Below are positions 1-64,000 of a stretch of DNA of 64,000 bases, in pieces. The stretch is from Squalus acanthias. Taxonomy: Eukaryota. The first letter of the stretch is position 1; every line of letters begins with the position of its first letter. Both the position numbers and the translations under genes were made by a program. A model generated the notes under the pieces. It saw only the letters and a program-made list of their open reading frames with translations, did no database searches and was not told where the DNA came from. The stretch spans positions 138,882,001 to 138,946,000 of the forward strand of contig CM059431.1 of NCBI GenBank assembly GCA_030390025.1, given 5' to 3'.

Positions 1-3000
1 CCTGAAACAGTGTGTGATTGCATTCACACCTGGCAGGGTCCTGGTACACTGTGAAATCGCATACACCCTTGAAGTGACCCTGATACTCCAAGAAACCCCA
101 TAAAAAGCGGATAAGATCCTGATACACTGTGAAACCCCATCCACACCTGGCAGGATCCTAATAAACCTTGAAAGCCAATATACACCTAGCAGGATTCTGA
201 TGCGCTGTGAAACCCCATACACACCTGTCAGCAAATTGAAAAACACTGTAAATCCTCATACTGGCCTGACAGGTTCCTGTTTCATGGTGAAACTTCTTAT
301 GCACCTGGCAGGATTCTCATACACCGAGAAACCCCATACAAACCTGACAGGATCCTGATAGCCTATGAGCGCCCATACACACCTGGAAGGATCCAGATAC
401 ATTATGAAACCCTATACACACCTGGCAGAATCCTGATACACTGTGAAACGCCATAGAAACCTGGCAGGGTCCTGATACACTGTGAAACCCCATACTCACT
501 TAGCAGGATCCTGATACACTCTGAAACTCCATCCACACCCGACAGGATCCTTATAAATTTTGAAATCCCATGCACACCTGGCAGAATCATGATGCACTGT
601 GCAACCCCATACACACCTGTCAGGACCTTGAAACACTGTGAATCCTCATACATGCCTGACAGGTTCCTGTTTCATGGTGAAACCACAGACACACCTCGCA
701 GGATCCTGATACATTGTGAGACCCCATTCAAACTTGGCAGTTTCCTGATACACTATCAAACCGCATAAAAACCGGGGAGGATCCTGATACACGGGATGAC
801 CTCAATCACACCTGGCAGGATCCTGATACACTGTGAAAAATCATATACAACTGGAAGGATCCAGATGCACTGTGAAACCCCATACACAGCTGGCAGAATG
901 CTGTTACACCGTGACACCCCATACACATCTGGAAGGATCCAAATGCACTGTGAAACCGCATAAACACCATGGAAGGACTCTGCTAAACTGTTAAAAACAG
1001 CATACACACCTGGCGGGATTCTGATACACAGTGAAACCGCATACACACCTGGCAGGATCCTGATATAATGTGAATCACCATACACACCTGGCAGGATCCT
1101 GATGCAGTGTGAAACCCATAAACACCTGGCAGGAACCTGAAACACCGTGAAATCCCATACACAGCTGGCAGGATCCTGATAAACTGTGAAACAACATACA
1201 CACCTGGCAGAATCCTGATAAACTGTGAAACAACATACACACCTAGCAGAATAAGGATACAATGGGAAACACCATACATAGCTGGCAGGATCCTGATATA
1301 CTGTGAAACACCATACACAGCTGGCAGAACCCTGATACCCTGTGAAACACCATACACACCTGGCAGGATCCTGATACACTTTGAAACCCCATACACACCT
1401 GTCAGGACCTTGAAACACTGTGAATCCTCATACATGCCTGACAGGTTCCTGTTTCATGGTGAAACCACAGACACACCTCGCAGGATCCTGATACATTGTG
1501 AGACCCCATTCAAACTTGGCAGTTTCCTGATACACTATCAAACCGCATAAAAACCGGGGAGGATCCTGATACACGGGATGACCGCAATCACACCTGGCAG
1601 GATCCTGATACACTGTGAAAAATCATATACAACTGGAAGGATCCAGATGCACTGTGAAACCCCATACACACCTGGCAGAATGCTGTTACACCGTGACACC
1701 CCATACACATCTGGAAGGATCCAAATGCACTGTGAAACCGCATAAACACCATGGAAGGACTCTGCTAAACTGTTAAAAACAGCATACACACCTGGCGGGA
1801 TTCTGATACACAGTGAAACCGCATACACACCTGGCAGGATCCTGATATAATGTGAATCACCATACACACCTGGCAGGATCCTGATGCAGTGTGAAACCCA
1901 TAAACACCTGGCAGGAACCTGAAACACCGTGAAATCCCATACACAGCTGGCAGGATCCTGATAAACTGTGAAACAACATACACACCTGGCAGAATCCTGA
2001 TAACTGTGAAACAACATACACACCTAGCAGAATAAGGATACACTGGGAAACACCATAAACACCTGGCAGGATCCTGATACACTGTGAAACACCATACACA
2101 GCTGGCAGAACCCTGATACCCTGTGAAACACCATACACACCTGGCAGGATCCTGATACACTTTGAAACCCCATACACACCTGGCAGGATCCTGATATACT
2201 GTGAAACACCATACACAGCTGGCAAAATCCGGATACTCTGAAAAACACCATACACAGCTGGCAGGATCCTGATACAGTGTGAAACCCCATACACACCTGA
2301 CAGGATTCTGATACAGTGTGAAACCCCATACACACCTGGCAGAATCCGGATACACCGTGAAACACCATAAACACCTGGCAGGATCCTGATACACTGTGAA
2401 ACACCATACACAGCTGCCAGAACCCTGATACCCTGTGAAATACCATACACACCTGGCAGGATCCTGATACACTTTGAAACCCCATACACACCTGGCAGGA
2501 TCCTGATACACTGTGAAACACCATACACAGCTGGCAAAATCCGGATACTCTGAAAAACACCATACACAGCTGGCAGGATCCTGATACAGTGTGAAACCCC
2601 ATACACACCTGACAGGATTCTGATACAGTGTGAAACCCCATACACACCTGGCAGAATCCGGATACACCGTGAAACACCATAAACACCTGGCAGAATCCGG
2701 AAACACTGTGAAACACCATACACACCTGGCAGAATCCGGATACACTGTGAAACACCATACACACCTGGCAGAATGCTTATACACTGTGAAACCCCATACA
2801 TACCTGGCAGAATCCTGATACACTGTGAAATGCCATACACACCTGGCAGAAACCTGCGACAATATGAAAAGCCATACAAACCTGGCAGGATCCTGATACA
2901 CTGTGCCACACCTTATGCACCTGGCAGAAACCTGATACAGTGTGAAACCCCAAAAACACCAGGCAGGATCCTGATGCACTGTGGATCCCCATACACATCT

Positions 3001-6000
3001 GCCAGGATCCTGATACAGTGTGAATCCCCATACACACCTGGCAGGATCCTGATACCCTGTGAAACCCCATACACACCTGGCAGGATTCTGATACACTGTG
3101 AAACCCCATACACACCTGGCAGGATCCTGATATACTGTGAATCCCCATACACACCTGGCAGAATCCGGATACACCGTGAAACACCAAAAACACCTGGCAG
3201 AATCCGGAAACACTGTGAAACACCATACACACCTGGCAGAATCCGGATACACTGTGAAACACCATACACACCTGGCAGAATGCTTATACACTGTGAAACC
3301 CCATACATACCTGGCAGAATCCTGATACACTGTGAAACACCATAAACACCTGGCAGAATCCGGATACACTCTGAATAACCATACACACCTGGCAGGATCC
3401 TGAAACAGTATGTGACCCTATTCACACCTGGCAGGATCCTGATACACTGTGAAATCTCATACACCCTTGAAGGGACCCTGATACACAGAGAAACCCCATA
3501 AAAACCGGATAAGATCCTGATACAATGTGAAACCCAATCCACACCTGGCAGGATCCTAAAAAACCTTGAAAGCCCAGATACCCCGAGCAGGATTCTGATG
3601 CGCTGTGAAATCCCATACACACCTGTCATGACCTTGAAACACTGTAAATCCTCATACTGACTTGACAGATTCCTGTTTCATCGTGAAAGCTCTTATACAC
3701 CTGGCAGGATTGTCTTACACTGTGAAACCCCATACACAGCTGGCAGTATTCTGATAAATTGTGAACTGCCATAAATTCCTGGCAGGATCCTGATACACTG
3801 TGAAATGCCATACACACCTGGCAGAAACCTGCGACAATATGAAAAGCCATACAAACCTGGCAGGATCCTGATACACTGTGCCACACCTTATGCACCTGGC
3901 AGAATCCTGATACACTGTGAAACCCCAAAAACACCAGGCAGGATCCTGATGCACTGTGGATCCCCATACACATCTGGCAGGATCCTGATACAGTGTGAAT
4001 CCCCATACACACCTGGCAGGCTCCTGATACAGTGTGAAATACCATACACACCTGGCAGGATCCTGATACACTGTGAAACATCATGCACACATGGCAGGAT
4101 CCCGATACACTGTGAGACGCATTGCACACCAGGCAGGCTCCTGATACACTGAAACACCATACACACCTAGCAGCATCCTGATACACTGTGAAACCTCATA
4201 CACGCTTGAAGGGATCCAGATACACCGAGAAACCACATACAAACCTGACAGGATCCTGATAGACTATGAGCGCCCATACACACCTGGTAGGATCCAGATA
4301 CACTATGAAACCCTATACACACCTGGCAGAATCCTGATACACTGTGAAACACCATACACACCTGGCAGAATCAGGTTACACTGTGAAACAACATACACAC
4401 CTGGCAGAATCCGGTAACACTGTGAAACACCATAAACACCTGGCAGAATCCGGATACACTGTGAAAAACCATGCGCACCTGGCAGGATCCTGACACACTT
4501 TGAAACCCCATACATACCTGGCAGAATCCGGTAACACTGTGAAACACCATAAACACCTGGCAGAATCCGGATACACTGTGAAACACCATGCACACCTGGC
4601 AGGATCCTGAAACAGTGTGTGATTGCATTCACACCTGGCAGGGTCCTGGTACACTGTGAAATCGCATACACCCTTGAAGGGACCCTGATACTCCAAGAAA
4701 CCCCATAAAAAGCGGATAAGATCCTGATACACTGTGAAACCCCATCCACACCTGGCCGGATCCTAATAAACCTTGAAAGCCAATATACACCTAGCAGGAT
4801 TCTGATGCGCTGTGAAACCCCATACACACCTGTCAGCAAATTGAAAAACACTGTAAATCCTCATACTGGCCTGACAGGTTCCTGTTTCATGGTGAAACCT
4901 CTTATGCACCTGGCAGGATTCTCATACACCGAGAAACCCCATACAAACCTGACAGGTTCCTGATAGCCTATGAGCGCCAATACACACCTGGAAGGATCCA
5001 GATACATTATGAAACCCTATACACACCTGGCAGAATCCTGATACACTGTGAAACGCCATAGAAACCTGGCAGGGTCCTGATACACTGTGAAACCCCATAC
5101 TCACTTAGCAGGATCCTGATACACTCTGAAACTCCATCCACACCCGACAGGATCCTTATAAATTTTGAAATCCCATGCACACCTGGCAGAATCATGATGC
5201 ACTGTGCAACCCCATACACACCTGTCAGGACCTTGAAACACTGTGAATCCTCATACATGCCTGACAGGTTCCTGTTTCATGGTGAAACCACAGACACACC
5301 TCGCAGGATCCTGATACATTGTGAGACCCCATTCAAACTTGGCAGTTTCCTGATACACTATCAAACCGCATAAAAACCGGGGAGGATCCTGATACACGGG
5401 ATGACCGCAATCACACCTGGCAGGATCCTGATACACTGTGAAAGATCATATACAACTGGAAGGATCCAGATGCACTGTGAAACCCCATACACACCTGGCA
5501 GAATGCTGTTACACCGTGACACCCCATACACATCTGGAAGGATCCAAATGCACTGTGAAACCGCATAAACACCATGGAAGGACTCTGCTAAACTGTTAAA
5601 AACAGCATACACACCTGGCGGGATTCTGATACACAGTGAAACCGCATACACACCTGGCAGGATCCTGATATAATGTGAATCACCATACACACCTGGCAGG
5701 ATCCTGATGCAGTGTGAAACCCATAAACACCTGGCAGGAACCTGAAACACCGTGAAATCCCATACACAGCTGGCAGGATCCTGATAAACTGTGAAACAAC
5801 ATACACACCTGGCAGAATCCTGATAAACTGTGAAACAACATACACACCTAGCAGAATAAGGATACACTGGGAAACACCATAAACACCTGGCAGGATCCTG
5901 ATACACTGTGAAACACCATACACAGCTGGCAGAACCCTGATACCCTGTGAAACACCATACACACCTGGCAGGATCCTGATACACTTTGAAACCCCATACA

Positions 6001-9000
6001 CACCTGGCAGGATCCTGATACACTGTGAAACACCATACACAGCTGGCAAAATCCGGATACTCTGAAAAACACCATACACACCTGGCAGGATCCTGATACA
6101 GTGTGAAACCCCATACACACCTGACAGGATTCTGATACAGTGTGAAACCCCATACACACCTGGCAGAATCCGGATACACCGTGAAACACCATAAACACCT
6201 GGCAGGATCCTGATACACTGTGAAACACCATACACAGCTGGCAGAACCCTGATACCCTGTGAAATACCATACACACCTGGCAGGATCCTGATACACTTTG
6301 AAACCCCATACACACCTGGCAGGATCCTGATACACTGTGAAACACCATACACAGCTGGCAAAATCCGGATACTCTGAAAAACACCATACACAGCTGGCAG
6401 GATCCTGATACAGTGTGAAACCCCATACACACCTGACAGGATTCTGATACAGTGTGAAACCCCATACACACCTGGCAGAATCCGGATACACTGTGAAACA
6501 ACATAAACACCTGGCAGAATCCGGAAACACTGTGAAACACCATACACACCTGGCAGAATCCGGATACACTGTGAAACACCATACACACCTGGCAGAATGC
6601 TGATACACTGTGAAACCCCATACATACCTGGCACAATCCTGATACACTGTGAAACACCATAAACACCTGGCAGAATCCGGATACACTCTGAATAACCATA
6701 CACACCTGGCAGGATCCTGAAACAGTATGTGACCCCATTCACACCTGGCAGGATCCTGATACACTGTGAAATCTCATACACCCTTGAAGGGACCCTGATA
6801 CACAGAGAAACCCCATAAAAACCGGATAAGATCCTGATACAATGTGAAACCCAATCCACACCTGGCAGGATCCTAAAAAACCTTGAAAGCCCATATATAC
6901 CGAGCAGGATTCTGATGCGCTGTGAAATCCCATACACACCTGTCATGACCTTGAAACACTGTAAATCCTCATACTGACTTGACAGGTTCCTGTTTCATCG
7001 TGAAAGCTCTTATACACCTGGCAGAATTGTCTTACACTGTGAAAGCCCATACACAGCTGGCAGTATTCCGATAAATTGTGAACTGCCATAAATTCCTGGC
7101 AGGATCCTGATACACTGTGAAATGCCATACACACCTGGCAGAAACCTGCGACAATATGAAAAGCCATACAAACCTGGCAGGATCCTGATACACTGTGCCA
7201 CACCTTATGCACCTGGCAGAATCCTGATACACTGTGAAACCCCAAAAACACCAGGCAGGATCCTGATGCACTGTGGATCCCCATACACACCTGGCAGGAT
7301 TCTGATACACTGTGAAACCCCATACACACCTGGCAGGATCCTGATATACTGTGAATCCCCATACACACCTGGCAGGATCCTGATACACTGTGAATCCCCA
7401 TACACACCTGGCAGGCTCCTGATACACTGTGAAACACCATACACACCTGGCAGGATCCTGATTCACTGTGGCACACCTTATGTTCTGGCAGAATCCTGAT
7501 ACACTGTGAAACCCCAAACACACCAGGCAGGATCCTGATACACTGTGAATCCCAATACACATCTGGCAGGATCCTGATACAGTGTGAATCCCCATAAACA
7601 CCTGGCAGCATCCTGATAAACAGTGAAACCCCATACACTCCTGGCAGGATCCTGATACACTGTGAAACCCCATACCCTCCTGGCAGGATCCTGATACACT
7701 GTGAATCCCCATACACACCTGGCAGGATCCTGATACACTGTGAAACATCATGCACACATGGCAGGATCCCGCTACACTGTGAGACGCATTGCACACCAGG
7801 CAGGCTCCTGATACACTGTGAAACACCATACACACCTAGCAGCATCCTGATACACTGTGAAACCTCATACACGCTTGAAGGGATCCAGATACACCGAGAA
7901 ACCCCATACAAACCTGACAGGATCCTGATAGACTATGAGCGCCCATACACACCTGGTAGGATCCAGATACACTATGAAACCCTATACACAGCTGGCAGAA
8001 TCCTGATACACTGTGAAACACCATACACACCTGGCAGGATCCTGATACAGTGTGAAACCCCATACACACCTGACAGGATTCTGATACAGTGTGAAACCCC
8101 ATACACACCTGGCAGAATCCGGATACACCGTGAAACACCATAAACACCTGGCAGGATCCTGATACACTGTGAAACACCATACACAGCTGGCAGAAACCTG
8201 ATACCCTGTGAAATACCATACACACCTGGCAGGAACCTGATACACTTTGAAACCCCATACACACCTGGCAGGATCCTAATACACTGTGAAACACCATACA
8301 CAGCTGGCAAAATCCGGATACTCTGAAAAACACCATACACAGCTGGCAGGATCCTGATACAGTGTGAAACCCCATACACACCTGACAGGATTCTGATACA
8401 GTGTGAAACCCCATACACACCTGGCAGAATCCGGATACACCGTGAAACACCATAAACACCTGGCAGAATCCGGAAACACTGTGAAACACCATACACACCT
8501 GGCAGAATCTGGATACACTGTGAAACACCATACACACCTGGCAGAATGCTGATACACTGTGAAACCCCATACATACCTGGCACAATCCTGATACACTGTG
8601 AAACACCATAAACACCTGGCAGAATCCGGATACACTCTGAATAACCATACACACCTGGCAGGATCCTGAAACAGTATGTGACCCCATTCACACCTGGCAG
8701 GATCCTGATACACTGTGAAATCTCATACACCCTTGAAGGGACCCTGATACACAGAGAAACCCCATAAAAACCGGATAAGATCCTGATACAATGTGAAACC
8801 CAATCCACACCTGGCAGGATCCTAAAAAACCTTGAAAGCCCAGATACACCGAGCAGGATTCTGATGCGCTGTGAAATCCCATACACACCTGTCATGACCT
8901 TGAAACACTGTAAATCCTCATACTGACTTGACAGGTTCCTGTTTCACGTGAAAGCTCTTATACACCTGGCAGGATTGTCTTACACTGTGAAACCCCATAC

Positions 9001-11648
9001 ACAGCTGGCAGTATTCTGATAAATTGTGAACTGCCATAAATTCCAGGCAGGATCCTGATACACTGTGAAATGCCATACACACCTGGCAGAAACCTGCGAC
9101 AATATGAAAAGCCATACAAACCTGGCAGGATCCTGATACACTGTGCCACACCTTATGCACCTGGCAGAATCCTGATACACTGTGAAACCCCAAAAACACC
9201 AGGCAGGATCCTGATGCACTGTGGATCCCCATACACATCTGGCAGGATCCTGATACAGTGTGAATCCCCATACACACCTGGCAGGCTCCTGATACCCTGT
9301 GAAACCCCATACACACCTGGCAGGATTCTGATACACTGTGAAACCCCATACACACCTGGCAGGATCCTGATATACTGTGAATCCCCATACACACCTGGCA
9401 GGATCCTGATACACTGTGAATCCCCATACACACCTGGCAGGCTCCTGATACACTGTGAAACACCATACACACCTGGCAGGATCCTGATACACTGTGGCAC
9501 ACCTTATGTTCTGGCAGAATCCTGATACACTGTGAAACCCCAAACACACCAGGCAGGATCCTGATACACTGTGAATCCCAATACACATCTGGCAGGATCC
9601 TGATACAGTGTGAATCCCCATAAACACCTGGCAGCATCCTGATAAACAGTGAAACCCCATACACTCCTGGCAGGATCCTGATACACTGTGAAACCCCATA
9701 CCCTCCTGGCAGGATCCTGATACACTGTGAATCCCCATACACACCTGGCAGGATCCTGATACACTGTGAATCCCCATACACACCTGGCAGGCTCCTGATA
9801 CACTGTGAAACACCATACACACCTGGCAGGATCCTGATACACTGTGAAACATCATGCACACATGGCAGGATCCCGATACACTGTGAATCCCGATACACAC
9901 CTGGCAGGCTCCTGATACACTGTGAAACACCATACACACGTGGCAGGATCCTGTTACACTGTGAAACCTCATACACCCTTGAAGGGAATCTGATACACCG
10001 AAAGACCCCATACAAACCTGACAGAATCCTGATAGACTATGAACGCCCATAGACACCTGGTAGGATCCAGATACACTCAGAAACCCTATACACACCTGGC
10101 AGGATCCTGCTACACTGTGAATCCCAATACACATCTGGAAGGACCCAGATGCACTGAAACACCATACACATCTGGCAGGACCTTGATAAAGTGTGAAACC
10201 CCATACACTCCATGGCAGGACCATGATACACTGTGAAATCCCATACACACCTGGCAGGATTCTGATACACTGTGAAACCCCATACACACCTGGAAGGACG
10301 CAGATGCACTGAAACACCATACACATCTGGCAGGACCTTGATAAAGTGTGAAACCCCATACACTCCATGGCAGGACCATGATACACTGTGAAATCCCATA
10401 CACACCTGGCAGGATTCTGATACACTGTGAAACCCCATACACATCTGGCAGGATCTTGATACATTGAGATGCCCATACACACCAGAAAGGACACAGATAT
10501 ACTTTGAAACCCCATACACACCATGTTTTAGCCCAGATACACTGGGAAATCCCGTACACATCAGGCAGGAACTTTATAGTGTGAAAACGTTTGCACAACT
10601 GGCTGTATCCTGAATATAATTTGAATCGCCATAGACACCTGGCAGGACCCTGATTCAGTGTGAAACCCATAAAAACCTGGCAGGAACCTGATACAGTGGG
10701 AAACCCCATACACAAAAGGAAGGATCCAGATAAACGGTGAAAGGCCATACACACCATGGCAGTACGCTGATACACTGTGAAACGCCATGCACACCTGGCA
10801 GGATCCTGATACACTGTGAAACCGCATAGATATCCGGCAGTATCCTGATACACTGTGAATCCCCATACAAACCTGACAGGATCTGCTTCTGTGCGAAACC
10901 CATAAACACCTGGCAGGATCCTGATAAACAGTGAAACCCCATACACATCTGGACGGATCCGGATACACCGTAAAATCGCTTACACAGCTGGCAGGATCCT
11001 CATGCATTGTGAAACCCCATACACACCTGGAAGGATCGTGATACACTGTGAAACCCCATACACACCTGGCAGGATCCCGATACACTGTAAAATCCCATAC
11101 ACACCTGGAAGGATCCTGAAACACTGTGAAACCACATGCACACCTGGCAGGATGCTGATACAATGTGAAAACCCATACACACCTGGCATGTTCCAGAAAA
11201 ACTGAAACCCCATATAAACCTGGCAGGATCCTGATATGCGGTGAGACCCCATTGACATCTGGCAGTATCCTGATAAACTGTGAAACCCCTTCCACATCTG
11301 GCAGGACCATGATACACTTTGAAACCCCATACACACCAGGCAGCATCCTGATACACTGTGAAACCCCATAAACACCTGGCAATATCCCGATACACCGGGA
11401 ATCCCCTTACACACCTGGCAGGATCCTGATTAAATGAAACACACTACACACCTGGCGGGAATCTGATACAATGTGAATCCCCATACACACCTGGAAGGAG
11501 CCAGATTCATTATGAATCGCATAAACACCTGACAGGAACCTGATACACTCTGAAACCCCATATACACCTGGCAGGATCCAGAAAAACTGTGAAACTGGAA
11601 GGATCCAGATACACTGTGATGCCACATACACTCCATGGCAGTATCCTG
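1..11648. repeat. 39-bp tandem minisatellite/satellite, array 1, with higher-order block duplications
   Basis: Consensus CTGGCAGGATCCTGATACACTGTGAAACCCCATACACAC (39 nt, internal palindrome CAGGATCCTG) repeats throughout. 13-aa periodic translations (RILPGVYGVSQCI) confirm the period. Variant blocks recur at offsets 782, 4605, 3317 and 1949. Confidence 0.97.
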
Positions 11649-11944
11649 GCGGTTTAAACAGAGAGCTGCGAGTTGGGAATTGTTTCTTACTTTACACCAA
11701 GGAAAGAGTCCGAGAGCAGGAGCAGTCAAACAACAAAAACTGCGAAACCGCGAAAGTGACATCCCCACCAGGGAAGGAGCTGATTGGTAAATAGGACATG
11801 GTGAGTATTTCTACAGTCCAGCCGTTGAAGTAAAAGTAAGGTCTCTAGTTTAGAATAAGTAGTGTTTAAAGGGAAGTAAGGTCCCTAGTGTATTTAATAT
11901 TCTTTAATGTAAAGGGAGTAAAGGGAGTAAATTAAGGGTAGGAC

Positions 11945-12919
11945 ATGGCAGGGCAGCTCGGCACCGTGGAATGCTCCATCTGTGCTATGTGCGAAGTCAG
12001 GGACACTTTCGGTGTCCAGGGCGAACACGTGTGCGGGAAGTGTCTCCAGCTGCAGCTACTCGAAATCCGCGTTTCGGAGCTGTAGCTGCGGCTGGAGTCA
12101 CTGTGGAGCATCCGCGAAGCTGAGATCTTCATGGATAGCACGTTTAACGAGGTGGTCACAACGCAGGTAAAGAGTGCACAGGCAGACAGGAAATGGGTGA
12201 ACGCCAGATAGAGTAAAAGAACTAGGAAGGTAGTGCAGGAGTCCCCTGGGTCAATCTCCCTCTCCAACAGATTTTCCGTTTTGGATACTGATGGGGGAGA
12301 TGGTTTCTCAGGGTAATGCAGCAAGAGCAAAGTCCGTGGCACTACGGGTGGTTCAGTTGCACAGGAGGGGAGGAAAAAGTGTGGGAGAGCAATAGTGACA
12401 GGGGATTCTATCGTAAGGGGAACAGATAGACGATTATGTGGCCGCAGACGTGACTCCAGTATGGTATGTTGCCTCCCTGGTGCCAGGGTCAACGTTGTCA
12501 CTGAACGACTGCAGGGCATTCTGAAGGGGCAGGGCGAACAATCAGAGGTCGTGGTTCACATTGGTACCAACGACATGGGTAGAAAGAGGGATGAGGTCCT
12601 GCAACAAGAATTTAGGGAGCTAGGTAGCAGATTAAAAAGCAGGACCTCAAAAGTTGTAATCTCTGGATTACTCCCGTTGCAGCATGCTAGTGAGTATAGG
12701 AATAGGAGGATAGAGCAGATGAATTCGTGGCTAAAGAGCTGGTGCAGAAGGGAGGGCTTTAGTTTCCTGGATCACTGGGTCTGCTTCTGGGGAAGGTGGG
12801 ACCTGTACAAGTCGGACGGGTTGCACCTGAACCGGAACGGGACCAACATCCTTGCGGGGAGGTTTGCTAGTGCTGTTGGGGGTGGTGGTGGGGTGGGGGG
12901 GGGGGGGGCGTTAAATTAA
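11945..12919 (+). pseudogene. CR1 ORF1 (CxxC-CxxC zinc finger/leucine zipper plus SGNH esterase) with premature stops
   Basis: ATG at 11945 reads MAGQLGTVECSICAMC..VCGKCLQLQLLE, in frame with the 12395 ORF (GDSIVRG, CLPGARV, HIGTND, DGLHLN). In-frame stops lie upstream of the esterase. Confidence 0.88.
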
Positions 12920-13044
12920 CTTGACAGGGGGATGGAATACGGAGTGGAGCTATAGTAGGGGGTGATGCACAGCCAATAATAGAGTAAAAAACAAGTCAGT
13001 CTGGAAGGAAGAGCAAATACGTAGCGGCACAAGCGACTATTGCA

Positions 13045-14081
13045 AGGCTGGATTTCATTTATTTTAATACCAGGAGTCTTGCGAGTAAGGGAGATGAATT
13101 GAAGATGTTGAGGAACACAGGGGAGTATGATATTGTTGCTAACACAGAGACATGATTGAGGGAGGGGCAGGACTGAAAGCTCAATATTCCGGAGTATAGA
13201 ATCTTCAGGCGAGACAGAGTGGGGTGTAAATGAGGAGAGGGTGCCGCAATATTAACCAAGGTGTCAATTACAGCTGTATGGAGGGATGATATCTTAGCAG
13301 GTTCCTCTAATAAGGCCATATGGGTAGAACTTAAAAACAAAAAGGGGGCAAGCACTTTGCTGGGAGTGTACTATAGGCCCCCAAACAGTCAGGGGGAGAT
13401 AGAGGAACAGATATGTAGGCAAATCTCAGAGAAGTGTAGAAATAATAGGGTAATAATAGTAGGGGATTTCAACTTCCCCAATTTTAACTGTGATAGTCAG
13501 AGTGTGAAAGGCTTACAGGGTGCGGAATTCTTAAAGTGCATCCAGGAGAGCTTTTTGAGCCAACTTGTAGAAAGTCCCACAAGAGAGGGGGCGGTACTGG
13601 ACCTAATTCTCGGGAATGTAGCCGGGCAAGTGGTAGAAGTGTTAGTAGGGGAGCATTTTCGTGACAGTGACCATAATTCGGTGAGATTTTAGGTAGTCAT
13701 GGAAAAGGACAACGATGGACCGGAAATAAAGGTTCTAAATTGGATTTACAAAAGTTAAATCGTGCTTGACTAATCTACTGGAATATTTTGAGGATGTAAC
13801 TGGGAAAATAGATAAGGGAGAACCAGTAGATGTGGTGTATTTGGACTTTCAAAAGGCTTTCGATAAGGTCCCGCATAAGAGATTAGCATGTAAAGTTAAG
13901 GCACATGGGATTGGGGGCAAGGTATTGACTTGGATTAGAACTGGTTGGCGGACAGAAAGCAAAGAGTAGTAATTAATGGGTCTTTTTCCGAGTGGCAAGC
14001 AGTGACTAGTGGGGTACCGCAGGGATCGGTCCTTGGACCCCAGCTATTCACAATATACATTAATGATCTAGATAAGGGAAC
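13045..14081 (+). pseudogene. CR1 ORF2 remnant (endonuclease fused directly to mid-RT)
   Basis: Motifs GVYYRPPN, VGDFN and SDHN, then at ~13742 GFTK..SCLTNLLEYFE, DFQKAFDKVPH and [10 protein letters not shown]. Multiple stops and frameshifts. Confidence 0.9.
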
Positions 14082-16212
14082 CCAGATGCACCGTTAAACC
14101 CCATACACACCAGGTCAGGATCCTGATACAACATGAAACCCCATACACACAATGGGAGTACCCAGATACTCTGAGACACCGCATGAACTCCTGGCAGGAA
14201 CCTGATACACTGTGAATCCCCATACAAACCTGGCAGGACCCTGATTCAGTGTGACACCGATAAACACCTGTCAGGATCCTAATCAACAGAGAAACCCCAT
14301 ACACATCTGGACGGATCCAGATACACCTTGAACTCACTTACACAGCTGACAGGTTCCTCCTCCACTGTGAATCCCCAAAGAGAGCTGGCAGGAACCTGAT
14401 ACACCGTGAAATCCCATACACACCTGGCATGATCCTTATACACTGTCAATCGCCATACACACCAGGCAGGACCCTGAAACATTGTGAAACCCCATACTCA
14501 CCTGGCAGGATGCTGACATGCTGTTAAACCAAATACACTACTGGCAGGTTCCAGAAAATCTGTGAAATTCCATATACACTGAGAAAACCTATAGCCACCT
14601 CGCAAGGATCCTGATAAACTGCGAAACCCCTTACACATCTGGCAGGATCATGATACATTGTTAAACCCCATATACATCAGGCAGGATCCTGATACACTGC
14701 GAAACCCAATACACACCTGGCAGGATCCCGTTACACTGCGAAGCACCATACACATCTGGCAGGATCCGATCAACTGAAACATAGTACACACCTGGCAGAA
14801 GCCCGATACACTGTGAATCCCCATACACACCTGGCAGGACCATGATATACAGTGAAACGCCATACACACATAGTAGGATCCTGATGTACTGTGAAACCCC
14901 AGACACATCTGGCAGCATCCTGATGCACTGTGAGGCCCCATTCAAACCTGGCAGGATCCTGATGCACTGTCAAATCACATAAAAACCTGGGAGGATTCTG
15001 ATACACGGTGAGACCTCATTCATAACTGGCAGGATCCTGATACACGGTGAAACCGCAAACACACCTGGCAGGATCCTGCTACATTGTGAAACACCGTACA
15101 CACCTGCCATGATTCAGATTCTCTGTGGAACCGCTTACGCACCTGGAAGTACCCAGATACACGGGGAAAACCCATACACAACAGGGCAGGATGCTGATAC
15201 ACTCTGAAACCACATAAACACCTCAGAGGATCCTGATACACCGTGAAACCGCATACACACCATGGCAGTACCCTGATAAACTGTGACACCCCATGAAAGC
15301 CTGCCAGGATCCTGATGCACTGTGAATCCCCATACAAACCTGGCAGGACCCTGATTCAGTGTGAAACCGATAAACACCTGTCAGGATTCTGATAAACAGT
15401 GAAACCCCATACACATCTGGACGGACCAAGATACAGAGTGAAATCACTTACACATCTGGAAGGATCCTGATACACTGTGAAACACCATACACACTTGACA
15501 TGATCCTTATACACTTTCAATCGCCATAGACACCTGGCCGGACCCTGAAACATGGTGAAATTCCATACACTTCTGGCAGGATCCTGATAAACAGTGAAAC
15601 CCCATACACACCTGGCGGGTTCCAGAAAAAACGGTGTAACTCCATATACTTCAGTGAAACGCTACAGCCACCCGGCAGGATCCTGATAAACTGTGAAACC
15701 ACTTACACATCTGGCAGGACCATGATACAGTTTGAAACCCCATATACTTCAGGCAGTATCCCGTTAAACTGTGAAACCCCATACGCAGCATCCTGATCAA
15801 CTGAAACACACTACACACCTGGCAGGAGCCCGAAACAAACCTGGCAGGACCCTGATTTATTGTGTAACCCACACATACCTGGCAGGATCCTGATAAACAC
15901 TGAAACCTCATGCACAGCTGGCAGGATCCTGATATACTGTTGTACCCCATACACACCTGACATGATCCTGATACACTGTGAAACCCCATACACACCTGGC
16001 AGGATCCTGATACACTGTGAAACCCCATACAAAGCTGGCAGGATCCTGATACACTGTGAAACCACATACACTCCTGTCAGGATCCTGATACACTGTGAAA
16101 CTCCATACACACCTGGCAGGATCCTGATACACTGTGAAACCCCATACACACCTGGCAGGATCCTGATACACTGTGAAACCCCATACACACCTGGCAGGAT
16201 CCTGATACACTG
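14082..16212. repeat. 39-bp satellite, continuation of array 1
   Basis: Same unit. Diverged at left, near-perfect consensus at ~15960-16212. Confidence 0.95.
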
Positions 16213-16980
16213 GATCGGACTTGTCCCAAGGAAGAAATCGCTCTTTGTATTTCTTCTATCGGTAATTCTATCATTTTAAAAACTGTTCCGTGAAATTACT
16301 GAGATGAACTTGTTCGTATGAATACTTCGCTATAATAGAAAGCTTTCAGCTTAAACTAACGATAGATTGAAATAAGCAAGAAAGGGAAGATACATGGCGG
16401 GGGAGTTCACAGGAAGACAAATATTCGGCGAAGTTTGGGTCTGCCTCTTCAGGCTCTGCCAGAGCCAATCCTTAATCCTGGTTAAAAAACAGAGGAGAAA
16501 TGAGAGAGGGAAAGAAAATATCGCAATTCTCCCCTCGGAATTATCACCACACTCTGCCCTCAAACAGTTTCTCTCTTCTGACACTTCCATCCCTGGGAGG
16601 TGATATTTATTACTGTCTCATAACCACCCTGAAAATGTGGAGAATCCAAACTTGATACCGACTACAGCACAGGCATGGTCCTTTCTGTGTCTAACAATGA
16701 AACGTGTGTGTCTGCTGTAGATTTACAATGATATATGTAACTGTGGAAAGTCAGTACTCATTCCCCCAGTAGCTCAGGCGATTGATGCTCAGGGATAATT
16801 TAATTCGGTAGTTAAATGGTTAATGTCCTCACGTAAAGAAACAGCCTCTCCCTTAGCTCAGTGACAAGACACTGTCTCCGGGACCCTGGGCTCAAAGCGC
16901 AAAGATCAGGATATCAATTAAACTTTTAGCAAACAATGCCCCAGATGGAAATGTAACAACTTATATCTAACCATGTATCG

Positions 16981-18235
16981 GTTTTACTGAACTTCCCTGT
17001 AACAAGAAGGGATAACATTTTAAAAGTAACTTTGTTCACAGGTGAAGCGGCAGCGAATTGTCAAACCGGTTGGATTTCATTTGACCTGAAAGGCCGCTCC
17101 CTGTTCTGAAGCAAATCAGGAATGTTGAGCTGAAATTCACCCTGAGGGCGGGCAGCAGCTTTCACACAGAGGGCGGAGCTCTGAGTCTCACAGAACAAGG
17201 ATCAGATCAAATTCACAATTTGTGACTTGCTCAAATCAAACAAGGAACTTCTACCTGATTGGATGTAATGAAGTAACAAGGATATAACTCGCAAAATCTG
17301 AACGGAAATGAAGATGCAGAAAATCCTTGCGGGATCAAGGTAAGATTATTGTAGCTTCTAAGCTTCATTTCTCCCTTTACTCTTCCTTCGAAAACCTTTT
17401 TCCAGCGGTCTCATTAGCGCTCCAGCACCGGGGTTGCGGCTATTCTGTGAGTGTGGGTTCAGACTGTGACTGAGGACAGTCCATCTTACACCTGGGATTT
17501 CAGGGCTAAACCCACTCCGGGTCTCCACCAGTCTCCCCACAGACACATTTTAAAGCGGTTGCAGGACAGAAAGCAGGAACACCAACTCTGGGGATTTAAT
17601 CCAGCAAAGTCCAGCGGCGCCTCCTTCCCATGTTAGAATTCGCAGTTCAGTAAACAGGGTTTGGAACCTGGTCTTCCGAACTCAGTGCGGACTTTTACTC
17701 ACTGAACCGTTTGGTGTCCGGCACAGTTTTATTTAACTGATCAAAAGCCGATCCAGCAGTTCAGACCGAACACACAGTTCAGCTCAGTGAAGGTTTAACA
17801 CATTCGCACTGGTCGATTATCGCTCTGTGCCGAGCACCTGGAAAATCAGCCTCTGATTACCTGAGGCCGGTCTGAAGGCGACCTCGTCACAGGATCGGAG
17901 CAACTTCGGAGATAAATCTAGTCCCCGATTAATTATAATAATGAAATGCTGCATAACCGAGAAATCACTGTTTAACTCAGTCAGGAACGCATGTGAATTA
18001 GGTGAGAGAATGGAGCAGGGACTTGTGTTTTTGCTGAAACAAATTCATGTTAATGAGTCGCTTATTGTCAAACTGGCCGAAAAATCAGACAGACTGATCC
18101 CTTTAGACAGAAACAAACTTCAGGAATGTTTTAGACCGAAACCGGTTTCAGGCTGAAACCACCTTTCACACAGACAGGAGGAAACCAATTAATGATCTTT
18201 ATATTAAAAGTAATTACTCAAATTACCATAAGGTG
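16981..18235 (+). repeat. Tandem segmental duplication, copy 1 (~1.25 kb, non-coding)
   Basis: Colinear with 18267-19785. Anchors: GTTTTACTGAACTTCC, GAAGCGGCAGCGAATTGTCAAAC, CAGTTCAGACCGAACACACAGTTCAGCTCAG, ACTCAAATTACC. Confidence 0.88.
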
Positions 18236-18266
18236 GGAGGGCCCCGGGACTTTTAGCAAATCTCTG

Positions 18267-19785
18267 TTTTACTGAACTTCCCAGGAAGAAGAGATGAAGT
18301 AAATTTTATAACTAACTTTTTTCACAGATGAAGCGGCAGCGAATTGTCAAACGGGTTGGATTTGATTTGACTAGAAAGGCCGCTCCCTGTTCTGAAGCGA
18401 AAGAGGAATGTTTGAGCTGAAATTCACCCTGAGGGCGGGCAGCAGCTTTCACACAGAGGGCGGAGCTTTGAGTCTCAGAACAAGGATCAGATCAAATTCA
18501 CAATTTGTGACTTGCTTAAATCAAACAAGGAAGTTCTGCATGAAATAACAAGGATGTAACTCGCAAAATCTACACGGAAATAAAGAGACAGAAAATCCTT
18601 GCGGGATCAGGGTAAGATTAATGTAGTTTCTAAGCTTCATGTCTGTGTTTTGTTCTTCCCTTTTTCCCTTTACTCTTTATTTCTAAAGCCTGTTACCTGC
18701 GGTCTGATAATTTCTCCAGCGCCGGGTTGCGGCTATTCTGTGAGTGTGGGCTCAGACCGTGACTGAGGACAATCCATTTCATACCGGGGATTTCAGGGCT
18801 AAACCAGTCTCCACCAGTCTCCTCACAGACACATTTTTTGCGGTTGCGGGACAGAAAGCAGGAAAGAAAGAAAGAAGAAGGAAAAGTTTGCATTTTTTTA
18901 TATAGCGCCTTTCACGACCACCGGACGTCTCAAAGCGCTTTGAAGCCAATGACGTACTTTTTTGAAGTGCAGTCACTGTTGTGATTAGGGAAACGCGGCA
19001 GCCAAATTGCGCACAGCAAGCTCCCACAAACAGCAATGTGATAATGACCAGATAATCTGTTATTTTTGTTATGTTAGTTGAGGGATAAATATTGGCCAGC
19101 ACACGGGGAGAACTCCCCTGTTCTTCTTCGAAATAGTGCCACGTGATCTTTTACGTCCACCTGAGAGAGTAGACGGGGCCTCGGGTTAACGTCTCAACCG
19201 AAAGACGGCACCTCCGAAAGTGCAGACCGACTCTGGGGGTTTACGCGGCGCCTCCTCCCTCTTTTAGAATTTGCAGTTCAGTCAGACAGGGGTGCGAATG
19301 TGGTCCTTTCTCACTCCGTATGCTTTTATTTCTTTACAGTAACGCGCGGTATTTTCACTTACTGAAGCGTTTGGTGCCCAATACTATTTAATTTAACTGA
19401 TAACGGCGGGGGCGGCAGTTCAGACCGAACACACAGTTCAGCTCAGTAAAGGGTTAACACATTCGCCCATGGTAAAGCAACCTCTGGTTCCCTGACGTCG
19501 GACTGAACGCGATTCAGCCATTGGATCGTAGCAACTTCGGAGATAAAATTAATCCCCGATGAATTCTAATAAATGAATCACTGTTAACGCGACGATATCC
19601 GGTTAACTCAGGTAGAAAGGGATGCAAATTAGGAGACAAATGGAGCCGAGATTAGTGTTTTTGGTGAAATAAGTTCACGTTAATGAGGCGGTTATTGTCA
19701 AACCGGCTGTGTAAACAACTTAGGCCGCTCACTTTGGAGAGAAACGACATTATGCAATCAACCACTCAAATTACCAACAGGTAGA
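18267..19785 (+). repeat. Tandem segmental duplication, copy 2 (carries a SINE insertion)
   Basis: Same anchors as copy 1 at an initial offset of ~1286, with an extra ~365 bp at 18861-19225. Confidence 0.88.
18861..19225 (-). mobile_element. 5'-truncated Deu-domain SINE (SacSINE1/AmnSINE1-like)
   Basis: The minus strand reads GGAGGTGCCGTCTTTCGG..CAGGTGGACGTAAAAGATC..CACTATTTCGAAGAAGA..GATTATCTGGTCATTATCACATTGCTGTTTGTGGGAGCTTGCTGTGCGCAATTTGGCTGCC..GAAAGGCGCTATATAAA plus a TTTC-rich tail. Recognised from memory of the Deu-SINE consensus. Confidence 0.8.
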
Positions 19786-19858
19786 AAAGATCATTAACCT
19801 CTATTTAAAATTTAAATGTTGAAATTAATCTTGTGTAACTAATGTAATTAATGTGGCG

Positions 19859-20686
19859 GAAATGCAAGTTGGTGCTGTTGCGTGTTTATTATACTAGTGA
19901 CAGCCTGACTTAAGCAGCAAATAATTGAATTTTACAAGTTCTGAAACTTGATTATAAATTAAATCCGGGAAATAACTTGAACTATAGTTTGGAGAAATCA
20001 CTGATCCGAGTGTGAATCGCTTTTACATTTCCCCAGTGGGGAAAGGAAAGGACGCTGACTGAGAGTTTGATTGGACGCAAGTGCTAGGGCCCACACACAG
20101 CGAGACACGCGCACAAGTGGAGAATTGTGATTGTAAAACAGCAAATCTACCACTTATGTATTCATGGTCATTCTTGAGATTGTCAGAGCCCGAAAGATTC
20201 AAAACATAAATGCTGTGCATCACCTCATTGTTTAAAGTTACACAATTCATAACATTACACATTAGTGTTAATATTAGTTGAACAGCGGCAAATGTCCTCA
20301 CAACCTACAGTGCTCAACAGTCAGGTGCTGACACCATGAGAGATATGGTCAATATATTCAAATAGAAGCAGCAGCCAGAACACATGTCCATGAACACACC
20401 GACAATGTCACTGCCCATAAAGACCAGAGGAATCACACCCAGCTATATAATGTTTTTTTGGATAAATATCATATTCATAAAATAACCAGAATTTAAAATA
20501 AAACATAACATATAAAATATTCAACACAAATCTGTGATTAAAAATAATGCAATACCACCAGACTGCGTCAAACCGAGTGAAGGATCATTTATTTCATCAA
20601 TGATGACACCGCTCCATTTTTCCAAACAGAATATATGCTACCACAGCAGTAAGCATGGTTTAACAAGTAATGTGTGAGTAAATCTG
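19859..20686 (+). repeat. Dispersed duplicate of the NLR 5' flank (paralogous to 34788-35616)
   Basis: Colinear anchors: GGAAATGCAAGTTG, TTACATTTCCCCAGTGGGG, CACACACAGCGAGACACGCGCACAAGTGGAGA, AATGCTGTGCATCACCTCA, GCTGACACCATGAGAGATAT, TGTGTGAGTAAATCT. Confidence 0.9.
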
Positions 20687-20698
20687 AACAATTGTTGC

Positions 20699-21280
20699 AC
20701 TTGTGAAAACCTATACACACCTGGCAGGATCCTGATACAATGTGAGACACATTACACACCTGGCAGGATCCTGATACACTGTGAAACCTTATACACACCG
20801 AGCAGGATCCTGATACAATGTGAGACACATTACACACCTGGCAGGACCCTGATAAACTGTGAATCACCATACAAACCTGGCAGTTTCCTGATACAACGTG
20901 AAACCCCATTCACACCTGGCAGGATCATGATAAACTGGGAAACCCCGTACACACCTGGCAGGATCCCGATACACTGTGAAAACCCATAAACACCTGGCAG
21001 GATCCTGATACACTGTGAAACTCTATGCACACCTGGCAGGATCCTGATATACTGTGAAACCCCATACATAACAGGTAGGATCCTGATACACTGTGAAACT
21101 CCATAAACACCTGGCAGGATCCTGATACACTGAAACCCCATACACACCTGGCTGGATACTGATACACTGTGAAACCCTATACACACGTGTCAGGATCCTG
21201 ATACATTGTGAAACCCAATACATATCTGGAAAGAACCTGTTACACTGCGAACCCCCATACACACCTGATAGGGTCCTGAT
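20699..21280. repeat. 39-bp satellite, array 2 left part
   Basis: Same 39-bp unit. Confidence 0.95.
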
Positions 21281-21379
21281 GTACTTATTCTCCAGCGTAG
21301 TGGTAATTTCACTGGGCTAATAATCTAGAATTGAGAGGTCGCACAACACCAGGTTATAGTCCAACAGTTTTATTTGAAA

Positions 21380-21421
21380 TCACAAGCTTTCGGAGCTATC
21401 GATTGCTCCTTCCTCAGGTGA
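21380..21421 (-). ncRNA. Minimal type I hammerhead ribozyme (inverted arm)
   Basis: Exact reverse complement of 23015-23056. Confidence 0.8.
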
Positions 21422-21752
21422 AGTAAATTAGATACAGAATCGCCAAAGCATATATAGATAGAGAACAAAGCATGTGTACCTTACAATTGCAGACCACTAA
21501 ATTAAATCATCCTGACTATCTGCCGAGGTGTGATAAAGTTAATCAAGTCAGCCAGGAAGGTACCACATCAAAGACATAGCAAGATACAACTGAGACAATG
21601 AGGTGTAGTCGCAGGGGTTCTAACGTGTCAAAAGCTGCCGTCTGTATGTAAAACGAAAAGCTTTAAAAAAAATTACTTTTTTACTGGGAAAATTTTTACT
21701 TTTTTACTGGGAATCACATCTGTGAACAAGCCAACGACGACTCGAGTCCGGA

Positions 21753-22081
21753 TCACGTCATGTATCGTGACATAAACCCAAGATCCCGGTTGAGCCCGTC
21801 TTCATGAGTGCGGAACTTGGCTATCAGTTTCTGCTCGATGATTTTGCGTTGTCGTGTGTTTCTAAGGTTGCCTTGGAGAACGCTTACCCGCAGATCCGAG
21901 GCTGAATGTCCTTGACTGCTGAAGTGTTCCCTGACTGGGAGGTAACAATCCTGCCTGGCGATTGTTGCGTGGTGCTCGTTCATACGTTGTCTCAGTGTCT
22001 GCATGGTCTCGCCGATGTACCATGCCGCGGTGCATTCTTTCCTGCAACGTATGAGGTACACCACGTTGGCCGAGTCACATG
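21753..22081 (-). pseudogene. Inverted duplicate of the Penelope GIY-YIG C-terminus
   Basis: VYLIRCRKEC..WYIGET..LRQRMNEH..E..DGLNRD, a mirror of the + strand copy. Confidence 0.88.
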
Positions 22082-22683
22082 TTGTACGCCATGTTCTTCG
22101 CAGCCTTCAACATGTCATCGATGACGACAAACACCTCGCTAAGGCCATCCCCACGCCTCCACTACTTGCCTTCAAACAGCCGCCTAACCTCAGAAGTACC
22201 ATCGTTCGCAGCAAATTACCCAGCTTTCAGGATAACAGCGACCACGACACCACACAACCCTGCCATGGCAAACTCTGCAAGACATGCCAGATCATCAACA
22301 CAGATACCACCATCACACGTGAGGACACTACCCACCAGGTACATGGTACATACTCATGTGACTCGGCCAACGTGGTCTACCTCATACGTTGCAGGAAAGA
22401 ATGCACCGCGGCATGGTACATCAGCGAGACCATGCAGACACTGAGACAACGTATGAACGAGCACCGCGCAACAATCGCCAGGCAGGATTGTTACCTCCCA
22501 GTCGGGGAACACTTCAGCAGTCAAGGACATTCAGCCTCGGATCTGCGGGTAAGCGTTCTCCAAGGCAACCTTAGAAACACACGACAACGCAAAATCATCG
22601 AGCAGAAACTGATAGCCAAGTTCCGCACTCATGAAGACGGGCTCAACCGGGATCTTGGGTTTATGTCACGATACATGACGTGA
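22082..22683 (+). pseudogene. Penelope ORF C-terminal fragment: linker/Zn knuckle plus GIY-YIG endonuclease
   Basis: AFKQPPNLR..VRSKL, PCHGKLCKTC, YSCDSANVVYLIRC..WYISET..RMNEHR..EHF..GLN. The first 26 aa of the listed 22003 ORF come from the inverted arm. Confidence 0.9.
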
Positions 22684-23014
22684 TCCAGACTCGAGTCGTC
22701 GTTGGCTTGTTCACAGATGTGATTCCCAGTAAAAAAGTAAAAATTTTCCCAGTAAAATAGTAAAAATTTTTAAAGCTTTTCATTTTACATACAGACGGCA
22801 GCTTTTGACACGTTAGAACCCCTGCGACTACACCTCATTGTCTCAGTTGTATCTTGCTATGTCTTTGATGTGGTACCTTCCTGGCTGACTTGATTAACTT
22901 TATCACACCTCGGCAGATAGTCAGGATGATTTAATTTAGTGGTCTGCAATTGTAAGGTACACATGCTTTGTTCTCTATCTATATATGCTTTGGCGATTCT
23001 GTATCTAATTTACT

Positions 23015-23056
23015 TCACCTGAGGAAGGAGCAATCGATAGCTCCGAAAGCTTGTGA
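23015..23056 (+). ncRNA. Minimal type I hammerhead ribozyme in the Penelope pseudo-LTR
   Basis: TCAC-CTGAGGA-A-GGAGC-AATCGATA-GCTCC-GAAA-GC-TT-GTGA: stem I TCAC/GTGA, core CUGANGA, stem II GGAGC/GCTCC, GAAA, palindromic AAGCTT in place of stem III. Confidence 0.82.
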
Positions 23057-23467
23057 TTTCAAATAAAACTGTTGGACTATAACCTGGTGTTGTGCGACCT
23101 CTCAATTTTGTCCACCCCAGTCCAACACCGGCATCTCCGCATCATGACTAATAATCCAGAGGCATGGACTAATGATCCAGAGACGTGAGTTCAAATACCA
23201 CCACGGCAGCTGGGGAATTTAAATTCAGTTAGTTAAATAAATCTGGAATAAAAAGCTAGTATCAGTAATGGTAACCATGAAACTATCGGATTTTCGTAAA
23301 AACCCATCTGGTTCACAAATGTCCTTTAGTGGAAGGAAATCTGCTGTCCTTACCTGGTCTGGCCTATATGTGACTCCAGACCCACAGCAATGTCGTTGAC
23401 TCTTAACTGCCCTCTGAAATGGCCGAGCAAGTCACTCAGTTGTAACTAGCCGCTACGAAACAAAATA

Positions 23468-26344
23468 ATGAGAATGAAACCGCACGGATCACCCGGCATT
23501 GACATCGGCACTGGATACGGGCACAGGCAACCCTGCAAAATCCTCCTCACCAACATCTGGGTACTTGTGCCAAAATTGGGAGAGCTGTCCCACAGGCTAT
23601 TCAAGCAACAGCCTGACATAGTCATACTCACAGAATCATACTTTTCAGGCAATGTCCCGAACTCCTCCATCACCATCCCTTGGTATGTCCTGTCCCAACG
23701 GCAGGACAGACCCACCAGGGGTGGTGGCACAGTGGTATACAGTCGGGAAGGAGTTCCCTGGGAGTCCTCAACATTGACTCCGGACCCCTTGAAGTCTCAT
23801 GGCTTCAGGACAAACATGGGCAAGGAAACCTCCTGATGATTACCACCTACCACCCTCCCTCAGCTGATGAATCAGTAATCTTCCATGTTGAACACCACTT
23901 GGAAGAAGTATTGAGAGTGCCAAGGACACAGAATGTACTCTGGGTCGGGGATTTCAATGTCCATCACCAAGAGTGGTTAGGTAGCACCACTACTGACCGA
24001 GCTGGCCGAGTCCTGAAGGACATAACTGTCAGTCTGGGCCTGCGACAGGTGGTGACAGAACCAACACGAGGGAAAAACCTAGTTGACCTCGTCCTCATCA
24101 ATCTACCTGTCGCAGATGCATCTTTCCAGGACAGCATTGGCAGCAGTGACCACCGCACAGTCATTGTGGAGACGAAGTCCCGTCTTCACACTGAGAACAC
24201 CCTCCATCGTGTTGTGTGGCACTACCACCGTGCTAAATGGGATAGATTTCGAACTGATCTAGCAGCTCAAAACTGGGCATCCATGAGGCGCTGTGGGCAA
24301 TCAGCAGCAGCAGAATTGTATTCCACCACAATCTGTAACTTCATGGCCCGGCATATTCCTCACTCTACCATTACCACCAAGCAAGGGGACCAACCCTGGT
24401 TCAATAAGGATTGTAGAAGTGCATGCAAGGAGCAGCACCAGGCGTACGTAAAAATGACGTGCCAACCTGGGGAAGCTGCAACACAGGACTACATGCATGC
24501 TAAAAAGCGGAAGCAGCATGCTATAGACAGGGCTAAGCGATCCCACAATCAACGGATCAGATCAAAGCTCTGCAGTCTTGCCACATCCAGTCATGAATGG
24601 TGGTGAACCATTAAACAAGTAACGGGAGGAGGAGGCTCCATGAATATCCCCATCCTCAATGATGGTGGAGACCAGCACTTGAGTGCAAAATACACGGCTG
24701 AAGCGTTTGCAACCAACTTCAGCCAGAAGTGCCGAGTGGATCCTTCATATCGGCCTACTCCCAAGGTCCCCACCATCACAGAAACCATTCTTCAGCCAAT
24801 TCGATTCACTCCACGTGATATCAAGAAACGGCTGAGCGTACTGGATACAGCAAAGGCTATGGGCCCCGAAAACATCCCGAGTACATGGCTAAAGACCTGT
24901 GCTACAGAACTAGCCAAGCTGCTAGCCAAGCTGTTCCAGTACAACTACAACACTGGCATCTATCCGACAATGTGGAAAACTGCCCAGGTATGTCCTGTCC
25001 ACAAAAAGCAGGACAAATCCAACCAGGCCAATTAACGCCCCATCAGTCTACTCTCAATCATCAGCAAATTGATGGAAGGAGTCATCGACAGTGCTATCAA
25101 GCGACACTTACTCACAAATAACCTGCGCACTGATGCCCAGTTTGGGTTCTGCCAAGACCACTCGGCTCCCGACCTCATGACCGCCTTGGTCCAAACATGG
25201 ACAAAGGAGCTGAATTCCAGAGGTGAGGTGAGAGTGACTGCCATTGACATCGCGCAGCATTTGACCGAGTCTGCCATAAAGGAGCCTAGAAAACTGAAGT
25301 CAATGCGAATCGGGGGGGAAAACGCTCCACTGGCTGGAGTCATACCTAGCACAAAGGAAGATGGTTGTGGTGGTTGAAGGACAATCATCACAGGCCCAGG
25401 ACATCGCTGCAGGAGTGCCTCAGGGCAGTATCCTGGGCCCAACCATCTTCAGCTGCATCATCAATGACCTTCCCACCAACTTAAGGTCAGAAATGGGGAT
25501 GTTCGCTTATGAATGCACAGTGTTCAGCGCCATTCGCAACTCCACAGATAATGAAGCAGTCCATGCCCGCATGCAACAAGACCTGGATGACTTTCAGGCT
25601 TGGGCTGATAAGTGGCAGATAACATTCGCGCCACAGAACTGCCAGGCAATGACTATCTCCAACAAGCGAGAGTCTAACCACCTCCCCTTGACATTCAATG
25701 GCATTAACATCGCTGAATCCCCCACTATCAACATCCTAGGGGTCACCATTAACCAGAAACTTAACTGGACCAGCCACATAAATACTTTGGGAACAGGAGC
25801 AGGTCAGAGGCTAGGTATTCTGCGGCGAGTGTCTCACCTCCTGACTCCGCAAAGCCTTTCCACCATCTACATGACACAAGTAAGGCGTGTGATGGAATAC
25901 TCTCCACTTGCCTGGATGAGTGCAGCTCCAACAACACTCAAGAAGCTCGACACCATCCAGGACAAAGCAGCCCGCTTGATTGGCACCCCATCCACCACCT
26001 TAAACATTCACTCTCTCCACCACCGGCGTACAGTGGCTGCAGTGTGTACCATCTACAAGATGCACTGCAGCAACTCGCCAAGGCTTCTTCGGCAGCACCT
26101 CCCAAACCCGCGAAATCTTCCACCTAGAAGGACAAGGGCAGCAGGCGCCTAGGAACTCCACCACTTCCAAGTTCCCCTCCACGTCACACACCATCCTGAC
26201 TTAGAAGTATATCGCGGATCCTTCATCATCGCTTGGTCAAAATCCTGTAACTCCCTACCTAACAGCACTGTGGGAGTACCTTCACCACACGGACTGCAGC
26301 GGTTCAAGAAGGCAGATCACCACCACCTTCTCAAGGGTAACTAG
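23468..26344 (+). pseudogene. LINE APE endonuclease-reverse transcriptase ORF, disrupted
   Basis: PDIVILTES, RGGG, VGDFNVH, SDHR, KAMGPENI, AGVPQGSILGP; the catalytic motif is mutated to FAYE. Stops at ~24604, ~25033 and 26150, plus frameshifts. The frame reads through 26150 to WSKSCNSLP..HHHLLKGN* at 26344. Confidence 0.9.
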
Positions 26345-26407
26345 GGATGGGCAATAAATGCTGGCATTGCCAGCGACGCCCTGATCAAATATACGAATAA
26401 AAAAAAA

Positions 26408-27517
26408 CACTCCTGGCAGAATCCAAATATACTGTGAAACCACATACACAGCTGGCAGGATCCTGATACACTGTGAAACCCCATACACAGCTGGCAGGAT
26501 CCTGATACAATGTGAAACCCCATAGACACCTGGCAGGATCCTGAAACACTGAGACCCCATACACATCTGGCAGAATCCTGATACACTGTTCAAACCCCAA
26601 ACACACCTGGCAGGCTCCTGATAAACTGGGGAACCCGATAGACACCTGACAGGATCCTGATACACTGTGAAACCCCAAACACACCTGGCAGGCTCCCGAT
26701 AAACTAGGGAACCCCATAGACACCTGACAGTATCCTGATACACTGTGAAACCCCATACACACTGGGCAGGATCCTGATACACTGTGAAACCATATACATA
26801 CCGGACAGGATCCTGATACACTGTGAAACCCAATACACAGCTGGCAGGACTCTTATATACTGTGAAACCCCATAAACACCTGGCAGGATCCTCATAAACT
26901 GTGAAACCCCAAACACACCTGGCAGGCTCCTGATACACTCTTAAACCCCATACACACCTGGCAGGATCCTGATACACTATGAAACCCCATACACACCTGG
27001 CAGGATCCTGATACACTGTGAAAGCCCATACACACCTGGCAGGATCCTGATACACTGTGAAACCGCATATACACCTGGCAGGATCTTGATACACTATGAA
27101 AGCCCATACACACCTGGCAGGATCCTGATACACTGTGAAACCGCATATACACCTGGCAGGATCTTGATACAATGTGAAACCCCATACACATCTGGCAGGA
27201 TCCTGATACACTGTGAAACCCCATACACACCTGGCAGGATCCCGATACACTATGAAACCCCATACACACCTGGCAGGATCCTGATACACTGTGAAACCCC
27301 ATACACACCTGGCAGGATCCTGATACACTGTGAAACCGCATACACACCTGGCAGGATCTTGATACAATGTGAAACCCCATACACACCTGGCAGGATCCTG
27401 ATACACTGTGAAACCCCATACACACCTGGCAGGATCATGATACACTGTGAAACCCCATACACACCTGGCAGGATCCTGGTATGCTGTGAATCCCCATACA
27501 CACCAAGCAGGATCATG
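26408..27517. repeat. 39-bp satellite, array 2 right part
   Basis: Same unit, highly homogeneous at ~26950-27480. Confidence 0.95.
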
Positions 27518-28492
27518 GCCCTGGACAGTCTGTTAATAAATCTCTCATCAACCCCTCAATTTGAGAGCAGTTTTAACCCAGTGGTGACTCTATAAGGATC
27601 AGGTTTATGGAGCTGATATTACTGACACTGTCTGTGTTGAACTTAACGCTGCTATAACGCATTGATTAAGTAACGGCTGAAATTTCAGGAACGAATAAAC
27701 CGGCTGCAAAACTCTCCCCCAGCACCGGATTAATTCGGAAAATTAATGCAGACAAACTGGGCACAGGCCAGACACCGCAGTAGAGGTCCTTAAAACTGCA
27801 GAAATAAAATGGCCGGGGCAGCCAGGCCGTGTTTGTGCATTGCTGGGGATAAAGCATATCAGTTAGACGGACTGTACTGTGCCGCTCACAGAAAACACAA
27901 GAAGCTTCTGCGCAGGTGTTGTCCTGTCCCGCCAGGTGGGTGCGGGATATCTGCTGGAACTCGCCCGGCAGAGGCGCAGACTTCGAAACGGCGCCAGAGA
28001 ACGCTTTGTTCTGACCTGTCCCACTGTTTATCGTCTTAACAACAAGAATATCATTCTATGGGGTGGGTGGGGGGCAGATATGGTTTGCGATCCAGAATCC
28101 TGGATACCTCAGTTCAGCATCAGGGTAGTTCATAAAATCGGCAATTTCAGGATCTCTGTAATTAAAATCTGTAGATAGGGGATCACTTGTCCAGAACTTT
28201 TGACTGACCCCGAAATAAATACACCGATAACTTTCACGGTTTCACAGTGGGGGTGTTTTTATTAAATATATTTTAAAAGGTTTACTCTCGATTCTCTCGC
28301 ACCGATTATCTGGATTACCCCTGGAATTCTGTGACAGCAGAGGGAGCCTAGCCTTAAATAAAAACAGCAAATCACATCCGTTGAAAGCGGCCGTTCAAAC
28401 CCTCCAGTGCTGAAGTCATTGTCCAGAAACTCCGGTTAAACTTTACATTTCCCAAATGCTGGAATTTATTATTCAGCAGATGATTAAATGGA

Positions 28493-28815
28493 GGAACATC
28501 GGAGGAGTCCATTAAGCCCCTCAAACCCGTCCATTTAATGAGATTATTGCTGATCTCTATCTCAACCCCATCTACCTGCCTTTGATTCATTTCACTCCAT
28601 ACCCTTAAGTAATGCAAATCTGTCGATCTCAGCATGAAAAATAAAATCGGCACAGAATCCACAATTATTGGGGAGGAAATTCCATATTTCTATAATTATT
28701 GTGTTAAAAAGTGCTTGATGACTTCATTCCTGAACAGTCTGCCTCTAATTTTAGGTTTCCCCCACCCCGTTCTGGAATCCCCCACGACAGGAAATTTCTC
28801 TTTTCTATCGAATTC
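28493..28815 (-). mobile_element. Old degenerate CR1 3' fragment
   Basis: Resembles 55340-55620 (CCATT..AGCCCCTC..CCATTTAATGAGAT..GCTGATC; CCATACCCTT; AATTCCA..TGTGT.AA.AA). Confidence 0.55.
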
Positions 28816-28884
28816 TGTGGTGTGGGCCTGGGTCGGTGGGGTGTCTGTTTAAGAGCGGGTTCTTGTTGAGTCAATGCAGGGCAG

Positions 28885-31800
28885 CGTCAGTGGGGTGTCG
28901 GTATGATGCTGGATCAGTGGGGCATGGGTGTGGGGCTGGGTCAGTGGGGTGAGGGGCTGGGACAAAGTGGTATGGAACTGCGTCAGTGGGGTCCGGGACT
29001 GTGTCAGTGGGGTGCGGGGCTGTGTCAGTGGGGTGCGGGCTGTGTCAGTGGGGTGCGGGACTGTGTCAGTGGGGTGCGGGGCTGGGTCAGTGGGGTGCGG
29101 GGCTGTGTCAGTGGGGTGCGGGGCTGGGTCAGTGGGGTGCGAGGCTGGGTCAGTGGGGTGCGGGACTGGGTCAGTGGGGTGTGGGGCTGGGTCAGTGGTG
29201 TGTGAGGCTGGGTCAGTGGGGTGTGGGGCTGGGTCAGAGGGGTGAGGGGCTGGGTCAGTGGGCGGTGCTGTGTCAGTGGGGTGGGGTTGGGTCAGTGAGG
29301 GTGTGAGTCTGGGTCAGTGGGTTTTGAGGCTGTGTCAGTGGGGTGCGAAGTTGGGTCAGTGGGGTGCGGGGCTGTGTCAGTGGCTGCGAGGCTTGGTCAG
29401 TGGGGTGCGGGGCTGGGTCAGTGGGGTGCGGGGCTGGGTCAGTGGGTGCGAGGATATGTCAGTGGTGTGCGTGGCTGCGTCAGTGGGGTGTGAGGCTTGG
29501 TCAGTGGGGTGCGGGGCTGGGTCAGTGGGCTGTGGGGCTTGGTCAGTGGGTTGCGTGACTGAATCAGTGGTAAGCAGGGCTGGGTCAGTTGGTGTGGGGC
29601 TGCTTCAGTGGGGTGCGGGGCTGTATCAGTGGCTGTGGGGCTGGGTCAGTGGGTTGCACGACTGGATCAGTGGGATGCGGGGCTGGGTCAGTGAGTGTGG
29701 GGCTTGGTCAATCGGGTGGGTTTGTTTCAGTGTGGTGTGGGTCTGGGTCAGTCGGGTGTGGGGTTGGTTCGGTGGGGAGTGGGGCTGTGTCAGTGGGAAG
29801 TGGGGGCTGGGTCAGTGGGGAATGGGGCTGGGTCAGTGGATGCGGGGCTGCGTCAGTGGGGTGTGTGTCTGGGTCAGTGCGGAGTGTTTCTGCGTCAGTG
29901 GGGAGTGGTGCTGGGTAAGTGGGGTGCGGGGCAGGGTCAATGAGGTGAGTGGCTGTGCCAGTGTGGTGTGGGCCTCGGTCAGTGGGGTGTGGGGCTAGGT
30001 CGGTTGGGTGCGGGGCTGGGTCAGTGGGTTGTGGGGATGGGTCAGTGGGGTGCGGGGCTGGGTCAGTGGGGTGTGGATGTGGGGCTGGGTCAGTGATGTA
30101 TGGGGCTGTGTCAGTGGGGTTCGGGGCTGAGTCAGTGGGGTGTGGGTCTGGGTCTGTGTGGTGTGGGGCTGGATCAGTGTGATGTGGGGCTATTCTGTGA
30201 GGTGTGGGGCTGTGTCAGTGATGTGTGGGGCTGTGTCAGTGGGGTGTGGGGCTGGGTCAGTGGGGTGTGGGGCTGTGTCAGTGGGGCTGGGTCTGTGGGG
30301 TGTAAGGCTGGGTCAGTGGGGTGTGGGGTTGGGTCAATGATGTGTGGGGCTGTGTCAGTGGGTTGCGGGGCTGGGTCAATGAGGTGTGAGGCTGGGTCAG
30401 TGGGGTGTGGGGCTGGGTCAGTGGGGTGTGGGGCTGGGTCAGTGGGGTGTGGGGCTGGGTCAGTGGACTGTTGGGCTGGGTCATTGCGGTGCGGGACTGG
30501 TTCAGTGGGGTGTTGGGTTGGGTCAGTGTGGTGAGGGGCTGGGTCAATGGGGTGTGGGGTTGGGTCAGTGGGGTGTGGGGCTGGGTCAGTGGGGTGCGTG
30601 GCTGGGTAAGTGGGGTGTGTGGCTGAGTCAGTGGGGTGTGGGGCTGGGTCTGTGGGGTGTAAGGCTGGGTCAGTGGGGTGTGGGGTTGTGTCAGTGGGGT
30701 GTGGGGCTGTGTCAGTGGGTTGCGGTGCTGGGTCAATGAGGTGTGAGGCTGGGTCAGTGGGGTGTGGGGCTGCGTCAGTGGTTAGAGGGGATTTGTCAGT
30801 GGGATGTGCGGCTGGGTCTGTGGGTGTGGGGCTGGGGAAGTGAGGTGCGGCTCTGGAGCTGTGGGGTGCGTGGCTGTGGCAGTGGGGCGCGGAGCTGGGT
30901 CTTTGAGTTGTGCTGCAGCGTCAGGGGCGTGTGGTGATGCGTCATTTGGGTGTGGGGTTGGGTCAGTGGGGTATTGGGCTGGGTCAGTGGGGGGCGGGTC
31001 TGCGGTCAATGGGAGGCGGGGCCGTGTTCAGTGGGATGTTGGGCTGTGCCAGTGGTCTGCTGGTCTGAGTGAGTGGGGTGTGTGTCTTGGTCAGTGGTGT
31101 GAGTGGCTACTTCAATGGGGTATGGGGATCCGTCATTGGGCTGTGGGGTTTTGTCAGTGGGGTATGGGGCTTGGTCAGAGGGAGTGTGGGGCTGGGTCAG
31201 TGTGGTGTGGGGCTGGGTCAGTTTCGTGCGGGGCTGGTTCATTGGGGTGTGGTGCTGTTTTTAGTTGGATGTGGGGCTTGTTCAGTGGGGTGTGGTGCTG
31301 GGTCTGTTGGTTGTGTGGCTGGGACAGTGGGGTGCGGGGCAGTGTCAATGGGGTGTGGGGCTGGGTCAGTGTGGTGTGGGGCTGGGTCAGTGGGGTGTGG
31401 GGCTGGGTCAGTGGGTTGCGGGGCTGGGTCAGTGTGGTGTGGGGCTGGGACAGTGCGATGTGGGGCTGGGTCAGTGGGGTGCGGGGCTGGGTCAGTGGGG
31501 TGTGGATGTGGGGCTGGGTCAGTGATGTATGGGGCTGTGTCAGTGGGGTTCGGGGCTGAGTCAGTGGGGTGTGGGTCTGGGTCTGTGTGGTATGGGGCTG
31601 GATCAGTGTGATGTGGGGCTATTCTGTGAGGTGTGGGGCTGTGTGAGTGATGTGTGGGGCTGTGTCAGTGGGGTGTGGGGCTGGGTCAGTGGGGTGTGGG
31701 GCTGTGTCAGTGGGGTGTGGGGCTGGGTCTGTGGGGTGTAAGGCTGGGTCAGTGGGGTGTGGGGCTGGGTCAGTGGGTGTGGGGCTGGTCAGTGGTTGCG

Positions 31801-32520
31801 GGCTGGGTCAATGAGTTGTGAGGCTGGGTCAGTGGGGTATGGGGCTGGGTCAGTGGGGTGTGGGGCTGGGTCAGTGGGGTGTGGGGCTGGGTCAGTGGAC
31901 TGTTGGGCTGGGTCATTGTGGTGCGGGACTGGTTCAGTGAGGTGTTGGGTTGGGTCAGTGTGGTGAGGGGCTGGGTCAATGGGATGTGGGGTTGGGTCAG
32001 TGGGGTGTGGGGCTGGGTCAGTGGGGTGCGTGGCTGGGTCAGTGGGGTGTGTGGCTGTGTCAGTGTGGTGTGGGGCTGGGTCAGTGGGGCGTGGGGCTGG
32101 GTCAGTGGGTTGCGGGGCTGGGTCAGTGGGGTGTGGGGCTGGGACAGTGAGGTGTGGGGCTGGGTCAGTTGGGTGTGGGGCTGGGTCGATGGGTTGCGGG
32201 GCTGGGTGAGCGGGGTGTGGGGTTGGGTCAGGCAGGTGTTGTGCTGTGTCAGTGGGGTGCGGGACTGAGACAGTGGGTTGTAAGTGTTGGGCTGGGTCAG
32301 TGGGTGTGGGGCTGGGTCAGTGAGGTGTGGGTGTGGGGCTTGGTCAGTGGATGTGGGGCTGGGTGCGTTGGGTGTGTGGCTGGGTCATTGGGATATGGGT
32401 CTGGGTCAGTGGTGTGAGGGGCTTGGTCAGTGGGTTGTGGGGCTGGGACCGTGGGTTGTGGGGCTGGGTCAGTGGGGGTGTGGGCCTGGGCCAGTGTGTT
32501 GTGGGCTTTCAATGGGGTGT
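28885..32520. repeat. G-rich 21-bp minisatellite, left part
   Basis: Consensus GGGTCAGTGGGGTGTGGGGCT; 7-aa periodic translations. Internal block duplication at offset 1429 (ORFs 30100 and 31529). Confidence 0.95.
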
Positions 32521-32615
32521 CATAGAATCATAAAATCATAGAAATTTACAGCACAAAATGAGGCCCTGAGGCCCACCATGTTCGTGCCGGCCGACAAAGA
32601 GCTATCCAGCCTAAT
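32521..32615 (-). mobile_element. CR1-type 3' tail fragment
   Basis: CATAGAATCATAAAATCATAGAA is the reverse complement of an (ATTCTATG)n tail. A further minus-strand CR1 piece (CAFLVTT, ~33285-33330) lies beyond the + strand insert. Confidence 0.6.
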
Positions 32616-32632
32616 CGAAATGTTCAGTTCTT

Positions 32633-33283
32633 GGGTATGTTGGCCTTCATAGCGAGAGGATTCGAGTACAGGAGCAAGGATGACTTGCTGCAGTTGTACA
32701 GGGCCTTGGTGAGACCACACCTTGAGTACTGTGTGCAGTTTTGATCGCCTTATCTGAGGGAGGATGTTCTTGGTATGGAGGGAGTGCCGCGAAGATCCAC
32801 CAACTGATACCTAGGATGGCAGGAATGACGTATGAAGAGAGATTGGGACGATTGTATTCGCTAGAGTTTAGAAGAATGAGAGGGGATCTCATTGAAACTT
32901 ATAAAATTCTAAAGGACTAGACAGACTAGATGCAGGAAGGATGTTCCCGATGGCGGGGGACTCCAGAACCAGGGATCACATTCTAAGGATAAGGGTAAGC
33001 CATTTAGGACTGAGATGAGGAGGAATTTCTTCACCCAGAGAGTGGTGAACCTGTGGAATTCTCTACCACAGAAGGCAGTTGATGCCAATTCATTAAATAT
33101 ATTAAGACGGAGTTAGATATATTTCTTAAGGCTAAAGGGATCAAGGGATATGGGGAGAAAGCAGGGACAGGGTACTGAATTTGGATGATCAGCCATGATC
33201 TTATTGAATGGCGGAGCAGGCTCGAGGGGCCGAATGGCCTACTCCTGCTCCTATCTTATATGTTTCTATGTTTCTATGTTTCT
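32633..33283 (+). mobile_element. CR1 3' fragment (5'-truncated)
   Basis: LYRALVRPHLEYCVQF.., EFRRMRGDL, FFTQRVVNLWNSL; 3'UTR GAGCAGGCTCGAGGGGCCGAATGGCCTACTCCTGCTCC plus (CTATGTTT)n tail. Confidence 0.93.
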
Positions 33284-33395
33284 AATGTGGTGACCAGAAA
33301 TGCACGCAGTATTCTAGCTGGGGCCTTACTAGTTCAAGCATAACTATGCTGCCTAGGCTTGGCCAATATGTTTTGCGGCTGTGCCGATGGAGTGT

Positions 33396-33420
33396 GGGTT
33401 AGGGTTAGGGTTAGGGTTAG
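33396..33420 (+). repeat. Short interstitial telomeric repeat GGG(TTAGGG)3TTAG
   Basis: GGGTTAGGGTTAGGGTTAGGGTTAG read directly. Confidence 0.9.
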
Positions 33421-34345
33421 TGGGGTGTGGGGCTGGGTTAGTGGGTTGTGGGGCTGGGCCAGTGTGGTGTGGGGCTCGGTCAGTGGGGTGTGGGGCTGGG
33501 CCAGTGTGGTGTGGGGCTGGGCCAGTGTGGTGTGGGGCTGGGTCAGTGGGGTGTGGGGCTGGGTTAGTGGGTTGTGGGGCTGCGTCAGTGGGGTGTGGGG
33601 CTGAGTTAGTGGGGTGTGGGGCTGGGTCAGTGGCGTGTGGGGCTGGGCCTGTGTGGTGTGGGGCTGGGTCAGCGGGGTTGTGGCTGGGTCAGTGTGGTGA
33701 GGGGCTGGGGCACTGTGATGTTGGGCTTCGTCAGTGGTGTGTGGGGCTTGGTCAGTGGGGTGTGGGGCTGTGTCATTGAGGTTTGAGGCGGGTTCAGTGG
33801 TGTGTGGGGTTGGGTCAGTGGGGTTTGGGGCTATGTCAGTGGGGTGTGGGGCTGGTTCAGTGAGGTTTGGGGCTTTGTCAATGGGGACGGGGCTGGCCTA
33901 GTTGGATGAGACGCTGTGTCAATGGGGTGCGGGACTGTGTCAGTGGGGTGTGGGGCTGGGTCAGTGGGGTGCTTGGTTGGGTCAGTGGGGTGTGGGGCAT
34001 GGTCAGTGGGGTGCGGGGCTGGGTCAGTGGGGTGTGGGGATGGGTCAGTGATCTGTGGGGCTGGGTCAGAGGGGTGCGGGGCTGGTTCAGTGGGGTGTGG
34101 GGCTGGGTCAGTGGGATGTGGGGCTGGGTCAGTGGGAAGTGGGGCTGGGTCAGTGGGATGTGGGGCTGGGTCAGTGGGGTGTGGGGCTGGATCAGTGGGA
34201 TGTGGGGCTGGGTCAGTGGGATGTGGGCCTGTGTCTTTGGGCTGTGGGGCTGGGTCAGTGGAATGTGGGTCTGGGTCAGTGGGGTGTGGGGCTGGGTCAG
34301 TGGGGTGTGGGGTTGGGTCAGTGGTGCGCGGGGCTAGGTCAGTTG
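33421..34345. repeat. G-rich 21-bp minisatellite, right part
   Basis: Same unit as 28885-32520. Confidence 0.95.
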
Positions 34346-34349
34346 TGTG

Positions 34350-34808
34350 ACAAATAGCATCAAAACTCTGCTCTCCGATCATTCCTGTCCTTGCAAACCT
34401 ATATGTGCTTCCGGTTCCCCAGCACCTCCAATTTAAAACGTCCATCGTCTTTAAAATCCCTTCATGGTCATGTCCCTCATTTTCTGTGCAACCTCCATCA
34501 GCCCTAGAGTCCTCCACCACCAAGATCTCTCTATTTCTGCGACTCTGTCATCTTGTGGCATTTCACCCTCTCCTCCCCCCATCTATGGAGGCTGTGCCTT
34601 CGGCTGTCCCGGCTCAATGCTCATCAATTCCCCACCTAAACCTCTCCAGCTCCCCCCTCCTTTAGAACCCTCCGAAACTCACTGCTGTGACCAACATTCT
34701 GACCACGCCTCCTTCTTCCTCCTTTAATCTGAGCTCATCTTTTGTCGTAGTTTTCTTCTGTGAACCCCTTTGCGATGTGTTTCGATGGAAATGCAAGTTG
34801 TTGTTGCT
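34350..34808 (+). mobile_element. Degenerate L2 LINE 3' end
   Basis: IIPVLANLYVLPVPQHLQFK..VFK.LHG resembles the L2 motif HITPVLxxLHWLPV..I.FK. Ends in a GAAATGCAAGTTGTTGTTG tail. Confidence 0.6.
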
Positions 34809-34950
34809 GTGTGTTTATTGTACCAGTGTCAGCGTGAGTGACACAGCAGATAACTGAATCTCACAAGATCTCAAACTTGGTTATAAGTAAATGCCGGAGA
34901 ATAACTTGCACTATAGTTTGTAGAAATCACTGAGCCGAGACTGAATCACC

Positions 34951-35050
34951 TTTACATTTCCCCAGTGGGGGAAAGGAAAGGACACTGACTGATTGTTTGA
35001 TTGGATGCACGTGTGTGGACACACACAGCGAGACACGCGCACAAGTGGAG
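34951..35050 (+). promoter_or_regulatory. Candidate NLR promoter module
   Basis: ACATTTCCCC, GGGGAAAGGAAAG (IRF/ISRE-like), inverted CCAAT (ATTGG 35000-35004) and CACGTG (35008). Lies ~0.9 kb upstream of the ATG and is conserved in the duplicate at 20021-20122 (except CACGTG). Confidence 0.35.
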
Positions 35051-35898
35051 AGTAAAACAGTGATTGTAAAACAGCAGGCAAATCTACCACTTTTATATAT
35101 ATGGCCATTTCTGAGATGGATAAATACTGTGAAAATATTCCACTAATCAATGCTGTGCATCACCTCACTGTTTATAGTTACATGATTCACAGCATTATAC
35201 ATTAGTGTTAATATTAGTGGAACAGCAGTAAATGGCCGCACCCCCTACAGAGCTCATCAGTCAGATGCTGACACCATGAGAGATATTGATCAATATAGAA
35301 GCACCAACCAGGACACATCTCCATGAACACACGGACAATGTCAAAACCCATAGAGACCAGAGGATCACACCCAGCGATATATTGTGTGTGTGGATAGATA
35401 TCATATTCATAAAGTACTGAAATTTAATATCAAAACTCAATCAAAAACTTTCAACACAAATCTGTGAATAAAAATAATCCAATACCATCAGACAGCGTAA
35501 AACCGAGTGGTGGAACATTCAATTCATCAATGATCACCCGCTCCATATTTCCCTGCAGAATATTCTCTACCTCAGGAATAAAGCTGGTTTTGGTCTGCAC
35601 TGTGTGAGTAAATCTCACCAATGGGCGCTCCCAGTGGGGAGTCTCTATCGACCCGTCTGGAACTCGATTGTGGAGATCAGCGGGACTCACTGGATTTCAC
35701 TGGGCAGCTGTCTGTGTCCCACCTGATGTGGAGAGTTGATCGTAACACTCGGGAACTGCTCGATCCCAGAGCAACAGTTGTTGTACTGATGGGAGAGGAG
35801 GCAAGGTACTCCTTCTCATTTTAATATTTCCATCTAACCCTCCTATCAATATTCTATTTATTACAGAGCAACAGAATCTAGGAACTCCTGTCACCACC

Positions 35899-35962
35899 AT
35901 GGCTGAAGTTCCAAACAGGGGAGAAGATCCAACATCTTCAACAAGAATGAGAATGGCCACAG
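35899..35962 (+). CDS. NLR coding exon 1 (MAEVPNRGEDPTSSTRMRMAT)
   Basis: Strong Kozak CCACCATGG, upstream acceptor TTATTACAG (35866), donor AG/GTAGG; 64 nt, phase 1, matching the next exon. Confidence 0.75.
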
Positions 35963-36305
35963 GTAGGTTCACAAAATTCTTTAAAAGATCATTTCTGTCC
36001 TGACAAAAGGTCCAGATCTCTTGCAATAACCTGCAGCTCACACAGAAAGTGGGAACAGGACAGGGGCTGAGTACAAAGAGCGAAGTAAGCGATCATCTCG
36101 AGCAGTCACAGGTGGAGGGAGACCCTGAGTACTGGAATTGTCCTAAAGATACCTGGTATTGGGGACTGTAAGGTGGAGAATGACAGTGACTCCATTGAGG
36201 GTCTTCCTGAGCAAAAGTTTGACACCAGGAGCAGGAGGTCACCCCGAGTGGGGCGAGGGTGAGAGGCAGGTGGGGCACAGGAATAGAACGGCGATAAACG
36301 ACCCT

Positions 36306-36737
36306 AACATGTAGAGTTCCAATTCTTTTAGTCTATCTTGAGAACTAAGATGCTTTAGACTGGGAATTATTCTAGTGGCCCTCCTCTGCACTCTTTCCAA
36401 GGCCTCAATATTACCCACCATGCGAGGAGACCAAAACTGGACACAATATTCCAAGTGAGGCCTGACCATGGTCTTGCAAAATACTATTCCTCGTCTTATA
36501 CCCAATTGTCATCTGAATGCACCCCAAAACCCTGTTTGCTCGAGCTTTCACTGCACGGTATTGCTCATGTATTTTTAGACATGTATGCACTAGAGAGCCC
36601 AGATCTTTCTTTCTCCACCTCCCTTACTGTTTCTCCATGAAGGGTGTATGAATGTTGAGCATTCACCCTGCCCACATGCACAATACTCCACTTATCAAAG
36701 TTAAACATAATTTGCCAGTCATCAGCACAATCTCCCA
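36306..36737 (-). mobile_element. Degenerate CR1 RT fragment in NLR intron
   Basis: MVRPHLEYCVQFWSP..ALERVQRRATRII..DRLKELELY; ADDWQIMFNFDK. Confidence 0.85.
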
Positions 36738-36933
36738 AAACATTACGAAACAGATTTGTTGAGATATGACTATACAGGCCAAAGGAATGTCTTACATGCG
36801 GTGTATAAGGGTTACCAGAAGCTGATGGATAATGTGGCTCACAGGAGGCTTCAGCCGATTGATATAAGAAGAAATGTAACCACCTGGGTAGAAAGTGGAT
36901 AACGTGTTTAATTTACTCAAGTTGGGTTCACAG

Positions 36934-37100
36934 ATCCGAACTCTACAATCACTCAATTCTTGACAAATTGCGACGATTACCAGCTGTTCCAGTTTACGAA
37001 ATTCTACCGGGACAGACTGGAACAGGCGATGGAAGGAGGGGTGGATGGAGTCAGCTCGCTGTTAACATACGAGAGGCATTTCAGTGGACAAGAACATCGG
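36934..37100 (+). CDS. NLR coding exon 2 (N-terminal half of CARD-like domain)
   Basis: Acceptor TTCACAG, donor CGG/GTAAGT; open as DPNSTITQFLTNCDDYQLFQFTKFYRDRLEQAMEGGVDGVSSLLTYERHFSGQEHR; phase 1 to 0. Confidence 0.82.
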
Positions 37101-37609
37101 GTAAGTGGGAGGGACACATAATTAGTTCGGATTATTTAAATATCACAGATCGGACAGGATATCAGATGTTAAAATGTTACTGAAGTGAAGCAGGCCAAAT
37201 ACGAACGAAATGGATAAAACTGAAAATATTCTGAATCTGAAACAATGATGCAATGATGTCAAAATACCCAGCGGAGCCGTCAGTATCTGTACAAAGGACA
37301 GGGGAATGGTTCGGTTATAAGTCATGTGTGGGCTGAAAACAAAGGGAAACAACTTTACTGGGACTGGGAAAAGGAGAGGCCAGAGGCAACAGACAGGAGT
37401 TAGAGGGAAGGTGAAAAAATAAAAACTACTTAAAGAAAATTAAGGAGCTGAGATGACAAAAATCATCTGCAGAGTGAATGAGAGGCATTTGAAGAACAAA
37501 AACAAAAATGTTAAAATGCACGAAACCCGAACAGGGAAACTAACCACAAAACTGTGGGGATTCAAAGACCGAGGCCGTGCAGGGTTTATTTTCTCCGCCA
37601 TACTTCACC

Positions 37610-37826
37610 GGGGTCAATTTTAACTTCGGCAGAGGCGCAATACGGGCAGTAGAACCAGTCGTGGAGCGACACTCCCCGGGAGAAAACTTCAGGAAATTAC
37701 AGCAAGCAGCCTATACTATTCTGTCAGTTAACTTCAATGGAATAGAAGTAAATGGAAATGATAATCGAGCAGGCTGTATAATGGACGGCCTATCAGCTAC
37801 CAGCAGTCAAGTTAAAAATCTAGGCA
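37610..37826. mobile_element. Possible degenerate MITE
   Basis: Imperfect terminal inverted repeats GGGTCAATTTTAACTT / AAGTTAAAAATCTAGGC about 215 bp apart. Confidence 0.3.
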
Positions 37827-37859
37827 ACCGAGTCCAATCCCAAACGTCGGCTCAAAATG

Positions 37860-40600
37860 CATTATCGTTAATATCCCACCTAATCTAATCCCAACCTCCT
37901 GCTCACTACCCATTACCGTTAATATCCCACTTAGTCTAATCCCAACCTCCTGCTCACTACCCATTACTGTTAATATCCCACCTAGTCTAATCCCAACCTC
38001 CAGCTCACTACCCTTTACTGTTAATATCCCAAATAGTCTAATCCCAACCTCCAGCTCACTACCCATTACTGTTAATATCCCACCTAGTCAAATCCCAACC
38101 TCCAGCTCACTACCCATTACTGTTAATATCCCACCTAGTCTAATCCCAACCTCCTGCTCACTACCCATTACTGTTAATATCCCACCTAATCTAATCCCAA
38201 CCTCCAGCTCTACCCATTACTGTTAATATCCCACCTAGTCTAGCCCAACCTCCAGCTCACTACCCATTACTGTTAATATCCCACCTAGTCTAAGCCCAAC
38301 CTGCTGCTCACTACCCATTACCGTTAATATCCCACCTAGTCTAATCCCAACCTCCTGCTCACTACCCATTACCGTTAATATCCCACCTAGTCTAATCCCA
38401 ACCTCCTGCTCACTACCCATTACCGTTAATATCCCACCTAATCTAATTCCAACCTACTGCTCACTGTCCATTATCGTTAATATCCCACCTAATCTAATCC
38501 CAAACTCCTGCTCACTACCCATTACTGTTAATATCCCACCTAGTCTAATCCCAACCTCCAGCTCACTACCCATTACTGTTAATATCCCACCTAATCTAAT
38601 CCCAACCTCCTGCTCACTACCCATTACTGTTAATATCCCACCTAATCTAATCCCAACCTCCAGCTCACTACCCATTACTGTTAATATCCCACCTAGTCTA
38701 ATCCCAACCTCCTGCTCACTACCCATTACCGTTAATATCCCACCTAGTCTAATCCCAACCTCCTGCTCACTACCCATTACCGTTAATATCCCATCTAATC
38801 TAATCCCAACCTACTGCTCACTGTCCATTATCGTTAATATCCCACCTAATCTAATCCCAACCTCCTGCTCACTACCCATTACTGTTAATATCCCACCTAG
38901 TCTAATCCCAACCTCCAGCTCACTATCCATTACTGTTAATATCCCACCTAATCTAATCCCAACCTCCTACTCACTACCCATTACTGTTAATATCCCACCT
39001 AATCTAATCCCAACCTCCAGCTCACTACCCATTACTGTTAATATCACACCTAGTCTAATCCCAACCTCCTGCTCACTACCCATTACCGTTAATATCCCAC
39101 CTAGTCTAATCCCAATCTCCTGCTCACTACCCATTACCGTTAATATCCCACCTAGTCTAATCCCAATCTCCTGCTCACTGCCCATTACCATTGATATCCC
39201 ACCTAATCTAATCCCAACCTCCTGCTCCCTACCCATTACCGTTAATATCCCACCTAGGCTGATCCCAACCTCCTGCTCACTACCCATTACTGTTAATATC
39301 CCACCTAGTCTGATCCCAACCTCCTGCTCACTACCCATTACCGTTAATATCCCACCTAGTCTGATCCCAACCTCCTGCTCACTACCCATTACTGTTAATA
39401 TCCCACCTAGTCTGATCCCAACCTCCTGCTCACTACCCATTACTGTTAATATCCCACCTAGTCTGATCCCAACCTCCTGCTCACTACCCATTACCGTTAA
39501 TATCCCACCTAGTCTAATCCCAACCTCCTGCTCACTACCCATTACCGTTAATATCCCATCTAATCTAATCCCAACCTACTGCTCACTGTCCATTATCGTT
39601 AATATCCCACCTAATCTAATCCCAACCTCCTGCTCACTACCCATTACTGTTAATATCCCACCTAGTCTAATCCCAACCTCCAGCTCACTATCCATTACTG
39701 TTAATATCCCACCTAATCTAATCCCAACCTCCTACTCACTACCCATTACTGTTAATATCCCACCTAATCTAATCCCAACCTCCAGCTCACTACCCATTAC
39801 TGTTAATATCTCACCTAGTCTAATCCCAACCTCCTGCTCACTACACATTACCGTTAATATCCCACCTAGTCTAATCCGAACCTCCTGCTCACTACCCATT
39901 ACCGTTAATATCCCACCTAGTCTAATCCCAATCTCCTGCTCAATGCCCATTACCGTTGATATCCCACCTAATCTAATCCCAACCTCCTGCTCACTGCCCA
40001 TTACCGTTAATATCCCACCTAGTCTGATCCCAACCTCCTGCTCACTACCCATTACTGTTAATATCCCACCTAGTCTGATCCCAACCTCCTGCTCACTACC
40101 CATTACCGTTAATATCCCACCTAGTCTGATCCCAACCTCCTGCTCACTACCCATTACTGTTAATAACCCACCTAGTCTGATCCCAACCTCCTGCTCACTA
40201 CCCATTACTGTTAATATCCCACCTAGTCTGATCCCAACCTCCTGCTCACTACCCATTACCGTTAATATCCCACCTAGTCTAATCCCAACCTCCTGCTCAA
40301 AACCCATTACTGTTAATATCCCACCTAGTCTGATCCCAACCTCCTGCTCACTACCCATTACCTTTAATATCCCACCTAGTCTAATCCCAACCTCCTGCTC
40401 ACTACCCATTACTGTTAATATCCCACCTAGTCTGATCCCAAACTCCTGCTCACTACCCATTACTGTTAATATCCCACCTAGTCGAAGTCCAACCTCCTGC
40501 TCATGGCTCATTACCGTTAATATCACAACAAGTCAAATCCCAAACTTCTGCTCATTACTCATTATGCTTAATAACCCACATCGTCAAATCCCAATCTTCT
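37860..40600. repeat. 51-bp minisatellite in NLR intron
   Basis: Consensus CCATTACTGTTAATATCCCACCTAGTCTAATCCCAACCTCCTGCTCACTAC; 17-aa periodic ORFs; 765-bp (15-unit) block duplication. Confidence 0.96.
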
Positions 40601-41049
40601 GTCCATTCGTCATAATCTATCTTTCGTTTATCCAAGCAACAAAATAATTGTCCAGTACAAAAAAAGTTGTCGACTTACTTCCACAATAGTTAAGTGAGTG
40701 AATTATGCTTTCTAACCACCTCGTGCATAATAGCGTTAAATGTTCTGCGCCTGAGATCTTGGTGTGGAACATCACTCCCCAGGGCAAAAGATCAGGAAAT
40801 TGAACTCATTCAGTCTGTCCTTTCCAGCTTCTGTGTTCTGAGTGTGGAACGTCACTCGCCAGGAGAACCGCAGGAAATTGAGCTTATTCAGTCTGTAATT
40901 TCTTGTCTGCTAACTTTAATGAATGGATTTCTACTTAATTTTGGGTACGGAGAGCAAAGCTGGGGTGAAATATTGAGAGTTGCATAATTTTATATTCGTT
41001 CACTCTTTAGAATATTTATAATAGATCCTGTCATTTATTTAGTTTGAAT

Positions 41050-41720
41050 TTTCCTCCAGTTAAACATTGGGAACATTGAAGCATTGGATTCCACCCCCAC
41101 CACAAACACCGTTTCACCATTTAATTTCGACCCCCTCCCCGGCCACTCTCTGATGCTGAACTTGACTGTTCTCAACCCCGCCGTACTATTTGCGTTCGAG
41201 CTGAGCTTCCGACTCCATATCCTCTCCATGACAAATACAGTAGACTTCATCTCCATAACATTACCCGTCTCCACCGCTATCTCAGCTCATCTGCTGCTGA
41301 AGCCCTGATCCGTGCCTTTGTCTCCTCTAAACTCAATTATTCCAATGCTCCCTTGGCCGGACTCCCTTCCTCCGCCCACGGCAAACTTCAGCTCATCCAA
41401 AACTCTGCTGCCTCTACGCTGTCCCGCCCAGGGCCCACTCCGCTATCACTCGTGTTCTCACTCACATGTTGTGACTCCTGGCCCTCGAATGCCTCCAAAT
41501 GAAAATACCCATCCTCCAGTTCAAATCCCCTCATGGCCTCCCACTTTCCGATCTCTGTAAACTCCAGCAGGCCTACAGCAGCCCCGCAACTCTAGAATTA
41601 CCTGTTCCTCTAACTGTGGCACACCCTCCCCGCCTTCACCAGTGTTGGCCGAGCATTTAGTTGCATAAGGCCCCATGCTCTGAAATTCACTCCTCTCTGC
41701 CTTCAGCTCCTCCTTAACAA
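41050..41720 (+). mobile_element. Degenerate L2 LINE fragment
   Basis: FLQLNIG..EA, FHLHNITRL, ALIRAFVSSKLNYSNA, KLQLIQNSAA: L2 RT C-terminal motifs with frameshifts. Confidence 0.75.
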
Positions 41721-41997
41721 TTAGCAATTTCACGGAGTGTTACTCTAACTATTAATATCTCATCCTTCTTGTTCTAGTTTCACCATATTGATTTCCCATC
41801 ATTGCCTTAATTCAGGACGTTTACAGAATATTCATCCCCTATTCAGAATGGATCAATACCCAGTACCCAGGCCCACTGACTGCTTTCTATGCACAAAACA
41901 ACTGGGAGACCCCATGACTGAGCAGATCCTTTCCTTCTCATTCTCAGGGTTTGTATTTCACTCCGCTCCTCAATACATTCATTATTATTCGTTACAG

Positions 41998-42169
41998 AAA
42001 GTCACTGAGCTCGTGGAGAAGGGAAACCGGGCGGACAGTTCCAAACTCCTCCTAAATCTGGTGATGGAGAAAGGCTCTCGGGCCCGAAGGATGATGTGGG
42101 AATCCTTTGTGAAAATGCGCCATGGGGTGCCAAAGCTGGACAAAATACTGAAAGAAATGCAAGAACGTG
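41998..42169 (+). CDS. NLR coding exon 3 (C-terminal half of CARD-like domain)
   Basis: Acceptor GTTACAG, donor G/GTACGG; KVTELVEKGNRADSSKLLLNLVMEKGSRARRMMWESFVKMRHGVPKLDKILKEMQER; phase 0 to 1. Confidence 0.85.
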
Positions 42170-42274
42170 GTACGGTAAAATCACTCACTGAATTCAATTT
42201 CAGATTCAAACTCTGCAGAATTTATTATAATATTACACAGATCTGAGTTCATGAAATTTAATTGATTTAAACAG

Positions 42275-42340
42275 GTTCTGAACCAATTGATTACATGAAC
42301 ATCGCACGAGGTTTATCCAAAGTACCCACTCACCTGAAAG
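42275..42340 (+). CDS. NLR coding exon 4 (linker GSEPIDYMNIARGLSKVPTHLK)
   Basis: Acceptor AAACAG, donor AAG/GTCAGT; 66 nt, phase 1 to 1, joins the NACHT exon as ..HLK-DVQQKH. Confidence 0.78.
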
Positions 42341-42619
42341 GTCAGTGATGACATGGAGATTTCAAACCATTTCTGTTACATCTGAGAATCAGAATATTTG
42401 ACTGTAGCCATTTGTTCAGAGGTTGTCATTATCTTGGAATCATACGGTCAAAGGCTGAGGATAAAAAATAAATGTTTCTCTGGAGTTTTCAATCTGAAAA
42501 TCTTCTGTGTAAATTGCAGTTACCATTCGGTGAGATTTCTGAATTTTTCTAAATTTGCAGATTTTTTTATTACTCCAGTAAATCCAGGTGCAGATTGCTA
42601 TCAGTTGTGAAACTCCATC

Positions 42620-43620
42620 TAAACCTGGCAGGATCCTGGTTCACTGTGAAACCCCATACACATCTGGCAGAATTCCGATACACTGTGAAAACCCAAACAC
42701 ACCTGGCAGAATCCCGATACATTGTGAAAACCCCATACACACCTGGCAGGATTCTGATACACAGTGAAACTTCATGCACACCTGGTAGGATCCCGATACA
42801 CTGCGATACCCTATACACACCTGGCAGGATCCCGATATAATGTGAAACAACATAATTACCTGGTAGGATCCCGATACATTGTGAAACCATATACAGACCT
42901 GGCAGGATCCCGACACACTGTGAAAACTATACAAACCTCGAAGGATCCTGATACACTGTGAAACTCCATACACACCTGGCAGGATCCTGATACACTGTGA
43001 AACCCAATATAAGCATGAGAGGATACTGATACACTGTGAAACCCCATACACTACTGGCAGGATCCTGATACACTGTGAAACCACATACAAACCTGGCAGG
43101 ATCCTGATACACTGTGAAACCCCATAGACACCTGCAGTATCCCGATAGACTGTGAAACGCCTTACACACATGGCAGGATCCTGATACACTATTAAACCCC
43201 ATACACACCTGGCAGGATCCCTATACACTATGAAACCCCATACACACCAGGCTGGATCCCTATACACTGTGAAACCCCATACACACTTGGCAGGACAACG
43301 ATACATTGTGAAACCCCATACACACCTGACAGGATGCTGACTCACTGTGAAACCCCATACACACCTGGCAGGATACTGATACACTGTGAAACCCAAGACA
43401 TACCTGGCACGATCCTGAGACACTGCGATACCCCATACATACCTGGCAGGATCGTGGTACTCTATGAAACCCCAGACCCACCTGGCAGGATCCTGATACA
43501 CTGTGAAATCCCATACACACGTGGCAGGTTCCTGATAAACTGTGAAACCCCATACTGACCTGACAGGATCCCGATACATTGTGAAACGCCATACACACCT
43601 GAGAGGTTCCTGATATACAG
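42620..43620. repeat. 39-bp satellite, array 3 (inside NLR intron)
   Basis: Same unit and orientation as arrays 1 and 2. Confidence 0.95.
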
Positions 43621-44671
43621 CGAAAGAAAGGACCGTGAGCCTGATGTTGAAGTTACTGTGCCACTGGGTTTCTATTCTAGCATAAGCTGTCGGAAAAATG
43701 CTTGAGAAATGGGAAACAGTGAAGTATTTTCATTGTACATCACATCATGAACCGTCGATTGTGTTCGATCCAGTCTGAGAAGACGTGCAGATGTTCACAC
43801 AATCAATCATTAACTGAGGAGGAACATGCAGAAAAGGCCATGTTATGCATGATTAGGACTTGATTGGACCGATTCCACCTGGCAGTGAAACAGACAAACT
43901 AGGCACAGAGAAGCTTATTGTATTGAAGGAAGCGTCTTTTCATTCAGGAGGATTTTGAATCACAATTTACTGATTATCAGAATCATATTTTTAATTTTCA
44001 AAACTTATTGTAGGAAACTCGTATCCAAATGAAAAGACGGAGTGGAATTATTGTTACAGTTCAAATGACCTCTCAATCTTTTCTTCTCTAACGTAATACT
44101 GAGTGAAATGGACGGTAGTTTTATTTCTGATTCTAATCGGTTACTTGATGAGACTGTTATATGAAGAAAAGAATGTGAGTGTAAAATCACTGAAAAACTG
44201 TTCACATTTTGTGAAACACAACAGGAGGAGGTTTAAGGGAACAAAAGACCACTTTGGTTAAAACAATTCTGCCCCTGTTAGAGATGAACCCACATGCCCC
44301 TCCTCTCAGTGTAGCCACTTAAGCAAAAACAATTGTCCCTTGTCCCCACTTACACTGCCGCTTAGTGTCCTCTTACTAATATTTTTTGAAAAAGATGAGC
44401 CTGATTTCCCTTCTAACTCCTGGCTTCCACATGTCAGTTATGTCTATTAATAGATTGTGCTCGTTAAGTTTCTTTCCTGTTATAATTTAGGGAATTCTGT
44501 TGGAACATCTGGTCAATATTTCAATATTCGAACAATCTTCTTGAAAACAAAACAAGTCATTTGCCGCAACTTTTGCTCTGCCTTAATTCCTGTTGCACAT
44601 AATCATCTTATTTCTCTCTGCACATTCACCGATTCAAAAATATTTATCCTGTGAATACACGTGCAAACAAT

Positions 44672-47600
44672 ACCTGCCCAGGACCTGACACACTAACGGT
44701 GGAACTTCTGTCCTTTCACAATCTGTCCCTCTCCCAGTGCCCACACTACTCCAGATAACCTGCGCTGGATCTGACACACTAACGGTGGAACTTCTGTCCA
44801 TTCACAGTCTGTCTCTGTCCCAGTGAGCCCACTACCACAGATAACCTGCCAAGGACCTGACACACGAACGGTGGAACTTCTGTCCATTCACAGTCTGTCT
44901 CTCTCCCAGTGAGCACACTACCCCAGATAACCTGTCCAGGAGCTGACACACTAACGGTGGAACATCTGCACATACACAGTCTGTCCCTCTCCCAGTGCCA
45001 AACTGCCCCAGATAACCTGCCCAGGACCGGACACACTAACGGTGGAACTTCTGTCCATTCACAGTCTGTCCCTCTCCTAATTCACACACTACCCCAGATA
45101 ACCTGGCCAGGACCTGACACACTAACGGGGGAACTTCTGTCCATTCACAGTCTGTCCCTCTCCCAGTGCCCACACTACACCAGATAACCTGCGAAGGATC
45201 TGACACACGAACGGTGGAACATCTGTCCATTCACTGTCTGTCTCTCTCCCAGTTAGCACACTACCCCAGATAACCTGTCCAAGAGCTGACACACTAACGG
45301 TGGAACATCTGCACATACACAGTCTTTCCCTCTCCCAGTGAGCACACCAGCCCAGATAACCTGTCCAGCAGCTGACACACTAACGGTGGAACTTCTGCAC
45401 ATTCACAGATTCTCCCTCTCATGTGCCCACACTACCACAAATAATCTTCCCATGAGCTGACACACTAACGCTGCAACTTCTGTACATTCACAGTCTGTCC
45501 CTCTCCCAGTGCCCACAGTACCCAAATAACCAGCCCAAGGCCTGACACACTAACGTGGAAATTCTGTCCATTCAAAGTATGTCCCTCTCCTAATGCAAAC
45601 ACTACCCCAGATAACCTGCCCACGACCTGAAACACTAACGTGAAAATTATATCCATTCACAGTCTTTCCCTCTCCTAATGCACACACTACCCCAGATACT
45701 CTGCCCAGGAATTGCCACACTAACGAGATAAATTCTGTACATTCACAGTCTTTCCCTCTCCCAGTGCCCACACTAACACAGATAATCTGCCCAGGACCTG
45801 ACATACTAACGGTGGAACTTCTATCCATTCACAGTCTGTCCCACTCCCAATGCATTCACTATCCCAGGTAACCTGCCCAGGACCTGACACACTAACGTGT
45901 AAATTCTGTCCATTCACAGTCTGACCCTTTCCCAGTGCCCACACTACCCCTGATAACCAGCCCAGGAGCTGGCAAACTAACGGTGGAACTGCAGTACATT
46001 CACTCTTTCCCTCTCCCAGTGTCCAAACTACACCAGATAACGTGCCCAGGTCCTGACGCACTAACTGATAAACTTCTGCACCTTCACAGTCTTTCCCTCT
46101 CCCAGTGCCCACACTACCCCAGTTAATCTGCCCAGGACCTGACACACTAATGGTGAAAATTCTGTCAATTCACAGTCTCACCCTCTCCTAATGCACACAC
46201 TACCCCAGAGAACCTGCCCAGGACCTGACACACTAACGAGGGACTTTCTGTCAATTCACAGTCTGTCCCTTTCCCAAGGCCCACACTGCCCCAGATAACC
46301 TGCCCAGGACCTGACACACTAACGGTGGAACTTCTGTCCATTCACAGTCTGTCCCTCTCCCAGTGCCCTCAATACCCCAGATAACCTGCGCAACAACTCA
46401 CACACTAACGGTGGAACTTCTGTCCATTCACAGTCTGTCCCTCTCCCAGTGCCCACAATGCCCCAGATAATCTGCCCAGGACCTGACACACTAACGGTGG
46501 AACTTATGTACATTCACAGTCTGTCCCTCTCCTAATTCACACACTACCCCAGATAACCTGCACAGGACCTGACACACTAACGGTGGAACTTATGTACATT
46601 CACAGTCTGTCCCTCTCCTAATTCACACACTACCCCAGATAACCTGCCAAGGACCTGACACACTAACGGTGGAACTTCTGTACATTCACAGCCTGTCCCT
46701 CTCCCAGTGCCCACACTACCCCAGATAACCTGCCCAGGACCTGACACACTAACGGTGGAACTTCTGTCCTTTCACAGTCTGTCCCTCTCCCAGTGCCCAC
46801 ACTACTCCAGATAACCTGCGCTGGATCTGACACACTAACGGTGGAACTTCTGTCCATTCACAGTCTGTCTCTCTCCCAGTGAGCACACTACCACAGATAA
46901 CCTGCCCAGGACCTGACACACGAACGGTGGAACTTCTGTCCATTCACAGTCTGTCTCTCTCCCAGTGAGCACACTACCCCAGATAACCTGTCCAGGAGCT
47001 GACACACTAACGGTGGAACATCTGCACATACACAGTCTGTCCCTCTCCCAGTGCCAAACTGCCCCAGATAACCTGCCCAGGACCGGACACACGAACGGTT
47101 GAACTTCTGACCATTCACAGTCTGTCTCTCTCCCAGTGAGCACACTAGCCCAGATAACCTGTCCAGGAGCTGACACACTAACGGTGGAACATCTGCACAT
47201 ACACAGTCTGTCCCTCTCCCAGTGCCAAACTGCCCCAGATAACCTGCCCAGGACCGGACACACTAACGGTGGAAATTCTGTCCATTCACAGTCTGTCCCT
47301 CTCCTAATTCACACACTACCCCAGATAACCTGGCCAGGACCTGACACACTAACGGGGGAACTTCTGTCCATTCACAGTCTGTCCCTCTCCCAGTGCCCAC
47401 ACTACACCAGATAACCTGCGAAGGATCTGACACACGAACGGTGGAACATCTGTCCTTTCACAGTCTGTCTCTCTCCCAGTTAGCACACTACCCCAGATAA
47501 CCTGTCCAGGAGCTGACACACTAACGGTGGAACTTCTGTACATTCACAGTCTGTCCCTCTCCCAGTGGCCACAGTACCCAAATAACCAGCCCAAGGCCTG

Positions 47601-50600
47601 ACACACTAACGTGGAAATTATGTCCATTCAAAGTATGTCCCTCTCCTAATGCAAACACTACCCCAGATAATCTGCCCACGACCTGACACACTAACGTGAA
47701 AATTATATCCATTCACAGTCTTTCCCTCTCCTAATGCACACACTACCCCAGATACTCTGCCCAGGAATTGCCACACTAACGAGATAAATTCTGTACATTC
47801 ACAGTCTTTCCCTCTCCCAGTGCCCACACTAACACAGATAACCTGCCCAGGACCTGACATACTAACGGTGGAACTTCTATCCATTCACAGTCTGTCCCAC
47901 TCCCAATGCATTCACTATCCCAGGTAACCTGCCCAGGACCTGACACACTAACGTGTAAATTCTGTCCATTCACACTCTTTCCCTCTCCCAGTGTCCAAAC
48001 TACACCAGATAACGTGCCCAGGTCCTGACTCACTAACTGATAAACTTCTGCACCTTCACAGTCTTTCCCTCTCCCAGTGCCCACACTACCCCAGTTAATC
48101 TGCCCAGGACCTGACACACTAATGGTGAAAATTCTGTCAATTCACAGTCTCACCCTCTCCTAATGCACACACTACCCCAGAGAACCTGCCCAGGACCTGA
48201 CACACTAACGAAGGAACTTCTGTCCATTCACAGTCTGTCCCTTTCCCAAGGCCCACACTGCCCCAGATAACCTGCCCAGGACCTGACACACTAACGGTGG
48301 AACTTCTGTCCATTCACAGTCTGTCCCTCTCCCAGTGCCCTCAATACCCCAGATAACCTGCGCAACAACTGACACACTAACGGTGGAACTTCTGTCCATT
48401 CACAGTCTATCCCTCTCCCAGTGCCCACAATGCCCCAGATAACCTGCCCAGGACCTGACACACTAACGGTGGAACTTCTGTCCATTCACAGTCTGTCCCT
48501 CTCCCAGTGCCCTCAATACCCCAGATAACCTGCGCAACAACTGACACACTAACGGTGGAACTTCTGTCCATTCACAGTCTATCCCTCTCCCAGTGCCCAC
48601 AATGCCCCAGATAACCTGCACAGGACCTGAAACACTAACGGTGGAACTTCTGTCCATTCACAGTCTGTCCCTCTCCCAGTGCCCACACTACCCCAGATAA
48701 CCTGCCAAGGAGCTGACACACTAACGGTGGAACTTCTGTACATTCACTCCTTCCCTCTCCCAGTGTCCAAACTACCCCAGATAACCTGCCCAGGAGCTGA
48801 CACACGAACGGTGCAACGTCTGTACATTCACAGTCTGTCCTTCTCCCAGTGCCCACACTAACCCAGATAAACTGCCCAGGACCTGACACACTAACGGTGC
48901 AACGTCTGTACATTCACAGTCTGTCCCTCTACCAATGCCCACACTACCCAGATAACCTGCCCACGACCTGACACACTAACGTGGAAATTCTGTCCATTCA
49001 CAGTCTGTCCCTCTCCTAATGCACACACTACCCCAGATAACCTGCCCAGGACCTGACACACTAACGGTGGAAAATCTGTACATTCACAGTCTGTCTCTCT
49101 CCCAGTGTCCACACTTCCCCAGATAACCAGACTAGGAACTGACACACTAACGGTGGAACTTCTGTACCTTCACAGTCTGTCCCTCTCACAGTGCCCACAC
49201 TATCCCAGATAACCTGCCCAAGACCTGATACACTATCTGTGGAACTTCTGTCCATTCACAGTCTGTCCCTCTCCCAGTGCCCAAACCAGCACAGATAACC
49301 TGCCCAAGGTCTGAAACACGAACGGTTGAATTTCTGTACATTCACAGACAGTCCCACTCCCAATGCCTTCACTAACCCAGATGCACTGCCCAGGAGTTGA
49401 TACACTAACGCTGGAACCTCTGTTCATTCACAGTCTGTCCCTCTCCCAGTGCCCACACTACCCCAGATAACCTGCCCAGGACCTGACACACTAACGGTGG
49501 AACTTCTGTACATTCACAGACTGTCGCTCTCCCAGTGCCCACACTACCCCAGATAACCTGCCCAGGACCTGACACACTAACGGTGGAACTTCTGTACATT
49601 CACAGACTGTCGCTCTCCCAGTGCCCACACTACGGCAGATAACCTGCCCAGGACCTGACACTCTAACGGTGGAACTTCTGTCCATTCACAGTCTGTCCCT
49701 CTCCAGTGTCCACACTACCCCGGATAACCTGCCCAGGACCTGACACACTAACGGTGGAACTTCTGTACATTCACAATCTGTCCCTTTCCCAGTGCCCACA
49801 CTACCCCAGATAACCTGCCCAGGGCCTGACACACTAACGGTGGAACTTCTGTACATTCACAGTCTGTCCCTCTCCCAGTGAACACACTACCCCAGATAAC
49901 ATGAACAAGGTCTGACACACTAACGGTGAAACCTTTGTAAATTCACAGACTGTCGCTCTCCCAGTGCGCACACTACTGCAGAAAACCTGCCCAGGATCTG
50001 ACACACTAACGGTGAACCTTCGGTTCATTCACAGTGTGTCCCTCTCCCAGTGCACACACCAACCCAGATAACCTGCCCAGGACCTGACACACTAACGGTG
50101 GAACTACTGTACATTCACAGTCTGACCCTCTCCCAGTGCCCACACTACCCCAGATAACCTGCCCAGGCCCTGACACACTAAGTTGTAAACTTCTGTCCAT
50201 TCACAGTCTGACCCTCTCCCAGTGCCTGCAGTACCCCAGATAACCAGCCCAGGACCAGACATACTAACGGTGGAACGTATGTACATTCACAGTCTGTCCA
50301 TCTTCCAGTGCACACACTAACCAGATAAACTACCCAAGGTCTGACACACTAACCGTGGAGCTTCTGTACATTCACAGTCTGTCCCTATCCCAATGCCCAC
50401 ACTATCCCAGATAACCTGCCCAATGACTTACACACTAACGGTGGAACATCTGTACATTCGCAGACGGTCCCTCTCCCATTGCCCACACTACCCCAGATAA
50501 CCTGCCCAGGACCAGACACACTACCGGTGTAACTTCTGTACATTCACAGTATGTCCCTCTCCCAGTGCACACACTGCCCCAGATAACCTGTCCACGGCCT

Positions 50601-51600
50601 GAACACTAACGGTGGAACTTCTGTACATTCACAGTCTGTCCCTCTCCCAGTGAACACACTACCCCAGATAACATGAACAAGGTCTGACACACTAACGGTG
50701 AAACCTTTGTAAATTCACAGACTGTCGCTCTCCCAGTGCGCACACTACTGCAGAAAACCTGCCCAGGATCTGACACACTAACGGTGAACCTTCGGTTCAT
50801 TCACAGTGTGTCCCTCTCCCAGTGCACACACCAACCCAGATAACCTGCCCAGGACCTGACACACTAACGGTGGAACTACTGTACATTCACAGTCTGACCC
50901 TCTCCCAGTGCCCACACTACCCCAGATAACCTGCCCAGGCCCTGACACACTAAGTTGTAAACTTCTGTCCATTCACAGTCTGACCCTCTCCCAGTGCCTG
51001 CAGTACCCCAGATAACCAGCCCAGGACCAGACATACTAACGGTGGAACGTATGTACATTCACAGTCTGTCCATCTCCCAGTGCACACACTAACCAGATAA
51101 ACTACCCAAGGTCTGACACACTAACCGTGGAGCTGCTGTACATTCACAGTCTGTCCCTATCCCAATGCCCACACTATCCCAGATAACCTGCCCAATGACT
51201 TACACACTAACGGTGGAACATCTGTACATTCGCAGTCGGTCCCTCTCCCATTGCCCACACTACCCCAGATAACCTGCCCAGGACCAGACACACTACCGGT
51301 GTAACTTCTGTACATTCACAGTATGTCCCTCTCCCAGTGCACACACTGCCCCAGATAACCTGTCCACGGCCTGACACACTAGCGGTGGAATTTCTGTACA
51401 TTCACAGTGTGACCCTCTCCCAGTGCTCGCACTCGCGCAGAAAACCTGCCCTGACACAGCTACGGTGGATCTTCTGTCCATTCAAAGTCTGTCCCTTTCC
51501 CAGTGCCCACTCTACCCCAAATAATATGCCCAGGACATGACACAGTAAAGGTGGAACTTCTGTACATTCTCAGTCTGTCCCTCTCACAGTGCGCACACTT
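44672..51600. repeat. 86-bp minisatellite in NLR intron
   Basis: Consensus CCCAGATAACCTGCCCAGGACCTGACACACTAACGGTGGAACTTCTGTCCATTCACAGTCTGTCCCTCTCCCAGTGCCCACACTAC; block duplications at offsets ~2056-2227 and 772. Confidence 0.96.
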
Positions 51601-51601
51601 C

Positions 51602-52273
51602 CGAAAAATGCAATGGAATGTTGGCCTTTATTGCAAGGGTGGTTGGAGTATAAAACAAAGAAGTCCTACTACAAATGTACAGGGTATTGGTTAGACCACA
51701 CCTTCAGTACTTCGTACAGTTTTGGTCTCCTTATTTAAGGAAGGATATACTTGCATTGGAGGCAGTTCAGAGACGATTCAACGGTTGATTCCTGAGATGA
51801 GGGGGTTGGCCTATGAAGAATGGTTGAGCAGGTTGGGCCTATACTTATTGGAATTTAGAAGAATGAGAGGTGATCTTACGGTAACATATAAGATACTGAG
51901 GGGGCACGACAAGGTAGATGCAGAAAAGATATTTCCGCTCGTGGGGAAATCTAGAACTCGGGGGCATATTTTCAGAATAGAGGGTCGCCCTTTTAGAACT
52001 GAGATGAGGAGGAATTTCTTCTCTCAGTGGGTCGTAAACCTGCGGAATTCTCTGCCCCAGAGCGTCGTGGAGGCTGGGTCATTAAACGTTTTAGTCTGGA
52101 GATAGACAGATTTTTGCAAGCTAAGGGAATGAAGTGTTATGGGGAATGGGCGGTGAAGTGGCTTTGAGCCCAAGATAAGCCATGATCAATTGAATGGCGG
52201 AGCAGGCTCGAGGGGCCAAGTGGCCTATTCCTGCTCTATTTCTTATGTTCTTATGTGCTTATGTTCTTATGTT
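51602..52273 (+). mobile_element. CR1 3' fragment inserted in the 86-bp array
   Basis: NGMLAFIA, LVRPHL, EFRRMRGDL, FRTEMRRNFFSQ; CR1 3'UTR and (TTATGTTC)n tail. Confidence 0.93.
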
Positions 52274-52620
52274 ACCCCAGGTAAACTCCCCAGGACCTGA
52301 CACACTAACGGTGGAACCTCTGTACATTCACAGTCTACCCGTCTCCCAGTACCCACACTAACCCCAGATAACCTGCCCAAGACCTGACACACTAACGGTG
52401 GAACTTCTGTCCATTCGCAGCCTTTCCCACTCCCAGTGCCCACACTACCCAAGATAACCTGACACACTAACGGTGGAACTTCTGTACATTCACAGTCTGA
52501 CCCTCTCCCAGTGCCCACACTACCCAAGATAACCTGACACACTAACGGTGGAGCTTCTGTCCATTCACAATCTGTCCCCCGCCCAGTTCCCACACTACCC
52601 CAGATAACTTGCCCAAGGTC
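52274..52620. repeat. 86-bp minisatellite, right remnant (includes shortened units)
   Basis: Same unit resumes after the CR1 tail. Confidence 0.9.
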
Positions 52621-53077
52621 TAATAACGTAACAGTGGATCTTCAGCACATTGCCTCTCTCGTTGATCAACCAATCCCTTTTTCCATTGCTGCAGAAGGGA
52701 AGCACCACTGACAGTTTCAGAGATTGATCCCCTAAACCTCTAAAGTCGTATAAACAATATCATGTGTGGATTTATAATGGAATTCTGTAGCACAGGGCAA
52801 GCCGGATAGTGTTAACCATCGGGGAAAATATGACTTTCATAGAAATCTCCTTGTTCAGTGAATAATAGAATTAAGTGAGGATTTGAAACGTTTCCCGGCC
52901 ACTGTTCACGTTCAAGCGAGGTTTCCATTAACTGAGTTTTAATTTATACACACACCTCTATTGAATCTGGGAATTAAATCTTGCAACATTGTATTGAAGA
53001 GTGAAATGGTACTGATAAGTTGTTTTTTGTCAGTACAACTAACATTAAGACTTTTTTTCTGCCTGTTAAAATTGAAG

Positions 53078-54815
53078 ATGTTCAACAGAAACACAGGGAA
53101 ACACTCCGGGTACAAACTGAAACACTGAGAGTGAACACTATCCTAATAAAGGAGAAGGTTAAAATTTTCCAGCTGGTTGATCGATACGCTGAGCTAACGG
53201 TCATTTCTACTGTTCGAGATCGGACACTTGTAGAACATGAACTGCTGGCAAGAGGCCGAGACCATGAACAGTGGAGAGCGAAACATCTCTGGAGAGAGCT
53301 GGAAAAAATCCGAACTGATCAATTGTTCCAGAGCAGTTTTTCCCATAGAAAATCCAAATCTGGGAGTTCAGGAGCAGTGAGCGGAGTCCCGGGGATTGGA
53401 AAAACAACAATGGTACAAAAGATTGTTCATGACTGGGCCACTGGGAAAATATACCCACACTTTCAATTTGTTTTCAGCTTTAAATTCCGGGATTTGAACG
53501 CTATTAACTGTAGAATAAATCTGAGGAATCTGATCCTGGATCTGTATCCTTACTTTGGGAATATTCTGGGAGAGCTCTGGAAGAACCCAGAGGGATTGCT
53601 GTTTATATTCGATGGTTTGGATGAATTCAAAGACAAGATCGATTTTGCTGACAATCGCAGAAATATAGAACCTCAGCACATGTGCACAGATCCCGAAGAC
53701 TGGTGTGAAGTGTCTGACATTGTGTACAGTTTAATACAGCACAAGCTGCTCCCAGGATGTTCAGTGCTAGTGACCAGCCGCCCCACTGCATTGCATTTAT
53801 TGGAAAAGGCTGAGATCAGTATCTGGGCTGAAATCTTGGGATTTGTTGGTGAAGATCGGAAGGAATATTTTAACAAATTTTTTGAAGATCAGACGGTGGC
53901 AGCAGCTGTTTCCAAACACGTGGAGGAGAACGAGATCCTGTACACCATGTGCTACAACCCTTCCTACTGCTGGATCCTCGGCCTCTCACTGGGCCCCTTC
54001 TTTACACAAAAAGACAGGAATCAGCAGCGAGTTCCCAAGACCATCACCCAACTATATTCCTATTATATTTACAATATTCTGAAAAACCATGGCCGAGAGA
54101 TTGAAAGTCCCCGTGATGTGTTACTGAAGATTGGGGACATGGCCTTCACAGGAGTCTCAGAGAAAAAGATTGTGTTTAGAAATGGAGATTTGATCAAGTA
54201 CAATCTGCAACCTTCCCAGTTCCTGTCTGGGTTCATGATGGAACTTTTGGAGAGAGATGATTCTGCCCAGAGCATGGTATACACATTCCCGCACCTCACC
54301 ATCCAAGAGTTTGTATCCGCACTCGCTAAATTCCTGACTCCAGATCCCGGGGACATCCGGAAACTCCTCAGAGAATCCCACAGCAAGGAAGATGGGCGAT
54401 TTGAGATATTTCTCCGTTTTGTTGCTGGTCTCTCCTCCCCACAGGCAGCTCGGCCCCTGGAGGAGTTTTTGGGTCCATTTCTTCATCAAACTACCTGCCG
54501 AGTGATTGATTGGGTGAAGGAGAATGTTGAAGGACAGATTGGAAAATCAGAGAGTAAAACTGCTAAAAGGAACCTCCTGAACACATTCCACTACTTGTTT
54601 GAGTCTCAGAATAAAGCACTGGCTCGGAAAACAGTCGGATCGGTGGAATCACTTACATTTAGTGAATTGACATTGACCCCAATTGATTGTGCGGTCCTGT
54701 CTCATGTTATTGGACTCTGTGATACAATAAAAGAACTCGATCTAGAGTTCTGCTCCATTCAGTGTGAAGGACTCCGGAGGCTGGGACCAGTACTGCACAA
54801 ATGCAGAGTGTTGAG
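53078..54815 (+). CDS. NLR coding exon 5: NACHT NTPase, winged helix/HD2 and first LRR (NLRC3/NLRP-like fish-type NLR)
   Basis: Walker A GVPGIGKT, FSFKFRDLN, Walker B LLFIFDGLDE, sensor VLVTSRP, FPHLTIQEF, FLRFVAGL, LFESQN, LRR start IKELDLEFCSI. Acceptor TTGAAG (53077); phase-2 donor AG/GTAAC. Confidence 0.95.
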
Positions 54816-55316
54816 GTAACTGTTTATATGTCTCTGACTGTTGGGCGAATTGTAGAGCAGTCACGGATTGTGCTGTTGCTCCGTAATGAAGGGAAACAAG
54901 CAGTTCAGTTAAACCAGAGAGAAGCAGATTCAACACAAATATGACCAATAATAAGAGGATCGGTTAGTAATTCCCTATGGACTGGAGAATCTAAAATGGA
55001 TTTTGCAGTCTTTTGCAGATCACCAAATACAGGCCACTGAGAGTCTGATAATTAATTACAATATATCATAATTAATAAGGCAGGACAGCGGAATGTAAAC
55101 ATAAAATGAAGATAAAATTAATTTAAAATATTTTCCACAACCACCATTTCAACTGGAAACAGGACAGAAACCCAAGTTTAAATCACTAACAGTTCGATAT
55201 TTACTCCAGTACCGTGCAGGGTGTGTTTTGTTGAGGGGGATGTTTCCTGGATTGGGAATATTAGAAAATCGGGAATTCTTTCATGTGTAAATGTTTTCAA
55301 TTATAAAAAGTCCTGA

Positions 55317-58300
55317 ACATAGATACATAGATACATAGAAGATAGGAGCAGGAGTAGGCCATCCGGCCCTTCGAGCCTGCTCCGCCATTTAATGAGATCA
55401 TGGCTGATCCTTCAATTCAGTATCCCGTCCCCGCCTTCTCTCCGTAACCCTTAACCCCTTTTGCCTGTAGAAATATATCTAATTCCCTCTTAAATATATT
55501 TAATGAGCTGGCGTACACTGCCCTCTGTGGCAATGAGTTCCACAGGTTCACCACTCTCTGAGTGAAGAAATTCCCCCTCATTTCTGTCCTAAATGGTTTA
55601 GCCCTTATCCTTAAATTATGTCCTCTAGTTCTGTTCTCACCCGCCAAGGGAAACATTCCTTCTGCATCTAATCTGTCTAGACCTGTCAGAATTTTATACA
55701 CTTCTATGAGGTCCCCTCTCAATCTTCTAAACTCCAGTGTGTACATCCCTAAACTACATAGTCTCTCCTCATAGGTCAATCCCGCCATTCCTGGTATCAG
55801 CCTGGTGAATCGCCGCTGCACCCCCTCCATGGCAAGAACATCTTTCCTCAGATGAGGCGACCAAAACTGTACACAGTACTCGAGGTGTGGTCTCACCAGT
55901 GCCCTGTACAGCTGCAGCAAGGTATCCCTGTTCCTGTATTCCAACCCTTTTGCTATGAAGGCCAGCATACCGTTTGCCTTCTTGACCGCCTGTTGCACCT
56001 GCATGCTCGCCTTCAGTGACTGGTGTACAAGAACACCCAGGTCTCTCTGTACTTCCCCCTCTCCCAATTTATTGCCATTTAAATAATAATTTGCCCTCCC
56101 GTTCCTGCACCCAAGGTGGATAACTTCGCACTTGTCCACATTATAGTGCATCTGCCATTTATCCGCCCAATCACCCAGTCTGTCCAAATCGCTCTGGAGC
56201 TTCCTGGTCTCCTCCTCTGAGCCCACCCCCCCTCCTAGTTTAGTGTCGTCTGCAAATTTGGAAATGCTGCATTCGACTCCCTGATCCAGGTCATTAATAT
56301 AAATTGTGAACAGCTGGGGACCCAGGACAGATCCCTGTGGTACCCCACTTGTTACTGCCTGCCATTCAGAAAATGAGCCGTTTATTCCAACTCTCTGTTT
56401 TCTATCTGACAGCCAGTTCTCTATCCACGTCAATACTTTCCCCTTTATCCCATGAGCTTCAATTTTCCATGCTAATCTTTTATGTGGGACCTTATCGAAG
56501 GCCTTTTGGAAGTCCAGGTACACCACATCTACTGGCTCTCCCCCATCTATTTTACCAGTTACTCCCTCAAAAAATTCCAATAGATTAGTCAAGCACGATT
56601 TACCCTTTGTAAATCCATGTTGACTCTGTCCTATCCTGTCCCCATTTGCTAAGTGCTCGGCTATTTCATCCTTAATGATGGACTCCAGCATTTTGCCCAC
56701 AACTGATGTAAGGCTTACAGGTCTGTAATTACCTGCTTTTTCCCTACCCCCCTTTTTGAATAGTGGGGTAACGTTAGCTACCCTCCAATCCATGGGCACT
56801 GTTCCCGAGTCTAATGAATTCTGAAAAATCATGCTTAGTGCATCCGCTATCTCTAGGGCCACCTCCTTCAGTACCCTAGGATGCATGTTATCAGGCCCTG
56901 GGGATTTGTCCGCCTTCAATCCCTTTAGCTTCCTTAACACCATATCCTTAGAGATATTGATTTGCGTCAGTTCCTCCTTTGCCAATGTCCCTATTTTTCC
57001 CGATATCCCAGGGAGGTTTTTTGTGTCTTCCTTCGTAAAGACTGACCCAAAGTATGCATTTAGTTGGTCTGCCATTTCCTTATTTCCCATTATATATTCC
57101 CCCGTATCTGACTGCAATGGACCAACTTTGGTTTTCACCAGTCTTTTCCTCTTGATATACTTATAAAAGCTTTTGGAGTTAGTTTTTATATTTTCCGCCA
57201 GCTTGCTTTCGTAAGCTATTTTGCCCTTCTTGATTAAGCCCTTTGCCCTCCTTTGCTCTATCTTAAACTGTTCCCAATCTTCCGCTCTGGCGCGTTTTTT
57301 GGCTATTTTATACGCCCTATCTTTGGATTTTATGCTGTCTCTAATTTCCCCTGTTATCCACGGTTGAGTCACCTTTTTAGATTTCCTTTTATGCCAGATT
57401 GGTATAAACAATTTTTGCAATTTTGTCATTCTATCTTTAAATGCTTGCCATTGTTTATCTACCTCCAGTCCTCCCAGGAACGTTGTCCAATCAGACCTAC
57501 TCAGTTCCCGTCTAATGGCATCATAATTCCCCTTGTTTAAATTCAGGACCTGAGTCTCTGAGTCAATTTCTTCGCTCTCCATTTCGAGTGAGAAATCGAT
57601 CATGTTATGATCGCTCTGACCCAAGGGTCCCCGTACAACAAGATTACTAATTAGTCCCTTCTCATTGCACAGTACCCAGTCCAATATAGCCTGTTCCCGA
57701 GTTGGTTCCTCGACATATTGATCCAGATAACCATCCCTTAAACACTCAAGGAATTCCTCCTCCTCATTATTTTTACTGATTAGGCTAGTCCAATCTATAT
57801 GTAAGTTAAAGTCACCTATGATGACAGCTGTGCTCTTATTGCACGCTTCTCTAATTTCCCTCGTGATGCCCTCCCCAACCTCTATTTTACTATTTGGAGG
57901 CCTATATACCACTCCTATTAATGTTTTTCGCCCCTCGCTATTTCTTAGCTCCACCCATATAGATTCTGTATTAACTGAGTTAATATCCTTCCTTTCAATT
58001 GCATTTATCCCCTCTTTTACCAGCAATGCTACCCCTCCTCCCTTTCTTTTTTGTCGATCCTTCCTAAATACTGAATACCCCTGTATGTTAAGCTCCCAGC
58101 CCTGCTCACCCTGCAACCATGTTTCCGTAATCCCAATTAGATCATAATTATTAACCTCTATTTCCACAGCTAATTCATCTACCTTGTTCCTGATGCTTCT
58201 CGCATTAAGGTATAAAACCCTCAGGCTTTTTTTATGCTCACATTTTTTATGAATTAGTTTGGCCCTTTGTTTTTTGTTCCTCTCCTTTTTACCATTTATT

Positions 58301-58416
58301 TCTGTCTGCCTTTCACTTTCCTCTATTTCACTACATGGGTTTGTATTATTAGTCCGAACAATTTTTTGACTCCCTACCTTGTGGCATTTGTGTTTAACTG
58401 GGTAGATCTTAATCAA
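55317..58416 (-). mobile_element. Young CR1 LINE (ORF2 plus 3'UTR, no ORF1), antisense in NLR intron
   Basis: (CTATGTAT)n tail at ~55317-55343 on the minus strand, CR1 3'UTR, uninterrupted ORF2. The 5' boundary is approximate. Confidence 0.95.
55417..58416 (-). CDS. CR1 ORF2: APE endonuclease plus reverse transcriptase, intact frame (999 aa)
   Basis: [65 protein letters not shown]. No stops; the listed start is non-ATG. Confidence 0.95.
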   Translation of the reverse strand: MIKIYPVKHKCHKVGSQKIVRTNNTNPCSEIEESERQTEINGKKERNKKQRAKLIHKKCEHKKSLRVLYLNARSIRNKVDELAVEIEVNNYDLIGITETWLQGEQGWELNIQGYSVFRKDRQKRKGGGVALLVKEGINAIERKDINSVNTESIWVELRNSEGRKTLIGVVYRPPNSKIEVGEGITREIREACNKSTAVIIGDFNLHIDWTSLISKNNEEEEFLECLRDGYLDQYVEEPTREQAILDWVLCNEKGLISNLVVRGPLGQSDHNMIDFSLEMESEEIDSETQVLNLNKGNYDAIRRELSRSDWTTFLGGLEVDKQWQAFKDRMTKLQKLFIPIWHKRKSKKVTQPWITGEIRDSIKSKDRAYKIAKKRARAEDWEQFKIEQRRAKGLIKKGKIAYESKLAENIKTNSKSFYKYIKRKRLVKTKVGPLQSDTGEYIMGNKEMADQLNAYFGSVFTKEDTKNLPGISGKIGTLAKEELTQINISKDMVLRKLKGLKADKSPGPDNMHPRVLKEVALEIADALSMIFQNSLDSGTVPMDWRVANVTPLFKKGGREKAGNYRPVSLTSVVGKMLESIIKDEIAEHLANGDRIGQSQHGFTKGKSCLTNLLEFFEGVTGKIDGGEPVDVVYLDFQKAFDKVPHKRLAWKIEAHGIKGKVLTWIENWLSDRKQRVGINGSFSEWQAVTSGVPQGSVLGPQLFTIYINDLDQGVECSISKFADDTKLGGGVGSEEETRKLQSDLDRLGDWADKWQMHYNVDKCEVIHLGCRNGRANYYLNGNKLGEGEVQRDLGVLVHQSLKASMQVQQAVKKANGMLAFIAKGLEYRNRDTLLQLYRALVRPHLEYCVQFWSPHLRKDVLAMEGVQRRFTRLIPGMAGLTYEERLCSLGMYTLEFRRLRGDLIEVYKILTGLDRLDAEGMFPLAGENRTRGHNLRIRAKPFRTEMRGNFFTQRVVNLWNSLPQRAVYASSLNIFKRELDIFLQAKGVKGYGEKAGTGY

Positions 58417-60074
58417 ACTTCTGATCTTACATAGGTCAAAGTCTTACTACATGGGTTACATATATCAAATACACTAGCATTACAAGTTGGAGAACTACCA
58501 GAGCGTGTGAAATAATACGAAACTAAGGGTGTGCTGATGTATTAAGCCCAATATTCCACCAGTGTTAGTCATCCTTTATGCTGTCAATTTCAATATTTAT
58601 TCTCGAGTTGTCTTGCTCCAAAAAATAAAAATGTTTTAGGGAGGAGTTCAGTCGCATCACAAGCTCACTGAAGCTCTCAGACAACAGGGAATGTCGTACC
58701 CGAATTGTGCCACATAATTGTGCAGCTCCTATTTAAGTATCTCATTTACTGTCAGTTTCACTTGAGCATAGGTTTTGATATTGAGTAAGACATGTTGGTT
58801 GATGGGACAGGTCCTGTTAGACACGTAAAGCATGGTAGTTGCGATAGTAGTGACACAGAAGGCACCACCAAAATCACCTCATACTGGATTCGTACTGGTT
58901 TTTCCAACGCTCTGTTACCTACAGAACACAATTATTACAGTCACAGTTACATTCAGTCTTACAATCATTTCAAGCGACATTAAAGTTTAACATCTAATCA
59001 ACAAGTCATTGACTTAAAAGATTCTCCAGATCTCTCTTTTATTCGTATCCATCTTGTGAATTATTCTTACTAAACATGATTTCTACTTAGCCCTCAATTG
59101 TCCCAATCCAGATTCCATATAACTCCCCTGTTCAACTTCAATTTCAATCCCTCTAACAGGTACCAGTGTGTTTAACTCTATTCTGATTATTTCATTAATT
59201 AGATAGTTTCTCGATGGAGTATGTGTCAATGCTTTAAAGGTTGTCTCGCTCTCCTGAGCCACATTAACCGTTTGATGTCTTGCTGTTATCAAGTAACTGA
59301 GCATGTCTGAGACCCGTTCTTAAGTGAAGATTCATCATACGTTCCCGGATGGTAATTGCCTCATACGTAAAGAATCACATTTGCACACTCATATAGGGAT
59401 CTCAATATCGTGCCGCACGTGCCATCCGATACAAGCCTTTCTCGAGCTTTCAGCTGATCTTATCAAAAGATTGTCTGGAGGTCTTTGTTCATCTTGCACT
59501 GCATGGTCCCGATGTCTTGGAAAATGGCCAGACTATCAAATTCAGTTTTCTTAAAAAGTTCATTATAGGCAGGGACACAAATGTCTCCAAGAGAAAGCTA
59601 ACAATTTACTATTCCTAACTACACTTTCCCGACTTTCACGAGAAAGTTTGGAAAATTCCCAATTGGTGGTGTAATTTTCCTGTTTCTATCTCACACCCTC
59701 AATCACTTCCTCTCTCCATTTTACACATCCCATTAATTACCATTCATATCTCATTCATGAGCCCTGGAGGAACTTTACTGTCCAGTACAATATTTAAGAT
59801 TGAAAACATAGATCAAACATTCTCACGTGGTGCAAATTATTAACACTTTTTTATTTATCATTATTTTAGAGGTAATTTTATTTTCCCAAAAGTAACCTAA
59901 TATATGGTGCCTGAGTCCATTTTGTTATTACAAAATTATCCCAAAATCCAAACAGCAGTACTGTTGAACTGACAGGTTTTGTCAATGTTCAATTTCATTT
60001 CTATCAATTTATCTTCCATTTCCAATTTCAGAAACAAGTGATTCCCAGGCTAGATGGCTTAAACAAAGTTTTAG

Positions 60075-60937
60075 TTGTAGGCTGCAAAGAGACATTGATA
60101 GGATGCAGAGCTGGGCCGAAAAATGGCAGATGGAATTTAACCCTGATAAGTGTGAGGTGATTCATTTTGGTAGGGCAAATGTGAATAAGGATTACAGGGT
60201 CAACGGCAGGGTTCTGAGGAACGTGGAGGAGCAGAGGGATCTGGGGGTTCATATCCACAGATCTCTGAAGGTTGCCACTCAAGTGGATAGAGCAGTAAAG
60301 AAGGCCTATGGTGTGTTGGCGTTTATTAACAGAGGGTTTGAGTTTAAGAACCGTGAGGTTATGCTGCAACTGTACAGGACCTTGGTGAGACCACATTTGG
60401 AATATTGTGTGCAGTTCTGGTCACCTCACTATAGGAAGGACGTGGAAGCATTGGAAAGAGTGCAAAGGAGATTTACCAGGATGCTGCCTGGTTTGGGGGG
60501 GAGGTCTTATGAGGAAAGATTGAGGGAGTTGGGGCTTTTCTCTTTAGAGCGGAGGAGGATGAGAGGCGACTTAATAGAGGTTTATAAGATGATGAGGGGG
60601 ATAGATAGAGTGGATGTCCAGAGACTATTTCCCCGGGTAGAGGCAGCTGTTACAAGGGGGCATAACTATAAGGTGCATGGGGGGAGATATAGAAGAGATG
60701 TCCGAGGTAGATTCTTTACTCAGAGAGTGGTTGGGGTGTGGAATGGACTGCCTGCTGTGATAGTGGAGTCGGACACTTTAGGAACTTTCAAGCGGTTATT
60801 GGATAAGCACATGGAGCACACCAGAGTGATAGGGAGTGTGATAGCTTGATCTTGGTCTCGGACAATGCTCGGCACAACATCGAGGGCCGAAGGGCCTGCA
60901 CTGTGCTGTACTGTTCTATGTTCTATGTTCTATGTTT
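60075..60937 (+). mobile_element. CR1 3' fragment (different subfamily)
   Basis: Open 248-aa frame WAEKWQMEFNPDKCEV..LVRPHLEYCVQFWSP..FFTQRVV; (TCTATGT)n tail. Confidence 0.94.
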
Positions 60938-62212
60938 AGAGACAGAAGTGTTGCAATTAGTTTACAAGGAAACTTCCATATAACGAAAGAAGAGAATCCA
61001 TTGTGACTCTGCTTAGAGCCCGAGGGATTAATTTATCAAATCATAATTTTCCTTCTGTCACTGTCTGGAAATATTAACTTAAAATTAAGAAACTGAAATG
61101 TAATAATGTCCAATGTCTTTAAATTACACACTAAATTTGTTGCGTGTTGAAATTAAACAGCTGTCATTTGAAAGGGTTAACTCCTTTGCAGGTTTTTAAG
61201 AAGGTAGAGTGAAACATTGTCAGGCGCACGCAATTGCGTCACTTCACGTAAATTTAAAAAAACTTTCCCGATCAAAAAAGACAGTTGTGTTTTCACACTT
61301 TAACTGAACACGAACAGAACAGATAAAAGAAAACAAAATAGCACATGCTTGCAGAAAAGAGTAAATTATGTCATATTTCTTACTGTCCTTTCTTCAGAAG
61401 CCTTTCCAAAATACTGTAAAAACATTGAATATAACTGGAGAAAAATGAGTTTTTCACATTTAAACAAATCAAATCAAACTGCTTTGGAAAATTTCACCAT
61501 AGCAACTGCGACACCAAGGTTCAATCTTAGACTGAAACTTAATCTTTTGTTAAACAAACTTTTAGTTGTTCTCAGTTTTTTCACACCAGCTTAACTTAAA
61601 TTGTAGTTCAAAGTATTTTTTTCCAATTCTTGGGGCACAATCTTACTCGCACATTCTTAAAACTTCCAAATTCTAAGACAAGACAAAAGTTTTAAACACT
61701 TTTAACACAGAGAAGTGGGTGGAGCTAAAACACACATAATAGAATCTTTCTTTTAAAGATAGACTTTTCAGACAAAAGTACTACTGTAACTTCTTAAACA
61801 TTCAGTCAGGAAAACTGTCACACTTTAACACACATTTTCATACAAACTGAAACTCCAGCATTCCTTAACGTTCCTTTCACTCAGCAAATCTTGCGTTTTA
61901 TTTGTTTCGGCCCAGACGGTAATAACTTCCATATCGGTAAAACTTTACATTTCTCTTTTTTTCCCTCACTATCTCCCCTCTCTCTCCTGCACTTTATGCT
62001 TTACTTTCTTCAGGCTATCTATCAAATGTTCCCGGAGATGTGCCAACGCCATTGTATTTCTAGTTTTACCTTTCAACACGCACTTTACCGCTTCCTTCCT
62101 TAAGTTAGAATAAAAACTATACTCAGTCTAAGCAACGATCACGTGCATTTGACCGAGTCTCTCCGGTCCATCCGGTCCCCTCGACCGGAACCTTACAACT
62201 CCTAACTCTGTG

Positions 62213-62230
62213 ATCCCACTTCTGACAATA
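62213..62230 (-). other. Primer-binding site (tRNA-Leu-like) of an LTR element
   Basis: Minus strand TATTGTCAGAAGTGGGAT versus the tRNA-Leu PBS TGGTGTCAGAAGTGGGAT (16/18), 1 nt after a ..CATACA end. Confidence 0.6.
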
Positions 62231-62231
62231 C

Positions 62232-63045
62232 TGTATGATTAGGATCATTGGCCACACACAGATTACACAAGGGGTTTTAGCAGTTGCAAGGCTTTTATTA
62301 AGGAGCTGCACTTTTAAAGCATAATCAGATATTACATATGGTTTAAGCGGAGTATAATAGACATACAACCCGTGACAGTAGAGAGCGATCTTCGACTCCC
62401 GAATCGGAATGCCATGATCGGACGGAAGGGGAGGCAGTATGGTGGTCTCGGATTGGGTGGATTCCTGCAGTCTGCTGCAGCGGTCACTTCCGTTGGCTCA
62501 TCTCTCAAGCTGTTGGAGGTGTTAGGCCATCAGCCAACTCAGAGGCTAAAGTTGACCAAGGTGTTAGGCCGTAGCAACCTCGGGGAAGCCTTCGCCCCCA
62601 ACTGCCTGATTTCCTCTCTCGGTTTTCCATATTTATAGTTATTTCGGTGGGCTGGTAATCACCTGGTGTCAATCATTTGATCCCCCATTCTATTTCCCAA
62701 TTTTGAAGCGGAAAGGCATCCCTCGCCGTCCCTTTCTGCATGACTAGAGAGGCCTCCCTCTTATCTTTCTGAGGAATGTTTTGTTATGTTTCTTTAAGGG
62801 CATTTTATGACAGTTCGGCTGCATCTTTGTCTATATCCCACCAGCCTGTGTTGTTTTGCATTTTACGATTCCCTTATCACTTCTGTTTGTCTTTTGATGC
62901 TTGATATTCGACCCTGCTATCTGTTCCCGGCTGCATGTTGTCAGTCTCAGCTCTAAGAATTAAAACCCATCTTTGAATCTAACAGCTATTTCTTAAATCA
63001 TTACTTGACAGCTGGAAATTTGCTGTAGAAGCTCTCATCTCATAG
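62232..63045 (-). mobile_element. Putative 5' LTR of a Gypsy/ERV-type element (right boundary uncertain)
   Basis: On the minus strand: CTATAAAT (~62631-62638), then AATAAAAGC (~62291-62299), then a CA end at 62232 followed by the PBS. Confidence 0.5.
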
Positions 63046-63249
63046 CTGTTCACTTTCCAAGCTCAGAATCTGTTGCTTACAGCATTTGGAAGACAGATTG
63101 AGCCTTATGCAGGTGTAAGTGTGTGGAGCAAACTCTCTATCCATTGTCCCCTCAATGGAACAACCTCACTCACCATTAACAAATTACTTCTGTCATCTCA
63201 AGTTCACTTGCCATCTATTACATCAGCATGGGTACGGTTTACACTGTCT

Positions 63250-64000
63250 CACCTTGGGCATCAGAGGCCCACCAAGATCAGCCCCAACACCTGCAGCACC
63301 TGTCACACCAGCAGCACCAACAACAACACCAACCTGTTCCGCAACTCCTGATGCTGCACAGCACAGAGGGCATCAACACCAGTCCACATTGCTGACCGGG
63401 ACACCAGAGATGGCCTCAGCATGGCCAGATTTACTTCACTTGACGCTGCACGCCCTGGATGCCACATGGTGCGCCAGGTTGCCACCAGCCCACACCAACA
63501 ACATAAATCATCCCTAATATGCCCAAACCATTCCTGTCACACTCATCAGCATTGCGGGGGTTACCGTTATGTCTCACCATTAACTGCAACTAACTAAGCC
63601 ACATCCAAAGGTGCACACAAATCTGTCGAAGAACGGAAAGTGGTGATAAAGTGTTCAATGTTTGACACCACATTAACAGAAACTTCACATGAACATTGGC
63701 TAAAACACACAATCGCTTAACCTTGTGTGTTAGCTGGTACGATTAAACTAGGATGAGTGTGAGGGGTGGCTAGTGAGATGGGGATGTGATAATATAGATA
63801 GAGACGGATGGGTGGAGGTGCAAGGTAAGTTGGTGTGAGTAAGGATGTACAGGAGTAGGGTTGGGAAGGCAAGTGTGTTGAGGTTGTGATGAGTGGCACA
63901 GCAGGATGAGGTTCAGGGTGGCCTTGCAGTAATGTTTCGTGATCTACTCAGATCATAAAAATGTTTGCGCCACTGCAGCCTGATCCTCTTTACGACATTC
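63250..64000. mobile_element. Possible PIF/Harbinger remnant
   Basis: + strand ADRDTRDGLSMARF resembles Harbinger transposase C-termini. The convergent - strand KRIRLQWRKHFYDLSRS resembles a Myb/SANT helix. Confidence 0.3.

Follow-up and report, generated by a model that had tools for sequence, protein, structure and literature searches.

NLRP3 carries a PYD and depends on ASC. The CARDs of NLRC4 and CARD8, by comparison, can nucleate caspase-1 without ASC, and NLRC4 is able to engage ASC or caspase-1 (PMC7794362). Sharks possess their own NLRC4, and Billman 2024 described N-terminal CARDs on the NLRP3-like proteins of the white shark (PMC11258412); CARD-fronted shark NLRs are therefore not new in outline. 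The white-shark set is expanded and has the same CARD-NACHT-LRR architecture as the gene analyzed here, and its sequence list includes XP_041029885.1, a member of the present family; that study relies on domain scans and, in the portions of the paper available to us, presents neither a structure nor an exon map, and describes no extra helix and no range for the family as a whole (PMC11258412). The lungfish NLRP3-like protein XP_043915145.1 appears there as a protein without an N-terminal domain (PMC11258412), and Callorhinchus is reported, in the accessible part of a preprint, to have neither ASC nor a CARD-containing NLR (bioRxiv 10.64898/2026.07.03.736391). Tan 2021 defined an NLRP-related NLR family of jawed vertebrates that is expanded in the whale shark, suggested that this shark expansion supplies inflammasome activators, and assigned the expansion seen in teleosts to another clade (PMC8455134). 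The whale-shark family shares with ours an NLRP-related NACHT and strong expansion, and its N-terminal domain is not described in the available text (PMC8455134). NLRP likeness and expansion suggest that the present family is the Tan 2021 expansion. Teleost NLR-C proteins (FISNA, often B30.2) resemble our family in lineage-specific clustered expansion, and two of our family members show a weak FISNA likeness; there is no B30.2 here.

The locus, found in a 64,000-nt window of Squalus acanthias DNA, is a spliced gene that encodes a cytosolic NLR of ∼1,135 residues. Its five exons, all on the forward strand, measure 64 (35899-35962, counted from the ATG), 167, 172, 66 and 1,738 nt and sum to 2,207 nt. 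AG precedes exons 2 to 5, GT follows all five exons, the phases are 1, 0, 1 and 1, and there are zero stops in frame. The preliminary description had given these coordinates, GT-AG sites and phases for four small exons and a NACHT exon, with 2207 stop-free nucleotides, and all of this holds in the sequence. Exon 2 (36934-37100, phase 1-0) encodes residues 22 to 77, predicted to form an extra helix (helix 0), CARD helices 1a, 1b and 2 and the start of helix 3. Exon 3 (41998-42169, phase 0-1; residues 78 to 135) supplies the remainder of helix 3 and CARD helices 4 to 6, so that a phase-0 intron does split the CARD, as had been proposed, inside helix 3. Exon 4 (42275-42340, phase 1-1; residues 135 to 157) is a linker, and exon 5 (53078-54815, phase 1-2; residues 157 to 736) encodes a FISNA-like stretch, the NACHT, the winged helix, HD2 and the first LRR. 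When 15 AG sites were tried as the acceptor of the NACHT exon, the frame was open with 53078 and 53132 alone; 53078 also agrees with the homologues.

The exon with the likely start codon spans 35867-35962 (96 nt). Its frame is open upstream of the ATG to an acceptor at 35867, which is kept in a sister copy of the gene and at which contig depth and loose ends begin. The acceptor and open frame indicate that "exon 1" is internal. The ATG at 35899 (context ACCACCATGG), which is the first residue of 57 of 120 database homologues, is the likely, though not certain, start codon. An upstream exon present in contigs of relatives had no match within the window. Residues 1 to 22 form a variable, low-confidence leader. 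At the 3′ side, intron 5 opens with a GT donor at 54816 and continues beyond the window end at 64000. The LRR exons anticipated downstream were found in neighboring genome stretches at 64530-66514 (window numbering continued, forward strand) as seven exons of 87, five times 171, and 167 nt. They are followed by a short last exon from 66691 that contains the stop. The B30.2 exon also anticipated there was not found, and no PRY or SPRY family is listed in any of the 120 homologues. Minisatellites make up 2,742 of 4,897 nt of intron 2 (a 51-bp array at 37860-40601, 53.8 copies, 26.5 in the sister copy) and 8,258 of 10,737 nt of intron 4, which holds a 39-bp array (42606-43615, 25.9 copies) and an 86-bp array (44672-51599, 80.9 copies, against 51.3 in the main array of the sister copy). 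Introns 1 and 3 contain none, so an earlier picture of minisatellite-filled introns applies to introns 2 and 4. These arrays are probably passengers that would affect intron length alone.

Conservation of splice sites across paralogous loci argues that the exon chain is not a chance arrangement. The AG and GT of exon 2 are kept in 30 of 30 fetched loci and those of exons 3 and 4 in 8 of 8, with the window and its near-identical copy counted in both sets. Database proteins from sharks show no gap in their alignment over residues 1 to 175 (for example, 150/175 identical), the N-terminal domain is already present in 87 of 120 database homologues, and the same exon chain already appears in automatic gene models of other sharks. 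All four junctions were seen in contigs of relatives, which derive from other species or paralogues and whose status as RNA is a guess. In these, a 971-nt GT..AG joint connects the ATG exon to exon 2 in three of four runs, loose ends at exon 3 match the end of exon 2 in three of four runs, and a 105-nt GT..AG joint connects exons 3 and 4 in one run, with loose ends that agree in three. In each of two runs, a single contig links an upstream exon directly to exon 3. The sequencing-run search listed no RNA run, and no listed run contained more than 0.33 of the sampled words, so none showed this copy.

The product has the features of an NLR, with C-terminal LRRs in seven exons, HD2, and a NACHT whose motifs are all intact (Walker A, 53383; Walker B, 53596; sensor 1, 53770; winged-helix histidine motif, 54286). 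Pfam matches on exon 5 were NACHT (E 2.8e-37), NLRC4_HD2 (2.1e-15) and NOD2_WH (8e-12). The nearest solved structure to the NACHT exon is NLRP3 (E 1.8e-49, 172 bits), and 35 of the 37 solved-structure matches at E 1e-5 bear NLRP-type names, with NLRP3 first; NLRC4 is not among the 37, and 5IRM (rabbit NOD2) scored 91 bits. The NACHT is thus nearest to NLRP3 and not to NOD1, NOD2 or NLRC4. The NACHT tree was a quick search only, made without NLRP or outgroup sequences. The likeness to human and mouse NLRP3 includes the FISNA-like stretch, which aligns to NLRP3 from residue 4 of exon 5. FISNA itself had no Pfam match in the window exon and weak matches under the cut-off in two family relatives (E 0.013 and 7e-5). 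The five 171-nt LRR exons are in phase 2 and encode ribonuclease-inhibitor-type LRRs; two-repeat exons of this length, shared with human and mouse NLRP3, are the NLRP3 pattern (PMC6642158). At the N terminus the two differ, NLRP3 carrying a PYD and this gene a predicted CARD, and there was no PYRIN Pfam match in the window exons or in eight full-length homologues.

The N-terminal domain is predicted to be a CARD with one extra N-terminal helix, a fold modeled on homologues rather than on the product of this gene. In the model of a homologue with 103 of 120 residues identical, block pLDDT is 91 to 98 across residues 31 to 130, and helices span residues 36-45, 47-54, 58-67, 73-84, 88-102, 104-117 and 122 onward, giving a six-helix death fold with a kinked helix 1 that is nearer to CARDs than to death domains, PYDs or DEDs. 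A wide structural search gave CARDs or CARD-containing chains in all but one of its top 33 rows (32 rows), the exception being a de novo design. The best row was the CARD of NLRC4 (Z 11.8, rmsd 2.9, 89 aligned), a protein that shares the CARD-NACHT-LRR order, and this match begins after the extra helix. CARD8 (Z 11.6, rmsd 2.0, 87 aligned), ASC (Z 11.1, rmsd 2.1, 90 aligned), caspase-1 (Z 10.9, rmsd 1.9, 88 aligned) and NOD1 (Z 10.7-10.8) also matched, the best death domain had a Z of 7.4, and no PYD structure was among 50 rows. These top CARDs are tied within ∼1 Z and are 12 to 22% identical, and thus do not name the signaling partner. The first seven Foldseek rows were CARDs, none with an E as low as 0.001. 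The CARD-like death fold previously suggested is therefore borne out in the predicted model. The domain (residues 23 to 134) begins ∼20 residues earlier than the pattern first described and has the extra helix. As modeled, the architecture is of NLRC type, with a CARD before the NACHT, and not that of the NLRP subfamily with its N-terminal PYD.

Pfam, which had been proposed as a check, gave no death-fold match for exons 2 and 3, nor in eight of eight full-length homologues. Among 54 short members, 10 matched the Pfam CARD at E up to 1 (best 0.0033), and the PF00619 cut-off was passed solely by two tandem-copy ray proteins, through their summed score. In a search of 1.84 billion proteins, the family profile reached CARD proteins that are Pfam-positive, with E 1e-6 to 5e-4; run by sequence against solved structures, it returned two chance rows and no true match. 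A profile comparison with the ASC/NLRP1-like CARD was weak (probability 22%, E 0.001) and none matched a caspase-1-like CARD or a PYD, while a language-model atlas gave CARD at 0.81, under its 0.9 level and hence a lead only.

Proteins of chimaera, bichir, lungfish, caecilian and newt contain this hidden CARD too, a range that is new here. Lungfish XP_043915145.1 matches the N-terminal domain with an E of 3.5e-7, and a Callorhinchus model carries it with 60 of 120 residues identical. Bichir proteins match the domain-only profile poorly (E 0.3-31), and their case rests on alignment and fold: the predicted fold of a bichir member matches CARDs at Z up to 10.7, death domains at 6.2 and PYDs at 5.5, and with this model Foldseek placed CARDs 12th and lower, yet as the sole rows with probability above 0.5. 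Amphibian and lungfish members score 522 to 611 bits, versus 172 bits for NLRP3, indicating a CARD-NACHT-LRR family separate from NLRP3. The auto-named database homologues, with a NACHT exon 81 to 90% identical and the same N terminus as this gene, bear a name that implies a PYD, whereas their N-terminal domain is a predicted CARD and the searches detected no PYD. No paper describing the extra helix, the exon organization, or the occurrence in amphibians, lungfish and bichirs turned up in a literature search outside subscription journals.

In this genome each CARD exon has at least 150 scored copies (389 to 441 candidates), in agreement with the proposed expansion of a chondrichthyan NLR family; this gene is an ordinary member of a family that databases already contain. 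The remark that such a family would be poorly characterized is true of its function, but its architecture is in print (PMC11258412) and its exon chain is in automatic models. The genome also holds caspase-1-like and ASC/NLRP1-like CARD exons and PYD exons; none of the 11 PYD matches lies within this gene. A swap of PYD exons of the same cluster onto the CARD-NLR family was rejected for three of them, with no NACHT or LRR match in the surrounding 180 kb.

With its predicted CARD and extra helix, NLRP-type NACHT and LRRs, the protein is probably an inflammasome sensor that would recruit caspase-1 directly or via the ASC CARD. By analogy with known NLRs, the LRRs and HD2 would keep the NACHT closed until a signal caused ADP to be exchanged for ATP and a ring to assemble, the CARDs brought together there would nucleate a CARD filament, and caspase-1 would then cleave IL-1 family cytokines and a gasdermin; many copies may widen the range of what is sensed. 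The extra helix might block filament contacts. The same gene and fold could instead signal in the manner of NOD1 and NOD2, with the CARD nucleating RIPK2 filaments to drive NF-kB and cytokine transcription rather than caspase-1. A RIPK2 CARD exon is present in the genome, the CARD of NOD1 scores level with the best structural matches, and rays have members with tandem CARDs, a feature of NOD2. However, the NACHT, at 172 bits to NLRP3, is far from NOD-type structures, the LRR exons are of NLRP type, and sharks have separate NOD1 and NOD2 orthologues (PMC8455134), which makes this reading unlikely.

It is more doubtful still that family members are sensors or dampers that do not signal via their own CARD, with helix 0 or a variable helix 2-3 face preventing filaments and the proteins relying on a helper such as NLRC4 or acting as decoys. 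Within the CARD proper, variability is indeed highest in helix 2, the next loop and helix 3 (entropy 1.2 to 1.5 bits versus 0.6 for helices 1b and 4), in 10 of 120 database models the first residue is Met 100, which lies within the CARD, contigs in two runs skip to exon 3, and CARD-only or truncated models are common. Yet incomplete models may be fragments of annotation, the domain persists from sharks to amphibians, and exon 2 has a pN/pS of 0.39 over 25 distinct copies, a value biased low because the copies were chosen by protein likeness. That the family functions but this copy is silent or damaged is improbable. A young, fast-turnover family will include dead members, this copy is absent from the listed runs, and its last LRR donor, as assembled, is one base short of that in the 98.7% identical sister copy. 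Against this, 11 of 11 coding exons upstream have an open frame and canonical splice sites, the NACHT motifs are intact, and the shortfall sits in a G run that is one base longer in the sister copy and would shift only the last exon (∼29 C-terminal residues).

Beyond the inflammasome-sensor reading of this gene, we raise, tentatively, the possibility that this is the main branch of an ancient jawed-vertebrate family of NLRP-type sensors, kept in chimaera, sharks, rays, bichirs, lungfish, caecilians and newts, which bear, in place of a PYD, a CARD that has an added helix and escapes domain scans, and which are wired directly to caspase-1 without ASC. A CARD that Pfam does not see fits the statements that the lungfish NLRP3-like protein lacks any N-terminal domain (PMC11258412) and that CARD-NLRs are absent from Callorhinchus (bioRxiv 10.64898/2026.07.03.736391). 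A large set of shark NLRs is named after a PYD that is absent, and its predicted CARD has been missed by Pfam scans. The CARD boundaries given here make caspase-1 activation in cartilaginous fishes directly testable. If the wider reading is true, Callorhinchus would gain a canonical inflammasome, and the PYD of NLRPs would be a later swap onto a CARD-type ancestor.

Our analyses showed that the gene is real and was read correctly in the preliminary description. Four small exons (35899-35962, 36934-37100, 41998-42169 and 42275-42340; 64, 167, 172 and 66 nt) and a 1,738-nt NACHT exon (53078-54815) lie where they had been placed, with the proposed phases 1, 0, 1 and 1, AG and GT sites at all internal boundaries, and a frame, 2,207 nt in total, that stays stop-free up to a GT donor at 54816. 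In the fetched paralogous loci, which include the window and its near-identical sister copy, AG and GT are kept at exon 2 in 30 of 30 and at exons 3 and 4 in 8 of 8. The proposal that the first exon opens with a Kozak ATG held only in part: translation probably starts there, but the exon is internal, 96 nt long, with the frame open from the ATG back to an acceptor at 35867. No exon further upstream was found within the window. The same Met is the first residue in 57 of the 120 listed homologues; because some database models extend further upstream, this start codon is likely rather than certain.

The predicted junctions also agreed with data from sequencing runs, in that the splice pattern was seen in contigs of relatives or paralogues, which pertains to the family and not to transcription of this copy. 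None of the runs recorded as RNA contains the stretch; the closest-matching runs have 0.2-0.33 of its words in common with it and therefore come from relatives or paralogues. Their contigs stack up over the exons. The exon 1–exon 2 joint, across a 971-nt GT..AG intron, is present in three of four runs, and loose ends matching the end of exon 2 precede exon 3 in three of four; the fourth run spans introns and is DNA-like in appearance. Intron 3 (105 nt) is bridged in one run, with loose ends indicating the same splice in three, and in two runs exon 4 is followed by loose ends that match the start of exon 5. In each of two runs, a single contig connects an upstream exon straight to exon 3 (41996-41998), leaving out the first half of the CARD, and a CARD-less isoform from such joining is possible. 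Ten of the 120 listed database models begin at Met 100.

The N-terminal domain, encoded by exons 2 and 3, had been called a CARD/death fold split by a phase-0 intron, and both points were borne out by the predicted structure. Pfam gave no match in these exons or in the N-terminus of eight of eight full-length homologues, and weak CARD matches in 10 of 54 short members. The structural model represents a homologue from Mustelus, identical at 103 of 120 residues over 21-140 and folded with 54 sequences; it is confident across residues 31-130, with helices at 23-33, 36-45, 47-54, 58-67, 73-84, 88-102, 104-117 and 122 onward. In a wide structural search CARDs ranked highest, namely NLRC4 (Z 11.8, rmsd 2.9, 89 aligned), CARD8 (11.6), ASC (11.1), ARC (11.0), caspase-1 (10.9) and NOD1 (10.8), with the best death domain at Z 7.4; helical proteins with Z below ~13 may share merely a common arrangement, but the CARD call stands because the matches span whole target domains and exceed other death folds. 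CARDs also filled the first seven Foldseek rows, where the target TM-score reached 0.81 but no row attained E 0.001. A family profile gave 119 matches among 1.84 billion representatives, the weakest including Pfam-positive CARDs, and two ray members with tandem copies clear the Pfam CARD cut-off; this sequence evidence agrees with the predicted CARD fold. Helix 23-33 is an addition to the CARD, since the CARD matches begin at about residue 32-40. Helix 3 is interrupted by the phase-0 intron. Conservation is highest in helices 1b and 4 and lowest in the extra helix and across helices 2 and 3 with the loop between them. Three of the weakest profile matches (P0305, P0306 and P0308) have a Pfam CARD at the C-terminus; two of them are named as lamprey and two carry TNF-receptor cysteine-rich repeats.

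With the NACHT exon alone as query, 1,607 matches were obtained among 7,987 candidates scored. Among the best 120, which are listed, shark homologues are 81-90% identical to the exon, residues 25-170 are covered in 86, and the domain is present in 87; several shark database proteins align gap-free across residues 1-175. The domain also occurs in 86 of 97 shorter proteins from sharks, rays, skates and Callorhinchus. The accessible part of a 2026 preprint (10.64898/2026.07.03.736391) counts 98 NLRs in Callorhinchus but neither a CARD-NLR nor ASC; nevertheless, a Callorhinchus model of 277 residues contains this domain, with the pre-NACHT stretch after it. A domain-only profile (reversed controls ≤9 bits) matched the CARD-position stretches of caecilian (E 7e-13), newt (4e-13) and lungfish (3.5e-7) NACHT proteins. 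The lungfish protein (XP_043915145.1), described without an N-terminal domain in the available text of Billman et al. (2024, PMC11258412), carries the CARD-type domain here. The caecilian N-terminus as query returned eight matches: caecilians, newt, one unnamed and two elasmobranchs. Bichir members are weak by profile, yet align column for column, and a bichir model shows the CARD fold and preceding helix (best Z 10.7). Against the window exon, the NACHT modules of these amphibian and lungfish proteins scored 522-611 bits, those of the bichir members 357-422 and that of NLRP3 172. In a quick NACHT tree, built with no outgroup, the nearest listed relatives are Heptranchias and Pristiophorus proteins, and bichirs group with a Heterodontus paralogue (SH-aLRT 99). 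Among the 30 of 119 family-profile matches for which names were obtained, no amniote was seen, although these searches leave room for such members, and the lone teleost is a tandem-CARD fragment with FISNA. Some family proteins carry two or three tandem CARDs (those with names are rays), and bamboo-shark proteins carry the family CARD at the C-terminus (together P0121-P0126, P0238, P0240, P0265, P0270 and P0302). Our literature search turned up no description of the extra helix or of this wider taxonomic range.

The suggested family expansion was borne out. In the 3.7-Gb assembly, with 150 candidates scored per exon, exon 3 had 441 candidates (88-100% identical and a stop in 0 of the 150 scored) and exon 2 had 389 (84-100%, a stop in 1 of 150), giving at least 150 scored copies of each. 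A sister copy on contig C1406 (139388-168117; L055-L060) has all 13 exons in the same order and a 98.7% identical NACHT exon (11 of 578 residues differ), with different minisatellite copy numbers and lengths; it is either an allele on an unplaced contig or a recent duplicate, and gene-copy counts may therefore include haplotype duplicates. The next paralogue lies ~74 kb beyond the window end (138103-160851, window numbering continued; L016-L018), its first two exons duplicated within a 12.6-kb unit. Seven PYD-like exons lie inside the NLR cluster on contig C7 (141.9-144.5 Mb; L034, L035); around three of them, 180 kb of sequence contained no NACHT or LRR exon. On C21 (12.1-13.3 Mb) at least six similar CARD exons cluster, with a PYD exon nearby at 11.86 Mb. 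The accessible part of Tan et al. (2021, PMC8455134) likewise reports an expanded NLRP-related family in whale shark. The idea of a poorly characterised chondrichthyan CARD-NLR holds for function but not for architecture: the gene is an ordinary, single-CARD representative of a large family that databases already annotate, and the CARD-first layout has been published, Billman et al. (2024) having reported N-terminal CARDs on white-shark NLRP3-like proteins.

LRR exons, expected past 64000, were found there (87, five of 171, and 167 nt, then a short last exon with the stop), and no B30.2, for which the same region had been proposed, was found in the gene part just beyond the window. The predicted product has ~1,135 residues. 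The last LRR donor (66514-66515, window numbering continued; L009) lies in a run of Gs and has one G fewer than in the sister copy; either the assembly slipped here or the last exon is frameshifted. Minisatellites make up 56% of intron 2 and 77% of intron 4, as had been claimed of the introns generally, but are absent from introns 1 and 3; we regard them as passengers. The 39-bp unit of intron 4 recurs upstream of the gene, where large 39-bp and 21-bp arrays and LINE-like fragments occupy 21-11595, 14080-27514 and 28926-34343. Intron 5 contains a LINE-type element (55420-58443, minus strand) with a 1,008-codon stop-free frame encoding endonuclease and reverse-transcriptase domains; a further reverse-transcriptase remnant lies at 59968-60846.

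NLRP3 and NLRC4, our model for this receptor, remain closed until a signal lets them exchange their nucleotide and assemble into a ring. By analogy, the predicted receptor would stay closed until such a signal arrived, and ring assembly would then cluster its CARDs. NLRP3 is the nearest solved structure to this NACHT (E 1.8e-49, 172 bits), other NLRPs being next, and shares the 171-nt LRR exon pattern, according to the accessible part of PMC6642158. The genome contains caspase-1-like, ASC/NLRP1-like and RIPK2 CARD exons and PYD exons; in known systems caspase-1 is a direct partner of CARD8, and NLRC4 can engage either ASC or caspase-1 (PMC7794362, available text). A putative inflammasome output is the probable one, favoured because the NACHT and LRR are NLRP-type and whale shark has few true NLRPs, as described in the available text of PMC8455134. 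Putative signalling through RIPK2 instead is unlikely, and a decoy or helper-dependent role somewhat more so. A dead copy is the least probable reading; Walker A, Walker B, sensor 1 and the winged-helix histidine motif are all present in the NACHT exon. A bolder and less probable reading is that these genes form an ancient CARD-type sister family of the NLRPs, one that would activate caspase-1 without ASC.
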